Assembly (NCBI GenBank): GCA_018992565.1
Contig: JACVGW010000015.1
Location: 1 to 41,151, forward strand
Direction of reading: 5' to 3'
From: Theionarchaea archaeon
GTDB taxonomy: Archaea > Methanobacteriota_B > Thermococci > Methanofastidiosales > SZ-28-30
Length of the DNA: 41,151 bases
Part shown: positions 1 through 41,151 of the stretch, one piece after another
Numbering within the stretch: position 1 is the first letter of the stretch
How the letters are laid out: every line of letters begins with the position of its first letter
The notes under the pieces: generated by a model
Databases searched by the model: none
What the model was told of the DNA's origin: nothing
Seen by the model: the letters and a program-made list of their open reading frames with translations, nothing else
Made by a program: the position numbers and the translations under genes

Positions 1-4
1 CTGG

Positions 5-1129
5 ATGGTTTATCTCCTGGACCGGGGATTTTCATACAGTGTCATTGGGCTGGCCCTGGCAGTGAATGGAGGTCTAATGGCTGTGCTGGAAGTCCCCACG
101 GGTGCACTGGCAGATGCTATCAGTCGCAAGTTTTCCATAATATCAGGACTGGTGGGATATGGCCTGGTGCTGCTTGCTATTCCTTCTATTACTGGTCCAT
201 CTACTCTGGTTCTCGTATTTGCATTATGGGCGCTCCCTATGACACTTCTATCAGGGGCAGGAGAAGCCTGGGTGGTAGACAATTTGAAAGCTGAAAACCG
301 TGAGGATTTGATCAAGGAGTTCTTTGCCAAGGATATTTCTATACAAAACATGGGCACGATTTTTGCGGGATTGATAGCAGGAGTGGTGGTTCGATTTCTC
401 GGCATGGACGCACTGTGGTACCTGCAGGGTTTCATCGTGTTCATATCCATTTCAGTACTGGCACTGCAGAAAGAGCACTTCGAAAGGAAGAAAGTGCGGG
501 TTGTAGAGAGTATCATTGAGACCTGCAACAATATTCGCGATGGAGCCAGGTTCACCATGAGGGAGAGAAACGTGTTCTTTATCATGGCTGCAGTCTTTTT
601 CGTATCCGTGAGCAGTCAGATCATGACAGTCTGCTCCAAACCTTTCCTGGAAATCATGGGTGTTGCCAGGGAGTATTTTGGATATCTATCGGCAGTGGGT
701 GCTGCACTCTGTGTGGTAATGCCTTTTCTCGCGAAGTATGCAGCGGAACTTCTCAAGAGAGAACAGTACTACCTTTCACTGCATGCTCTTGGATCTGGGC
801 TGGTATTGGTCCTGGTGCTCCTGGTAAGAACGCCCGGGATGGCAGGGATCATTTTTGTATTCATGATTCTTCGTTACACCACATATGACCCGGTTCTTGA
901 ACCCTTCTTTCAGGGGTTCCTTCCACCAAAGCTGCGGGCTACCGTGGCTTCCCTGCGGAATATGGTATTATCAATGGCTGTCCTTCTGGGCGATTGCCTG
1001 ATTTCTGCATTCGCAGATATGGCAGGTCCTCAGCTGATGCTTGCTGCAGGTGGGCTCTTCTTTCTCCCTTCAGTCCTCCTATTCTGGATGGTGAAGGGCT
1101 CTCCACCCGCGTCATCTCAGTCAGGGTGA
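5..1129 (+). CDS. MFS transporter (probably 5'-truncated by window edge)
   Basis: Many hydrophobic helices; 'EVPTGALADAISRK' MFS motif-A-like loop and 'SGAGEAW' motif; reading frame is open to the window start. Confidence 0.85.
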   Translation: MVYLLDRGFSYSVIGLALAVNGGLMAVLEVPTGALADAISRKFSIISGLVGYGLVLLAIPSITGPSTLVLVFALWALPMTLLSGAGEAWVVDNLKAENREDLIKEFFAKDISIQNMGTIFAGLIAGVVVRFLGMDALWYLQGFIVFISISVLALQKEHFERKKVRVVESIIETCNNIRDGARFTMRERNVFFIMAAVFFVSVSSQIMTVCSKPFLEIMGVAREYFGYLSAVGAALCVVMPFLAKYAAELLKREQYYLSLHALGSGLVLVLVLLVRTPGMAGIIFVFMILRYTTYDPVLEPFFQGFLPPKLRATVASLRNMVLSMAVLLGDCLISAFADMAGPQLMLAAGGLFFLPSVLLFWMVKGSPPASSQSG

Positions 1130-1293
1130 ATGGTTGTTTTCCTACAGGACGTGAGGAAACTGCCTGTGGAATGATGTGCTCTTGGGTGATCAATCCACTG
1201 TGAACAGTATGCAAAAATTAAGATTGAAAAACGGCTGCAGGCAAAGAAACAAGAATAGAAAAGTTAAAAAAACAAAACCAAGCTCTTCTCATC

Positions 1294-1389
1294 CTAATAG
1301 GGACTGGGGCAGGCCATCTTAACGTCGGAGTCTGTCACTGCTGTGAATGCATCTCCCAGTTCCTTGTCACTAGATCTGTCTACTTCCAT
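1294..1389 (-). CDS. Putative RiPP precursor peptide P1, 31 aa MEVDRSSDKELGDAFTAVTDSDVKMACPSPY
   Basis: Hand-translated; ATG preceded by AAGGTGA RBS and TTTTTATA box (1420-1427); homologous to three neighbouring peptides; T-rich tract downstream on minus strand. Confidence 0.8.
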   Translation of the reverse strand: MEVDRSSDKELGDAFTAVTDSDVKMACPSPY

Positions 1390-1490
1390 TGTATCACCTT
1401 TCCAATTTCTCTTTACCACTATAAAAACCTATCGTTCGCGCGTATGCCATACAGTGGGGGTCAGCGCCTGACATGTCACAGCCATGTCAA

Positions 1491-1586
1491 CTAGAGCCTG
1501 CACCCTGCTGACGAGTCAATGGTGTCTGCCACAATTGTGAATGCTTCTCTCATTTCTGGTGAAAGAAGTATATCGATCTCTTCCAT
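1491..1586 (-). CDS. Putative RiPP precursor peptide P2, 31 aa MEEIDILLSPEMREAFTIVADTIDSSAGCRL
   Basis: Hand-translated; GAGGTGA RBS, TTTTTAAA box (1619-1626) 32 nt upstream of ATG; leader nearly identical to P3. Confidence 0.85.
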   Translation of the reverse strand: MEEIDILLSPEMREAFTIVADTIDSSAGCRL

Positions 1587-1800
1587 AATATCACCTCTGC
1601 ACTTCTTTGATTTCTGAATTTAAAAATCTTTCTATTTGATGATACCATACAGACAGATACCTGGTTAGAACTACTATCAAAAAACACAAATATCACGATA
1701 AAACTTCATACGGAAGAATCAACTAGTCCCTTGGAATGACATCCGTATTGGATGACCCGCAAAAACCATTCCATCTATTCTTGATGAGACAGAGATGGTA

Positions 1801-1848
1801 AAGGGAAAAAACAAAAGGGGATACAGATTTTGAAGTGTCTGAGACACT
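1801..1848 (-). terminator. Possible terminator of P3 (inverted repeat AGTGTCT-G-AGACACT followed by oligo-T tract on minus strand)
   Basis: Inverted repeat at 1834-1848; minus strand then reads CCCCTTTTGTTTTTTCCCTT, typical of archaeal U-rich terminators. Confidence 0.4.
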
Positions 1849-1862
1849 GACTTCTGCAGACC

Positions 1863-1967
1863 CTATGTGCAAGTGGGTGGACACTTGATTGGTGGACTAA
1901 TAGAATCTGACAGAATTGCCAAGGCATCTTTCATCTCCGGTGAAAGAAGCATATCGATCTCTTCCAC
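1863..1967 (-). CDS. Putative RiPP precursor peptide P3, 34 aa MEEIDMLLSPEMKDALAILSDSISPPIKCPPTCT
   Basis: Hand-translated; GTG start with GAGGTGA RBS, TTTTTAAA box (2000-2007) 32 nt upstream; immediately downstream of SPASM enzyme. Confidence 0.85.
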   Translation of the reverse strand: MEEIDMLLSPEMKDALAILSDSISPPIKCPPTCT

Positions 1968-2034
1968 AACATCACCTCTACTCCCCTTTCTTTTTAGAGT
2001 TTAAAAATGTTGGTGCTCATGACTCCTTCAAATG

Positions 2035-3402
2035 TCAACAATAGTGAATATGATATGGCCCAGTATCTTTTGCCCCTTCCAAAATGAGATACTTGTGCCA
2101 CCATTTGCAGAATTCGCACATGGGATCAATTGCAGTCATATCTCCATACGAGAAATGTGCTGTGGCAGCACATCCCGCCCCACATATGTTCCTCCAGTTA
2201 CATGTCCTGCATTCAGGGATTGTATCTACTCGTGTGCAGACTTTTTTCCTGATTTCGAGAAATCTCGTTCCTTCCCGGATGGACTGTATATCCTCTTCTG
2301 TGACATTTCCAATAATTGCATCTGCCCCATCAAAGAGCTGACAGGGATAGACATTTCCAGCTGAATCAATCCTCAATTCTTGTCCCATATTGCAGATACG
2401 AACTTTTAATCCCACTGCAGGTGCTGCTTTGTCCTCGATTTCTATGACCTCCAGGGTTCCTTTCAGGTCTTTTCTCGCTCTGTAGACTTTCTTCTGGAAC
2501 TGGATTGCTTCTTCAAGACTCAGACCCAGAGTATTCCATATCGGGACTGCCCTCCCCTGATGGTACACTTTTGAGAAAATGACTTCATTGATACCCTTAC
2601 CAAGACAGAAGTCAATCATTGTATCCACTTCTTCAACATTCAGTCTGCTTGCTGTAAAGGAAATGCGCATATTCTTCTTCAATCCCTGATCTAGAAGATT
2701 ATCAATGCCCTGTATTGTCCTCTTGAATGCACCCTTTCCCCGTATGCTGTCATGGACTTCTTCCTGCGTGCTATCCAGGGAGATCTGCAGAGTCATATCC
2801 TGCTGACGATACCCGGCCAGAAGAGCTGCTGTATCCTCATCAATGAGTGTGCCGTTGGTAGCTATTGTCGTCTTGAGGTTGTTCTCCAGGGAATACTCCA
2901 GGAGCTCATCCCATCCCTTCCTCATCAGTGGTTCTCCGCCGCTGATGTAGATGGACCATCCTTTGACTGCCACCAGATAGTCAATGCACTCTTTGATTTT
3001 TTCCAGAGATATCTCTTCCCTGCAGGCCCGGCCTGCATTCACATCACAGTGGATACAATGCAGGTTGCAGCGCGACGTGATCTCGAAGTACAGATTCGTC
3101 AAGGGAGGTAGTGATGGAACATTCACAGACAACCCCTCAAAATGAGGCGAATCAAAAGCAATGATAAGACTCTTTCTCAGGTAGCGAACAATGGTGAGAA
3201 AAGTATCAAAAGAAACCTCTGACTTCACCTGCTCATAAATGTGCTCCAAGGTACACCTACCATTGCACAGCTGAAGAATTCTATATCCCATCTCATCCAA
3301 CATGCACCACGATGGAATATGAGGGTTGAGGATGAAATTCATGCCATTCTCCTTGAACAGCAGCGCACCCTCAATTTGGCACGGTTTTTTGCCTATATCC
3401 AC
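2035..3402 (-). CDS. Radical SAM/SPASM peptide maturase with N-terminal RRE(PqqD)-like domain
   Basis: CNLHCIHC, SGGEP, SPASM cysteines (CNMG...GNVYPC...CRTCNWRNICGAGC...DPMC); N-terminal 'LDEMGYRILQLCNGRCTLEHI' resembles RRE helices. Start re-placed at GTG 3402 (AAGGTG RBS); ORF track extends to 3609. Confidence 0.9.
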   Translation of the reverse strand: MDIGKKPCQIEGALLFKENGMNFILNPHIPSWCMLDEMGYRILQLCNGRCTLEHIYEQVKSEVSFDTFLTIVRYLRKSLIIAFDSPHFEGLSVNVPSLPPLTNLYFEITSRCNLHCIHCDVNAGRACREEISLEKIKECIDYLVAVKGWSIYISGGEPLMRKGWDELLEYSLENNLKTTIATNGTLIDEDTAALLAGYRQQDMTLQISLDSTQEEVHDSIRGKGAFKRTIQGIDNLLDQGLKKNMRISFTASRLNVEEVDTMIDFCLGKGINEVIFSKVYHQGRAVPIWNTLGLSLEEAIQFQKKVYRARKDLKGTLEVIEIEDKAAPAVGLKVRICNMGQELRIDSAGNVYPCQLFDGADAIIGNVTEEDIQSIREGTRFLEIRKKVCTRVDTIPECRTCNWRNICGAGCAATAHFSYGDMTAIDPMCEFCKWWHKYLILEGAKDTGPYHIHYC

Positions 3403-3413
3403 TCTTACACCTT

Positions 3414-3491
3414 CTAGCACGTGAATGCTAGTGGTACGACACTGGAAATCGCGTCGAACGCAGATTTCATAAGGACTATGTCTTCGTCCAT
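3414..3491 (-). CDS. Putative RiPP precursor peptide P4, 25 aa MDEDIVLMKSAFDAISSVVPLAFTC
   Basis: Hand-translated; GAGGTGA RBS, TTTATATA box (3526-3533) with purine-rich BRE; stop 11 nt before the SPASM start; shares MxxAF...C pattern with P1-P3. Confidence 0.8.
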   Translation of the reverse strand: MDEDIVLMKSAFDAISSVVPLAFTC

Positions 3492-3701
3492 TTTTCTCAC
3501 CTCTTTCCCCAGTGTCACGCTGCCATATATAAAGCTTTCTCTTCCAATCTTCCTGACATGTTAATGCGGCAAGAATGACACCAAAAGAAACAAAAGGTTT
3601 CTCACTCAAATCTGGACTGCATCTGAAGTCATTGAGAAGAATTCCTGCAGTCAGAGCCCCGGAGAAGGGTTCAGGGTGACTATTGAGGTCTGTACATACA
3701 T

Positions 3702-4118
3702 TCAGGGCGGGGCAGTTTCCATGACTGCAAACCGGATTATCACCAGCACGTGAGTTCCATACCCATAGGGATCTTTGAAAAACATATAATGGGACCCATC
3801 ACTGTCTTCTGGATTCCCCACCTCCAGATGAGGATGTACACCTGACTCAGAAATCTCCCGAATCAGAGTGTTAGTCTCTGAGGTTCCAATTAAAATCAGG
3901 TTGAGCTGCTTCTTATCCTCTTCTGTAACCTCTTCGTCGAACTTAACAATATCCACGATGCGTATGTCAGCAAGTTCGCCACTGGAAAATCCCACTTTTG
4001 TGGCAATAGATGAGGCAAACACAATGTCCAGAGAAGGGCAGTTTTCCCCAACCACTATGACAAAAGCGGGGGTACCTTCTGCGTTCAGGAAAAAGGGAAG
4101 TCGCGCGAAGTTCACCAT
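3702..4118 (-). CDS. Small S-layer-protein-domain-like protein
   Basis: 'IVVGENCPSLDIVFASSIA' and 'NLILIGTSETNTLI' resemble the N- and C-terminal conserved blocks of Methanococcales/Thermococcales S-layer family; no evident signal peptide. Confidence 0.55.
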   Translation of the reverse strand: MVNFARLPFFLNAEGTPAFVIVVGENCPSLDIVFASSIATKVGFSSGELADIRIVDIVKFDEEVTEEDKKQLNLILIGTSETNTLIREISESGVHPHLEVGNPEDSDGSHYMFFKDPYGYGTHVLVIIRFAVMETAPP

Positions 4119-4209
4119 GGAAACACCATGGATTTCTTCTCCAAGGAGCTTATAAACCTACTCCTTTCTATGAGCGATCTTCAGGAATAATTGGTAGTGG
4201 ACGAAGATG

Positions 4210-4225
4210 CGAAATCCTTTTAAAG
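4210..4225 (+). promoter_or_regulatory. BRE/TATA promoter for C/D sRNA-nop5-flpA
   Basis: CGAAATCC-TTTTAAAG, about 20-25 nt upstream of the predicted sRNA 5' end. Confidence 0.6.
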
Positions 4226-4245
4226 AAAAAAGAAGAGATAGTGTT

Positions 4246-4310
4246 GGTGAGGGATGACGAACAATCTGTCTTTCCGAACGGTGAAGAACTCACGACGAAC
4301 CGACCTCACT
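4246..4310 (+). ncRNA. Box C/D methylation guide sRNA
   Basis: Terminal stem GTGAGG(4247-4252)/CCTCAC(4304-4309); C box ATGACGA 4254-4260; 13-nt spacer; D' CCGA 4274-4277; C' GTGAAGA 4281-4287; 12-nt spacer; D CCGA 4300-4303; size and spacing match archaeal dual-guide sRNAs; sits just upstream of nop5. Confidence 0.8.
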
Positions 4311-4341
4311 CATTTATTGTTTTGGATTACAGGCTGATTGC

Positions 4342-5319
4342 ATGAGTACGGGTTATTTGATAGGCAACTGGAGCCGATTCTACATAGTAGATGAGAATAA
4401 TCGTTCTGTGGCAAAGACAGAGTTTTCAGGCTCGGAGCAGGAATGCACAGAGAAGGTCCGCAACCTGCGGAGAGGTGTTCCACCCCCGGAGATCATCACT
4501 CTGATAGAGGAAGCAGGACCTCTGGTAGAAACACTGGTCGTTGAAGATGATGCACTGGCTAGAACCCTCCAGCAGACTACTGGGTGTACTGTTACTGTGC
4601 CTGCGTCCCCTAACGACATGTTTCGCAGGCTCAGGCTCATGTTCTTCAAGAAAGGAATTCACAGCAGGCATCCTCTGGCTGTCTCCACAGCACGTGAAGA
4701 CAAGAAGGAAGCAGACACACATCCAGACATGCGCATCCTGCGCCTGGTGGACATGCTCACTATGTATGACGAATCATACCAGTTCTACAACAATTTCAAG
4801 GAAACCTGGTATGAGAATAGGTTTTCAGATAAAGAATCCCCCGTAATTCAACCAGACCTCCAGCAGGAAGAGTCAATCGTCAGGAATACGGATGGACTTC
4901 TTGAAGTGGTGTCTGTCCTGCGCAAGAGAACGCGAAAAGCACTGGCTCTTGTGCTGAGAGAATATTCACCAACCCTCTACAACGTAGCTGGACTGGAAAT
5001 TGCTGCCAGGCTCATTGCTGAAGCTGGCTCTCTGGAGAGGTTGGCGACAATGTCTGCCGGGACTATTCAGATTCTGGGTGCCAGGAAGGCCTTCTTTAGA
5101 GCAAAGCATTCAGGATCACCTTTTCCCAAGTTTGGGATCATTTTCTCCCATCCCTATATTCAGGCACTACCCTCTCATCACAGAGGTAAGATGGCCAGAC
5201 TCCTGAGCTGCCAGATTGCCATTGCTGCCCGGGCAGACGTTTACACACACAGAGATATCTCAAGACAGTTGCGATTGAAGCTCAAGAAGAGATTTTACCA
5301 GCTGAGGGGAATACTATGA
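4342..5319 (+). CDS. nop5: C/D box RNP scaffold protein Nop5 (Nop56/58), divergent and short
   Basis: Nop domain 'AARLIAEAGSLERLATMSAGTIQILGARKAFFR...PKFGIIFSHP...RGKMARLL...AARAD'; overlaps fibrillarin start (ATGA). Confidence 0.9.
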   Translation: MSTGYLIGNWSRFYIVDENNRSVAKTEFSGSEQECTEKVRNLRRGVPPPEIITLIEEAGPLVETLVVEDDALARTLQQTTGCTVTVPASPNDMFRRLRLMFFKKGIHSRHPLAVSTAREDKKEADTHPDMRILRLVDMLTMYDESYQFYNNFKETWYENRFSDKESPVIQPDLQQEESIVRNTDGLLEVVSVLRKRTRKALALVLREYSPTLYNVAGLEIAARLIAEAGSLERLATMSAGTIQILGARKAFFRAKHSGSPFPKFGIIFSHPYIQALPSHHRGKMARLLSCQIAIAARADVYTHRDISRQLRLKLKKRFYQLRGIL

Positions 5320-5999
5320 CGCAAGTTTCACACACCACGAACCCCCGTGTTTTCTACATGCTCCAGGGGAGGAAGAAAGTCCTGCTGACACAGGATGCGT
5401 CCCCCGAATATTCTGTGTACGGAGAACAAAAAGTAGAGGCTGATTCACATATCTTCCGAACCTGGGATCCGTACAGGAGCAAACTTGCTTCATCCATCCT
5501 GGAAGGCCTCCCCTCTATACCCATCAGGGAAGAAGATACTGTCTTATACCTGGGAGCTGCCAACGGCACCACTGCCTCTCATATTTCCGACATTGTAGGG
5601 AGTTCTGGAGTAGTTTACTGTGTTGAATTCAGCCCTGTTCCCTTTGGGGATTTAATCCGCCTGGCAGAGCACAGGACAAATATCTTTCCCATTCTGGCAG
5701 ATGCACGTGATCCTGTGCAGTACTCCTTCATGGTGGGGGGAGTGGATGTCCTCTACTGTGACCTGGCACAACCGTCTCAATGTGAGATTGTCCTTTCCAA
5801 TGCAGCCCGCTTCTTGCGGTCAGGAGGGCACCTCCTGCAGGCCATCAAAGCATCTTCTATCGATAGCTCGCTTCCCCCTTCACAGGTATATGAAACAGCA
5901 GTATCTGAACTCTCAAGAGGGTTTGCCATTCGTTCAACAATTCCCCTTGACAGATATCAGAAAAAGCATATCATGGTATGGGGCGTATACGCACCATAA
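5316..5999 (+). CDS. flpA: Fibrillarin-like rRNA/tRNA 2'-O-methyltransferase
   Basis: 'VYGE', 'WDPYRSKLAS', 'VLYLGAANGTTASHISDIV', 'VEFSP', 'NIFPILADAR', 'DLAQP', 'IKASSID' fibrillarin motifs. Confidence 0.96.
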   Translation: MTQVSHTTNPRVFYMLQGRKKVLLTQDASPEYSVYGEQKVEADSHIFRTWDPYRSKLASSILEGLPSIPIREEDTVLYLGAANGTTASHISDIVGSSGVVYCVEFSPVPFGDLIRLAEHRTNIFPILADARDPVQYSFMVGGVDVLYCDLAQPSQCEIVLSNAARFLRSGGHLLQAIKASSIDSSLPPSQVYETAVSELSRGFAIRSTIPLDRYQKKHIMVWGVYAP

Positions 6000-6055
6000 C
6001 GTGGGCACAGATGTAATATCGTACTACAGAAGTCGTGGACACGTGTCCCAGCACC

Positions 6056-7360
6056 TTATTCTGTACAATAAATGCCTTCCTGAATTTCTTCCTCCGCCCT
6101 CTCAACGATAATTCTCTGAGAAGCAGTGAATGACCGCATGGGCTGGGGCCAGTCATAAACAGTGTGCAGTTTCTCTCTGAAGTCAAAGGTAAGATTAACC
6201 TTTCCTCTGAGCTCTGGATATGCCCTGAAAACCTGGTCAGTCATGGTCTTCTGGATCTCAGCCACACGACCAGGATACATCCCGGGAGGATAGTTCAGGT
6301 ATAGTGTGACAGTAATCTCACTGCGCTCCCTGTTGACATCAATCCTCACAGGTTTGTAGCAGTAGGGCTCCCTCATCCAGATATCTGGAATATCATCCAC
6401 AATATCCAGGAAGGTCTTGAAAGACACGCAGGTATCATGAATGAAGGCCAGCTCTTCTGATCTTCCCTGAAGCTCAAATGCAAATCCTTCTGAACACTGT
6501 TTTATCTCCACAATATCCTCCGTATTGTAGCGCAGAAGAAGCTGCATCTGCCTGTAGGGGTAGACGGTGGTCACCAGGAGATACCCGGAACCTGTTGTCA
6601 GAGGTTCATAGGTCTCAGTATCCACCACTTCAGGAATGACTGTGGGATTGAAATGGAAGTAATTGCAGCAGGGAAGCCTGGCTGCCACCGCCGCAGTCTC
6701 CGTATTTGCATAACAGTCTATGTACTTCCCGTTGAAAACCTGTTCCACCAGCCTGATCCAGTAAGGAGATATATAGTCTCCTGTTCCAAATATGTATTTC
6801 ACCGATACAGTGTCAAGACCCCTCCTCACTAGCTCCAGGGTCAGGGCTTTGAGGTTCTCCTGCGATGTGAAAGAGATAATTGAGGGAGAAGAATCCACTC
6901 CCGGAATCGCGTGCGTATGAGTAAGATCACTGATAATGTTCTCTAAATTCCTAGTGTGGACATTCGCATCAAGGAAATGGTCCAGCCAGAAGACTTCAGT
7001 AGGTACTTTGAGAGGCAGCCCGTGATCTGTGTTGTGGACCAGGATCCCCAGAAACCGAGATTTCCTTTCTGGAGGGTTGCCATACATGGCTGCAAGCTCT
7101 TCTCGTGCATAGTAGACAGGGATTGCATTTCCCGTGGTCCCTCCTGTCCAGGTAACATGTTCAGGAACCAGTGTATGGGCAATAAATCCCTCAGGATTCC
7201 GCTTCAGGTGGTCTTTGGTGGTGATGGGAAGGGTTGGCAGATCTTTCAACTCAAAGGTTTCAATGTCAACTTTTTCAAGGATTCTCTCATAGAACAGCAG
7301 GTTTTCCTTCATGTAACCAAGTGTTGCCCTGAGAGGTTCCAGTTCTTCCTCCTGATTCAT
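6056..7360 (-). CDS. Phenylacetate-CoA ligase (PaaK)-like adenylate-forming enzyme
   Basis: 'LPITTKDHL', P-loop-like 'TGGTTG', 'YANTE', 'LRYNTEDIV', 'QGRSEE' motifs of the PaaK/F390 synthetase family. Confidence 0.8.
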   Translation of the reverse strand: MNQEEELEPLRATLGYMKENLLFYERILEKVDIETFELKDLPTLPITTKDHLKRNPEGFIAHTLVPEHVTWTGGTTGNAIPVYYAREELAAMYGNPPERKSRFLGILVHNTDHGLPLKVPTEVFWLDHFLDANVHTRNLENIISDLTHTHAIPGVDSSPSIISFTSQENLKALTLELVRRGLDTVSVKYIFGTGDYISPYWIRLVEQVFNGKYIDCYANTETAAVAARLPCCNYFHFNPTVIPEVVDTETYEPLTTGSGYLLVTTVYPYRQMQLLLRYNTEDIVEIKQCSEGFAFELQGRSEELAFIHDTCVSFKTFLDIVDDIPDIWMREPYCYKPVRIDVNRERSEITVTLYLNYPPGMYPGRVAEIQKTMTDQVFRAYPELRGKVNLTFDFREKLHTVYDWPQPMRSFTASQRIIVERAEEEIQEGIYCTE

Positions 7361-7371
7361 GGTATTCCCTG

Positions 7372-7470
7372 CTACTTCTTTTTCACATTCACAGGTCCCA
7401 CTTCACTCATCATGATGCGGGGAATCTCTTCTTCCAACTCTTTTTCCTTTTCATCTGACTTTTCTTCCAC
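7372..7470 (-). CDS. Short acidic peptide, 32 aa MEEKSDEKEKELEEEIPRIMMSEVGPVNVKKK (candidate precursor)
   Basis: GTG start with strong GGAGGTG RBS, fills the gap between B12-rSAM and ligase genes in the same operon. Confidence 0.65.
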   Translation of the reverse strand: MEEKSDEKEKELEEEIPRIMMSEVGPVNVKKK

Positions 7471-7513
7471 TGAAACACCTCCTCTCGTATACCCTCCTGG
7501 CCCATCACCTGTC

Positions 7514-8896
7514 TTATAGCAGCACATCCTCAATGGAGGCTGCCAGATACAGGATAGCTTCAAGAATCTCCTTATAGCTCATCCAATCAGTCTCCAAGGA
7601 AGGTCTTCCTGATAGCGACTCAGAATTCTCCCACCACCTTCCCAGAGGACGCACTCCCAGCTGGTCTCCTTCCTTCCACACGGGAGAGTCAGGATAACAG
7701 GTTAAGGCTGTAACATTGACCATCTCCAGTTCCATTTTCCGCACAAAGTCAATCGTATCATCAATTTCCTTCAAGGTCTGTTTGGGCAGTCCGACAATAA
7801 GCCCTGTCCTGATGGTCATGCCAGCGTCGCGGGTCAGCCGTAAGGCAGTCTCGATGTCTTCCAATTTTATGTGTTTTCTGCATGCATCGAGAACCTTCTG
7901 AGACGCACATTCCACTCCGTAGAACATGGAATAGCAGCCTGCTTCACGCATCTTTGAAATGAGCTCAGGGGTTACGTAGTCAGGTCTGGTAATACATGTC
8001 CACTCCACATCAATACCTCTCTCCAGTATCTCATCGCAGATTTGAAAAGCCCGATCCATGTCATAGGTGAAGAATTCATCATGGAATCCAATGAATTTTC
8101 TCCCCTGAGATCGTGCCATTTCCATTTCATCTACAGTGCTCTGTGCTGACCTGCCTCTCCATGTATTACAATACATGTGCGAATTGTGACAGAAAATGCA
8201 TTTATATCTGCATCCCCTGGAGGAAATTATCCAGTAAACATCTCCTGGATATCCTGTCTTCTTCATGTATTCCAAGAGCTTGAGCGTAGCAATTCGCTCC
8301 TTTGCATATCCTACCGGGGGTATGAGGTCATACGCAGGGAGCGGTAGTTCATCCAGGCAGTCAGGGAACTCTCGCGGATTGTGGATGACAGATCCATTCG
8401 CCCGAAAAGAGACGTTTGGTATGCCCTGAAGATCACCAAGAGATACCAGCTGTCGTACCAGTTGAATCGCACAAAACTCGGGCTCAACGTGGATGACTGC
8501 GTCAATAGGCCATGTGGACAGCATGATTTCCGATGCCAGGTCGTCCCATGTTCCTTCCACTGCGACTCTCATGTGGGGATGTACCTCTTTGAGAGCCTGT
8601 ATGAGCCGATGTGTGAAGTTGTAGTTGGTATAGTAACCGTAGACTATTGCCACATCATATTGATCTTTGCTCACGGCAACCCGGCAGGAATCAATAACAG
8701 ACTCGGGGGGCCGCAGGGGGAAGGGAGCATTAATACTGGAACGCGGATCTGTGGCCATCTCTTCTGCGGACACGTATCCATTCAAATCGATTGCATCAAA
8801 AGGAATGCCAGCCTGGCGCAGCAGTGATGCTACGTACATGAACGGAAAGGGTGGACACTTGGGTCGAGTTGGCGTGTGGAGCAGAAGCACCTTCAT
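7514..8896 (-). CDS. B12-binding domain radical SAM enzyme
   Basis: N-terminal Rossmann-like B12 domain; 'SSRGCRYKCIFC', 'DEFFT', 'WTCITR', 'GVEC'. Confidence 0.9.
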   Translation of the reverse strand: MKVLLLHTPTRPKCPPFPFMYVASLLRQAGIPFDAIDLNGYVSAEEMATDPRSSINAPFPLRPPESVIDSCRVAVSKDQYDVAIVYGYYTNYNFTHRLIQALKEVHPHMRVAVEGTWDDLASEIMLSTWPIDAVIHVEPEFCAIQLVRQLVSLGDLQGIPNVSFRANGSVIHNPREFPDCLDELPLPAYDLIPPVGYAKERIATLKLLEYMKKTGYPGDVYWIISSRGCRYKCIFCHNSHMYCNTWRGRSAQSTVDEMEMARSQGRKFIGFHDEFFTYDMDRAFQICDEILERGIDVEWTCITRPDYVTPELISKMREAGCYSMFYGVECASQKVLDACRKHIKLEDIETALRLTRDAGMTIRTGLIVGLPKQTLKEIDDTIDFVRKMELEMVNVTALTCYPDSPVWKEGDQLGVRPLGRWWENSESLSGRPSLETDWMSYKEILEAILYLAASIEDVLL

Positions 8897-10023
8897 GATT
8901 TCACCTCCTGTGTTCTTGATGGAAAGACTGGGTCCATTCTCTCAAATGTGAGTGAGTATCTGCAGGGGCCTCCACAGACAGTCACATATTTACATGACTC
9001 GCACGTCCGTGTGCACGGCTCCTGCGTATAGGTAAGAAGGCTTTGATATATATTTTTTTCGGAACACTGCTCAAGGTTGGAGAGAATGTAGGGAGGGCTT
9101 CTCAAGCAGGTACATGGAGTAATATCAAAGGTGGGCAGAACCACAATCTTGAACCTTCCTCCAATGCAGCCAAAAAACCGATTTTGTTCTGTTGTATCTG
9201 GTTTCTTATGTTCAAAGAAACATTCCGGGAAGCAGAAAACATCTTCGACAAAGATGGGGGTCTTGTACTGGTTTTGCAGAGAAGAAATCTCTGATGAAAG
9301 CGCATAGTAATCTGGTCTGCTCAATCTGAGTTCAGATGGGGCATTCCCTGTTATTCTTACATTATGATATTCTACACCTGACACACCAATGCGACATACT
9401 CTTTCCATAATATCTGTCACCTGGTGCTTGTTATGCTGGGTCAACGTGCACAGTGTGGTAGTGTCGACACCGTGGGATACCAGAAGATGCAGTGCGTCAA
9501 TGACCTTTCTCAAAGACTCGGGCGAGGCATTAATCCCTTCAAAAAGTTCATCTGCAGCGTCCAGGCTGACAGATGCATCAATCCCCAAGTCTGCCAGAAG
9601 TCGAGCGTGCTCTTCTGTGAGGAGAGTCGCATTGGTAACCAGGTCAAGATCCCACGAATACTGACTCATATACTCCAGAAGATGCGTGATGTCACTCCGT
9701 ATTAAAGGCTCCCCACCGCTTATGAAAATCTTCTTGAAGTGCATACGGTGCAGCTTGTCCACAGCATCAGCCAGTTGATCAAAAGTAGGATGTCCTGCAG
9801 GTGAGACTGCATAGCAGTATTCACATCGGAGGTTGCATCGTGAGGTAACCTCAAACCACACCTTAAATGGTAGGAGTATGTCTGCATGTTCTGTTTGAAG
9901 TTCTTCTCCCTGGTACGTACAGGGGAGGACAAACTGATTTCTGTAGATGTGACCCTCTTCAGTCTCGAACCACCAGCATCCATAGTCTTTGACTTTGCGG
10001 ATTCTCGGCATCATATCTCTCAA
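8893..10023 (-). CDS. Radical SAM/SPASM-domain enzyme
   Basis: CNLRCEYC, SGGEP, C-terminal 'CIGGR...ITPC...CESCKYVTVCGGPC'. True start may be the ATG at 10014 or 10011. Confidence 0.9.
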   Translation of the reverse strand: MRDMMPRIRKVKDYGCWWFETEEGHIYRNQFVLPCTYQGEELQTEHADILLPFKVWFEVTSRCNLRCEYCYAVSPAGHPTFDQLADAVDKLHRMHFKKIFISGGEPLIRSDITHLLEYMSQYSWDLDLVTNATLLTEEHARLLADLGIDASVSLDAADELFEGINASPESLRKVIDALHLLVSHGVDTTTLCTLTQHNKHQVTDIMERVCRIGVSGVEYHNVRITGNAPSELRLSRPDYYALSSEISSLQNQYKTPIFVEDVFCFPECFFEHKKPDTTEQNRFFGCIGGRFKIVVLPTFDITPCTCLRSPPYILSNLEQCSEKNIYQSLLTYTQEPCTRTCESCKYVTVCGGPCRYSLTFERMDPVFPSRTQEVKS

Positions 10024-10199
10024 AGCTGGTGATAAATCACAACCTTAAAAACTTGTTGGTTGATAGGGTTGAGAACCAACCAGGGCTGAGACTTTCCTAC
10101 ATCTCCTCTTCTAGCAGTGAGTGAGGACGCTTCTCTCACATAGAATCAAGTTCGAGATAGCTTTTTAAGCCATTCCGTTCAGAGGAAAGAGGTGATCTG

Positions 10200-11603
10200 T
10201 TGAAAGTGGTACTCTGTAATCCGCCCCAGCCCGTGTCGTTTTTTCCAAAGATCCCCCCCTTGGGGATTGCCTACCTGGGTGGCTTGCTTCGAGAAAACGG
10301 GCACGATGTGGTGTTGTACGATCTTAACATACGCCTTGGCAGTCCTATCACTCACCAGGACATCACAGACGTTGTAAAGGACATTGCAGATGATGAACCT
10401 GATATCCTGGGTGTGTCCTGCTGGGCCATGTGCATGCCCTTTGTTTCAGAATTTGTTCAGCAGTATAAACTGGAAAATGATGGGCTGGTTTTACTGGGGG
10501 GGCCGTATCCGTCGCTGGCTCCTGTTGAGACTGTCCGTGGAATTCCTGCTGACTGCTGCGTGGTGGGGGAAGGTGAACTTCCCTTGCTGGATATTGCCAG
10601 AGCTCCCCAGAACCTGGAATCTACTGAAAATGTCTGGATTCACAAAGAAGGTACTCTCATACAGAATCCGCGCCGTTCTGACTTCTATCCTCTGGATGAG
10701 CTTCCCTACCCTGCACTGGACCTGCTCCCTCCTATCGAAGCATACCAGAACATGCAGGATGACTACTGGTACATGGAAGCGCCCACATATGAGTTCCCCA
10801 TCATGGGGAGCAGGGGCTGCCCTTACAGGTGTGCTTTCTGCTCCACCCGGAAGATATGGACATCCCACAGGCGAAGAGACCCGGAGAGCATCGTAAAAGA
10901 AATCAAGCAGCTTGCCAGAGAGTATGGAGATATTTTCATTGATTTCCAGGATGATATGTTCACTCTCAGCAAGGCCTGGGTTTCATCCATTTGCAGGAAC
11001 CTGCGCTCTGAAGGCATAACTGCAGCATGGAGCTGCTGCACCAGAGTGGATTGTGTGGATGATGACATCCTCTCCACAATGAAAGCTGCAGGATGCACCA
11101 ACATTGACCTGGGAATCGAATCAATCAATGATCACGTCCTTGAGTATATCCGCAAAGGGTACACTGCAGCAGATGTCAGGAGAGGGCTTTCTGCCATTAC
11201 CGACCACGGGATCCAGGCCGAGACGACGTATATTGTGAACCTCCCTGTTGAAACGAAGGAGGATATTATGAGGACTATAGATTTTGGAGAAGAAAGCCTG
11301 AAAGAGGGAGTATCTGAAGTGACGTTTTATTTACTGACACCATACCCGGGAATTGACCTTCTAGAAGAGCACACAATTGAGTTAATGCCATCTCCTTACA
11401 GGGACAACCTGCTCAAGTACGTAGCAGGATTTTCCAGGAATCCTGAGCGTTATGATGATCCCTTCTGGCTCCCTGAAGCTTTTACTATTGTCAATCCGTC
11501 CTTGACTCAAGATGACTTCTGGGAAGTGTTCGAAAGAATACATGCTATTAACGCAACATTTCCACCATATCCATTGTCTTTCTACAAGGGTGAGAGAAAA
11601 TGA
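10200..11603 (+). CDS. B12-binding domain radical SAM enzyme
   Basis: 'PPLGIAYL', 'GGPYPS', 'VGEGE', 'SRGCPYRCAFC', 'DDMFT'; GAGGTGA RBS before TTG. Confidence 0.92.
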   Translation: MKVVLCNPPQPVSFFPKIPPLGIAYLGGLLRENGHDVVLYDLNIRLGSPITHQDITDVVKDIADDEPDILGVSCWAMCMPFVSEFVQQYKLENDGLVLLGGPYPSLAPVETVRGIPADCCVVGEGELPLLDIARAPQNLESTENVWIHKEGTLIQNPRRSDFYPLDELPYPALDLLPPIEAYQNMQDDYWYMEAPTYEFPIMGSRGCPYRCAFCSTRKIWTSHRRRDPESIVKEIKQLAREYGDIFIDFQDDMFTLSKAWVSSICRNLRSEGITAAWSCCTRVDCVDDDILSTMKAAGCTNIDLGIESINDHVLEYIRKGYTAADVRRGLSAITDHGIQAETTYIVNLPVETKEDIMRTIDFGEESLKEGVSEVTFYLLTPYPGIDLLEEHTIELMPSPYRDNLLKYVAGFSRNPERYDDPFWLPEAFTIVNPSLTQDDFWEVFERIHAINATFPPYPLSFYKGERK

Positions 11604-12994
11604 CCCTGAAAACGGTTCTCTGTAATCCGGCACAACCTGTGTACTACGTCCCCCATATACCTCCTCTGGGAATGTCATACCTTGCAGGCTACCTCAGAGA
11701 GCATGAGCAGGAGGTCACTCTGCTGGATTTCGAGCATGAAGCAACTTCCATGGGGAAGAGGACTATGAACCGGCTGGTGGACATGGCCTGCAACCTGGAG
11801 CCTGACATCATTGGATTTACTGCCTGGGCGGATTGTATGCCCTTCATTTCCGAATTCTTAACACGATTCAGGCAGCGTGCTCCTGACTGCATCACAGTGC
11901 TGGGAGGACCTCTCCCCAGTGTGGCTCCTGCAGAGACACTGGAGCTTATGCCTGCAGTAGACTACGTGGTGGTGGGAGAAGGTGAACATGTTCTTCTCCA
12001 GTTAATACAGCAATTAGAACAAGGGAAAGCCCCCGATAGTGAAGGAGTGTGCTACAAGAAGGGAGGGTCACTCTTCTACAGGCCACAGACGTCCCATGTG
12101 GACATTGAGACACTTCCCTTTCCTGCTTATGACTTGCTTCCACCTGTGAGAGATTACACCAGAGAAGGGGAGCCTACAGTGCTGACCATGGCTGCAAGCC
12201 GTGGCTGCATATATAACTGCACCTTCTGCTCATCCAAGATGATGTGGGGTCTATACCGGTGCAGAAGCGTCAACAATGTCATTGATGAAGTGGCCTTCCA
12301 TGTAAGAGAATATGGTGATATCTTCATTGATTTTCTTGATGACATCTTCACAGCCTATCCTCAGTGGGTGAAGACCTTCTGCCGCAGGCTACAGGAACGT
12401 AACCTGGATCTCAAGTGGAGCTGCATAACACGTGTTGATAGAGTGAACAGAGAGCTCCTGAAGAACCTGAAAGAGGCAGGATGCAGAATCATCTTCTATG
12501 GAGTGGATTCCGGGACACAGAGAATTCTGAACCAGATTAATAAAGGATATAAGGTGGAGGATGTCCTACGTGCCATAGAAACGAGCCTGGAATTTGGATT
12601 TTCCATTGAAAACACCTTTATAATAAACTTCCCAACAGAAACAAAACAGGAGATGATGGAGACATTGAAGCTGGCCAGAACCCTCCTGGATATGGGGGTA
12701 GAAGAAGCAGTCGTTTTCATATTGACGCCGCATCCTAATCTCAGCATCCTGGATTCTTCCAAGGAGTACTTGCCGACACCTTACAGGAACGGATTCTTAG
12801 AGTATATCAGCTATGTGACAGATACACCCCAGCAGTATGATTCTCCGTACTTCTTTCCCGAAGCATACACTCCCCGTAATCCTTCTGTAACAGAAGAAGA
12901 ATTCCAGGAGCTCTTTGAAATATGTACAGAGATTAACAAGGAATCTGGATTCCCTCTGACCTTGATGATACGGGAGAATTCTACCATTCCTTGA
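11600..12994 (+). CDS. B12-binding domain radical SAM enzyme (paralog of upstream gene)
   Basis: 'PPLGMSYL', 'GGPLPS', 'VGEGE', 'SRGCIYNCTFC'; ATGA overlap with previous gene. Confidence 0.92.
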   Translation: MTLKTVLCNPAQPVYYVPHIPPLGMSYLAGYLREHEQEVTLLDFEHEATSMGKRTMNRLVDMACNLEPDIIGFTAWADCMPFISEFLTRFRQRAPDCITVLGGPLPSVAPAETLELMPAVDYVVVGEGEHVLLQLIQQLEQGKAPDSEGVCYKKGGSLFYRPQTSHVDIETLPFPAYDLLPPVRDYTREGEPTVLTMAASRGCIYNCTFCSSKMMWGLYRCRSVNNVIDEVAFHVREYGDIFIDFLDDIFTAYPQWVKTFCRRLQERNLDLKWSCITRVDRVNRELLKNLKEAGCRIIFYGVDSGTQRILNQINKGYKVEDVLRAIETSLEFGFSIENTFIINFPTETKQEMMETLKLARTLLDMGVEEAVVFILTPHPNLSILDSSKEYLPTPYRNGFLEYISYVTDTPQQYDSPYFFPEAYTPRNPSVTEEEFQELFEICTEINKESGFPLTLMIRENSTIP

Positions 12995-14021
12995 TAAGGC
13001 GGGCCACCCGCTCCAATCCATCCCATGGTGACAGGTTCCTTCCCACTGCAATGTGGTAGTTCCGAACTCTTTCATCTGTGAGAAGGGTATGAACCTGGTC
13101 TCCTATGGGGTCTCCCAGTATGGCAAGCTCTGCAGCTCCGATGCGATGCAGATGCCGGGCATTCCTGTAGTGCTCAGTGTTCTTATCCAGAGGTGGAACT
13201 ACCAGAAGACGTGGAATGCCTATCATGGAGGCTTCAAACATAATATTCCCTCCATGACAGATGACAGCCCGTGAAGTCTTCAGGACATCAACCAGGCTCT
13301 CTACAAACCCCAGGACTTTTATTCTGTGGCTGTACTGTGGCCACTTGCTGATTTCTCTGGTGAGCTGCATGACATCATTGGGAGATGAAAGCCCTCCTAC
13401 ATGCAGGAGAAGGTTCATATCCTGCTGGTACTCCATGATCTCATTGAGAGACTGCAGCACGGAGAAATGCAGCTTGAGCCCGTAAAACCCGCTGCTGTAC
13501 GTTATGAGAAGGTCATGACCTGGCAGACTGCCCCTCTCTGGTGGTATGAGAGGACCAGTGCACAGTGTCTTATTCGTGTGGTTTAGAAGCTCAGGATCTA
13601 CCTCGAAGAATGGGGGGACAGGGAGAACGATCTTATCTGCACACATCAATGATTCAACGCAGTTATTGTGATTGTCCGCATACGCACCTTTAATGGGATA
13701 TGGTTGTGTGATGAGAATACTGGAGAGTCCCACCATCCTGCTTATAATGGGGCCAAAAAAGGCAAGATCAGATACCACAACATGGGGTCTTTTCTGTGAG
13801 AGGACAGCGTGAATATGAGAGAGTGACTGCCGTTCCAGTTGATAAAAGTAGGGCTCTGTTTCTACATGCTGGGTTTTTCTGAAATCCTGATAGAGGGGCT
13901 TCAGAGTTTCTGGTACAAAGTGAAGAAAAGTAACAGATTCTCTTTTCTGGATTTCTTTCATCAGCCTGAAGTCTCTCACAATATTACCGAAGCACTTATT
14001 ACCTGTAATGAATGCTATCAT
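12981..14021 (-). CDS. GT-B fold glycosyltransferase (GT28/GT1 C-terminal-like)
   Basis: 'RPHVVVSD', 'TGPLI', 'GFVESLVDVLKTSRAVICHGGNIMFEASMIGIP', 'EHYRNARHLHRIGAA'. Confidence 0.75.
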   Translation of the reverse strand: MIAFITGNKCFGNIVRDFRLMKEIQKRESVTFLHFVPETLKPLYQDFRKTQHVETEPYFYQLERQSLSHIHAVLSQKRPHVVVSDLAFFGPIISRMVGLSSILITQPYPIKGAYADNHNNCVESLMCADKIVLPVPPFFEVDPELLNHTNKTLCTGPLIPPERGSLPGHDLLITYSSGFYGLKLHFSVLQSLNEIMEYQQDMNLLLHVGGLSSPNDVMQLTREISKWPQYSHRIKVLGFVESLVDVLKTSRAVICHGGNIMFEASMIGIPRLLVVPPLDKNTEHYRNARHLHRIGAAELAILGDPIGDQVHTLLTDERVRNYHIAVGRNLSPWDGLERVARLIKEW

Positions 14022-14761
14022 TTTATCCTCCTGAAAAGCAGAATTTCATAAAGGTGCAACCCTCGCAGTGGCAGCTGGGAGAGCAGCCTGTCAATCATAC
14101 GAAATACTGGAGACGTATGCTTCTGATACACACGTATATCGAAAACGCAGGTACCTTTCCTCTCTGTCAGTAGAAATCCTTCTTTTCGAAACTGGTTAAT
14201 AAGTGTAGCTACTGGTTCAAATCCTGCTGCATCAAAATAGGAAAACTCGCGAAGATGTGTATACGGGCTGATATATCTCTTTTTTCCTGTAAGCAGCCGA
14301 TAGATGTTGTAGCAGGGAACACTGATGAGGATATGTCCTTTGTCTGTGCAGATGCGGGCAAGCTCAGAGACAGCTCTTTCCATTGCTGGAAGATGTTCAA
14401 GGACGTCAGTACAGACAACGAGGTCGAAAGTATGGTTAAGAAATGGTAGTTCTGTAGCTTCTGCCTGAACATACAGAGCCTGACACCGTGATTGAGAGCG
14501 ATGAAGGCGGGTCAGGGACACATCTGCGCCCACCTTCTGCAGGCCCGCAGATTCCAGGTGCCACAAGAGTACACCATCTCCGCATCCCACATCAATGATA
14601 TTCCCTTCTACACTAATACGTTCAAGTACAGAGAGAATGCATGCTAGTCGCCTGCACTCCCAGTAGAGGTTCAGCATGTCCCAGTGATATTCAGTTTCAG
14701 CTTCCATCTCATTGAGTGCAATCAAGAACTCTTTTTGATGCTCTCTGCTTCCTTGAAACAC
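14018..14761 (-). CDS. Class I SAM-dependent methyltransferase
   Basis: 'IIDVGCGDG', 'LPFLNHTFDLVVCTDVLEHL'. Confidence 0.88.
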   Translation of the reverse strand: MFQGSREHQKEFLIALNEMEAETEYHWDMLNLYWECRRLACILSVLERISVEGNIIDVGCGDGVLLWHLESAGLQKVGADVSLTRLHRSQSRCQALYVQAEATELPFLNHTFDLVVCTDVLEHLPAMERAVSELARICTDKGHILISVPCYNIYRLLTGKKRYISPYTHLREFSYFDAAGFEPVATLINQFRKEGFLLTERKGTCVFDIRVYQKHTSPVFRMIDRLLSQLPLRGLHLYEILLFRRIK

Positions 14762-15774
14762 TGTTCAAACCTCCCTGAGACCATGGATCTGTACCCGGAT
14801 TCAATAATCTGTTGAACCTGGATGCCGTCACTCACGGCAACTGATGGGATGCTCTCACCTTTGATGCACTTTACAAAATGTCTATCCTCAATCTCAAAGA
14901 GGGTTTCCCAGGGAGTGGTAATTTCACTGGGCATAATGACCCGTTTCTCCTTCTTGGAATAAATCCTCAGTGGAAGCTGTGATATGAGGTCTATCTCAAC
15001 TGTTCCATGTTCAAAGAACAGCTTTGTCCACTCTGCAAAGGAAGGCATGTCTTCCTGTACCCAGTTCAGGTGGAGGTTAAGAGTGTGATCGGGAAATTTC
15101 ATAATAAGGTCTGCCCAGTCTTCAACATCACAGAGTTCTGTGCGGGATGTCTTGAAGAACTCATCTTGGACCTGCTTTTCCGGGATACGTGTTCCACCAT
15201 TCATGAATACACTGTGGGGTAGAGAATCTGAAAGCTCCAGCAGCAAATTCACCATGTGACATCCAATATCCAGCAGGCACCCACCTCCTGCAGTTTCTTT
15301 CTTGAGATACCATGAAGCCCTGGGCGCATACTGGGTCTTGTAGGATATTCCACCCGCAAGGAGACCAAGGGGATGATTCTCAAGATACTTTGCAGCAAAC
15401 TGCACTGCAGGGTGAAAGTGCTTCATGAATCCCATGAGGAACATACTGCTGCGGGTAGCTTTCTCAATGGAGTATGCTTCTTCCAGCGTTCGGGCCAGTG
15501 GCTTCTCGCAGAGGATAGCTGTACCTGACTCTGCAAGCGTCTGCACGGCTGGAAGGTGTAACCATACGGGAAGAGCAACAATTGCTCCGTCCACATGGGA
15601 GCGTGCCAGCTCTTCAACTGAATCATGCGTTTCCTTGATGTTGAATCTCTGAGATACAAAGGCTCTCTTCACGGGATCTTTCTCTGCCAGTATAATATCG
15701 ATGCCGGGCATCTTTCTCAAAGCAACAATGTGAGTGATTCCAATGGTGCCTGCACCTAGAATGCCAATCCTCAT
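14722..15774 (-). CDS. Gfo/Idh/MocA family oxidoreductase
   Basis: 'IGILGAGTIG', 'LCEKPLA', 'GGGCLLDIGCH'. Confidence 0.92.
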   Translation of the reverse strand: MRIGILGAGTIGITHIVALRKMPGIDIILAEKDPVKRAFVSQRFNIKETHDSVEELARSHVDGAIVALPVWLHLPAVQTLAESGTAILCEKPLARTLEEAYSIEKATRSSMFLMGFMKHFHPAVQFAAKYLENHPLGLLAGGISYKTQYAPRASWYLKKETAGGGCLLDIGCHMVNLLLELSDSLPHSVFMNGGTRIPEKQVQDEFFKTSRTELCDVEDWADLIMKFPDHTLNLHLNWVQEDMPSFAEWTKLFFEHGTVEIDLISQLPLRIYSKKEKRVIMPSEITTPWETLFEIEDRHFVKCIKGESIPSVAVSDGIQVQQIIESGYRSMVSGRFEQCFKEAESIKKSS

Positions 15775-15904
15775 TTCTACTCAACTCCATGTGTGTTTAC
15801 AGGTTCTCCATTTAAATTTATCGAGGCTGCAATTCATGGGGGCAGGAGAAGGATTTCATGTTAGAATCCAATAGGGTTTTATACTCCTCTCTCACAGAGC
15901 ACCC

Positions 15905-16999
15905 ATGGATTTGTGGTTCATACATCCCACTTTCTTGCCCAACGTGGGCGGTGTGGACATTGCCGTGTACGCACTGGGAAAAGAACTGGTGGCCAGAGGG
16001 TGGTCTGTTGGAGTCCTCAGCAGGACAGAACTTGGAATTCCCACCCACTACGAAACTCATGGTATCCATGTGGAGAGGCGGGACTCTTTTCCACTGTATC
16101 ATTCCAGCATGCTGCCCCTGTTCACCAACGACATGAAAAAGACTGTAGAATCCTGCGATATCCTGCAGTATGAAAATCCCAATATCTGGTCACTGGCTGC
16201 ACTTCAGGTGAGGGCACCTGTAACCTTGCTGCGATATTTTGACTTTAATCCTGCTGAGGTAGCTTCTCTGGTTCTCACGAGCGGAGCGTTTGATGCCATT
16301 ATCTGCCCCACGAACCACGCCAGAAAAGAACTGGAAGCTCTTGGTGTCACAGACAGAATTGAGGTCATATCAACGGGAGTTGACACAACCCTATTCACAC
16401 CTGAAGGGGGCAGTAGCCTGCGGGAGAAGCTCAACTGCCCTGAAAAGAAGATCATTTTACTGCCTGCCCGGATTGACCCTCACAAGGAAATAGACTCCCT
16501 TCTTGAAGCAGTCGCCTTGCTGTCACATGAGGTTGTCCTGTACATTACGGGAGGAGGAGAATCCTGGCAGGGACTGTCCCAGACATTGCTCAAAAAATAC
16601 GTTAAGAAAGCTTCTGAGCTCAATATCTCTCACAAGGTCATCTTTGGCGATGGGCATTCCTGGGAAGAGATGCCCTCCATATACCGGGGAGCAGACGTGG
16701 TTGTTCTGACCTCATCATATGAATCGCTGGGGTTGGCACTCATGGAAGCTATGGCCTGTAGAAAACCCGTGGTTGGATCGAACATTCCTGCCATTGCAGA
16801 ATACATTACATCTGGCACAAATGGGATACTCATAGAGCCTCGAAATCCTGAGAGTATAGCAGAAGGGATCGATCTCCTCCTGTCTGACCCCGATAAGGCA
16901 CGCCGGATTGCAGCTGAAGGCGCTCGTACGATAACCCAGCTCTACTCACTGGAAAAGACTGTCAGAGACTATGTGGCCCTGGTGGATACTGTGACGTAG
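15905..16999 (+). CDS. Glycosyltransferase family 4
   Basis: 'PNVGGV', 'GVDTTLF', 'ARIDPHK', 'ESLGLALMEAMACRKPVV'. Confidence 0.92.
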   Translation: MDLWFIHPTFLPNVGGVDIAVYALGKELVARGWSVGVLSRTELGIPTHYETHGIHVERRDSFPLYHSSMLPLFTNDMKKTVESCDILQYENPNIWSLAALQVRAPVTLLRYFDFNPAEVASLVLTSGAFDAIICPTNHARKELEALGVTDRIEVISTGVDTTLFTPEGGSSLREKLNCPEKKIILLPARIDPHKEIDSLLEAVALLSHEVVLYITGGGESWQGLSQTLLKKYVKKASELNISHKVIFGDGHSWEEMPSIYRGADVVVLTSSYESLGLALMEAMACRKPVVGSNIPAIAEYITSGTNGILIEPRNPESIAEGIDLLLSDPDKARRIAAEGARTITQLYSLEKTVRDYVALVDTVT

Positions 17000-17724
17000 G
17001 CCTCCACATTCTGGTCTACCTCCTCTGTTGAGGCAACGCCTACCACCGCAAAATCTGCCTTCACCTCACAAAAGGCATATTCAACCCCCTTCAGGGGTTC
17101 CACAACACCACCGGCCAGTATTTTCTTAGCTATCAAGGGTTTCTGAGATGCCTTCAAAAGCTTCAGAGACTCATCTTTTTTTCCCATCATGAATCCTGCA
17201 GGGTTGGCAGCTGCCACCAAAAAGTCCAGTTCAGTGGTCTCAAGATACGAAAAGGACAGGGCAGGGTTATGGGTCGCAGCTCCCACTGTATCAAATTCCC
17301 TGGAAACCTGGTCAAGGTAAGCATCAAACAGCATGGGGGTTTTCTGGATAAGTGGATCAGTAATCTCGGCCACAATTACAGCTGCAGACGCAGGGACATT
17401 GCTGAATTTTCTAATATCCTCTTTAAAATTCCGGTATCCCTCAATGGAATACCCCAGCATTCCAAGGACTGCAATCTCGCCCACCTCTTTCTGTGCAGAT
17501 GCCACAGCCTGGAGCACATGTTCATCTGCTGTGGTCATGAGTGCATTTATTCCATACTGGTAAGCATGGACAATGATGTCTTTAATCGGTTCAGGACGAG
17601 TAAACTTCTTCTTGTATTCCTGAGCACGTGCTCTACCTCTGTATGACCAGCCAATAAACGGGTTGCAACCCAGAATAATGCAGGAATACTCGGTACCCTT
17701 CAGGCTTTTTGTGGATATCTTCAT
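16969..17724 (-). CDS. Uncharacterised protein, possibly aldo/keto-reductase-like TIM barrel (paralog of 20517-21260)
   Basis: 'ILGCNPFIGWSY', 'GAATHNP', 'NPAGFMM', 'KKILAGG', 'GVASTEEV' all echoed in the paralog; fold call is tentative. Confidence 0.6.
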   Translation of the reverse strand: MKISTKSLKGTEYSCIILGCNPFIGWSYRGRARAQEYKKKFTRPEPIKDIIVHAYQYGINALMTTADEHVLQAVASAQKEVGEIAVLGMLGYSIEGYRNFKEDIRKFSNVPASAAVIVAEITDPLIQKTPMLFDAYLDQVSREFDTVGAATHNPALSFSYLETTELDFLVAAANPAGFMMGKKDESLKLLKASQKPLIAKKILAGGVVEPLKGVEYAFCEVKADFAVVGVASTEEVDQNVEAYVTVSTRAT

Positions 17725-17728
17725 AGGT

Positions 17729-18466
17729 TCACCTTAGAAATGAAATCGCATCCTGAAGAAATTCTTCTGTTCTTTCTGTTTCCTCATATTCTGCTGTCAA
17801 CACAGAGTCCCAGGGATGAGACAGTACTTTTCTGAAGTCCACCTCACCATGAGATACAGGTGCCTCTTCTTCAGATGCTACGTTCTTGAGGTGCAGATTC
17901 ACTGTTCTGGGAACAAGGTCCTCGAGTTCGTAAGGACTGCACTGAGCAGCAGAGAAGTTCACCGGGTCCACAGTCAATGAGATAGAAGGATCAGTATGGG
18001 TACTCAAGAATGAGACTGTCTCTTCCACTGTGGCCAGCAACGTAGCTGGAGCATTCTCTATGGCGAGGTGCACCTGGAACTGACAAGCTACCGGGAGAAT
18101 CTCACTCAGGGATTTCTCAAAAGCAGTGGCCATGTCATTTCTTAGGAATGAGGGCACCATACCACTCTGGCACACGACAAATTCACCTTTCGTCCTGCTG
18201 CACAATTCAATGCACGAAGTCACCTTCTGAACTGCGTGCATCCTGTGGTCCTCTCTGAGATCGCACAAATTCTCGTAGATTCCGAACCCAGAAACCTTTC
18301 CCTGATACGGAGAGAGTACATCCTGAGCCATGGATATTTGTGAAAGATCCACATGGGGCGGATATGCCATTACCTCTATAGAATCAAATCCAATGTCCAG
18401 TATAGCATCACATGCTGCTGCTAGGTCCCGGCTTTTATACACTGAACTCACGGCTGCTATCTTCAC
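17729..18466 (-). CDS. Sugar phosphate isomerase/epimerase (xylose isomerase-like TIM barrel)
   Basis: 'GFDSIE', 'LAIEN', 'DPVN', 'NLHLKN', 'GEVDF', 'TAEYE'. Start placed at GTG 18466, about 24 nt after a TTTAAA box; ORF track gives 18490. Confidence 0.8.
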   Translation of the reverse strand: MKIAAVSSVYKSRDLAAACDAILDIGFDSIEVMAYPPHVDLSQISMAQDVLSPYQGKVSGFGIYENLCDLREDHRMHAVQKVTSCIELCSRTKGEFVVCQSGMVPSFLRNDMATAFEKSLSEILPVACQFQVHLAIENAPATLLATVEETVSFLSTHTDPSISLTVDPVNFSAAQCSPYELEDLVPRTVNLHLKNVASEEEAPVSHGEVDFRKVLSHPWDSVLTAEYEETERTEEFLQDAISFLR

Positions 18467-18504
18467 AATGACGCAACACAGGAGAATCATTTAAATCTTT
18501 TCAT

Positions 18505-18604
18505 NNNNNNNNNNNNNNNNNNNNNNNNNNNNNNNNNNNNNNNNNNNNNNNNNNNNNNNNNNNNNNNNNNNNNNNNNNNNNNNNNNNNNNNNNNNNNNNN
18601 NNNN
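18505..18604. other. Assembly gap (100 N)
   Basis: Run of N characters. Confidence 1.
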
Positions 18605-18673
18605 TCGACAGCCACGTATTCAGTGGTTGAGAAATAACCCACACTCTTTTATGTTTCAATGTAATGGAAAGAT

Positions 18674-19468
18674 GTGCTCACAAAGAGAGAAAAGGAATTG
18701 CTGGAAGGTGTAGAGCTATCCTTCATGTTCACCATTGACGCAGAGAGAGACCATTGCCCGCATGGGAAAACATATCACGGGATGACAATGCTGCCTCACG
18801 CTCTTGACTTCTGTACTGATCATGAAATCACTGCAACTGTATTCTGTACAGGAGATATTGCAAGGAAATTCCCTGATATCCTGAAAGAGGTAGCCAAGAA
18901 CCATGAAGTGGGCTGTCACATGGACCACCACGAACCCCTGGTACCAAACGAATACGACAACAGAGTAATATCTCAACAGCATGCAGAAAGAGCACTGCGT
19001 GCAGCCACTGAAGCACTGCGTGCGGTAGCAAATCCTCTGTGTTTCAGAGCCCCCTATCTGGCATTCGATGACAGGTTTATACCTTCACTGATTCACCATG
19101 GGTACCATGTGAGTTCCAGTGTCCCTGCCAGCCACTCTCGAGGGTTAGCAGTCATGGGAGAAATCACTGAGGTATGTGTCTCTGCTTCTTTATCTTTGAA
19201 CCCTCTGCTGGAGTATCATGTATTCTCTCTTGAGAATTTAATGCTGAGAGGTGATTCCCTCTTGAGGGGGCTTTTCGATCTGCTCATTCTGAAGTACTGC
19301 ACTGTCCCCATGCTGCCTGTGGTATTCTTGTGCCACTCCTGGGAACTCACCACATCTGCACTCTGTGCAATACGTGCTATGCTGGATACATTCCCTGACA
19401 CTATGAGGTTTGACACAGTATCTGGATTCAGCCGGAACCTACATGAGAGCCTCAAGGCACGTCTTTAG
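18674..19468 (+). CDS. Polysaccharide deacetylase (CE4/NodB) family protein
   Basis: 'FTIDAE', 'ATVFCTG', 'HEVGCHMDHH', 'FRAPY', 'CHSWE'. Confidence 0.85.
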   Translation: MLTKREKELLEGVELSFMFTIDAERDHCPHGKTYHGMTMLPHALDFCTDHEITATVFCTGDIARKFPDILKEVAKNHEVGCHMDHHEPLVPNEYDNRVISQQHAERALRAATEALRAVANPLCFRAPYLAFDDRFIPSLIHHGYHVSSSVPASHSRGLAVMGEITEVCVSASLSLNPLLEYHVFSLENLMLRGDSLLRGLFDLLILKYCTVPMLPVVFLCHSWELTTSALCAIRAMLDTFPDTMRFDTVSGFSRNLHESLKARL

Positions 19469-20380
19469 TCCCTCTTCAAGACTGTGCCTGGGAAAAGTAC
19501 CACATAATGAGACGATCTTTGAAATATCTGCCTGTCTGTGTATGATTTCATACTCCTGGGGCCTTCTTCTGTCCAGTTCCACAAAGGCAATTTCACACTC
19601 TTTGATTGAAAGCGAAGAAATGAGTTCAGCCAGCTTTTTCAACGAGGTGTTCTCACCTGACCCCACATTATAAATGTTGAATCCCCTGTTGCGGTTCATA
19701 GCCTCAAGAGTCAGGAAAACAGCATCGTCAATATAGCTGAAATCTCTGGTCTGAGCGCCAGATCCATACACTGGAAGGACCTCACCCTTGAGTGTATGCC
19801 GCAGAAATTGAGGGATGACAAAATTGTCATTCTGATGTGGCCCATACACATTGAAATAGCGGAACACGCAGGTGTCAATCCCATAGAGCGTTGCATACTC
19901 CTCGCAGTATCTCTCAGCTGCAACTTTGGCCACAGCATATGTTGACCTGGGAACCAGAGGGTCATCCTCGCGGGAGGGAAGCCGTAACGGCTCTCCGTAC
20001 ACTTCTGAGGATGAGGCAAACACAAATGTTTTGACTTCACCCCGTACGCTTTCAGAAAGGAGAAGAGAGATTCCCTTCAATGTTGAATCCAGAACGTCAA
20101 TTCCATGAGAAGCTGCCCGTATGACACCTACTTTTGCAGCAAAATGAAGGACAGTATCTGTATCTTTCACAGACTGTCTGACGTCTTCTGCATTCGTGAT
20201 ATCTCCTTCTATTAGATGGAAATTCTCGCATGATACTATCTTCTCAAGTCGCTCTAGATTTCCGGAACTGAAATTGTCCAGAACCGAAACATCTGCTCCT
20301 TCCTCAACCAGGCGAGTGCATAAGTGAGAACCAAGAAAGCCAGCACCTCCTGTGACCAAAACTCTGGAACCCGCAATCAT
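19439..20380 (-). CDS. NAD-dependent nucleotide-sugar epimerase/dehydratase
   Basis: 'VTGGAGFLGSHL', 'ASSSEVYG', YxxxK 'YAVAK', 'RYFNVYGP', 'TRDFSYIDD'. Confidence 0.93.
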   Translation of the reverse strand: MIAGSRVLVTGGAGFLGSHLCTRLVEEGADVSVLDNFSSGNLERLEKIVSCENFHLIEGDITNAEDVRQSVKDTDTVLHFAAKVGVIRAASHGIDVLDSTLKGISLLLSESVRGEVKTFVFASSSEVYGEPLRLPSREDDPLVPRSTYAVAKVAAERYCEEYATLYGIDTCVFRYFNVYGPHQNDNFVIPQFLRHTLKGEVLPVYGSGAQTRDFSYIDDAVFLTLEAMNRNRGFNIYNVGSGENTSLKKLAELISSLSIKECEIAFVELDRRRPQEYEIIHRQADISKIVSLCGTFPRHSLEEGLKTCLEALM

Positions 20381-20449
20381 ATGACAACTCCCAACATAAG
20401 ATTTATAAACTTACAGGATGAGAAGGTTCTACATGCAGAGGTGAAATAC

Positions 20450-20527
20450 ATGAACGACGAAAAACAACCTTTTGAGAAGCCCGATATCCGGGAAATCGAA
20501 GTGTTGATGGTGTCGTATGAGTCCTGA
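20450..20527 (+). CDS. Short acidic peptide, 25 aa MNDEKQPFEKPDIREIEVLMVSYES (candidate precursor)
   Basis: GAGGTGA RBS and TTTATAAA box (20402-20409) upstream; overlaps the next start by 11 nt. Confidence 0.6.
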   Translation: MNDEKQPFEKPDIREIEVLMVSYES

Positions 20528-21260
20528 TCTGCATATACCCACCTTCAACGTAGGCACCAATCCCCTTATTGGGTACAGTTATGTTCCGGAGAAGAGAGTC
20601 ACTCTTTCTGATGCGGAAAAGAAAGGAATTTTGGATGCATGTGAAGCCGCAGGTGTTCATGGAGCAGTCCTCCAGACAGAACCTGAGCTGGTGGCCTTGT
20701 TCCAATCCTATGATTTTGCAATCACCGGCGTAGTGGGAGCCAACATCAGGCCCACCAAGGAGTTCATGACGGGTGTCACAGTTAAAGGAATCCTCAAAGA
20801 AATCCAGGAGGAACTCAATGTATTGCAGCAGTTTTCTGATTTGAGAGTGTGTTTACATGGGATTATCACTGATGCTCTCATAAGGTCACAGAACCAACAT
20901 GTGTTGTCTGATGTTTTGACCTCACTCAGGACCGCAGGCATACCAGCAGGAACAGCTACTCACTTCCCGGGTGACACTGTCGGGACACTGCAGGATGCAG
21001 GAGCAGACTTTTGTGTGTGTGGGTTCAACCCCTTGGGATTCATGATGAAGCCTTCTCTGGAGATCACCTTGAAGGCCCTTGAAGGAGTGCATATACCTGT
21101 CATTGCCAAAAAAGTGATGGCCGGTGGATGGCTCACCCTGGATAGAGTCGTCCCGTTTCTCACAGAGCACAAGAAGCTGATAGACTCCTGCGTCATCGGG
21201 GTCTCCAGTCCTGAGGAGGTTGAGAGGACCTTTGGCGCTGTGAGGACTGTCTTCTGCTGA
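20517..21260 (+). CDS. Uncharacterised protein, possibly aldo/keto-reductase-like (paralog of 16969-17724)
   Basis: 'VGTNPLIGYSY', 'GTATHFP', 'NPLGFMM', 'KKVMAGG', 'GVSSPEEV'. Confidence 0.6.
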   Translation: MSPDLHIPTFNVGTNPLIGYSYVPEKRVTLSDAEKKGILDACEAAGVHGAVLQTEPELVALFQSYDFAITGVVGANIRPTKEFMTGVTVKGILKEIQEELNVLQQFSDLRVCLHGIITDALIRSQNQHVLSDVLTSLRTAGIPAGTATHFPGDTVGTLQDAGADFCVCGFNPLGFMMKPSLEITLKALEGVHIPVIAKKVMAGGWLTLDRVVPFLTEHKKLIDSCVIGVSSPEEVERTFGAVRTVFC

Positions 21261-21275
21261 TTTCTGGGTGAGGGT

Positions 21276-22367
21276 TCAGTCTGTATATGTGGCATAGAGC
21301 TCATTGAGAGGAGAGAGCACCCGAGGCCACGCGAACTTCTGGACATTCTTGAGCCCTTCAGTCCTGTAGTCATCATATCCGCGCGCCAGCACCTGAAAGG
21401 CATCACATGCACCTTCAAGGTCGTCCAGGCGAAAGAGGACCCCTCCCTTAAGCTGGTGCATGAGCTCTGCTGTTCCTGGATTGTCTGAAGCCAGGACAGG
21501 TGTCCCGCACGCTACAGATTCAAGAGTAGTCATGCCGAAGGCCTCTGTAGTTGAAGGAGACACCGTGAATGAAGCTGTCCTGTACAGGCGGGCCAGGTCT
21601 TCACCATACACGTTCCCCCAGAAGATGGTGGAATCTTTGATGTTCAGGTCCCTCACCAGCTGTTCTGCTGGGCGTCTTTCAGGACCATCTCCTACCAGCC
21701 AGAGTGCATACTCATGCTGCTTTCTGATTTCAGAATACAGCCTTAGCAGAAAAGGAATGTTCTTCTCTCTGCTGAATCTTCCCACAAAAAGAATTGCACT
21801 CTCTTTTTCATCGTTGTTGCCTCTGTTTCTTTGTGGATGGAAAGTATCCAGGTCCACCCCATTGCTTATCACATGTATGGGGGGGTTCTTCCCTTCTGCT
21901 GCAGAAGAGAAGTCAAGAAGACTCTCTTTGACACTCTCTGATACACAGACGATCTCATTACTGTCATATATGAGCTGGGTTATCAAATCCTGGTGAGCCG
22001 CAAAAAACGCCTCTTCTGCATGATCAGGATGCTGTAAATTCATGTGAAAACTTGAAATGAGGGGTTTCTTTGTTAGCTGGGAAAGCATCAATCCCAGGAG
22101 GCCCAGATATACATTGCACTGCACATCAATGACAGCCACTTCTTTCATATCAACAGCATCCAGGACAGCTCTGAGAAACTGACCCCTGTTGCTGTAGTCC
22201 AGGTATAAAACATTGGGTTCGAAATCCTTGGACGGATGTTTGCTGTGAGGAGGCAACAAAGGGGAAACTACTGAAAACTCGTGATCCATGTACTTGAGTA
22301 TGTTTTGACTTCGTGTCTCAATCCCTCCTACAAATGGGTGGCACTGTGACAGTAAGAGCACGTTCAT
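21276..22367 (-). CDS. Glycosyltransferase family 4
   Basis: 'GGIE', 'ISNGVDL', 'FVGRFSREKN', 'EAFGMTTLESVACGTPV'. Confidence 0.92.
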   Translation of the reverse strand: MNVLLLSQCHPFVGGIETRSQNILKYMDHEFSVVSPLLPPHSKHPSKDFEPNVLYLDYSNRGQFLRAVLDAVDMKEVAVIDVQCNVYLGLLGLMLSQLTKKPLISSFHMNLQHPDHAEEAFFAAHQDLITQLIYDSNEIVCVSESVKESLLDFSSAAEGKNPPIHVISNGVDLDTFHPQRNRGNNDEKESAILFVGRFSREKNIPFLLRLYSEIRKQHEYALWLVGDGPERRPAEQLVRDLNIKDSTIFWGNVYGEDLARLYRTASFTVSPSTTEAFGMTTLESVACGTPVLASDNPGTAELMHQLKGGVLFRLDDLEGACDAFQVLARGYDDYRTEGLKNVQKFAWPRVLSPLNELYATYTD

Positions 22368-22376
22368 GAGAACCCC

Positions 22377-23663
22377 CTAGGGGATGGTAATCCCTCTCTT
22401 TATGAAGAATGGATCACACAGTATATCAAGCCATAACCGTGCCTGCTGCTTAATGGAAAAGCCATCTGTTTCGCAAACAGGGGCAAAAAAGTGGTATGTG
22501 GAGAACTGCTTGTTGACAACGGTAATTCCATAGGCTTCTGGGTTCTCGTAGATGTCTGAGCCGGGATATGGATTCAGATTATGGATGATGACTCGATCAA
22601 AATTCAGGCGTTTGATGAACTCTAATGTCTGCCTGGCAGTATCTTCCGTTTCTGAAGGAAGTCCAATGATAAAAGACCCGATAGCCTTGATGCCCACCTT
22701 CTTACAGGCTTGTACTACATGCTCAACCTGGTGGAGGTCAATTCCCTTGCCAACTCTATCCAGGATAGATTGAACACCGCTCTCCACCCCAAGGCACACA
22801 GCATAGCAGCCCGCCTTCTTCATCTTCTTCAGAAGGGGCTCAGACAGCCTGTCCACCCGCGATTCGCAAATCCACCTCATTCCGGTCTGGTCCTCTATGA
22901 GGAGATCCGAAATCTGTTCTGTGCGCTTCATGTCAAAAGTGAAAAGTTCATCCACAATCTGTAATTCTTCAACTCCATACTGGTACCGCAGCATTTTCAT
23001 TTCTTCAAAGACATTCGCTGCACTCCTTCCCCTCCACTTCCGTCTGAAAAATGTGTTCATTGAACAGAATGCACAGTTGTAAGGACAGCCGCGACTTGTA
23101 GACATGACTGCTGCATTTTTGGGAATTGACTGCTGCATGAGTTCTCTCGTGGGAAATAAGTCGTAGGCAGGAAACGGCAGTGTATCCAGATCATCAATGA
23201 GTGGTCTATCCGGATTTCTGACAACTGCTCCATTCTTCCTGCAGGTGATGCCCCTGGTGGAAGTGAAGGTTCCGTCATAGTATGACTGGACAAGTTCCAG
23301 GAAGGTGTGCTCTCCCTCTCCCCTGACCACTGCATCAACGTAGTCCAGCTCAGCAGTCTCAGTATCAAGGTACGTGGGCATTAATCCCCCCATGACAGTG
23401 AAAACTGAGATGTTATCCTTTAGTGCTTTCAAGATTTGAAGGGAACCTGGATATGTTGCAGCGATACTTGATACCCCTACAATATCAGGGCCCATGGAGG
23501 AAACACTGTTCACTATTTCGTCAACAGTAGTCTTTCGCGCTGTAGCGTCGACAATTCTCACCTCTATTCCATGTTCTCGCAGGACACCTGCCACATATCC
23601 AAGGCCGATATTAACTCGAGGACCCCATTCTGAAACATAAGGTGGGTTTATTAACACAATCAT
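22377..23663 (-). CDS. B12-binding domain radical SAM enzyme
   Basis: 'IGLGYVA', 'GGLMPT', 'RGEGE', 'SRGCPYNCAFC', 'GVESG'. Confidence 0.92.
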   Translation of the reverse strand: MIVLINPPYVSEWGPRVNIGLGYVAGVLREHGIEVRIVDATARKTTVDEIVNSVSSMGPDIVGVSSIAATYPGSLQILKALKDNISVFTVMGGLMPTYLDTETAELDYVDAVVRGEGEHTFLELVQSYYDGTFTSTRGITCRKNGAVVRNPDRPLIDDLDTLPFPAYDLFPTRELMQQSIPKNAAVMSTSRGCPYNCAFCSMNTFFRRKWRGRSAANVFEEMKMLRYQYGVEELQIVDELFTFDMKRTEQISDLLIEDQTGMRWICESRVDRLSEPLLKKMKKAGCYAVCLGVESGVQSILDRVGKGIDLHQVEHVVQACKKVGIKAIGSFIIGLPSETEDTARQTLEFIKRLNFDRVIIHNLNPYPGSDIYENPEAYGITVVNKQFSTYHFFAPVCETDGFSIKQQARLWLDILCDPFFIKRGITIP

Positions 23664-23665
23664 TG

Positions 23666-24358
23666 CTATCGTCTCCTCCTGAAGTGAGACAGGTCACTCA
23701 CAGCCGCAGGCCCCGGGCAATGGAGTGCTTCTGCATATAAACATCCAGCCTCAATGCCGCGAATTCTGGGCTGTATCTCTGCATGAGAGAAGACATCTTT
23801 CAGGATAGGGTACTGCGTCTTGTATTCTCTGAGTACCTCCTTTTTCCTTTCATATTCTGAAGTTATATCTACGTAAACCATGGGTTGAAAGTCCCGTGTA
23901 CTGTATTCCTCCCACATGAATATGTTGGAAACCTTATGATGTGGCACATCAGGTAACACCCTGGGGAAAGTGCTGAGATGGCATGCAGTCTTCACCACAG
24001 AACTCACAGACGCGTGGTCTGGATGGACGTCCTGGGTGAAATGAGTGAACACCAGATCCGGGGCGAACTGCCGTATTTTCAGAATGATCAGGTTGAGAAG
24101 CTCCTCTCCCACGTACTGTATTTTCAAATCAGGCATATGAAGAAATTCAACAGTAATACCAAGGGTTCTACAGAGAAGGTCCTGTTCCTTCTCCCGCACT
24201 GCCTTCAAGAAGCTCTCTTCCAGAAGCGGCAGTCCCTTCTCTGCTGACGTTACATTAACCAGGAGGATATCATCTCCCATGGCCTTATGCTTGAGGATAA
24301 TACCTCCTGCTCCCAGGAATGCATCATCCGGGTGAGCCGAAATAAAGATCATACGCAC
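23666..24358 (-). CDS. PIG-L/LmbE family N-acetylglucosaminyl deacetylase
   Basis: 'SAHPDD' and 'DVHPDH' zinc motifs; 'VDITSEYERK', 'YAEA'. Confidence 0.9.
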   Translation of the reverse strand: MRMIFISAHPDDAFLGAGGIILKHKAMGDDILLVNVTSAEKGLPLLEESFLKAVREKEQDLLCRTLGITVEFLHMPDLKIQYVGEELLNLIILKIRQFAPDLVFTHFTQDVHPDHASVSSVVKTACHLSTFPRVLPDVPHHKVSNIFMWEEYSTRDFQPMVYVDITSEYERKKEVLREYKTQYPILKDVFSHAEIQPRIRGIEAGCLYAEALHCPGPAAVSDLSHFRRRR

Positions 24359-24385
24359 AGGTACTCCTCCTTCTTTACATGCAAA

Positions 24386-24410
24386 AGATTTATAAGTTTC
24401 TTATAAATGT
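24386..24410. promoter_or_regulatory. Divergent TATA boxes between deacetylase operon and PqqD operon
   Basis: AGATTTATAAG on plus strand and TTATAAAT (ATTTATAA on minus) within a short intergenic gap. Confidence 0.5.
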
Positions 24411-24457
24411 AACTGTGCGAGATCCTTCCAGTGAAAATGCTATCGAGTGTGACGAAA

Positions 24458-24703
24458 ATGAAACTCAATCCAGATATTGTTTGGAGAGATCAAGACGAAA
24501 ACGTTTTGGTGTTTGATCCTGCAGATGGTAAGATCTATAAGACTAACAAGAGCGGTGCAATCGTTTGGAAACTTCTGGAAAAGCCAGAAGAAGAGATTGT
24601 AGCGGAACTTATGAAGATTTTTGACGTGGATGAGGAAGCGGCCACTGCCAGCGTGAGGGAGTTCGTGGAAAAGGTTGGAACTATTGGCTTTGTAGAAGAG
24701 TAG
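24458..24703 (+). CDS. Stand-alone PqqD family / RiPP recognition element protein
   Basis: About 81 aa; 'VWRDQDENVLVFDP...IYKTNKSGAIVWKLLE...EIVAELMKIFDVDEEAATASVREFVEKV...GFVE' is the classic PqqD pattern. ORF track start 24431. Confidence 0.88.
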   Translation: MKLNPDIVWRDQDENVLVFDPADGKIYKTNKSGAIVWKLLEKPEEEIVAELMKIFDVDEEAATASVREFVEKVGTIGFVEE

Positions 24704-24716
24704 GGACAGGGATACA

Positions 24717-26024
24717 ATGAGAGTTCTTCTCATACAGCCTCCGAGGCCCTATTCTTCCCATGACTCTGACTGGTTGAATTCCACCCCCATTGGACTTGCC
24801 TATATTGCTGCAGTTCTGCGGGAGGCGGGACATACCATTGATGTTCTGGACATGCCCTCTCAGGGGCTGACCCCAGAATCTGTGGAAGGTGTCATGAGAA
24901 GATTCCGGCCCGAGGTAGTGGGGTGTTCCGTGGCTACGGTGGGATACCTACCTGCACTGAGAGCGCTCACTGTCTGTAAGCGCTGCGATCCCACTGTCAC
25001 GACTATTCTGGGCGGTATCCACGCCACTTTTGAAGATACTGATGCAGCATCACAGGAGTCTGTGGACTATGTGGTGAGAAACGAGGGAGAACACACAATA
25101 GTACAGTTACTTGACTGCATTGAGAAGCAGCACTCCCCCCAGGCTCTCAGGGGGATAACATATCATCATTCTACTCTCGTGAGAGCTGAGGACGCTCCCC
25201 CTGTTTCTGACCTGGATGCACTTCCTTTCCCTGCGCACGATCTTTTCCCTCTGAGCCACTACCCCGAGTATGGCATGGTTGCAGTAAATACCAGCAGGGG
25301 GTGTGCCCACAAGTGCATCTTCTGTTCTACACGTTCCATGTTCAGGACATACAGGTTCAGATCTGCAGAAAGCGTTGTGGAAGAATTGAAGTATGTGCAT
25401 GAGCTGTATCCCAAGAAAAAAATACTGGTTGGAGATGACACCTTCACTCTCAACAGGAAACGGGCAATGAAAATCTGCTCATTGATACGGGAGGAAGGCC
25501 TGGACATTGACTGGAACTGCGAAACCAGGGTAGATACCATTGACGACGAGATGCTCAGTGAACTGAAGAAGGCGGGATGCTATGCGGTCTACTATGGGCT
25601 GGAAACAGGATCGCAGGAGAACCTGGACCGTGTAAGAAAAGGAACAACCGTCCAGAAAGGTGTGGAAGCTGTTGGAAAGGCATTTTCAGCAGGTATCGAC
25701 CAGACGCTTGTGGGATTCATACTTGGATTTCCCTGGGAAAAAGAAGCAGATATTGAAAAATCCATTGCACTCGTTCTACATTTGAGAAAGAAGTTCGGGC
25801 TTAATCTCATAGCATATGGCAAGTTTCCTATCCCCTTTCCTGGAACTGAACTGGTAGACATGATAGAGCAAGGAGACATTACTGTTTACCAGGGCATGTA
25901 CCAGAACTGGGAGGACTACCAGGGTTACAAGCCTATCATGGTGACAGAGCACATAGCCAGGAACAGGCTCCACGAATTATACCTGGAATTCTGTGCTGCC
26001 TGTCTTTCACGGCCCCGGAAGTGA
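24717..26024 (+). CDS. B12-binding domain radical SAM enzyme
   Basis: 'PIGLAYIAA', 'GGIHAT', 'NEGE', 'SRGCAHKCIFC', 'DDTFT'. Confidence 0.92.
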   Translation: MRVLLIQPPRPYSSHDSDWLNSTPIGLAYIAAVLREAGHTIDVLDMPSQGLTPESVEGVMRRFRPEVVGCSVATVGYLPALRALTVCKRCDPTVTTILGGIHATFEDTDAASQESVDYVVRNEGEHTIVQLLDCIEKQHSPQALRGITYHHSTLVRAEDAPPVSDLDALPFPAHDLFPLSHYPEYGMVAVNTSRGCAHKCIFCSTRSMFRTYRFRSAESVVEELKYVHELYPKKKILVGDDTFTLNRKRAMKICSLIREEGLDIDWNCETRVDTIDDEMLSELKKAGCYAVYYGLETGSQENLDRVRKGTTVQKGVEAVGKAFSAGIDQTLVGFILGFPWEKEADIEKSIALVLHLRKKFGLNLIAYGKFPIPFPGTELVDMIEQGDITVYQGMYQNWEDYQGYKPIMVTEHIARNRLHELYLEFCAACLSRPRK

Positions 26025-26028
26025 CCGC

Positions 26029-27357
26029 ATGAGAATCCTCCTTGTGGTTCCTCCTCTTGATGCTCCTCCGAAACCCCTGGTGTTTGATCCTGTCCCAGCT
26101 CAGGCCCCCTTCCCTCCACTGGGAGTCCTGTACATATCAGCTGCTCTTGCCCATGAGGGACATGATGTCACGGTTTTTGACGGGACATTCCGGAAGGATC
26201 TGGACTCATTTTGCAGAGGCAGGCAGATTGATATGGCAGGAGTGTATTCCACTGTGCTGCATTACTCTGCTCTGCTTGAAACCTGCAGAACCCTCAAGGC
26301 GCACTCACTGCCTGTGGTGATTGGCGGTCCTCTCCCCTCATGCTATCCTCAGCTGATTACCTGTGATGACGTTGATTTTCTGGTGGCTGGAGAAGGTGAA
26401 GGTGCTATCACCATGCTGGCAGAACACGTTGAGGCTTCCGGTGAGTATACTATACCTCCTGGTTCTACCATTCCAAACCTCGTGTGGAAGGACCATGGGA
26501 TTCATCACAGTCCAACCACAAGAGTTGAAGATGTTGACTCGCTCCCCTACCCGGACAGAGACAACTTCATTTTTGAAGACTATATGGCTGTCTGGAAGAA
26601 GCACTTCGGATTTACCTGCACATCACTGCTGTCCTCGAGAGGATGCCCTTATACATGCAATTTCTGCGATAAGAGCGTCTTTGGCACTCTCTACAGGGCC
26701 CGGTCAGTAGAAAACATCATGCCTGAGATCTTCTACTTGAAAGAGAGAGGAATTGACAAAATATGGTTTGCTGACGATTTATTTACCCTGGATAAAAAGC
26801 GCGTTCTCTCTTTGTGTGCAGAACTGCAGAAAGAGCATCTCGATCTGGAATGGTACTGTGAAAGCCGTGTAGATACTCTAGATAAAGAGATGCTGGAGAC
26901 TATGAAGAAGGCAGGATGCAGCTGGATTGGGTTTGGTGTAGAATCTGGAAATCCTGACATTCTCGCCTACATCAGAAAAGGACACGATCTGGAGGCAGTG
27001 GAAAAGGCCTTCAGAATGGCCAGGGAGGCAGGAATCAAGCGATGTGCTTACTTCATCCTGGGATTCCCCCGTGACACTCCTCAGACTGTGGAAGACACAA
27101 TTCAGTTTGCCATGTCAATCGACCCTGACAGCGTGGAGTTCTCGCTTCCTATTCCAATTCCAGGAACCTCATTATCACACGATGTTGAGACAATAACCCA
27201 GGGGTTTGACAGGTTTGACAACAGGATGTCCCTGGTTTTTGAGCATCCACATTTCACCAGAACAGAGGCAGAAACTATGGTGGAGCGAGCGTACATTCGC
27301 TTCACTGAATTCAAGAGAAAAGCTGATCCTGACTTCGCCCTTGAGGATCAATGGTGA
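26029..27357 (+). CDS. B12-binding domain radical SAM enzyme
   Basis: 'PPLGVLYI', 'GEGE', 'SRGCPYTCNFC', 'DDLFT', 'GVESG'; start placed at ATG 26029 (MRILLVVPP). Confidence 0.92.
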   Translation: MRILLVVPPLDAPPKPLVFDPVPAQAPFPPLGVLYISAALAHEGHDVTVFDGTFRKDLDSFCRGRQIDMAGVYSTVLHYSALLETCRTLKAHSLPVVIGGPLPSCYPQLITCDDVDFLVAGEGEGAITMLAEHVEASGEYTIPPGSTIPNLVWKDHGIHHSPTTRVEDVDSLPYPDRDNFIFEDYMAVWKKHFGFTCTSLLSSRGCPYTCNFCDKSVFGTLYRARSVENIMPEIFYLKERGIDKIWFADDLFTLDKKRVLSLCAELQKEHLDLEWYCESRVDTLDKEMLETMKKAGCSWIGFGVESGNPDILAYIRKGHDLEAVEKAFRMAREAGIKRCAYFILGFPRDTPQTVEDTIQFAMSIDPDSVEFSLPIPIPGTSLSHDVETITQGFDRFDNRMSLVFEHPHFTRTEAETMVERAYIRFTEFKRKADPDFALEDQW

Positions 27358-27361
27358 TGGA

Positions 27362-28654
27362 GTGAGAATATCACTGGTTTTTCCACCCTCAAAAGTGGGA
27401 GGATGCTTCAGGGGAGATCCTGAATTGTGGCCCCCTCTGGGAGTACTGTACCTGGCCGCAGTGCTGGAAGAGGAGGGACACACAGTCGACGTCATTGACA
27501 GTACAATTCTCACCAGGGCCCAGTATGAAACCAGGATCAACTCCATTCATGCGGATATGGTGGGCATTTCTGCGTCTTTTGGTCAGATAGAGGCCACTCT
27601 AAACCTTGCCAAAATGATGAAAGAGTGTTGTATACCTGTTGTGGTGGGGGGCCCGGGTCCCAGCAGTATGGGCCCTGAATTGTTTCTCACCTGGTGTGAC
27701 TATGTGGTGAAGGGGGAAGGCGAAGAGACCTTCTCAGATATTGCTCTCCACATAGAAGCAGGAGAGATGCCCCCTGTAAAGGGGAGCTACACACAGGTCA
27801 ATGGTAGCCCGGTATCTCCGGGGACCCGGCCACCAATCAAGAATATTGACGCTGTGCCCTTCCCTGCACGAGAGAAAGTTACCATCACTGACTATGTGAA
27901 GCACTGGAAATCAACCTATCCAAAGGCAGTCACGTCTATCCTTTCTTCGAGGGGATGCCCTTTTCATTGCATATTCTGCTCAAAATCGGTATTCGGCACA
28001 AAATTCAGGGCACGGTCTGCAGACAACCTTGCTCAGGAACTGCAGGTCATTCAGGAACTTGGATTTGACAGAGTCTGGTTTGTAGATGATCTTTTCGTTT
28101 ATAATAGAAAAAGAGTGAAGGAAATCTGCGAAACGATACGAAGAGAGAAAATTGATATAGAATGGGCATGCCAGGCGCGGGTAGAACTCATGGACAGAGA
28201 ACTGCTCTCGCTTATGAAGTCTTCGGGTCTCGTCTGTATCGCGTTTGGAGTAGAATCAGGAAGCCAGAGACTTGTTGACTGGTACAACAAGGGGTTCACC
28301 CTTGACCAGTGCAGAGCTGTCTTTTCCATGTGCCACCACATGAAGATTGCAGCTCATGCGTATTTCATAGTGGGTGCTCCTGTTGAAACACCAGATGATA
28401 TTGAGCAAACCAAAGGGTTCATACGAGAGATCAACCCAGCATACGCAATCTTCTCTGTTCTGACTCCCTATCCCGGGACTCCACTGTACAGCCAGTACAA
28501 CCCTTCAGGTGACCTGGACGAACTCGATGATGCCAGGAAGTCAGCCATTGCTGGACAGGAACATGCAGAGAAAAAGAGAGAGGAAATGGAAGAATTCTAC
28601 GCTGCATTCAAAGCAGAAAGAGGGGAAAAACCACTACTTCTTGGTGAAATTTAA
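27362..28654 (+). CDS. B12-binding domain radical SAM enzyme
   Basis: 'PPLGVLYL', 'GEGE', 'SRGCPFHCIFC', 'GVESGS'; start placed at GTG 27362 with GGTGA RBS. Confidence 0.92.
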   Translation: MRISLVFPPSKVGGCFRGDPELWPPLGVLYLAAVLEEEGHTVDVIDSTILTRAQYETRINSIHADMVGISASFGQIEATLNLAKMMKECCIPVVVGGPGPSSMGPELFLTWCDYVVKGEGEETFSDIALHIEAGEMPPVKGSYTQVNGSPVSPGTRPPIKNIDAVPFPAREKVTITDYVKHWKSTYPKAVTSILSSRGCPFHCIFCSKSVFGTKFRARSADNLAQELQVIQELGFDRVWFVDDLFVYNRKRVKEICETIRREKIDIEWACQARVELMDRELLSLMKSSGLVCIAFGVESGSQRLVDWYNKGFTLDQCRAVFSMCHHMKIAAHAYFIVGAPVETPDDIEQTKGFIREINPAYAIFSVLTPYPGTPLYSQYNPSGDLDELDDARKSAIAGQEHAEKKREEMEEFYAAFKAERGEKPLLLGEI

Positions 28655-28680
28655 CCCATACTGACCCTGAACCATGTCAG

Positions 28681-30000
28681 TCACACATCTTCTTGAACCA
28701 TATCAGGCAGTTCATCCTCCACGTGCCGCAACCGTGAGTACATGATACTCACAAAAGAAACAATCATCATGACAGCACCCAGTATGATGAACATGAGCCC
28801 GATACCTCTGCCGGGACCTGTGCCGATGACCTGCCCCAGATTTGCTGCCAGCATTCCGCCTGGTGCCATCATGGGTTCAAATACTTGGTCTGCCAGCGGT
28901 CCTGCCAGGAGATAAGAAAGAGGTGTTGTGGACCATGCAATCATACTTCGCACTGAGAAGACACGTCCCTGGACATCTGGAGGGGTCTTTACCTGCCAGA
29001 TAGCCTGACTGCATCCATTAATGATAGGAAGAGTGAAGAATCCCACGAAATTTGCAGCTGCAATGAGCACGGGGTCCGGGCGCACACCACTCATGATGAC
29101 TGCAGCCCCCAGTACAAATCCGAATCCCACCACGCCATACACGCGCTTTTTGGGACCTCCCCATGTACTCAGGGCAAATCCCCCCAGCAACATTCCCACA
29201 CCTCCTACTGACTCCACGCTGCCCAGAACGGCGGGAGAGGCAAAACTCAATATCATGGGGGTGAATAACACGGTAAAGAATGCAAAAGAGAAATTGGCTC
29301 CTGCAAAGAAGAGAAGCAACGCCAGAAGGCCCACACGTGCTCTAATATATCTCCACCCAAAGGCAGCTTCATGGAGCAACGAACCCCCTGCTTCCTCTCC
29401 CTCAGACGAGGTAACAGGTGACGGGATTCTCGTAGCCAACAACGTGGTCACAGCAAAGAGAAATGTGACAAAATCTATGATCAGGACCCCCCACACATCA
29501 ATGGCAACAATGAGTATTCCCGCAATAATTGGTGACAGAATTCGGGATATCGCCTGCCCTGTTTGTACCATTCCACTGGCACGGGTGAGATGCCTCTTGG
29601 GAACCAGCAGTGTGGTGGCAGCAACATACGCAGGCCACTGAAAGGTGCTGAGAACAGAGCTCAATCCAATGGTTATGTAGATATGCCAGACTGCAAGACG
29701 CTGCGTATACAGCAGTACTGCAATAACCAGGGTGCAGAGCCCGGCTCCACAATCACTCAGTATCATTACCCACCGTCTGTCCCACCGGTCTACCAGAGCG
29801 CCTGCAAAAGGAGAAGCCAGAATGCCCGGCACAGCTGCAGACAATGCGATAAGGGTGAACTGCGTGACAGACCCTGTTGTCAGGAATATCCATACACCCA
29901 GTGCAAATCCAGTTAGCCCAGATCCAATCAGGGAGACAAATTGCCCTATCCATATAACAAGAAAGGTGGTCATACTCTGGACTGAAACCTGCTGGGTCAT
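28681..30000 (-). CDS. MFS efflux transporter (macrolide-efflux/DHA3-like)
   Basis: 'IWIGQFVSLIGSGLT', 'AGALVDRWDRR', 'QVKTPPDVQGRVFS'; about 12 hydrophobic helices. Confidence 0.9.
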   Translation of the reverse strand: MTQQVSVQSMTTFLVIWIGQFVSLIGSGLTGFALGVWIFLTTGSVTQFTLIALSAAVPGILASPFAGALVDRWDRRWVMILSDCGAGLCTLVIAVLLYTQRLAVWHIYITIGLSSVLSTFQWPAYVAATTLLVPKRHLTRASGMVQTGQAISRILSPIIAGILIVAIDVWGVLIIDFVTFLFAVTTLLATRIPSPVTSSEGEEAGGSLLHEAAFGWRYIRARVGLLALLLFFAGANFSFAFFTVLFTPMILSFASPAVLGSVESVGGVGMLLGGFALSTWGGPKKRVYGVVGFGFVLGAAVIMSGVRPDPVLIAAANFVGFFTLPIINGCSQAIWQVKTPPDVQGRVFSVRSMIAWSTTPLSYLLAGPLADQVFEPMMAPGGMLAANLGQVIGTGPGRGIGLMFIILGAVMMIVSFVSIMYSRLRHVEDELPDMVQEDV

Positions 30001-30081
30001 CTCAACACCTGACTCATCCTGAATGAACCTCTCTCTTCAAATCGTTCCTGTATAAACCCTCTGGTCTGTCTCAGAGACCCA

Positions 30082-30549
30082 CTAATCCTGGGGAACTTCA
30101 TACGGGTAACAGCGGATATCAGAATATACCACCCCTCTTTCAGCCCTGGCTTTCTGTTCTTCAATCCATTTTTCCATCCCGATTTCGTTGATACGCATTC
30201 CATCTGACAGCAATGTGGGATATCCTCTGGCAAGTTCGCGAATTCTGTGACAGGGATACTCCTCACAAGACACGCATGCATCGAGACCTTTCTTCTGGCA
30301 GCATGTGCGTATCGAGCAGAAAGGAGGCCCTCCTCCCTGCCGACATCCAGAACAGACTTTCTGAGGATCGCAGAGGCTTCGCAAAAAGCCCCAGAAGTTT
30401 TCAAAGTCGGGAATCTCTTTCCCCCAGACAGGGTACCCTTCTTCTTCCATTGATTTTTGAAGAGCCTGAGCCTGGTGGGGAATCCTCGCCCGGGCCGAAC
30501 AGAGCTCACAGAACAATCCGCAGAAGGTGACATTCTCCAGATTAGACAT
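30082..30549 (-). CDS. Cys-rich DUF3795-like protein
   Basis: 'CGLFCELC...CSGCR...CSIRTCC...CVSCEEYPC' pattern. Confidence 0.75.
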   Translation of the reverse strand: MSNLENVTFCGLFCELCSARARIPHQAQALQKSMEEEGYPVWGKEIPDFENFWGFLRSLCDPQKVCSGCRQGGGPPFCSIRTCCQKKGLDACVSCEEYPCHRIRELARGYPTLLSDGMRINEIGMEKWIEEQKARAERGVVYSDIRCYPYEVPQD

Positions 30550-30850
30550 GCATTCTCTCTGCTGCCCAGTCTAATAAATGTATGCAGGGGCAAACATTCT
30601 AAGGCCGCAATGTTGTCCTGTCTTGTTTTCCAGGGTACTCCGCATTCGGGCTACGTATCTCCCTGTTCAACATACAGGAATTCCTCGCTGCACGTATTTC
30701 AGGAATCTCTTGAACATCACCAGTAGCTGGATTCATATCTCTTTATGGCACTGCATCCCCCTTTTTTCGAGAGAGTCGTTATTTTTAAATGGGAAATATC
30801 GCTGAAATCATTGTTTATCTTCCAATTATATTGGAAAAAGCCGATTTCAA

Positions 30851-30876
30851 CCGAAATATTTATATAGGGGTACCCC
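30851..30876 (+). promoter_or_regulatory. BRE/TATA promoter followed by GGGGTACCCC palindrome
   Basis: CCGAAATA-TTTATATA (TATA 30859-30866); perfect 10-bp palindrome 30867-30876. Confidence 0.6.
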
Positions 30877-30884
30877 CTTACTAG

Positions 30885-31021
30885 CCTGAAGCACAGCTCA
30901 AAGCTGCGAAGAAGGAAATTTGAAGCGAATCCAGCCGACCTCGACGAAGGGTGGTGAAAGACAACAACCGTCGTGATTCGGAAATCCTCCATTCCGAATC
31001 ACGACAAATCTCTTTTCTCTT
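30885..31021 (+). ncRNA. Putative small non-coding RNA ending in 14-bp hairpin and U-rich tail
   Basis: Consensus promoter upstream, no convincing ORF, perfect stem 30970-30983/30992-31005, then TCTCTTTTCTCTT. Confidence 0.45.
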
Positions 31022-31091
31022 AGACAGAATTAAGAATAGATCATCCCAAATGTTTTTATGCTTACCCATGAATGGGATATGAGGGTTTTTC

Positions 31092-31781
31092 ATGAACATC
31101 AAGACTGTGCTTGAAGAAATGGCCGATCAATTCAGGAAGAAAATTGATAAAATGTACCATTTCACCGTGCAATTCCACATGAAGGACAGCAATGAAGTAT
31201 ACCACATTACCATTAAAGATAAAATAGTCCAGGTGTGTGAAGGAGTGCATCCCTGTCCCGAACTCCACCTTTATACTACAAGCAAAACACTGGAAGACAT
31301 ATTCCGGGGTAAAATGACAGCTTTCACAGCTGCAGGAAAAGCCCGCCTCTCCGATACACCTCCCCTTGACTGGGAAATAGCTGAACAGGGAAAAGCACAT
31401 CCCCGCATACAGGCTGCGCTGTACTTCTTTGTGATGCACTTCTTTAATACAGAAGATCCTGAAGTAATCGAGCTTGCTGAAGAGCATGCCCGCGTCGTTC
31501 ACGGTGGACATGCTATTCCACTCTACTACCATCCAGGGTTCAGGAGTGCCTGGTTTACAGTGAGGAAGGGGGAACAGATCAATGATCCAAAAGATACGAA
31601 CCCGTTTCCCCAGGCTTTTATTATCATTCAGGGGACAGGATGGGCAAAGATAGGCCAGAAGACAATCCCTGTAGAGGTATCACATTCATACTATGTCCCA
31701 CCCAATACAGAACACATTGTGTGGACTGACCATAGCGAGCCTCTCACTCTTATCTGGCTTGCATGGGGAGAGGGTGCTTAA
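31092..31781 (+). CDS. SCP2 (sterol carrier)-like domain fused to cupin domain
   Basis: N-terminal 'LEDIFRGKMTAFTAAGK' SCP2-like; C-terminal 'FIIIQGTG...YYVPPNTEHIVW' cupin barrel. Confidence 0.7.
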   Translation: MNIKTVLEEMADQFRKKIDKMYHFTVQFHMKDSNEVYHITIKDKIVQVCEGVHPCPELHLYTTSKTLEDIFRGKMTAFTAAGKARLSDTPPLDWEIAEQGKAHPRIQAALYFFVMHFFNTEDPEVIELAEEHARVVHGGHAIPLYYHPGFRSAWFTVRKGEQINDPKDTNPFPQAFIIIQGTGWAKIGQKTIPVEVSHSYYVPPNTEHIVWTDHSEPLTLIWLAWGEGA

Positions 31782-31794
31782 CCTGGACCTGGGC

Positions 31795-32523
31795 TCATGG
31801 TGCGGAGTTCCTGGAGTCCAACAATCTCTGGAACCTGTCATTGACCACTTTTATGTACTGCTCCCGGGGAACGAGTTCACTCTTGACCTGTTCCAGGAAC
31901 TCTTCTGATATCTTCCCTTCTTTCGCCAGTTGATATCCTGCCTGACGCGCTGCCTCAAAAATATGGTCAATTGAAATTCCGTATTTTTCGAAGTGTGGCA
32001 GAGAAGAGCCATAGGGGCGCACCAGGGCTCCTGCAAACTGCTGCCCCATGTTTTTACAGATAGCTTTCACGTGAGCAATCAGTGGATCAAAATTGTCCAC
32101 TTCAGTAAACCCACAGACTGATACCAGGACAACCTTTCCCGGGACAACGTGCTCCCGTAGAGGATGTCTGCAGTGGTTGTCACTCACCTGGAAAAAGGCT
32201 TCTACCAGTGGAATCATCCTGTCAATCAGCGTTTTCATGACACCTGTCATGCCATCCACATAGACGGGGGAAGCCAGGACTACAACATCTGATGCAGCTA
32301 TCTTCTCAAGCAACATCTGCACATCATCCTTCTGGAAACAGTGCCCAGGCGTTTCAAACCAGCATCTGAAACACCCTCTGCAGGGCTTGATGTCCATCTG
32401 GTACAGGTAGTACGTCTCTGTCTCCGCCCCACCTCTTTTCATTCCCTCAAGGAAGGCTTCAAGCAGCAGCGCAGTACCTCCTTTTTCCAGATTGGGGCTA
32501 CTATTGAGAGCTGTCACGTTCAT
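31795..32523 (-). CDS. Flavodoxin-like NAD(P)H-dependent FMN reductase / iron-sulfur flavoprotein
   Basis: 'NSSP...GGT', 'PCRGCFRCW...C...DD', 'ASPVY', 'MKTLIDR'. Confidence 0.88.
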   Translation of the reverse strand: MNVTALNSSPNLEKGGTALLLEAFLEGMKRGGAETETYYLYQMDIKPCRGCFRCWFETPGHCFQKDDVQMLLEKIAASDVVVLASPVYVDGMTGVMKTLIDRMIPLVEAFFQVSDNHCRHPLREHVVPGKVVLVSVCGFTEVDNFDPLIAHVKAICKNMGQQFAGALVRPYGSSLPHFEKYGISIDHIFEAARQAGYQLAKEGKISEEFLEQVKSELVPREQYIKVVNDRFQRLLDSRNSAP

Positions 32524-32722
32524 TACATCAACCTCATATTACGTACTATCTATGTCTTTTAGCACTTCGTATCTTCCGTGCTGAACCCTGTCTCATTTCA
32601 CTTCTCCATGGTCCCCATGTCTGCGTGACATTACCAATTTCCGCTATTCTCGAAAATTCTGTGGCGCATACCAGCTGAACCAGGGGAAAAACGTTTTTAA
32701 GGGTATCCAAGTAGTAAGAGTA

Positions 32723-34015
32723 ATGAATATCTATGCTTTAGGTGGTTACGAAGAAGTGGGCAAGAACATGACTGCTGTAGAAGTTGGTGACGAAGTGGTC
32801 ATCATAGACATGGGGCTCCGTATTGACAGGATGATGATTCATGAAGACACCGATGTTCACTCTCTTCAGGAACAGGAACTCCGGAAAATAGGTGCTGTCC
32901 CGGATGATCGCCTGCTGGCTGGAAAAAAAGTGGTGGGCATTGTTCTCTCCCATGGACATCTGGATCACATTGGGGCAGTTTCCAAGATGGCCATAAAATA
33001 CGAATGTCCCATTGTGGGCAGACCATTCACAGCAAATATTGTGAGACAGCTCATGAAAGATGATGGAGAATCCGATAAAAACGTAATTACTGTGGAAAAG
33101 GAAGGATATCTAGGTGATTTCAAATTTGAATTCATAAATGTTACCCATTCAATTCCTCATTCCTCAATTGTAGCCTTATACACCCGGGAAGGTGATGTCC
33201 TCTATGCCAATGACTACAAGCTGGATCCCCACCCCCCCATTGGCGAGAAAACCGACTTTCAGAAGTTGAAAGGTGTCAACCCGAGAGTCCTGATTATTGA
33301 ATCAGTGCGGGTGAGAGAACAGAAGAAAACACCATCAGAGAGAATTGCAGTCATGATGCTGGAGGACTTCTTTCACGATGAGAATTTCGAATTTGATTGT
33401 CTTATTTCCACGACCTTCTCGTCCCACGTTTCACGGGTTCGCACCCTGGTGGAGGCCTCGCGCAAGATTGGAAGAACACCGGTACTCCTTGGAAGGTCAC
33501 TGTGCAGATACTGGAGTGCTGCCATGGAAGAGAATATCGTATCCCAGGACGTGCTGCGGATCTCCCGCCGTGGTGCTCTCAACAAATTCCTCAAAGAGGC
33601 ACGGGAAGACCACTCAGCCTATTCACTGATAGTCACCGGTCACCAGGGGGAACCTGATGCTGTCCTGTCACGAATCACTGACGGGAAAACACCCTACACC
33701 TTCTCCACAGGTGATTGTGTTGTCTTCTCAGCTTCTACCATCCCGAACCCTGTTAATGAAGCCAATCGGTACATCCTGGAGACGAAATTGATGATGAAAA
33801 ACGTGAGAATGGTAAAAGACATGCATGTTTCAGGCCATGCTTCCAAAGAGGACCACCGTGAGTTACTGAGGGCAGTCAGTCCCGAGTTCATTATCCCCTC
33901 TCATGGTGAGTTTGACAGGCTCTCCTCATGGGGAGTCCTGGGGGAGGAGGAGGGATACCAGGTTGGAAAGGACCTGTTCATCTTGAAGAATAACCAGAAA
34001 ATGAAAGTGCCCTAG
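32723..34015 (+). CDS. rnj: Archaeal ribonuclease J (beta-CASP)
   Basis: 'LGGYEEVGKNMTA', 'SHGHLDHIG', 'HSIP', 'DYK', 'TGHQGEP', 'HVSGHA', 'PSHG'. Confidence 0.93.
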   Translation: MNIYALGGYEEVGKNMTAVEVGDEVVIIDMGLRIDRMMIHEDTDVHSLQEQELRKIGAVPDDRLLAGKKVVGIVLSHGHLDHIGAVSKMAIKYECPIVGRPFTANIVRQLMKDDGESDKNVITVEKEGYLGDFKFEFINVTHSIPHSSIVALYTREGDVLYANDYKLDPHPPIGEKTDFQKLKGVNPRVLIIESVRVREQKKTPSERIAVMMLEDFFHDENFEFDCLISTTFSSHVSRVRTLVEASRKIGRTPVLLGRSLCRYWSAAMEENIVSQDVLRISRRGALNKFLKEAREDHSAYSLIVTGHQGEPDAVLSRITDGKTPYTFSTGDCVVFSASTIPNPVNEANRYILETKLMMKNVRMVKDMHVSGHASKEDHRELLRAVSPEFIIPSHGEFDRLSSWGVLGEEEGYQVGKDLFILKNNQKMKVP

Positions 34016-34106
34016 CATTCTCCACGCTGTCTCCCAGATAGATGAAGGAATCGGTGTATTTTCACCTGTGAGAAACATTTATAAGATCACACCCTGCATT
34101 CCTAGT

Positions 34107-34685
34107 ATGATTTCCAACAGGATAAAAATTGGTGTTGGACTGGTCATTATTCTTATAGGGTTCAGTGTTTACTGCACATACGCTGCAGCTCATGCTTTTG
34201 ACACAGAGACAGAACCAGAGACCTATTCTTTTCCTCTGGTTGTAGAAGACAATACGCTGGAGGTCACCATGACAAATTATGTTGGAGGAGACCCCAACAA
34301 GATGATCCAGTATACCATTGTCAATCCAGGTGTGAGAAGCGTATACATTCTGTTCAAGGCTTCAGAGCTGGAGACTGATAACCCGTCTCTGGTCAAAGCT
34401 ACAGCCAGCGTGGGAGAAGCACTGGGTGCTGCCATTGGAAGGGGAGATCTCAATATGACTCCTGATGATGTCATACCTAGAGAAATCACCTGGTTCCGGA
34501 GAGTCCTCATTTACTCCGGTATAGTGGGCACAGAGTCCAAGCCAATAATCTACTTCAAGACCCCCAACGTGGGAGGAACAGAGGACCGGATCATTGTCAT
34601 GAAGCACATCATCATCCTGGAGTCTTCAACCTATGAAAATGCCATTATGTTGGCATCCTACATCAGATATCTGGTGATGTCGTGA
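34107..34685 (+). CDS. Hypothetical membrane-anchored protein
   Basis: N-terminal hydrophobic helix; first gene of a coupled three-gene operon; TTTATAAG box just upstream of ATG 34107 (ORF track start 34068). Confidence 0.7.
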   Translation: MISNRIKIGVGLVIILIGFSVYCTYAAAHAFDTETEPETYSFPLVVEDNTLEVTMTNYVGGDPNKMIQYTIVNPGVRSVYILFKASELETDNPSLVKATASVGEALGAAIGRGDLNMTPDDVIPREITWFRRVLIYSGIVGTESKPIIYFKTPNVGGTEDRIIVMKHIIILESSTYENAIMLASYIRYLVMS

Positions 34686-35482
34686 GGGTTTCAGTGGTTG
34701 ATATTGCAGTGATTGTGATTTTAGGGTTGTCTCTCTTCTCTTTTTCCACGAAATATCAGCCAAAATATGAATTTGAGTATTCAGGGTCTCAAATTTACAA
34801 GATGGTTCAGGAGTGCGAAATCCAGGACGCCACAGGGTTCCTGTACACAGTATTTGTGAAAGGGTATTGGAATGCAGATATTGGTCATTTTGAACAGGAA
34901 GGGTTCGTCACTGACACTGGGAGGGGATACTTTGAGATGGTCCTCCATGATGGTAGAATAATCAGCGTGGGGGGAAAACAGAGCTACAGGGAAGATATCC
35001 AGGCAGTAGATATTACCTTACAGCTCAAGAGCAAGTCTTCTGTATTCTATGTGTTGAAACCTTTCAAGGGTTCAACATCAGAAGTCAGAGCGCGTATTGA
35101 AGCATCATCTTCATTCATCACATATCCACAAGAGGACACTGCCATCTCCTGTGTACTGACTGTGGAAGCTGACGCTGCTCCTGACATTACGCTTGAAGCT
35201 GAAGTAGAGGACACGTTGCGAAAAGCGATCTTCTACATGAAGAAAGCAGATGTCGTGTTACAGGAAAACGGGATGACTATCACTGTAGAACGGTTGTCAA
35301 TGAAGGATTTTGACACTCTTTTTGACATTCTGGAGCAGTATTTTTCTATTGGATCTGTATTCACGGGGGACATTGAAGTCGTGTACCAGACTGCAGAGGA
35401 AATTGAGGTCGAGGACGTTCCAGTGCTGGAATCATACCAGGATGAACATATATATCCGGGAAGTGTGCATGTGAGGGTATAG
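34682..35482 (+). CDS. Hypothetical membrane-anchored protein
   Basis: 266-aa ORF, N-terminal hydrophobic helix, GTGA overlap with upstream gene. Confidence 0.7.
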   Translation: MRVSVVDIAVIVILGLSLFSFSTKYQPKYEFEYSGSQIYKMVQECEIQDATGFLYTVFVKGYWNADIGHFEQEGFVTDTGRGYFEMVLHDGRIISVGGKQSYREDIQAVDITLQLKSKSSVFYVLKPFKGSTSEVRARIEASSSFITYPQEDTAISCVLTVEADAAPDITLEAEVEDTLRKAIFYMKKADVVLQENGMTITVERLSMKDFDTLFDILEQYFSIGSVFTGDIEVVYQTAEEIEVEDVPVLESYQDEHIYPGSVHVRV

Positions 35483-35483
35483 T

Positions 35484-36893
35484 ATGCTGGAAGAAGCAGC
35501 ATCAAAGATAATCTCATTTCTGGAAGAAGAATATGAGAGGAGTGCCTATAAGAGATGTGTGGAGAGGGGGTTTGAGGTATTGCACTTCAAGGAGATCCCC
35601 AGGACTGAATGGGGCACATTTCCTGAGAAATTTATGAGTCCATACAGCTTTATCATTGTTTTTATTGTATTTCTGGGGTTATCAGACCACAGTCTTTCAG
35701 GCATGGGTACTCTGGGGATTGTGGTGGCACTTGCAGGATTCATAGTGGGTGTCAATCTGAAAAGGATGAAACTTCCCCAGGTGCCTGAGAAATACCTGTA
35801 TGTGCTGCTGGTGCTCTTCGGTGCTTGTCTTGTTGGGATGTTGTATAACTGGAGTCTGTTTCTGAAACTGGGGTTAGTACCCATGGTGTTGCTGTTTCTT
35901 ACACGGAAATACACCAAGGAAGTGTTCATTACAGTGTTTCTGGGAAGTCTTCTGGTTCTGTACAGGGGATTCTGGGGGGCTGCTCTACCTTTCACGCTTA
36001 TTTCGTTAGTTTTTCTGGCTACCGTGGTGAGGAGTTCTGTAGTTGACAGGAATCTGAAGGTGATCGCTTTCACCTTCCTGGGCGTAGGGGTGCTGTTCTG
36101 GGTTCTGGATGTGCTGTTATTTGGAGGGTTCCCACTGGTGCAGCCTGAAGCCAGGCGCTCTCTTGATGCTACATTTACCATGCTCTCTCACCTGCTGCCT
36201 ATCGGGTGTGTCATGGGAATTGTGATCACAAAGAACAGGACAGCTTCCATGGTGATGGTAGCCGTCTCAGTAATATTGATGGCACTTCTGGGATACAGGA
36301 CACAGGTGGTTCTGGTGATGCTTGCCTCCTGTATTGCTGCTCTGGCGACCAAGGTGATTACAGGGGCGGAAGCAGGACTGGTGCTGGCAGGTACGGGAGG
36401 GGTGGGACTAGCCCTCACAAGTCTGCGAGACGTCATCCTGAATACAGGGACAGGGGTCCTTGATGCTGTGAGAACCAGAATCAGTGTAACCCTGGACATT
36501 TATGATATGATGGCCAACCTGGGGGGAGTCCTGGGGTACACCAAGGGGCAGGTATATGTGGCAGCAGTACCCTCCCTGGCCAGGTTGATGCCCAAGTATG
36601 CATACAGCCCTCGGTGGTATATTGCTGAAATGGTAGGAATGAATGTGTCAGCAACATCTACGATTTTGGGGCCACTTGCTGTGGATTTTGGACTGGTGGG
36701 GATAGGACTGGGAATGGTCTTCTTGGGCTACTTGCTGTCTCGGTTGTATGAGAGGAAGACTGCACTGGGTGTATCACTCTACAGTATTGTACTGGCCTAC
36801 TCTATCATTGGGATTGAGACTGGTATTGTAGACCTTGAAGTGATCTTGATATTCTTCTTGTCATTTCTGTACACTCTCACTCTGAAATCATAG
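35484..36893 (+). CDS. Polytopic membrane protein, archaeal oligosaccharide repeat unit polymerase (Wzy-like) family
   Basis: More than 10 TM helices; 'LLGYRT', 'PRWYIA', 'TSTILGPLAVDFG', 'IGIETG' motifs recalled from this archaeal family. Confidence 0.65.
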   Translation: MLEEAASKIISFLEEEYERSAYKRCVERGFEVLHFKEIPRTEWGTFPEKFMSPYSFIIVFIVFLGLSDHSLSGMGTLGIVVALAGFIVGVNLKRMKLPQVPEKYLYVLLVLFGACLVGMLYNWSLFLKLGLVPMVLLFLTRKYTKEVFITVFLGSLLVLYRGFWGAALPFTLISLVFLATVVRSSVVDRNLKVIAFTFLGVGVLFWVLDVLLFGGFPLVQPEARRSLDATFTMLSHLLPIGCVMGIVITKNRTASMVMVAVSVILMALLGYRTQVVLVMLASCIAALATKVITGAEAGLVLAGTGGVGLALTSLRDVILNTGTGVLDAVRTRISVTLDIYDMMANLGGVLGYTKGQVYVAAVPSLARLMPKYAYSPRWYIAEMVGMNVSATSTILGPLAVDFGLVGIGLGMVFLGYLLSRLYERKTALGVSLYSIVLAYSIIGIETGIVDLEVILIFFLSFLYTLTLKS

Positions 36894-37228
36894 GGTTCAC
36901 TGAGAGACGTGACCATCTGTTTCTTCTGCCAGGAGAAGCAATGCAGATTCTAACCTCAGTGGATAATCAAGGAATCCCAATACGGAATTTGTTATCTCAA
37001 TAACCCCCGAATGATTCATGGGCAGGGAATTCAGAACGAGCATTGAAGCCTGCCTGCGCTATCCACCCTCACCTGAATTGGTGACAGGTATATCTCAAAG
37101 GAAAGAGAACCCTGTACCACAGGCAGCGTTATCGTACTGGTCCAACAAGCTGAACCAGAGACAGTGACCACAGACCACGGACCGGAACAATTAAGTAGTA
37201 ATTCTCACACCTTACCTGAGGTGAACTC

Positions 37229-38251
37229 GTGGAAATCAGGCACACGAAAACAATCAACGAGATTCTAGAATCCCAGTGGAGGAACCTTGTAGGTGACTGC
37301 AACGTTGAGCAATCATATCGCTGGTACCAGGTAGTTGAAGAGTCAAAAATGCGGAATATGCGCTACTGTACTCTCTGGGAAGGTAAAACCTTGAGAGCTG
37401 CTGTATGCTGCCATGTTCACATTCCTGAGACATTCTTCACCATACCGTTTCTGACAGCAGGGAGTCCTCTGGGATTGTCCTCCTCATTCTTCTCCAAATC
37501 CCCGGAAGAGACGATCCTCCTGATGGCGGGACTGGACGAGCTTTCCAGAGACGTGAAAGCAAAAGGATTCTTGCTACTCGATCAAACCCTGGATGACCTT
37601 CAGAGAATCAAGCCCCAATTGAAAGGATTTTCTCACTTTTCCATGCTTCCTAACACCTTTATTGATCTTAATTTTGCTGATTTCGAGGATTATCTTAATT
37701 CACTGGAGGGGAAGGCACGAAGAAGTGTGAGAGTGACGCTGAACAGGGGGCGGAGATTGAAGGTTGAGACTATTGTCACCAATGACTTTGAACGCTGGAA
37801 AGAGACTGCTCACCAGCTTCAGGAGTACACCTGCAAAGAGCATCACACCTTCATATCTTATTTGACAGAAGAGTTTTACTCTGCGGCGGAACACCACCTG
37901 AAAGAGAATGCTGAACTGATGTTGTGCCTGAAAGAGGAGATTCCTCTGGCCTTTGCCTTTGTGTTGACAACGCCAGATACAGTCCAGTACAAATTCTCAG
38001 GCATTGACCCCAGATACCGTGACCACCAGGCTTATTTTCTTCTGTACTATGAAGGAATAAGAAGAGCCATCCAGCAAAAGAAGAAGAGAATTTACTTCGG
38101 TACCACATCCTACGATTTCAAGGAAAAGATTGGCTGCAGAAGGGAAGACCACTATGGCATGGTCAAAATGACCAGCCCGGTGATAAATGCAGGGTTACGA
38201 TCTTTCGTCGCGCTCCTAAGAGGGCTGGGAATAAAGGAACTTCCCCTATAA
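37229..38251 (+). CDS. GNAT-fold (FemAB-like) acyltransferase
   Basis: 'DFEDYLNSLEGKARRSVR', 'YFLLYYEGIRRAI...IYFGTTSYDFKEKIGC'; GAGGTGA RBS. Confidence 0.78.
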   Translation: MEIRHTKTINEILESQWRNLVGDCNVEQSYRWYQVVEESKMRNMRYCTLWEGKTLRAAVCCHVHIPETFFTIPFLTAGSPLGLSSSFFSKSPEETILLMAGLDELSRDVKAKGFLLLDQTLDDLQRIKPQLKGFSHFSMLPNTFIDLNFADFEDYLNSLEGKARRSVRVTLNRGRRLKVETIVTNDFERWKETAHQLQEYTCKEHHTFISYLTEEFYSAAEHHLKENAELMLCLKEEIPLAFAFVLTTPDTVQYKFSGIDPRYRDHQAYFLLYYEGIRRAIQQKKKRIYFGTTSYDFKEKIGCRREDHYGMVKMTSPVINAGLRSFVALLRGLGIKELPL

Positions 38252-38281
38252 TCTTTTAAAGGCATAGTGCCTACAGTGTGC

Positions 38282-39958
38282 ATGCGTGCATTCTTCATTG
38301 CTCTATGCTCCATGCTGCTTCTTGCTTATAGTGGTGGCCAGTATGGAGGAACCCTGAACCTGGGATTTACCGTGGAAATGCAGACATTAGATCCCCACCG
38401 CATAACCGTGTTTTATGATGACTTTGACCTGTCTATATCTGCAGTAAACCAGGTTTTCGAAGGGCTCGTCTGCTATGAGAGTGGAACAGCAGAAATTGAA
38501 CCTTTGCTGGCAGAATCGTGGGATGTCTCAGAAAATGGGTTGGTCTATACGTTCCATTTGAGAAAGGACATCTACTGGCATGACGGGAATGATGTATTCA
38601 GTGAAGGAAAGTCCAGAGAAGTAAAAGCGCAGGATGTGGAATACTCCTGGAACAGGGCAGTGGCAAGCGACACCTTGTGCCCCATGAGAGATTTCTACTA
38701 TGACAATGCAAAGATTGACACGTGGGAGGCAACAGGATCATACACCTTCCAGGTAACATTAAAGCAGCCTAACCCGGGGTTCCTGTATATGCTGCCATTT
38801 CCGTGCTTCCTGGTGGTCCCAGAGGAAATCGACGTACGATATGGTAAGGAGGAGTTCTCAGCTCATGCCGTAGGGACAGGCCCCTTTGAAGTGGTACAGA
38901 AAGCACCTGTCATACTCAGGTACAATGAAGACTACTGGAAAGGAGAACCCTATGTTACTGAGATCCACTATACGTCATATTCGCCTGAAGAACTACTCAC
39001 CCAGTTCCAGAGAGGAACCCTTGACTGGTGCTCAGTCCCCTATGACCAGTGGGAGGAGTTCAGCTCATCAGTCACTGTGCGCGTTCCCAGACTGGAGATT
39101 CTCTACCTGGGCATGAACTGCCAGAAGAGCCCACTTCACGATATTCGAGTGAGACAGGCCATAAACTATGCATTAGACCCGGGAAAGAGTATCGAATCCA
39201 TTTATCAGGGAAAGGCTGTCCTTGCCACCTCAATTCTTCCTGAGGGGCTGGTATGTCACAAGAATAGAGAAGATTATTATGGTTATGACCCTGAAAAAGC
39301 AAGAAGACTCCTTGAGGAGTGCGGATATACGGGAAAGTCACACCTCACCATTGAGCTGAAATCCTCTGAAAGCTACATCCAGCAGCAGTTCAATGCCCTA
39401 TACAAAGAGCAGCTTGCTGAAGTGGGAGTAGATCTTGACCTGACCTACCTGGATGTGGGATCATTGTTGAGCGCAGTGGATTCTGGAGATACCCAGATGT
39501 TTACATTAGGATGGTATGTGGATTGGCCCTATCCCGATCAATTCCTGTTCCTGTTCCACAGTTCAACCTGGGGGCCTGGAGGGAACGGCGCTTTCTACGC
39601 CAACCAGGAAGTGGATAACTTGCTGGAAAGAGCGCGAAGAGAGCCAGATACCAGGAGTGCCTGCCAGTTATACCAGGAAGCAGAAGACCTCATTCTGCAG
39701 GATTCAGTCTGGATACTGCAGTGGCGAAGGGTGGATGGGTATGCTGTCCAGCAGTGGATCCAGAATTTCAATCCAGGACCCATGGGCAGTAAGTATGAGA
39801 GGTTGGATGAGGTGTGGATTTCTGATACTCACAGGCAGACCACCCGCATTCCTGAGAACGTGGAGGGCTCTTCATCTGGCGGGTTCTGTGCAGGAACGGG
39901 GGTTCTGGTGATTGCATGGATTCTCCTTATGGTGAGGAAAAAGACGGACTCAAAGTAG
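38282..39958 (+). CDS. ABC transporter peptide-binding protein (SBP family 5) with C-terminal membrane anchor
   Basis: 'TLDP', 'VFEGLV', 'PLLAESW', 'YTFHLRK', 'VGTGPF', 'RVRQAINYA'; C-terminal GFCAGT + hydrophobic helix + basic tail. Confidence 0.9.
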   Translation: MRAFFIALCSMLLLAYSGGQYGGTLNLGFTVEMQTLDPHRITVFYDDFDLSISAVNQVFEGLVCYESGTAEIEPLLAESWDVSENGLVYTFHLRKDIYWHDGNDVFSEGKSREVKAQDVEYSWNRAVASDTLCPMRDFYYDNAKIDTWEATGSYTFQVTLKQPNPGFLYMLPFPCFLVVPEEIDVRYGKEEFSAHAVGTGPFEVVQKAPVILRYNEDYWKGEPYVTEIHYTSYSPEELLTQFQRGTLDWCSVPYDQWEEFSSSVTVRVPRLEILYLGMNCQKSPLHDIRVRQAINYALDPGKSIESIYQGKAVLATSILPEGLVCHKNREDYYGYDPEKARRLLEECGYTGKSHLTIELKSSESYIQQQFNALYKEQLAEVGVDLDLTYLDVGSLLSAVDSGDTQMFTLGWYVDWPYPDQFLFLFHSSTWGPGGNGAFYANQEVDNLLERARREPDTRSACQLYQEAEDLILQDSVWILQWRRVDGYAVQQWIQNFNPGPMGSKYERLDEVWISDTHRQTTRIPENVEGSSSGGFCAGTGVLVIAWILLMVRKKTDSK

Positions 39959-39963
39959 AACCG

Positions 39964-40581
39964 TTAAAACCGGCACATCTTCAAAGTCCTATCCTCAGTA
40001 GACACTAAAGCATAGTAGCCTCTGGAGAATTCCCCAGGGTTGACCACCAGGGTATCACCAATGACATCATGACCCCTCCCCTCATGGATATGCCCACATA
40101 AGAGAAGAGCGGGATGTTTCTCTTCCACCACCTGCCTGAGCGCTGTACTTCCTGCATGTTTAATCCTGAATGCTCTATCAACTGCAGTATTGTGAGGAGG
40201 AACATGAGTAACGAGAATGGAACCTCCCTCCACATGGGACAGTGCGTCATAGATTTCCTGTTCTGTAACCTCAGAGGGGGTCTTTCCTCTGAAGTAGTTG
40301 GCTCCTCCCAGCCCGCACAATGTCTCATTATTCCGTCTTACTGTTTTCTCATGAAGGTTACATCCTTCTTCTTCCAGAACATCTACGACATCTTCATAGT
40401 CACAATTCCCGTGTACTGCCAGGTATGGGGCAGGGAAAGTGCTCAAAATGGAACGTGCCCGACCTGCGTGGCCGAAATGGGTAATATCGCCGCAGATTAC
40501 CAGGAGATCGTAGGAGACACTCTGCAAGCGTGAGATATACGTGGTGGTCCCGTGAAGGTCAGCTATGACACAAAGATTCAT
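39964..40581 (-). CDS. Calcineurin-like metallophosphoesterase
   Basis: 'ADLHG', 'CGDIT', 'HGNCD', 'THVPP', 'CGHIHE', 'VNPG'. Confidence 0.9.
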   Translation of the reverse strand: MNLCVIADLHGTTTYISRLQSVSYDLLVICGDITHFGHAGRARSILSTFPAPYLAVHGNCDYEDVVDVLEEEGCNLHEKTVRRNNETLCGLGGANYFRGKTPSEVTEQEIYDALSHVEGGSILVTHVPPHNTAVDRAFRIKHAGSTALRQVVEEKHPALLLCGHIHEGRGHDVIGDTLVVNPGEFSRGYYALVSTEDRTLKMCRF

Positions 40582-40715
40582 GTAGGAGAATAATCCACCG
40601 GGATAAAAAGGTTTTCAACTCGTCCTTACTGGAAGCTGGAAAATCACTACCTTTACGGCCAAGAAAAGAAATATTTATAAAGCTTGCCCACGAAAGGAAT
40701 GGTGAGGTGGTAGTA

Positions 40716-40925
40716 ATGGCATTATCAAGTCCTCCAATAGAACGACTAATAAGAAAGGGTGGAGCCGAGCGTGTATCAAGAAGGGCAGCAACAAAGCTTG
40801 CTGAAGTACTTGAAGAGTACGGTACAGAACTCTCGAGGAAAGCCATAGAATTCGCCCACCAGGAAAATAGAAAAACTATCAGAAAGGAAGACATTAGAAA
40901 GGCCGTCAAAGAACTTTCATGGTAA
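40716..40925 (+). CDS. Archaeal histone (HMf family)
   Basis: 69 aa; 'PIERLIRKGGAERVS...LEE...RKTIRKEDI'; GAGGTG RBS, TTTATAAA box upstream, gapless alignment to HMfB from memory. Confidence 0.93.
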   Translation: MALSSPPIERLIRKGGAERVSRRAATKLAEVLEEYGTELSRKAIEFAHQENRKTIRKEDIRKAVKELSW

Positions 40926-41151
40926 AAAAAGTGGCAATTTTGCTGCAAAAAAGGCGAAAAATGGTTTATTATTATATGGCGAAAGGTCACTTGAATTCTT
41001 CAAGAAGAGAGCTCACTACCAACGTATATATACCTCAGATTCAAGATCATATGTCCCTTCTTAGCGAGGACGTGCTTGATACATGAGAGCACGAGCAAGT
41101 GAAGGGATACAGCCCGCCACAGGGAGTTATCTGGAGAAGAGAAAAGGATTC

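Follow-up and report, generated by a model that had tools for sequence, protein, structure and literature searches.

A putative RiPP gene cluster with cysteine-containing precursor peptides and a radical SAM/SPASM enzyme in a Theionarchaea-type archaeon

Results

Genes and layout of the locus

The window that we analysed is a stretch of 41,151 nucleotides from the genome (2,803,216 bases) of an uncultured Theionarchaea-type sediment archaeon. It holds a minus-strand gene cluster in which four mini-ORFs, P1 to P4, lie around the gene of a radical SAM/SPASM enzyme (Table 1). The coordinates and translations of the four ORFs agree with the original prediction, as does the spacing between their (M/L)xxA(F/L) motif and the Cys, with 11 residues in between for P1 and 12 for P2, P3 and P4. 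The ORFs had also been described as absent from the ORF track. This holds for the window, but outside it P1 and P2 are already predicted, unnamed public proteins, the exact sequence of each being found on 9 public contigs. For exact P3 and exact P4, the public collections contained no such predicted proteins.

For the enzyme, an ORF at 2035-3609 (524 aa, TTG start) was rejected as over-extended relative to the N-terminus of the orthologs. Because this N-terminus is conserved, we placed the start at GTG 3402, and P4 therefore does not overlap the enzyme gene; its end lies 11 nt before the enzyme start. The genes around the cluster encode an S-layer-like protein, Nop5, fibrillarin and an MFS transporter. 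The MFS gene is convergent with the peptide cluster and ends 164 nt from the P1 stop, and its product is the candidate exporter that had been proposed. We found no protease gene at the cluster, and no other cofactor-pathway genes adjoin it.

At 80% likeness, the locus was recovered on contigs of 4 runs, from near-identical strains only. The strain differences listed for 1200-2034 all fall in spacers (1456, 1772 and, as a 1-base insertion, 1982), with none of those listed inside the peptide ORFs; they are too few for a reading of selection. None of the 23 runs was listed as an RNA run with the locus; the DNA runs with the locus numbered 20, from 7 studies.

Table 1. Features of the peptide cluster and its neighbour, with positions in the window.
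Feature	Position	Strand	Sequence	Details	Evidence
MFS transporter gene	5..1129	+		5' part lost at contig start	Pfam MFS_1 3.1e-22
Oligo-T tract 3' of P1 stop	1243..1279	-			read from sequence
P1 precursor peptide gene	1294..1389	-	MEVDRSSDKELGDAFTAVTDSDVKMACPSPY	31 aa, ATG; ACPSPY tail subtype	ORF and translation
TATA-like box of P1	1420..1427	-	TTTTTATA	30 nt before start; AGGTGA 1394-1399	sequence, composite-signal scan
P2 precursor peptide gene	1491..1586	-	MEEIDILLSPEMREAFTIVADTIDSSAGCRL	31 aa, ATG; CRL tail subtype	ORF and translation
TATA-like box of P2	1619..1626	-	TTTTTAAA	32 nt before start; AGGTGA 1591-1596	sequence, composite-signal scan
Oligo-T tract 3' of P3 stop	1800..1816	-			read from sequence
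P3 precursor peptide gene	1863..1967	-	MEEIDMLLSPEMKDALAILSDSISPPIKCPPTCT	34 aa, GTG start; CPPTCT/CPAT tail subtype	ORF and translation
TATA-like box of P3	2000..2007	-	TTTTTAAA	32 nt before start; AGGTGA 1972-1977	sequence, composite-signal scan
Radical SAM maturase gene	2035..3402	-		455 aa, GTG 3402 start	Pfam domains, motifs, ortholog N-termini
P4 candidate fourth precursor	3414..3491	-	MDEDIVLMKSAFDAISSVVPLAFTC	25 aa, ATG; C-terminal Cys	ORF, composite TATA+SD signal
TATA-like box of P4	3526..3533	-	TTTATATA	34 nt before start; AGGTGA 3497-3502	sequence, composite-signal scan

Shared expression signals ahead of the mini-ORFs

Ahead of the start codon of each of the four mini-ORFs stand an AGGTGA ribosome-binding site, at 4-5 nt, and a TATA-like box, at 30-34 nt. 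From the archaeal TATA consensus, we take these boxes to be putative promoters. P3, P2 and P1 would then be separately promoted, and the box at 3526..3533 would drive a P4-enzyme operon in which P4 would be co-transcribed with the enzyme gene. The oligo-T tracts behind the P1 and P3 stops are putative archaeal terminators. A scan with bacterial-type promoter and terminator models, which do not apply to archaea, gave nothing above shuffles.

Within the window, AGGTGA followed after 3-9 nt by RTG occurs 16 times, compared with 8.07 +/- 2.86 in shuffles, and four of these 16 sites precede P1-P4. The composite signal (TTTWWAWA, 14-26 nt, AGGTGA, 3-8 nt, start codon) was found 38 times on the two strands of the whole genome; four of the 38 are those of P1-P4, all inside 2.2 kb. 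When the upstream DNA of P2, P3 and the P3 homolog of a metagenome locus (L023, see below) was aligned three ways, the TATA-like box was invariant.

P1, P2 and P3 as members of a conserved peptide family

Overall, we found nine distinct relatives of P1-P3 in public metagenome data. An exhaustive profile search returned 10 proteins at E<=0.001, eight of which are peptides of 31-54 aa. The other two, proteins of 1073 and 1879 aa with 10-12 short matching stretches, were dropped as probable repeat or low-complexity matches. A word-indexed search, with an alignment headed by a 54-aa family member as query, returned 11 proteins at E<=1, all of them peptides of 31-68 aa: nine external sequences, P1 and P2. 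A 45-aa stop-to-stop frame used as protein query gave no candidate homologs. We also ran a profile built solely from peptides outside this genome against the 103,471 stop-to-stop frames of the genome. It recovered P3 (1.4e-19), P2 (5.3e-12) and P1 (1.2e-9), and the best match other than these had an E of 0.23. Two weak profile matches, one in G018 (E 0.006) and one in G023 (E 0.0092), were taken to be spurious, since they fall within open frames (214 and 205 aa) and extend over model positions 14-32 only. The family was seen in Theionarchaea/Methanofastidiosia-type sequences only.

The family leader is acidic and reads M-EE[IL]DMLL[ST]PEMKDA-x4-DS; between it and the one invariant Cys lie 5-7 variable residues, and a short tail ends the peptide. 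In the family alignment, E3, E11, A15 and C29 are invariant and D5, D14 and D21 nearly so, the Cys being the sole invariant residue outside the leader. This is the layout of conserved leader, variable stretch and invariant Cys that had been predicted. The residue two positions before the Cys is aliphatic in every member (I/V/A/M). A second Cys is present in P3, P0122 and P0129 only, and the other peptides have one. The tails are of three kinds, CPPTCT/CPAT, CRL(YL/YF) and ACPSPY. The P2 relatives (P0125, P0126, P0130, P0131-P0133 and P0135) end in RCRLYL or RCRLYF, and the P1 ortholog P0128 differs from P1 at 6 of 31 positions. Because the tails are conserved within the three subtypes, the library of variable cores is narrower than first suggested. 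No family was matched by any of P1-P4 among the Pfam (E<=1) and NCBIfam (E<=0.1) models, which fits the claim that their leaders are unlike those of described classes.

We also considered whether the ORFs, whose translation is predicted, might be untranslated and conserved as RNA or DNA elements. Several results make this extremely improbable. Between P3 and the L023 peptide, 11 of 29 codons are identical, 9 are synonymous and 9 non-synonymous, the latter mostly conservative, and the changes include a Ser codon going from TCT to AGC. Peptide-level profiles still detect members that are 29-70% identical, the SD stands at the correct spacing for all four ORFs, and across 1100-4300 Rfam gave no match at its family's gathering score. 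Judged from these comparisons, P1, P2 and P3 are genuine conserved peptide genes. Two weak Rfam matches (E 0.2 and 0.68), both within the enzyme gene, were dismissed.

P4 had been put forward as a member of the same family, a claim that the sequence similarity supports weakly. Family profiles built without P4 did not recover it, no independent homolog was seen, and the similarity found by hhalign is weak, pairing MKSAFDAISS of P4 with MKDALAILSD of the family over 10 columns only (P 0.0044, probability 7.9%). By its expression signals, its position and its motif-to-Cys spacing, P4 is probably a fourth precursor gene; the distance from M8 to C25 is 17 residues, equal to that from M12 to C29 in P2 and P3.

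The enzyme combines RRE-like, radical SAM and SPASM domains

As originally predicted, the enzyme consists of an RRE-like domain, a radical SAM core and a SPASM domain. Pfam assigned Radical_SAM (PF04055, 1.4e-25) and SPASM (PF13186, 7.6e-9), while the PqqD match was weak (E 1.3e-3, 19.5 bits, below the gathering score of 23.4); many homologs at 30-36% identity carry PF05402. The CX3CX2C motif (C112/C116/C119) is invariant in 32 sequences, and the seven-Cys SPASM motif (C337-X11-G-X4-C354, C398X2C401X5C407X3C411 and C429) is invariant throughout. In the AF2 model (mean pLDDT 87.9), the RRE-like N-domain spans about residues 1-85 and is made of four strands and three helices (strands within 7-35, helices within 37-77, pLDDT about 84-96).

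The best Foldseek match was CteB (5wgg; E 1.4e-19, 468 columns, N-domain covered), with SkfB second, followed by SuiB and TigE; anSME, PqqE and EpeE are also among the nearest folds. By sequence, the best PDB matches were SkfB (4e-20) and CteB (7.7e-14), and PqqE appeared here too. None of the NCBIfam cutoffs was reached. The best score was that of MftC (153.4 bits against a cutoff of 265; 8.4e-45) and the second that of StsB (NF045574, 151.9 against 625), with further scores for PapB (NF047865, 112.5 against 340), AlbA (NF012164, 103.9 against 850) and the SCIFF maturase (TIGR03974, 79.9 against 425). The enzyme is far below every one of these cutoffs, and therefore no known chemistry can be transferred to it. 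A complex prediction of the enzyme with P3, three 4Fe-4S clusters and SAM scored 0.02, which is no answer and weighs neither way.

Linkage of the peptides to enzyme orthologs

Peptides of the P1-P3 type travel with the enzyme, in agreement with the original prediction; one case was seen directly and four were deduced from contigs of equal size. A metagenome scan for orthologous DNA gave one short locus, L023, in which an enzyme ortholog with 68% identity is followed directly by a P3 homolog. The start of this peptide (TTG 1602) is 72 nt past the enzyme stop codon (69 nt for the alternative ATG 1599). The first ~230 bases of L023 and its enzyme N-terminus are unlike those of the other orthologs. 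In the remaining cases, peptide and enzyme records of one source are on identically sized contigs, namely 24269 (P0126/P0137), 50717 (P0135/P0139), 4208 (P0127+P0133/P0143) and 3370 (P0128/P0144), which points to co-location in these four cases. Scans of genome contigs by the enzyme and by a degenerate leader pattern found nothing, and both enzyme (E<=1e-60) and peptides are absent from 132 other genomes of the phylum.

This linkage was observed among close relatives only, with enzyme identities of 57-84%, and the synteny could therefore reflect a mere lack of break-up time. The mini-genes might in that case encode real small proteins, such as regulators or toxin-like peptides, that share a small co-inherited island with the enzyme and are not its substrates; their binding and modification by the enzyme are, after all, predicted only. 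We consider this quite improbable, because a leader, a variable core and an invariant residue, in paralogs flanking an enzyme with an RRE-like domain, make up the standard RiPP signature. Moreover, for another paralogous enzyme in the genome a mini-gene of its own stands 27 nt upstream; it shows these expression signals as well, and its peptide is conserved in a second species.

Among the paralogous RRE-rSAM/SPASM enzymes of the genus, some adjoin conserved Cys-free peptides, e.g. of the ...GSVNPIVFPKGGIVWAP type, and others adjoin one-Cys peptides whose own-genome relatives do not have that Cys. Cys chemistry therefore cannot be read off from enzyme homology alone.

Discussion

Proposed chemistry of the cluster

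The peptides are most likely modified, at their single Cys, by the adjacent enzyme. With somewhat better than even confidence, we read the locus as a RiPP cluster whose enzyme makes a leader-guided intramolecular thioether at the invariant Cys of P1-P3, and probably of P4. The acidic, probably helical leader of each 25-34-aa precursor would be bound by the N-terminal RRE-like domain of the enzyme, and the radical SAM cluster, together with two SPASM auxiliary clusters, would modify the core. An auxiliary cluster would bind the Cys sulfur, which would then, once an H atom has been abstracted, form a bond to a carbon of a residue close by. This acceptor probably lies upstream of the Cys, since P2 has two residues after the Cys and P4 none. 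From the sequences and models we infer the thioether and its position as well as leader binding, leader removal, export and a biological role. In the accessible text of PMC9389541, a working model has the auxiliary cluster bind the Cys thiol and the 5'-dA radical abstract H before the C-S bond forms.

Some observations weigh against a thioether: the nearest folds include the non-thioether enzymes SuiB (C-C bond), TigE (cyclopropane), anSME and PqqE, and typical sacti- and ranthipeptides are multi-Cys whereas these peptides have one Cys and a few of them two. The peptides could be substrates of another reaction, with the Cys only a ligand, a handle or reserved for a later step; the options are a C-C or C-O cross-link, epimerisation, a cyclopropane-type change at the aliphatic -2 residue, and Cys oxidation or another conversion. 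The same folds, EpeE included, speak for such a reaction, as do the NCBIfam scores, all below cutoff, the Cys-free peptides beside paralogs in the genus, and the constant aliphatic character of position -2. Yet the Cys alone is invariant beyond the leader, the two best sequence matches of solved structure (SkfB and CteB) are thioether synthases, and the full SPASM domain suits the thiol-on-auxiliary-cluster model as given in the accessible part of PMC9389541. We regard a non-thioether reaction as unlikely.

A further reading, possible but doubtful, is that the cluster represents a Theionarchaea/Methanofastidiosia-restricted RiPP class with an undescribed Cys-centred modification on three or four differently tailed precursors. 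This might be, for example, a thioether from the C-terminal or near-C-terminal Cys onto an unactivated aliphatic residue of the variable loop, or a conversion of the Cys. If so, it would be the first time that a small peptide natural product with a radical-SAM modification is characterised from an archaeon.

Comparison with known systems

The sactipeptide systems (SkfB/SkfA, AlbA/SboA and StsB), which join the Cys sulfur to an alpha-carbon, have the same make-up of RRE-like domain, radical SAM and auxiliary clusters, and a short precursor with Cys in the core. SkfB combines the best PDB sequence match with the second-best fold, and the StsB model aligns enzyme residues 3-398, the N-domain included. 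The differences are that the enzyme is far under the StsB and AlbA cutoffs, the host is archaeal, no model is related to the leader, and there is one near-C-terminal Cys here, whereas in sactipeptides several N-terminal Cys pair with later acceptors.

For the ranthipeptide and SCIFF systems (CteB and PapB; beta- or gamma-carbon thioether), the likeness lies in CteB as best structural match, again with the N-domain, in a SPASM domain with two auxiliary clusters and in a Cys C-terminal in the precursor. However, the PapB and SCIFF maturase cutoffs were not reached, and SCIFF and PapA precursors have about six Cys in repeated motifs; here there is one Cys, rarely two, without such motifs.

Two systems are likened to ours by description alone. 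In the accessible account of the streptococcal NxxcB/NxxcA pair, which forms a beta-thioether in N-x-x-C, the Cys donor is C-terminal to the acceptor and varied acceptors are tolerated by the radical mechanism (PMC9389541); this would go well with the variable residues ahead of the invariant Cys in our peptides. By contrast, our peptides have no NxxC motif, and NxxcB belongs to a bacterial quorum-sensing-linked operon. The available part of PMC13692751 describes CrpC of Methanococcus voltae, an archaeal RS-SPASM enzyme in which an RRE is predicted and which installs ranthionine thioethers. Its substrate CrpA, though, is a protein rich in Cys and about 29 kDa in size, compared with peptides of 25-34 aa here.

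The mycofactocin (MftC/MftA) and PQQ (PqqE/PqqA) systems pair a short precursor with an RRE-dependent radical SAM/SPASM enzyme, much like the pairing proposed here. One idea is that the peptides, like PqqA and MftA, are the starting material of a peptide-derived redox cofactor and not of secreted natural products. MftC as top NCBIfam match, PqqE among the fold and sequence matches, the Tyr that ends P1 and the Tyr inside the CRLYL and CRLYF tails are all compatible with it. We nevertheless find a cofactor very improbable, given an MftC score below the cutoff, an RRE-like domain that is fused here and not separate, and neighbours (those named above) that include no accessory or other cofactor-pathway genes. 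In addition, the precursors here are three or four paralogs that have diverged and carry tails of three kinds, and we know of no cofactor systems with several such precursors.

Significance

Most likely, with the thioether reading still preferred, the locus adds an archaeal single-Cys precursor family to the known kind of RRE-dependent radical SAM/SPASM RiPP systems. Archaeal radical-SAM peptide clusters are widely predicted, and hardly any of their products is known, according to the accessible literature; their functional characterisation is limited, as the accessible text of PMC12144867 states. An archaeal SPASM enzyme has been shown to act on a large protein, as the available part of PMC13692751 reports. 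The system is near-minimal, with one 455-aa enzyme, substrates of 25-34 aa and a single invariant Cys in each, and its natural variants, with three tail types and nine sequences from outside this genome, already indicate where change is tolerated. The rare TATA+AGGTGA signal marks further unannotated mini-genes in this genome and may serve to find archaeal precursor peptides. Overall, the locus is compact and readily open to testing, and it concerns a peptide chemistry that has been little studied in archaea.

Layout and expression signals of the cluster

The window (contig C49 of a 2.8-Mb assembly estimated as 88% complete, whose close protein relatives carry the labels Theionarchaea or Candidatus Methanofastidiosia archaeon) contains the four minus-strand mini-ORFs P1-P4, whose translations were as the original prediction gave them. 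Upstream of P4 lies a 138-aa S-layer-like ORF, and beyond it are two housekeeping genes, Nop5 and fibrillarin, on the opposite strand; this bounds the cluster on that side. At the other end, the MFS gene adjoins the cluster as a candidate exporter. The cluster contains no protease gene, and no Rfam family accounts for the region.

Positions of the cluster genes and of other mini-genes and radical SAM (rSAM) genes
Feature	Contig or locus	Positions	Strand	Remarks
P4	C49	3491-3414	minus	First in 5' to 3' order; 11-nt gap to enzyme gene
Enzyme gene	C49	3402-2035	minus	67-nt gap to P3
P3	C49	1967-1863	minus	GTG start; 276-nt gap to P2
P2	C49	1586-1491	minus	101-nt gap to P1
P1	C49	1389-1294	minus	Last of cluster; 164 nt on, end of MFS gene
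MFS gene	C49	5-1129	plus	Convergent with cluster; truncated by contig start at window position 1
B12-binding rSAM gene	C49	7514-8896	minus	NCBIfam B12-rSAM family models only
B12-binding rSAM gene	C49	10200-11603	plus	Pfam B12-binding match
B12-binding rSAM gene	C49	11600-12994	plus	Pfam B12-binding match
B12-binding rSAM gene	C49	22377-23663	minus	Pfam B12-binding match
B12-binding rSAM gene	C49	24717-26024	plus	Pfam B12-binding match
B12-binding rSAM gene	C49	25993-27357	plus	Pfam B12-binding match
B12-binding rSAM gene	C49	27206-28654	plus	Pfam B12-binding match
Second rSAM gene	C49	8893-10023	minus	Adjoins a B12-rSAM gene and the CapK/PaaK-like ligase gene
Mini-gene	C56	3514-3419	minus	31 aa
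Paralogous rSAM/SPASM gene	C56	3391-2078	minus
Two adjoining mini-genes	C28	starts 3379 and 3677	plus	29-30 aa
Mini-gene	L007	start 209		32 aa; C28-like
Mini-gene	C71	start 19789	plus
Mini-gene	C144	start 2750	minus

In P1-P4, AGGTGA stands 4-5 nt ahead of each start codon. The pattern AGGTGA-N3-9-RTG was found 8.07 +/- 2.86 times in shuffled sequence but 16 times in the window, where P1-P4 account for four of the occurrences. TATA-like octamers stand 30-34 nt before the four starts (TTTTTATA, TTTTTAAA, TTTTTAAA and TTTATATA for P1 to P4), which we take, from the archaeal TATA consensus, to be putative promoters. In a three-way DNA alignment, TTTTTAAA was unchanged 5' of P2, P3 and the peptide gene of L023, a metagenome locus with an orthologous enzyme. 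With both strands of the entire genome scanned, the combined signal (TTTWWAWA, 14-26 nt, AGGTGA, 3-8 nt, start codon), called composite below, was found 38 times; P1-P4 supply four of the matches, all within 2.2 kb. Oligo-T tracts 3' of P3 and of P1 may be terminators.

P1, P2 and P3 belong to a conserved peptide family

Run against the 103,471 stop-to-stop frames of the genome, a profile of P1-P4 recovered these four peptides alone. When 1.84 billion representative proteins were searched exhaustively by profile, 10 proteins reached E<=0.001, eight of which were peptides of 31-54 aa; the other two, long proteins with many short-stretch matches, were excluded as probable repeat or low-complexity matches. 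From a larger alignment, a second search retrieved 11 proteins at E<=1, and every one was a family peptide: nine external ones together with P1 and P2. Overall, the distinct relatives outside the source genome number nine when the mature part alone is compared. Their tails are of three types, corresponding to P3 (...[KR]CPPSCT, ...CPAT, ...ACCPAT), P2 (...RCRLYL, ...RCRLYF) and P1 (...ACPSPY). In an alignment of 10 sequences, E3, E11, A15 and C29 were invariant, D5, D14 and D21 were almost invariant, position -2 from the Cys was always aliphatic, and the 5-7 residues preceding the Cys were variable. A profile built from the external peptides alone recovered P3 (1.4e-19), P2 (5.3e-12) and P1 (1.2e-9), with no other match in the genome below E 0.23.

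Over 29 codons, P3 and the L023 peptide share 11 identical codons and differ at nine synonymous ones (including Ser TCT to AGC) and nine non-synonymous ones, mostly L/I/M exchanges, as is typical of a gene that is translated. None of P1-P4 was matched by a Pfam or NCBIfam model. The peptides were not found in 132 other genomes of the phylum, bar two weak matches in long frames that we took as spurious, and a DNA pattern of the leader motif had no match in 185,579 species genomes, a set from which the source genome was possibly excluded.

The enzyme resembles peptide maturases

The longest ORF at the enzyme locus (524 aa, TTG 3609) was rejected as the gene, because ortholog N-termini place the start elsewhere. 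Since the orthologs have MDIGKKPCQIEG-like N-termini and the internal ATG 3342 corresponds to Leu in several of them, we assigned the start to GTG 3402, giving 455 aa. Pfam matched Radical_SAM (1.4e-25) and SPASM (7.6e-9), with PqqD below threshold (1.3e-3), and C112/C116/C119 and seven SPASM cysteines were invariant in 32 homologs. In the AF2 model (pLDDT 87.9), the barrel is preceded by an N-domain made up of four strands and three helices. Foldseek ranked CteB, SkfB, SuiB and TigE first, followed by anSME, PqqE and ChlB; by sequence, SkfB (4e-20) and CteB (7.7e-14) were on top among solved structures. NCBIfam scores were far under the cutoffs (bits/cutoff: MftC 153.4/265, StsB 151.9/625, PapB 112.5/340). 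These features predict an RRE-rSAM/SPASM protein of the peptide-maturase type that falls in no named family. RRE-rSAM/SPASM paralogs at E<=1e-30 number eight in the source genome and six in each of two congeners, all <=33% identical to the enzyme.

Peptides and enzyme occur together in relatives

Enzyme orthologs were found at 84, 80, 68, 68, 68 and 57% identity, with the next match at 36%; the 132 other genomes of the phylum yielded none at E<=1e-60. The single orthologous DNA read, L023 (1,692 nt; 68% identity), bears a P3-type peptide, truncated by the contig end, that starts 72 nt past the enzyme stop codon if at TTG 1602, or 69 nt if at ATG 1599, and is preceded by the same TATA box and SD. 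For protein records we infer linkage from matching contig sizes alone, where same-source records share a contig size: 24,269 (peptide P0126, enzyme P0137), 50,717 (P0135, P0139), 4,208 (peptides P0127 and P0133, enzyme P0143), 3,370 (P0128, P0144) and 51,156 (a set of the source genome's own type). Peptides P0130 (CRLYL-type) and P0136 (CPAT-type) likewise share a contig size, 10,173, which suggests that the multi-precursor layout is retained in relatives. No partner is listed for five peptide records (P0122, P0125, P0129, P0130, P0136) and twelve enzyme records; the listing gives the longest contig per record, so absent partners weigh little.

Near-identical copies of window positions 1200-3700 were present in 20 DNA runs from seven studies; the metagenomes came from marine sediment, estuaries, mangroves and soil/sediment, and the source population appears widespread.

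P4 as a further candidate precursor

P4 bears the rare composite signal, ends immediately before the enzyme start, has an acidic N-terminus and shares with P2 and P3 a Met-to-Cys distance of 17 residues. Its MKSAFDAISS aligns with MKDALAILSD of the family (hhalign, 10 columns, P 0.0044, probability 7.9%), but family profiles made without P4 miss it, and no homolog was seen for this 25-aa peptide, a length too short for most gene callers. L023 does not bear on P4, since its first ~230 bases and its enzyme N-terminus differ from those of the other orthologs. Six orthologs, called 6 codons early, begin with (V/M)LEGV(R/K); this indicates that 18 nt across the P4 stop and the enzyme SD are conserved, no more than that. 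On contig C56, a paralogous enzyme is paired with a 31-aa mini-gene that bears this signal and ends 27 nt ahead of the enzyme gene, and the peptide is conserved in a congener; the order of peptide, then enzyme, therefore recurs in the genus. Taken together, we consider P4 probably a true precursor, with appreciable room for the opposite.

The 5' end of L023 (1-230) is also G+C-richer, and the first ~25 enzyme residues differ from those of all other orthologs, which hints at recombination or a chimeric assembly right where P4 would sit.

Other mini-genes and radical SAM genes

The C56 peptide (MRKTILPMKRTIVIGSVNPIVFPKGGIVWAP) lacks Cys and agrees with the congener's peptide (MKKVTLRMTRTIVIGSVNPIVFPKGGIVWAP) at all of the last 22 residues; L011 (congener genome G001) and L015 are related loci. 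It probably represents another undescribed precursor family. The two C28 mini-genes have a PEF(L/M) motif, P-rich tails and the same expression signal, and the similar peptide of L007 (congener genome G002) lies beside an rSAM/SPASM paralog. C71 and C144 each contain a further composite-signal mini-gene, one Cys-rich and of 36 aa (MKCEKVEKGTICSLIPSCPPFGIPSCPPSPCNCVNI), the other of 31 aa, Gly/Pro-rich and ending in C.

Elsewhere in the 41-kb window, the seven B12-binding rSAM genes are interspersed with genes for glycosyltransferases, a PIG-L deacetylase, a SAM methyltransferase, an epimerase, a CapK/PaaK-like ligase, an O-antigen-polymerase-like protein and a FemAB-like protein; the region looks like a surface-glycan island unusually rich in radical methylase-type enzymes. 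The second rSAM enzyme has no Pfam SPASM match at E<=0.001 and aligns at near full length to NCBIfam SPASM-family models. A composite-signal scan found no mini-gene with the TATA and SD signal beside it.

Proposed maturation and significance

Separately signalled mini-genes, a conserved leader, a single invariant Cys and an adjoining RRE-type SPASM enzyme co-occur here. The original prediction read the mini-ORFs as RiPP precursors; for P1-P3 this is well supported, and for P4 it is plausible. The architecture is that of a textbook RRE-rSAM/SPASM RiPP cluster, a kind already known: according to PMC12144867, clusters of sacti- and ranthipeptide type have been tallied in archaea by genome mining. 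What appears new is a candidate precursor family without a model match, found in this lineage alone, with a near-C-terminal single Cys and three conserved tail types; no description of it was found among the papers listed for Theionarchaea radical SAM or archaeal RiPPs.

In the most likely mechanism, the leader would dock onto the enzyme N-domain and the core Cys thiol would bind an auxiliary cluster; the 5'-dA radical would then remove an H atom from a residue close by, leading to a C-S bond, as in the working model outlined in PMC9389541. An acceptor position common to all the peptides would be upstream of the Cys, since P2 has two residues past it and P4 has none. The archaeal precedent CrpC makes such thioethers on a 29-kDa protein (PMC13692751), unlike the short peptides here. 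The thioether is a tentative assignment, because enzymes of C-C bond, cyclopropane and oxidation chemistry are among the nearest folds and because the peptides found with sister enzymes in the genus lack Cys. We regard the cluster as of moderate interest, chiefly since it is small and testable.

Follow-up and report, generated by a model that had tools for sequence, protein, structure and literature searches.

In the usual textbook account, box C/D RNPs have a common set of proteins, and their many guide RNAs are encoded at scattered places. Unlike that arrangement, the locus considered here places a Nop5-like gene and a fibrillarin gene directly behind a single guide RNA, and so asks whether this is the housekeeping machinery of the cell, a spare copy of it, or something built for one purpose. 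The locus lies in a contig of a Theionarchaea archaeon, and by the window we mean the whole stretch of DNA that was analysed (41,151 nt). We consider it probable, without being confident, that the region is an accessory, self-contained box C/D RNP that is hard-wired to one rRNA site. On this reading, a single promoter would drive a transcript whose leader is the double-guide sRNA, followed by a divergent Nop5 and then a divergent fibrillarin. Both cassette proteins would assemble on the processed RNA, most likely together with the host's single L7Ae, and the two guides would open up helix 93 in the cell's 23S rRNA, beside the bulged A2602 of the peptidyl transferase centre. The fibrillarin would then place a 2'-O-methyl group on A2600 through the conserved D' guide, and in this genome the pairing partner of that base, U2593, would probably be 2'-O-methylated as well through the D guide. 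Ordinary guide RNAs, few in number, would meanwhile be left to the Nop5-fibrillarin pair of vertical descent on contig C76.

Layout of the cassette and its guide RNA

The original prediction described a C/D sRNA, a nop5 gene 31 nt downstream of it and a coupled flpA gene, and saw no L7Ae in the window. All of these parts are present (Table 1), the stop of the nop5-like gene overlapping the start of flpA by 4 nt, and the domain annotation of the window genes bears out the absence of L7Ae, which the genome encodes once (C131), as it does L30e (C113). The RNA can be read in three loci with upstream DNA, namely the window and the loci L086 and L087, the latter two from one metagenome assembly; our metagenome scan gave these two loci, and about 12 further contigs are known from protein searches. 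Promoter, RNA, nop5-like gene and flpA stand in matching order in L086 and L087, with the same 4-nt overlap, so that the predicted module with its own guide RNA recurs as a unit. The TATA-like box lies about 21 nt 5' of the first paired base of the RNA, and the TTTTAAA of TTTTAAA(G) is identical in all three aligned loci. In the alignment, T runs also occupy the matching place in the spacers of L086 and L087, and the T-rich tract may act in termination or processing. Because the 31-nt spacer is too short for a separate promoter, the RNA probably lies within the 5' leader of the nop5-like mRNA.

Table 1. Features of the cassette, in window coordinates
Feature	Position	Strand	Remarks
TATA-like promoter box, TTTTAAAG	4218-4225	+	read from the sequence; putative promoter
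Cassette guide RNA, 65-nt double-guide box C/D-like sRNA	4246-4310	+	
Terminal (canonical) stem, 5' arm	4246-4252	+	pairs with 4304-4310, 7 bp
Box C variant, AUGACGA	4254-4260	+	invariant in 3 loci
D' guide, 13 nt	4261-4273	+	pairs with own 23S 2598-2607, plus G.U at 2597
Box D' variant, CCGA	4274-4277	+	CCGA in L086, CCTA in L087
Box C' variant, GUGAAGA	4281-4287	+	AUGAAGA in L086 and L087
D guide, 12 nt	4288-4299	+	pairs with own 23S 2590-2599
Box D variant, CCGA	4300-4303	+	invariant in 3 loci
Terminal stem, 3' arm	4304-4310	+	
Spacer, 31 nt, with T-rich tract 4313-4323	4311-4341	+	sequence
Nop5-like gene, 325 aa	4342-5319	+	divergent paralogue
Fibrillarin paralogue FlpA2, 227 aa	5316-5999	+	translationally coupled to the Nop5-like gene

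The RNA is laid out in sequence as a kink-turn with an internal C'/D' motif. Its terminal stem (six of seven pairs invariant across the loci, the seventh G-U or G-C) leads into a 3-nt bulge at 4253-4255, the tandem pairs G4256.A4303 and A4257.G4302, and the pair G4259-C4300, in which G4259 is position 4b. Internally, box D', a 3-nt loop and box C' form the second motif, the two spacers measuring 13 and 12 nt, and both motifs have the tandem G.A pairs and a G-C pair at 4b.4n. Each of the four boxes is nevertheless one base off consensus: the window, L086 and L087 all have AUGACGA in place of the consensus box C (RUGAUGA) and CCGA in place of the consensus box D (CUGA). The departures in these two boxes fall at the two positions that normally form a U.U pair, C4258 (3b) and C4301 (3n) opposite it, and in both box pairs of the RNA the usual U.U is replaced, by C.C and by A.C. 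Over the three loci, stem and 4b.4n pair are paired in 24 of 24 cells; compensatory changes were seen in none of them, as the three RNAs are too alike for covariation.

A relaxed four-box pattern occurs three times in the 2.8-Mb genome, and in ten third-order Markov genomes it occurs 0, 2, 2, 0, 0, 0, 0, 0, 0 and 0 times; the two other four-box RNAs of the genome, on C50 and C137, have perfect consensus boxes. A wider census found 43 relaxed C/D candidates, of which seven make nine or more pairs with rRNA (shuffled guides gave 4.0 on average); as C49 and C137 alone stand out in it, we give no total of the genome's sRNAs. The cassette RNA matched no Rfam family at gathering score, but five Pyrococcus sR models align over their whole length with 4250-4305, though their scores of 10.6-12.9 bits fall short of thresholds of 36-54. 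A whole-genome search with RF00095 gave just two matches elsewhere, both sub-threshold, and ARAGORN called no tRNA. By MFE folding, a method not expected to capture kink-turn RNAs, 4244-4345 fares no better than shuffled sequence (z = 0.73). Taking the pattern counts together with its conservation and its 23S matches (below), we regard the cassette RNA as more than a chance likeness.

A second Nop5-fibrillarin pair and its distribution

Fibrillarin and the Nop domain are each encoded at two loci in the genome. Of the two pairs, the one that scores higher and is placed vertically lies on C76, and its fibrillarin groups with that of a same-family relative (SH-aLRT 97). The window fibrillarin forms a clade of its own (SH-aLRT 100), with a stem length of 0.9-1.35 changes per site. 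Copy count and trees thus agree with the original prediction that this is a second nop5-flpA module, and the C76 pair refutes the mundane alternative it had allowed for, a single housekeeping locus. A second full-length fibrillarin was found in none of 40 relatives, the source genome being a MAG (88% complete, 1.6% contamination, 154 contigs) and the cassette-less relatives 84-91% complete. Archaeal fibrillarin is described as single-copy, with duplicates in 3 of 148 genomes (PMC7608942). The papers that our literature search brought up describe no second Nop5-fibrillarin pair with its own guide RNA; the archaeal-duplicate list of PMC7608942 may bear on the true rarity of duplicates, and the site tables of PMC4644070 on that of methylation at 2593 or 2600.

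Both cassette proteins look functional, judged by profiles and by a structure model. FlpA2 matches Pfam Fibrillarin (PF01269) at 260.6 bits (cut-off 27) and NCBIfam NF003276 at 250.4 bits (cut-off 113), is 45% identical to the C76 fibrillarin, and keeps 50 of the 57 columns with at least 90% conservation across 84 other fibrillarins, although two conserved arginines are replaced (T108, G111). It carries the Tyr of VVYCVEF, which together with three invariant phenylalanines of the Nop5-like protein (below) corresponds to the aromatic cluster described as the hallmark of the archaeal interface (PMC7962484). In the Nop5-like protein the Pfam Nop domain (PF01798, 111.2 bits, cut-off 25.4) covers the C-terminal part alone, residues 191-318. 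The protein's profile matches 3id5_A over residues 157-320 (E 8e-40), just 103 C-terminal residues align with the C76 Nop5 (45% identity), and of the 45 columns that both Nop5 groups conserve, 35 are identical. In the N-terminal part, where Nop5 has its fibrillarin-binding domain and coiled coil, PF21572 scores 25.9 bits (cut-off 27.8), and the first 200 residues have a single match at E <= 1e-10 among 1.84 billion cluster representatives. On NCBIfam NF011121 it reaches 148 bits and the vertical copy 310.5, both below the cut-off of 452. The structure model (pLDDT 83.7) comprises an N-terminal strand/helix domain, helices 128-160 and 171-208 and a C-terminal helical domain, with invariant F94, F101 and F102 in a helix at 91-101, and its best Foldseek match is the archaeal Nop5 3pla_A (E 3.7e-17, 379 columns aligned).

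Against the canonical archaeal box C/D sRNP of L7Ae, Nop5, fibrillarin and C/D sRNA, the cassette has in common the protein families, the nop5-flpA order with its 4-nt overlap, and an RNA plan of terminal kink-turn, internal k-loop and two spacers. It differs in being a second, divergent pair beside the vertical one, which gives the genome a second fibrillarin, and in being tied, both physically and in its evolution, to a single guide RNA; it differs also in its C.C and A.C box pairs, and in a Nop5 N-terminus almost without relatives outside its clade.

The clade itself is narrow. Over its positions 1-320, the Nop5-like profile finds only G000:C49, in the source genome (567 bits), among 133 genomes of the phylum, the other matches being C-terminal only and at most 140.5 bits. 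Protein clusters give 15 full-length members for the Nop5-like protein (50-99% identity; the next match covers 36% of the query) and 15 for FlpA2 (62-100%; next matches at most 53%), and those that have names come from Theionarchaea and Methanofastidiosia MAGs only. Five Nop5-like/FlpA2 cluster pairs have longest contigs of equal length, and one named MAG gives the two proteins consecutive accessions. In our RNA model R1, the sole strong match among 34 genomes of the order is the cassette RNA (87.4 bits, E 3.8e-18). Neither the RNA nor any relative of the Nop5-like protein turned up in viral contigs. As to origin, FlpA2 falls next to a Bathyarchaeota sequence in the free tree (support 68), and the AU test does not reject a tree that joins it to the host order (delta lnL 13.9, p 0.156). 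These are quick trees that kept 57 of 85 locus fibrillarins (6 of 24 same-class, 14 of 24 order-level including the C76 copy, and all 37 others), replaced L086 and L087 by 14 clade proteins and omitted P0068, a 182-aa truncated form. A weak match to R1 was also seen in genome G004 (21.9 bits, E 0.084).

Another account would be a plain duplicated or horizontally acquired nop5-flpA that draws on the general pool of C/D guides, its upstream RNA being an ordinary guide that uses a neighbouring promoter, with neither dedication nor orthogonality. Archaeal sRNA genes are known to use the promoters of adjacent genes (PMC5539422), and fibrillarin duplicates, as noted above, are reported from a few archaeal genomes (PMC7608942). 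The genome's one L7Ae means that this subunit, at least, must be shared, and since FlpA2 and the C-terminal domain of the Nop5-like protein keep most conserved residues, cross-use with ordinary guides is possible. However, the RNA, the Nop5-like protein and FlpA2 stay together while the proteins diverge to 55-75% identity (55% for the Nop5-like proteins of L086 and L087), with the RNA at a mean column identity of 92%. Within the 34 genomes of the order, that RNA has no other occurrence. Its unusual boxes are conserved and differ from those of the C50 and C137 RNAs, which follow the consensus, and both proteins sit on long, separate branches. We therefore regard a plain duplicate as unlikely.

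At the other extreme from shared use, the cassette could be an orthogonal, portable RNA-guided methyltransferase, one that accepts only its own cis-guide, told apart by the C.C and A.C kink-turns, and that has spread through Theionarchaea and Methanofastidiosia as a means of adding one 2'-O-methyl to helix 93 near A2602. We hold this stronger form of the proposal to be improbable too, if worth stating. Were it true, the methyl group would alter the peptidyl transferase centre or shield it from an inhibitor, as an RNA-programmed counterpart of the bacterial resistance methylases. Because position 3b is C, the cassette kink-turns may fold without L7Ae, and the conserved non-consensus kink-turns offer a testable handle both on how Nop5 chooses its RNA and on whether L7Ae is universally needed. 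Eukaryotes likewise have two Nop5-family paralogues per cell, Nop56 and Nop58, with differing RNA-motif preferences (PMC7229835); these two share one RNP and one fibrillarin, whereas in the present genome the two Nop5 proteins have a fibrillarin apiece, and the division would run between RNPs.

The layout of guide followed by Nop5 also bears on a preprint proposal that Nop5 descends from the IS110 recombinases, which use bridge RNAs (PMC11213020). The cassette resembles an IS110 element with a cis-encoded bridge RNA in that a Nop5-family gene lies directly downstream of the bipartite guide that it is expected to use. The bridge RNA of IS110 is positioned upstream. Unlike IS110, the cassette has only Nop-related Pfam matches and none to a recombinase domain or family. 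Neither transposon ends nor an integrase turned up near it in the window or in L086, and the AU test leaves its clade unplaced. The likeness is one of gene layout only. If the orthogonal form of the proposal held, this would be the first living example of the cis-guide arrangement to be expected had Nop5 come from IS110-type elements. More generally, a second pair inherited with one guide and one rRNA target would show that C/D machinery can be packaged as a dedicated accessory unit, and tool builders would take an interest in a compact unit of three parts whose target could be switched by altering 12 nt.

Complementarity to 23S helix 93

The original prediction expected the guide to aim at rRNA, and the complementarity we find agrees, with helix 93 of 23S near the peptidyl transferase centre as the predicted target. 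Site numbers in 23S follow E. coli and depend on a +1 calibration at a known landmark. Each guide forms 10 contiguous Watson-Crick pairs with the organism's own 23S rRNA, the two matches lying 7 nt apart, and when the guides were shuffled, 3 of 50,000 trials reached at least 10 pairs for both. The complementarity includes the fifth nucleotide before each box: U4269, the fifth base before box D', faces A2600, and A4295, the fifth before box D, faces U2593. These two rRNA bases are the partners of one base pair in the folded helix 93 hairpin, and the guides together span both strands of the helix beside A2602. Because their target stretches share 2-3 nt, the two guides cannot both pair in full with a single rRNA molecule at the same time. 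By MFE, the 30-nt target hairpin folds no better than shuffles (z = -0.56). The guides fit a genus-specific 23S variant (U2590, A2604) rather than the one found in family f2.

No part of the RNA is better conserved than the D' spacer, with 12 of 13 bases kept in L086 and L087 in the same register. In the D guide of these two loci, where the spacer is 11 nt, the core UCACGA alone is conserved, and against the rRNA of the source genome, G000, this guide pairs for only 6-7 nt, in a shifted register. The fifth-nucleotide rule predicts C/D targets (PMC7229835), double guides are common in archaea (262 of 489), and helices 90-93, which contain the cassette target as they do canonical ones, are a known methylation hotspot (both PMC4644070). 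A base pair beside A2602 as target would amount to a natural experiment on how the ribosome's catalytic centre can be tuned.

An element 31 nt from a start codon, with no room for a second promoter, could instead serve chiefly in translational feedback, as a kink-turn switch within the mRNA leader, and be no working methylation guide. L7Ae binds a kink-turn in the nop5-fibrillarin transcript of S. acidocaldarius, and one is reported in that of T. kodakarensis (PMC5539422); nop5-fibrillarin and l7ae leaders thus have a kink-turn-forming element in common with the cassette (PMC5539422, PMC6298567). Pieces of metatranscriptome contigs begin at 4339 and 4342, which is weak evidence from one study. 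In the RNA runs X19 and X20, five of eight pieces lie on 4339-5872, a count that is biased, that stretch having been used to choose the runs, and that DNA carry-over might explain; the lack of a contig over 4246-4310 in them carries no weight, since libraries of this kind usually lose small RNAs. The switch is a quite unlikely account of the whole element, as kink-turn feedback needs no second C'/D' motif and no two 12-13-nt spacers, nor a 10-nt match of both spacers to adjacent sites of the organism's genus-specific 23S, nor a D' spacer conserved above the rest of the RNA. Known feedback leaders have a lone kink-turn, whereas this leader holds a complete double-guide RNA with rRNA complementarity, and its C at position 3b favours ion-induced folding, the opposite of the protein-dependent switches described in PMC6298567. 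The roles of feedback switch and guide are not mutually exclusive.

Gene neighbourhood and authenticity of the locus

The cassette does have radical SAM neighbours, as the original prediction noted, and the window annotation shows both radical SAM and glycan genes. The idea it built on them, that the cassette is a self-resistance or regulatory methylation unit for the product of a surrounding radical SAM biosynthetic cluster, gains some appeal from the fact that rRNA 2'-O-methylation can confer antibiotic resistance in bacteria, as in thiostrepton and avilamycin producers. It also fits a target near the peptidyl transferase centre (PMC4644070) and the cassette's position between radical SAM genes. 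That position says little, because radical SAM-SPASM paralogues are very numerous in the genus (39 matches in G001 and 45 in G002). The neighbours, moreover, are not conserved. In L086 the cassette lies between a PQQ beta-propeller gene and genes for DUF1232, DUF4097, DUF885, ferredoxin and an ABC exporter, with no radical SAM or glycosyl genes around it, and the genes that flank it in the window have no orthologues in G001-G003, just paralogues about 30% identical. Other window genes (GT4, GT28, epimerase, PIG-L, O-antigen-polymerase-like and FemAB-like among them) look like a surface-glycan region, and that part is common to the cassette-less G001. The co-occurrence with the cluster that had been proposed as a check therefore fails. 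With different neighbours in L086, a tie to the radical SAM and glycan genes finds no support, and we judge a self-resistance or regulatory role for the product of this cluster very unlikely, although the cassette may have some resistance role apart from it. The rRNA 2'-O-methyltransferases of thiostrepton and avilamycin producers are still a useful comparison, as accessory, patchy units that methylate one fixed ribose, which is what we propose for the cassette. They are, however, single proteins that use no guide RNA and lie in producer gene clusters, whereas the specificity of the cassette would be encoded in RNA, with no known drug and no conserved cluster linkage. We know of no drug contact at 2593 or 2600.

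That the contig is mis-binned or chimeric and brought its second copy from another organism is hardly credible, even for a MAG of the completeness given above and a window that is a scaffold with a 100-N gap (18,505-18,604), in which X9 cover stops at 14,869, X2 has loose ends at 15,286 and 16,095 near the end of G001 synteny, and the G001 contig ends at the synteny border: the guides fit the 23S variant of this very genus, named homologues are confined to Theionarchaea and Methanofastidiosia MAGs, and an exact-peptide scan of 185,579 species, which can miss relatives, found no fibrillarin more than 50% identical to the window's. Contigs from a second study cover positions 1-14,838 at 95% identity or more, and 15,903-40,000 is syntenic with the same-genus G001 at about 80% identity. 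X2 depth is even over bins 1-29 (about 760-1050; 422 in the last bin, 19,344-20,000) and stands at about 950 on either side of the synteny border.

The cassette and its RNA

The arrangement seen in the original prediction, an RNA followed by coupled nop5 and flpA genes, is borne out by Pfam matches to both proteins, by a 4-nt overlap between the stop of the Nop5-like gene and the start of the fibrillarin gene (FlpA2), and by the conservation of the RNA at the predicted position. The window corresponds to contig C49 in a Theionarchaea archaeon MAG, G000 (2.8 Mb in 154 contigs, 88% complete, 1.6% contamination).

Features of the cassette, in window coordinates
Feature	Position	Remarks
TATA-like box TTTTAAAG	4218-4225	upstream of cassette RNA
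Cassette RNA	4246-4310	predicted guide RNA, element of the original prediction
Terminal stem of RNA	4246-4252/4304-4310	
3-nt bulge of RNA	4253-4255	
RNA, 5' half		box C AUGACGA, 13-nt D' guide, box D' CCGA
RNA, 3' half		3-nt loop, box C' GUGAAGA, 12-nt D guide, box D CCGA
Nop5-like gene	4342-5319	Pfam Nop domain, 111.2 bits, C-terminal part of model only
Fibrillarin gene (FlpA2)	5316-5999	Pfam, 260.6 bits

The boxes were assigned from end-to-end alignments to five Pyrococcus sR models, not from a naive reading; these models score the cassette RNA at only 10.6-12.9 bits, with thresholds far higher. In its sequence layout the RNA has every kink-turn feature, namely a canonical stem beside box D, the 3-nt bulge, tandem G.A/A.G pairs and G-C at 4b.4n, in agreement with excerpts of PMC7229835. 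The usual U.U pair is missing and is replaced by C.C in the terminal motif and by A.C in the internal one. The 3b position of box C is C, and by a rule stated in an excerpt of PMC6298567 this favors ion-induced folding of the k-turn, so the cassette k-turn might depend less on L7Ae, a testable idea. The genome encodes one L7Ae and one L30e; thus any L7Ae used by the cassette would be shared with the ordinary system.

With any base allowed where the usual U.U pair would be, the four-box pattern matches three times in G000, compared with 0, 2, 2, 0, 0, 0, 0, 0, 0 and 0 times in ten third-order Markov genomes. The two matches other than the cassette have perfect consensus boxes, lie at G000:C137:3565-3619 (+) and on contig C50 (minus-strand offset 489-543), and are the sole RNAs in G000 with four such boxes. 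Two metagenome loci, L086 and L087, share the promoter box, RNA, T-rich spacer and coupled gene pair with the window, and encode Nop5-like proteins 55% identical and fibrillarins 71-75% identical to those of the window. Across the three RNAs mean column identity is 92%. All stem cells are paired (24/24) with 0 compensatory changes, so it is conservation that supports the RNA, rather than covariation. Across 34 genomes of the order, a covariance model built for it gave G000 as the sole strong match (87.4 bits) and one weak match (E 0.084).

A second Nop5-fibrillarin pair

The proposal that this is a dedicated module carrying its own guide is supported by the presence of a second nop5-flpA pair in G000, on contig C76, and by recurrence of the same unit in L086 and L087. 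Copy count and tree, the checks then suggested, agree: G000 has two pairs, and the window fibrillarin falls with its metagenome relatives in a separate clade (SH-aLRT 100) whose stem is 0.9-1.35 changes per site long. Family scores are higher for the C76 pair (192-194 bits for Nop and 273 bits for Fibrillarin), and its fibrillarin clusters with that of same-family G003 among sequences of the order (SH-aLRT 97). The two fibrillarins of G000 are 45% identical, and the two Nop5 proteins can be aligned over 103 C-terminal residues only. Archaeal fibrillarin is described in PMC7608942 as single-copy, except for 3 genomes out of 148 that have duplicates, and we found no second full-length fibrillarin in 40 relatives, the two matches in one of them (G025) being fragments of a single gene.

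Across 133 genomes of the phylum, the Nop5-like profile matches at whole length in the window only (567 bits); its other matches cover the C-terminal domain only, at no more than 140.5 bits. A search of 5.8 billion protein clusters gave 15 full-length relatives of the Nop5-like protein (50-99% identity), followed by an abrupt step to canonical Nop5 covering 36% of the query; for residues 1-200 alone, 1.84 billion representatives yielded one match at E<=1e-10. The relatives of FlpA2 likewise number 15 (62-100% identity; one is truncated), and beyond those identity is at most 53%. In five Nop5-like/FlpA2 cluster pairs the longest contig is equally long, and in one named MAG the two accessions are consecutive. 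The two proteins thus form small, linked clades, and the only organism names on members are Theionarchaea archaeon and Candidatus Methanofastidiosia archaeon. No Nop5-like relatives and no cassette RNA were found in the viral contigs searched. Further odd Nop-domain proteins occur among P0021-P0027 and P0185-P0187 of the homologue searches, some of them short (259-284 aa), with one assigned by name to Archaeoglobales; three proteins weakly match the Nop5-like N-terminal half, at 29-30% identity and with E values from 1e-6 to 1e-8. Such unusual proteins may be additional Nop5 paralogue groups.

Both proteins appear fit for their roles. As modeled by AlphaFold (pLDDT 83.7), the Nop5-like protein comprises an N-terminal strand/helix domain, two long helices (residues 128-160 and 171-208) and a C-terminal domain that is helical; structurally it is most similar to full-length Nop5 chains of archaea (3pla_A, E 3.7e-17; 3id5_A; 3nmu_A). 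At columns conserved both within the clade and in 57 other Nop5 proteins, 35 of 45 are identical and 10 differ in a fixed manner; FlpA2 retains 50 of the 57 columns conserved in 84 other fibrillarins, with two conserved arginines replaced (T108, G111). The best-conserved motif of the Nop5-like clade is FRRLRLMFF, several of whose aromatics are on a helix expected to face fibrillarin; the tyrosine that matches them is retained in FlpA2. Such an aromatic cluster is a hallmark of the archaeal Nop5-fibrillarin interface, according to an excerpt of PMC7962484.

Judged from sequence, the cassette is probably a variant of known box C/D machinery and would work in the manner of a canonical box C/D sRNP, the new part being a putatively dedicated protein pair with its own guide. 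Our literature search found no description of a second Nop5-fibrillarin pair with its own guide RNA. The cassette also recalls the L7Ae k-turn feedback on nop5-fibrillarin mRNA outlined in PMC5539422. Its guide-then-Nop5 order resembles that of IS110 elements, proposed in a preprint as the ancestors of Nop5 (PMC11213020); the likeness is one of layout only.

The predicted target in 23S rRNA

The rRNA operon of G000 lies on a 68-kb contig, C127. Positions in 23S follow E. coli, by alignment to the annotated E. coli 23S with a shift of +1 that was set on one landmark; with this shift the letters at landmark positions 2580, 2585, 2602 and 2604-2605 agree. The D guide forms 10 contiguous pairs with the genome's own 23S at 2590-2599, and the D' guide 10 with 2598-2607, plus G.U at 2597. 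Shuffled guides reached at least 10 contiguous bases for both in 3 of 50,000 trials. By the fifth-nucleotide rule the predicted targets are U2593 and A2600. Folded from its own sequence, the region is a hairpin with a GUGA loop in which U2593 pairs with A2600, one pair from bulged A2602. The fold has no statistical advantage over shuffles; it agrees with helix 93.

The guides match the U2590/A2604 variant common to G000 and its congeners G001 and G002, and do not match the A2590/U2604 form of family f2, a result that links the cassette to the lineage of G000. The pair 2590-2604 of helix 93 is itself a compensatory swap, U-A in the genus and A-U in family f2 (G000:C127:55406-55430, G001:C14:85-109 and G002:C17:534-558 compared with G004, G007 and G010). 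L086 and L087 retain 12 of the 13 D' guide bases in an unchanged register, aimed at A2600; of the D guide they retain just a 6-nt core, and there it is shorter by one base. Since the D' guide, unlike the D guide, is conserved, A2600 would be the conserved target, and the main role of the D guide may be to help open the hairpin.

Excerpts of PMC4644070 describe helices 90-93 as a methylation hotspot, predict, for each of the six thermophiles they cover, a site at the helix 93 base, count double guides in 262 of 489 sRNAs, and report a contact between helix 93 and the P-site tRNA at its CCA end. Given this hotspot and the reported double guides, the target region is ordinary for C/D guides; the unusual feature is the putatively dedicated protein pair. 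The C137 RNA can pair with 23S over stretches of 10 and 8 nt, which lie roughly 89 and 35 nt upstream of where the cassette is aimed, so the ordinary C/D system would also act on domain V, with consensus boxes.

Genomic setting

Eighteen DNA runs from 7 studies contain 87% or more of the sequence words in the 4200-6000 stretch. Contigs of run X9 cover 1-14,838 of the window, and X9 cover at 95% identity or above stops at 14,869. Metatranscriptome contigs match both cassette genes, in one study and biased by the choice of runs. The Nop5-like gene is matched by two metatranscriptome contig pieces whose first bases, 4342 and 4339, lie at the start codon rather than within the leader; as both are from a single low-depth study, this gives no more than a hint of where the mRNA 5' end lies.

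The right-hand 25 kb of the window are syntenic with G001 at about 80% identity. The left 16 kb, cassette included, are not common to G001, whose contig stops at the border (15,903); depth in run X2 (about 950) is even on either side, and X2 loose ends lie nearby at 15,286 and 16,095. An X2 contig spans the 100-N scaffold gap at 18505-18604 with 18 letters. It may be that the left 15 kb form an island with an inheritance of its own. The link first drawn between the cassette and the neighboring radical SAM cluster was not supported: the neighbors in L086 are wholly unlike those in the window, and the flanking genes have only paralogues at about 30% identity in G001-G003. With the left part unshared and the L086 neighbors different, we infer that the cassette is a self-contained insert in a variable region rather than part of the cluster.

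Radical SAM-SPASM genes are strongly expanded in the genus, at 39-45 matches per genome; one query (2035-3609) has 39 in G001, 45 in G002 and 8 in the sister genus G003. The whole window looks like a surface-glycan region. Its 41 kb hold six B12-binding radical SAM genes (10200-12994, 22377-23663, 24717-28654), intermixed with GT4/GT28 glycosyltransferase, epimerase, PIG-L deacetylase, O-antigen-polymerase-like and FemAB-like genes, and this region is partly common to G001. A beta-CASP/RNase J-like gene lies at 32723-34015, inside the G001-syntenic part.

Follow-up and report, generated by a model that had tools for sequence, protein, structure and literature searches.

Positions 4247 to 4309 of the window (the whole 41,151-nt stretch of DNA that was analysed) probably encode a dual-guide archaeal box C/D sRNA that acts on helix 93 of the organism's own 23S rRNA through the mechanism proposed below. 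The element has the anatomy of such RNAs, both of its spacers are complementary to helix 93 well in excess of chance, and it is conserved at two other loci. As a guide RNA it is of a known type; what distinguishes it is that both its C.C kink-turn and its association with a second, divergent Nop5-fibrillarin pair have been conserved.

A four-box sRNA upstream of nop5-2

The features considered here are given below, all on the plus strand. LSU numbers refer to the organism's own 23S rRNA. L069 and L070 are two metagenome contigs obtained in a scan with an alignment of Nop5-2 and protein cluster P0001; together with the window they provide the three homologues.

4219..4224, plus strand: TATA-like box TTTAAA, about 25 nt before the 5' stem, a putative promoter element
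4247..4309, plus strand: box C/D sRNA with terminal stem, four boxes and two guides
4247..4252, plus strand: 5' half of the terminal stem, GTGAGG, complement of 4304-4309, invariant in the three homologues
4254..4260, plus strand: C box AUGACGA (consensus RUGAUGA, C for U at position 5), identical in L069 and L070
4261..4273, plus strand: D' guide ACAATCTGTCTTT, 13 nt, matching LSU 2652-2662 in the 3' strand of helix 93, N+5 at A2655
4274..4277, plus strand: D' box CCGA (consensus CUGA), CCGA in L069 and a degenerate CCTA in L070
4281..4287, plus strand: C' box GUGAAGA, of which TGAAGA is invariant in the three homologues
4288..4299, plus strand: D guide ACTCACGACGAA, 12 nt, matching LSU 2645-2654 in the 5' strand and loop of helix 93, N+5 at U2648
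4300..4303, plus strand: D box CCGA (consensus CUGA), invariant in the three homologues
4304..4309, plus strand: 3' half of the terminal stem, CCTCAC, pairing with GTGAGG, invariant in the three homologues
4342..5319, plus strand: nop5-2, 325 aa (Pfam Nop domain, E 6.8e-32; weak Nop5 N-terminal domain)
5316..5999, plus strand: fib-2, 227 aa (Pfam Fibrillarin, E 1.2e-77, full length)

The arrangement is that of archaeal box C/D sRNAs: C and D boxes flanked by a terminal stem, D' and C' boxes joined by a short loop (3 nt), and spacers of about 12 nt, the D' spacer having 13 rather than 12. Both arms, moreover, can form 9 bp or more with a stable RNA and have their N+5 nucleotide in a Watson-Crick pair. 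The terminal stem (GUGAGG/CCUCAC, 6 bp) is present in the predicted folds of all three homologues. Six of the seven consensus letters are found in the C box and three of four in the D box, and the GA dinucleotides are intact in all four boxes. The deviating letters of the C and D boxes oppose each other, forming a C.C where box C/D kink-turns usually have U.U. The terminal motif thus has C.C at 3b.3n; the internal motif has A.C there, and the tandem G.A/A.G pairs are kept.

D and D' boxes of the CCGA type are printed for Ignicoccus sRNAs, for example IHOsR157, in the supplement of Dennis et al. (2015, PMC4644070), so the variant boxes of the window are no bar to membership of the class. The possibility that such boxes are a habit of this genome was rejected, other convincing sRNAs of the assembly (on contigs C137 and C13) having the canonical AUGAUGA and CUGA. 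A strict four-box pattern in which the window's variants were allowed matched three times in the 2.8-Mb assembly. Of these three full four-box matches two are convincing, and a looser scan added one C/D candidate whose C' box is degenerate.

Rfam gave no match anywhere in the window at gathering thresholds, and ARAGORN found no tRNA in it. Under permissive settings six archaeal CD-box families matched weakly over 4250-4305 (sR41 over 4250-4294, sR44 over 4250-4300), five of the six along the whole length of the model (1-55 of 55 or 1-56 of 56). The best of these matches, sR3, scored 12.9 bits (E 0.36) against a gathering score of 41. Since all Rfam scores (sR3, sR9, sR60, sR41, sR39, sR44 and others) lie below gathering, the sRNA falls outside every catalogued sequence family.

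Both guides match helix 93 of the organism's own 23S rRNA

The genome assembly to which the window belongs (G000; 154 contigs, 88% complete) contains one 23S and one 16S rRNA gene, both on contig C127, with the 23S rRNA at C127:55076-58068 on the minus strand. Positions 2-11 of the D guide form 10 contiguous Watson-Crick pairs with LSU 2645-2654, and positions 2-12 of the D' guide form 10 Watson-Crick pairs and one G-U pair with LSU 2652-2662. The two complementary stretches adjoin and share 3 nt (LSU 2652-2654). Counting five from the D box leads to LSU U2648, and five from the D' box to LSU A2655; both nucleotides are Watson-Crick paired to their guide, as A-U and U-A pairs. E. coli numbering was assigned by motif alignment to the E. 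coli line in the supplement of PMC4644070, with C2606 as anchor; on this basis U2648 is the equivalent of U2593 and A2655 that of A2600.

The initial annotation, made from the letters of the window alone, had quoted the two guide strings, which are indeed present at 4261-4273 and 4288-4299, and had proposed that both are complementary to the helix 93 segment, with adjacent, partly overlapping targets and N+5 sites at about U2593 and A2600. The own 23S rRNA bears out each of these points, including the caution that box-proximal bases might not pair: position 1 is unpaired in both guides. Only the expected match lengths, 9 nt for the D guide and about 6-7 for the D' guide, fell short, the actual matches being longer, at 10 and 11 pairs. 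The match to the own rRNA is longer than that to the E. coli sequence because helix 93 has a U-A pair here where E. coli has A-U.

When both guides were ranked against the 23S rRNA, the 16S rRNA and 31 tRNAs of the organism, as the initial annotation had advised, the helix 93 duplexes came first for both. Duplex energies were -17.9 kcal/mol for the D guide, against -13.0 at its next site, and -16.2 kcal/mol for the D' guide, against -11.3; no better target for either guide was found in these RNAs. Their significance was assessed with composition-preserving shuffles of the guides against the same 6,896 nt (23S, 16S and 31 tRNAs). A Watson-Crick run of at least 10 that included guide position 5 arose in 287 of 20,000 shuffles of the D guide and 264 of 20,000 of the D' guide, and runs of at least 9 for both guides within 100 nt of one another in only 2 of 20,000. 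A looser test with G-U pairs allowed gave 15 of 1,000 for the D guide and 120 of 1,000 for the D' guide, being weaker for the latter, which is U-rich. Across the genome, exact 10-mer matches occurred at about the random rate, and the sole longer match was an 11-mer at C69:35, within an open reading frame.

A GUGA loop, three upper-stem pairs, a bulged A (the equivalent of A2602) and four lower-stem pairs make up the predicted fold of the rRNA segment. LSU U2648 pairs with A2655 in this fold, so that the two predicted methylation sites form a single base pair. The D guide spans the 5' strand of the helix and the loop; the D' guide runs from the last part of the loop along the 3' strand.

The guides follow a family-specific rRNA variant

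The helix 93 pair at E. coli positions 2590:2604 is U-A only in the family of the window's host (f1), in all four genomes for which the sequence was found, that is, G000 and three other members. Elsewhere the pair is A-U (3/3 in f2) or C-G (14/15 in f3 and all six found in f5); the single exception in f3, a fragmentary, 69%-identical match in G033, reads A...A. Both guides match the U-A form, and hence track the family-specific variant of the rRNA. The same fact bears on the candidate explanation that the window's contig (C49) was misbinned, which was rejected: its GC content is 0.476, its tetranucleotide correlation 0.982 (median 0.984), and its guides match the rRNA variant of the family.

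A guide with the same aim occurs on a different RNA. The sRNA at C137:3565-3619 of G000, with canonical boxes (AUGAUGA, CUGA, UGAUGA, CUGA), is kept in 30 of the 41 genomes of the order, and in 29 of these 30 its D guide reads (C/G/T)AGATGGGC(GG); its best match in G000 is SSU 1343. In the version carried by G003, a member of the same family and another genus that is without nop5-2, this D guide is replaced by TAATCTGTCTAA, followed by CTGA. The replacement forms 9 contiguous Watson-Crick pairs (positions 3-11) with the 3' strand of helix 93 in G003's own rRNA, in the same register as the window's D' guide and with the A2600 equivalent at N+5. The presence of the same guide on two unrelated scaffolds within one family argues, on comparative grounds, that it is the A2600 site and not a particular RNA that is under selection.

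The distribution of the element is nonetheless patchy: the sRNA pattern was found in 1 of 133 genomes of the phylum. Two genomes of the same genus, G001 (91% complete) and G002 (84% complete), yielded no boxed helix 93 guide. A search of 40 relatives for the D guide followed by a D box gave a sole match, in G016, with a mismatch in the box and at the level of the reversed-pattern control. In five Thermococcaceae genomes, guide patterns against the inner strands of helix 93 matched 14 times, in no case with a C or C' box.

In L069 and L070 a homologous sRNA lies upstream of a homologous nop5-2, in the same place as in the window. In a three-way alignment the D' guide core, CAATCTGTCT, does not vary, and neither do the terminal stem, the C, C' and D boxes or the TATA-like block. 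The D' guides of L069 and L070 keep 10 Watson-Crick pairs, at positions 3-12, with the 3' strand of helix 93. Their D guides share just the 5' part (TCACGA) with that of the window and diverge next to the box, leaving at most 7 contiguous pairs in the rRNAs of G000. Judged against the G000 rRNA, therefore, the U2593 target is not conserved across the homologues. The spacers of L069 measure 11 nt (D) and 13 nt (D').

These comparisons invite the view that only the D' guide methylates, at the A2600 equivalent, and that the D guide is a chaperone-like helper arm or is drifting. The D' guide is kept in all three cassette homologues and recurs in G003, whereas the D guide is good only in the window; moreover, double guides with one arm that pairs and probably does not methylate are described in PMC4644070, where chaperone roles are proposed. 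Such a division of labour is unlikely, if by no means negligible. In the window it is the D guide that makes the better duplex, with its 10 Watson-Crick pairs at positions 2-11, its -17.9 kcal/mol and a paired N+5 nucleotide, and the U2593 equivalent (alignment U2867) is itself a predicted site in the supplement of PMC4644070, given there for an sR17 in two species columns. The preferred reading remains that of two active guides.

A divergent second nop5-fibrillarin operon

The nop5-2 gene starts 32 nt downstream of the sRNA, and fib-2 overlaps it by 4 nt. G000 possesses a second intact nop5-fibrillarin operon, on contig C76, orthologous to the sole copy found in G001, of the same genus. Identity to the C76 pair is 29% for Nop5-2 and 45% for Fib-2; to the proteins of L069 it is 54.5% and 71%, respectively. 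In 37 of 40 relatives a Nop5 match was obtained, and Nop5-2 was at most 42% identical to any of them. Among 1.84 billion representative proteins the cluster closest to Nop5-2 is P0001 (55%), the next reaching 35%. In PMC7608942 fibrillarin is described as an archaeal single-copy gene; of 148 species analysed, 140 have it, and 3 of these carry duplicates. A gene for L7Ae is also present in G000, on contig C131.

The Nop5-2 protein, P0001 and the L069 protein read GARKA at a motif that reads GAE.. in 128 of 134 motif-bearing phmmer matches. The site of this Nop5 GAEK motif, GARK in Nop5-2, adjoins the box pair that is C.C in the present sRNA, and one may speculate that the Nop5-2 motif and the C.C variant of the RNA are co-adapted.

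The flanking genes differ between the window and L069 and these three persist, so that the conserved unit consists of the sRNA, nop5-2 and fib-2. No four-box C/D sRNA was found at the C76 nop5 locus of G000, nor at 29 nop5 loci of 29 relatives. A scan of genome contigs with the window's Nop5 gave no match, and one with P0001 retrieved only a distant Woesearchaeota Nop5 (38%, L068), without an upstream sRNA. Viral contigs contained neither a relative of Nop5-2 nor a match to the 5' half of the sRNA; a virus-borne cassette is therefore not supported in the viral collection searched. In a thin search of the literature, no description was found of an sRNA linked to its own Nop5-fibrillarin paralogues.

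Promoter, transcription and a possible role in cis

The spacing between the TTTTAAA block and the stem is identical in the window, L069 and L070, and the block itself is invariant. The sRNA of L069 ends about 25 nt before the start codon, and the gap holds a GAGGAGG Shine-Dalgarno sequence and has no room for a second promoter. The conserved spacing of the TATA-like box and this short gap suggest that the sRNA and nop5-2/fib-2 share one promoter. The corresponding gap in the window contains a T-rich stretch and another TATA-like motif, so that transcription may be separate or attenuated there.

Two metatranscriptome runs (X19 and X20) yielded four short contigs within nop5-2 and fib-2 (4339-4532, 4431-4580, 4812-5077 and 5259-5438). 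These contigs, in which DNA carry-over is possible, give a weak hint that the operon is transcribed; the one starting at 4339 cannot define the start of a transcript. Neither run produced a contig over 4196-4338, a result that is uninformative for an RNA of 60 nt.

The position of the element raises the alternative that it is solely a cis-acting leader, whose kink-turn would allow L7Ae, and perhaps Nop5 and fibrillarin, to bind the nop5-2/fib-2 message and control its translation by feedback, without any guide role in trans. There are precedents for part of this: the nop5-fibrillarin transcript of Sulfolobus acidocaldarius contains a kink-turn to which L7Ae binds, and that of T. kodakarensis is also reported to have one (Daume et al. 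2017, PMC5539422). The short distance to the nop5-2 start codon in the window, the L069 gap with its Shine-Dalgarno sequence and the conservation of the sRNA only along with nop5-2 and fib-2 would all fit. An operator needs no guides, however, yet both spacers match adjacent rRNA well beyond chance and follow the family-specific variant of that rRNA. The four-box layout with spacers of 12-13 nt is typical of a guide RNA, the same guide appears on the unrelated sRNA of G003, and the Shine-Dalgarno sequence lies outside the kink-turn. A purely cis-acting leader is thus very unlikely; a regulatory role may exist on top of guiding. That an intergenic stretch should combine box-like motifs and rRNA-like complements by accident is scarcely credible: the box motifs are short, and a loose half-site scan gave 125 matches in the genome against 50 in its reverse, but the strict pattern occurs only three times in 2.8 Mb, the joint guide statistic is 2 in 20,000, and the element and its boxes are kept in two other contigs whose protein genes are just 54-71% identical.

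Proposed mechanism

The best reading of these data is that an ordinary guide mechanism (L7Ae, a Nop5 dimer, two fibrillarins and the N+5 rule) serves two sites that make an unusual pair, the sRNA probably being expressed together with a private set of Nop5 and fibrillarin. We infer that the sRNA is expressed, is bound by these proteins and directs methyl transfer. Transcription would begin near the 5' stem from the element's own TATA-type promoter, placing the sRNA in the 5' leader of the nop5-2/fib-2 message or directly before it. L7Ae would then bind the kink-turn of the terminal C/D motif and the kink-loop of the internal C'/D' motif, after which a Nop5 dimer and two fibrillarins, possibly the neighbouring Nop5-2 and Fib-2, would assemble. 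On unfolded pre-23S rRNA, the D guide would bring the ribose of the U2593 equivalent (LSU U2648) into a fibrillarin active site, and the D' guide, paired to the 3' strand, would similarly place that of the A2600 equivalent (LSU A2655).

Full engagement of both guides at the same time is impossible because their target stretches overlap. This overlap, and the inability of either guide to pair with the folded helix, point to sequential action on unfolded precursor rRNA: the two methylations would be made one after the other before helix 93 folds, and the RNP may keep the helix open for a time.

Comparison with known guide RNAs and kink-turns

Helices 90-93 are an archaeal hotspot of C/D-guided methylation (Dennis et al. 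2015, PMC4644070). Position C2606 (alignment 2880), at the foot of helix 93, is targeted in all six thermophiles of that study, and the D and D' guides of P. calidifontis sR30 are directed at alignment C2880 and C2864, on both strands of helix 93. The supplements consulted from that study, which list predicted sites for seven species, give the G2599 equivalent for an Ignicoccus sRNA and contain no entry for the A2600 equivalent. Guides of the sR30 type resemble the present sRNA in their four boxes, spacers of about 12 nt, N+5 rule, nearby sites in one rRNA and choice of the peptidyl-transferase-centre hotspot. In contrast to the guides of that catalogue, among which C2606 at the base of helix 93 is the widely shared target, the window sRNA is directed at U2593 and A2600 near the tip, its target stretches overlap, and its target nucleotides pair with each other; its host, too, differs in being of a mesophile-type lineage with very few sRNAs.

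Like the kink-turn in the nop5-fibrillarin transcript of S. acidocaldarius (saci_1347/1346; PMC5539422), the window sRNA puts a motif of the L7Ae-binding type in physical linkage with the operon, and by analogy such a link could offer a feedback route between the supply of guide RNA and protein and the synthesis of the RNP proteins. Unlike that kink-turn, it comprises a whole guide RNA, both spacers of which are complementary to rRNA, it precedes the divergent second operon only, and its binding of L7Ae is a prediction.

C/D sRNA genes that are co-transcribed with protein genes, or lie within 25 nt of them, are known (Tripp et al. 2017, reviewed by Breuer et al. 2021, PMC7994747). A location on the 5' side of an open reading frame is known as well but rare, 7% overlapping a 5' end in the figures of that review. 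As in those cases, the sRNA could be matured from a longer transcript while shielded by its proteins. What is different is that the genes downstream of the present sRNA code for the very proteins of the sRNP, and that the linkage is kept across lineages with differing flanks.

The two kink-turns of the sRNA are like other box C/D variants in that only 3b.3n varies, being C.C in the terminal and A.C in the internal motif. Under the rule of McPhee, Huang and Lilley (2014, PMC4382518), a C at 3b permits folding in metal ions alone, whereas standard archaeal box C/D kink-turns are reported to need L7Ae. The C.C kink-turn of the window is accordingly predicted, by analogy, to fold by itself without protein.

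Significance

A guide RNA against the hotspot of helices 90-93 would, by itself, be a good but ordinary find. Here it occurs in an organism with few sRNAs, and the two methyl groups that it is predicted to direct would fall on nucleotides that pair with each other, at a distance of two nucleotides from the catalytic A2602. The divergent Nop5-fibrillarin pair that travels with the guide RNA suggests that C/D RNPs may specialise through protein duplication, as with eukaryotic Nop56 and Nop58. With one RNA, two protein pairs and a 22-nt hairpin as substrate, it would also make a simple test system for how Nop5 paralogues discriminate between kink-turn variants.

A stronger, rather improbable proposal is that of a methylation cassette, self-contained and transferable, made up of the sRNA, Nop5-2 and Fib-2; the private pair would be co-adapted to the C.C kink-turn and dedicated to U2593:A2600 beside A2602. 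Thiostrepton producers use 2'-O-methylation of rRNA for self-resistance. If the cassette proposal were true, an accessory, patchily distributed rRNA-modification module could by analogy tune the ribosome or protect it against inhibitors of the peptidyl-transferase centre.

Each of 18 DNA runs contains at least half of the sampled words of the stretch. In two strain-level DNA contigs, the region 4196-4341 shows no differences, against 9 in the protein genes. The window's cassette lies among radical-SAM genes; that of L069 does not.

Small RNAs apparently directed at the catalytic centre

Outside the window, the genome carrying it encodes a canonical dual-guide C/D sRNA that is kept in 30 of 41 genomes of the order:

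Contig C137, 3565-3619 (L147:1500-1554), + strand: canonical dual-guide C/D sRNA

Its D' guide forms 10 Watson-Crick pairs with the 23S rRNA at LSU 2559, a residue that, on numbering inferred through the UGUCGG motif, would be equivalent to E. coli U2504 in the peptidyl-transferase centre. Because this guide pairs at the peptidyl-transferase centre, the few sRNAs of this lineage seem to be concentrated on the catalytic centre. The order-wide sRNA was also found with its D guide exchanged, in a genome of the same family but of another genus (G003):

G003, contig C23, 14376-14429 (L146 / L091), - strand: order-wide sRNA with swapped D guide

In G003 alone, a guide against helix 93 occupies the place of the usual D guide, in a register identical to that of the D' guide of the window sRNA. 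It exemplifies how a guide can be replaced while the sRNA scaffold stays the same.

Further candidates were seen in the genome of the window and in the window itself:

Contig C13, D-like box near + coordinate 6509, minus strand: candidate C/D sRNA
Window, about 11447-11476, + strand: single half-site
Window, about 25150, - strand: single half-site

The C13 element, a likely third C/D sRNA of this genome, has canonical boxes (ATGATGA ... TTGA ... TGATAGA ... CTGA), a 5-bp terminal stem (GTGCA/TGCAC) and one guide matching the 16S rRNA near SSU 900. Both half-sites consist of TGATGA, a stretch of 12-14 nt (9 nt of which are complementary to rRNA) and CTGA, without a second box pair. They are probably due to chance, since such matches also arise in a reversed-genome control, at about 40% of the rate.

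Relatives and surroundings of the cassette

Metagenome contigs contributed the following features:

L070:846-910 and L070:933-2319: second metagenome copy of the cassette
L069:1669-1679: D guide, AATCACGATCC

The L070 copy is 92-95% identical to that of L069. Its D' box reads CCTA rather than CCGA, and about 266 bp are absent where nop5-2 ends and fib-2 begins. The copy may be in decay, or the assembly may be at fault. For the L069 D guide, no contiguous target was found in the rRNAs of the window's genome. One possible reading of the complement of AATCACGATCC is that the outer 6 nt of the 5' strand of helix 93 directly abut the outer 4 nt of its 3' strand, with the 9-nt tip left out. The resemblance may be coincidental, or the guide may be what a small deletion left of a window-type guide.

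Radical-SAM genes lie on both sides of the window cassette; one of them carries a SPASM domain and another a B12-binding domain:

Window 2035-3609, - strand: radical-SAM gene
Window 7514-8896, - strand: radical-SAM gene
Window 8893-10023, - strand: radical-SAM gene
Window 10200-11603, + strand: radical-SAM gene

As the L069 cassette lacks such neighbours, the adjacency of these four genes is probably accidental.

An N-terminal motif, GY[FL]xGxW, is common to Nop5-2 (window 4342-5319), its close relative P0001, P0002, P0007 and P0046, and the GAEK glutamate is absent from the first four. The shared motif and the loss of the glutamate hint that a wider subfamily of divergent Nop5 proteins exists in uncultured archaea.
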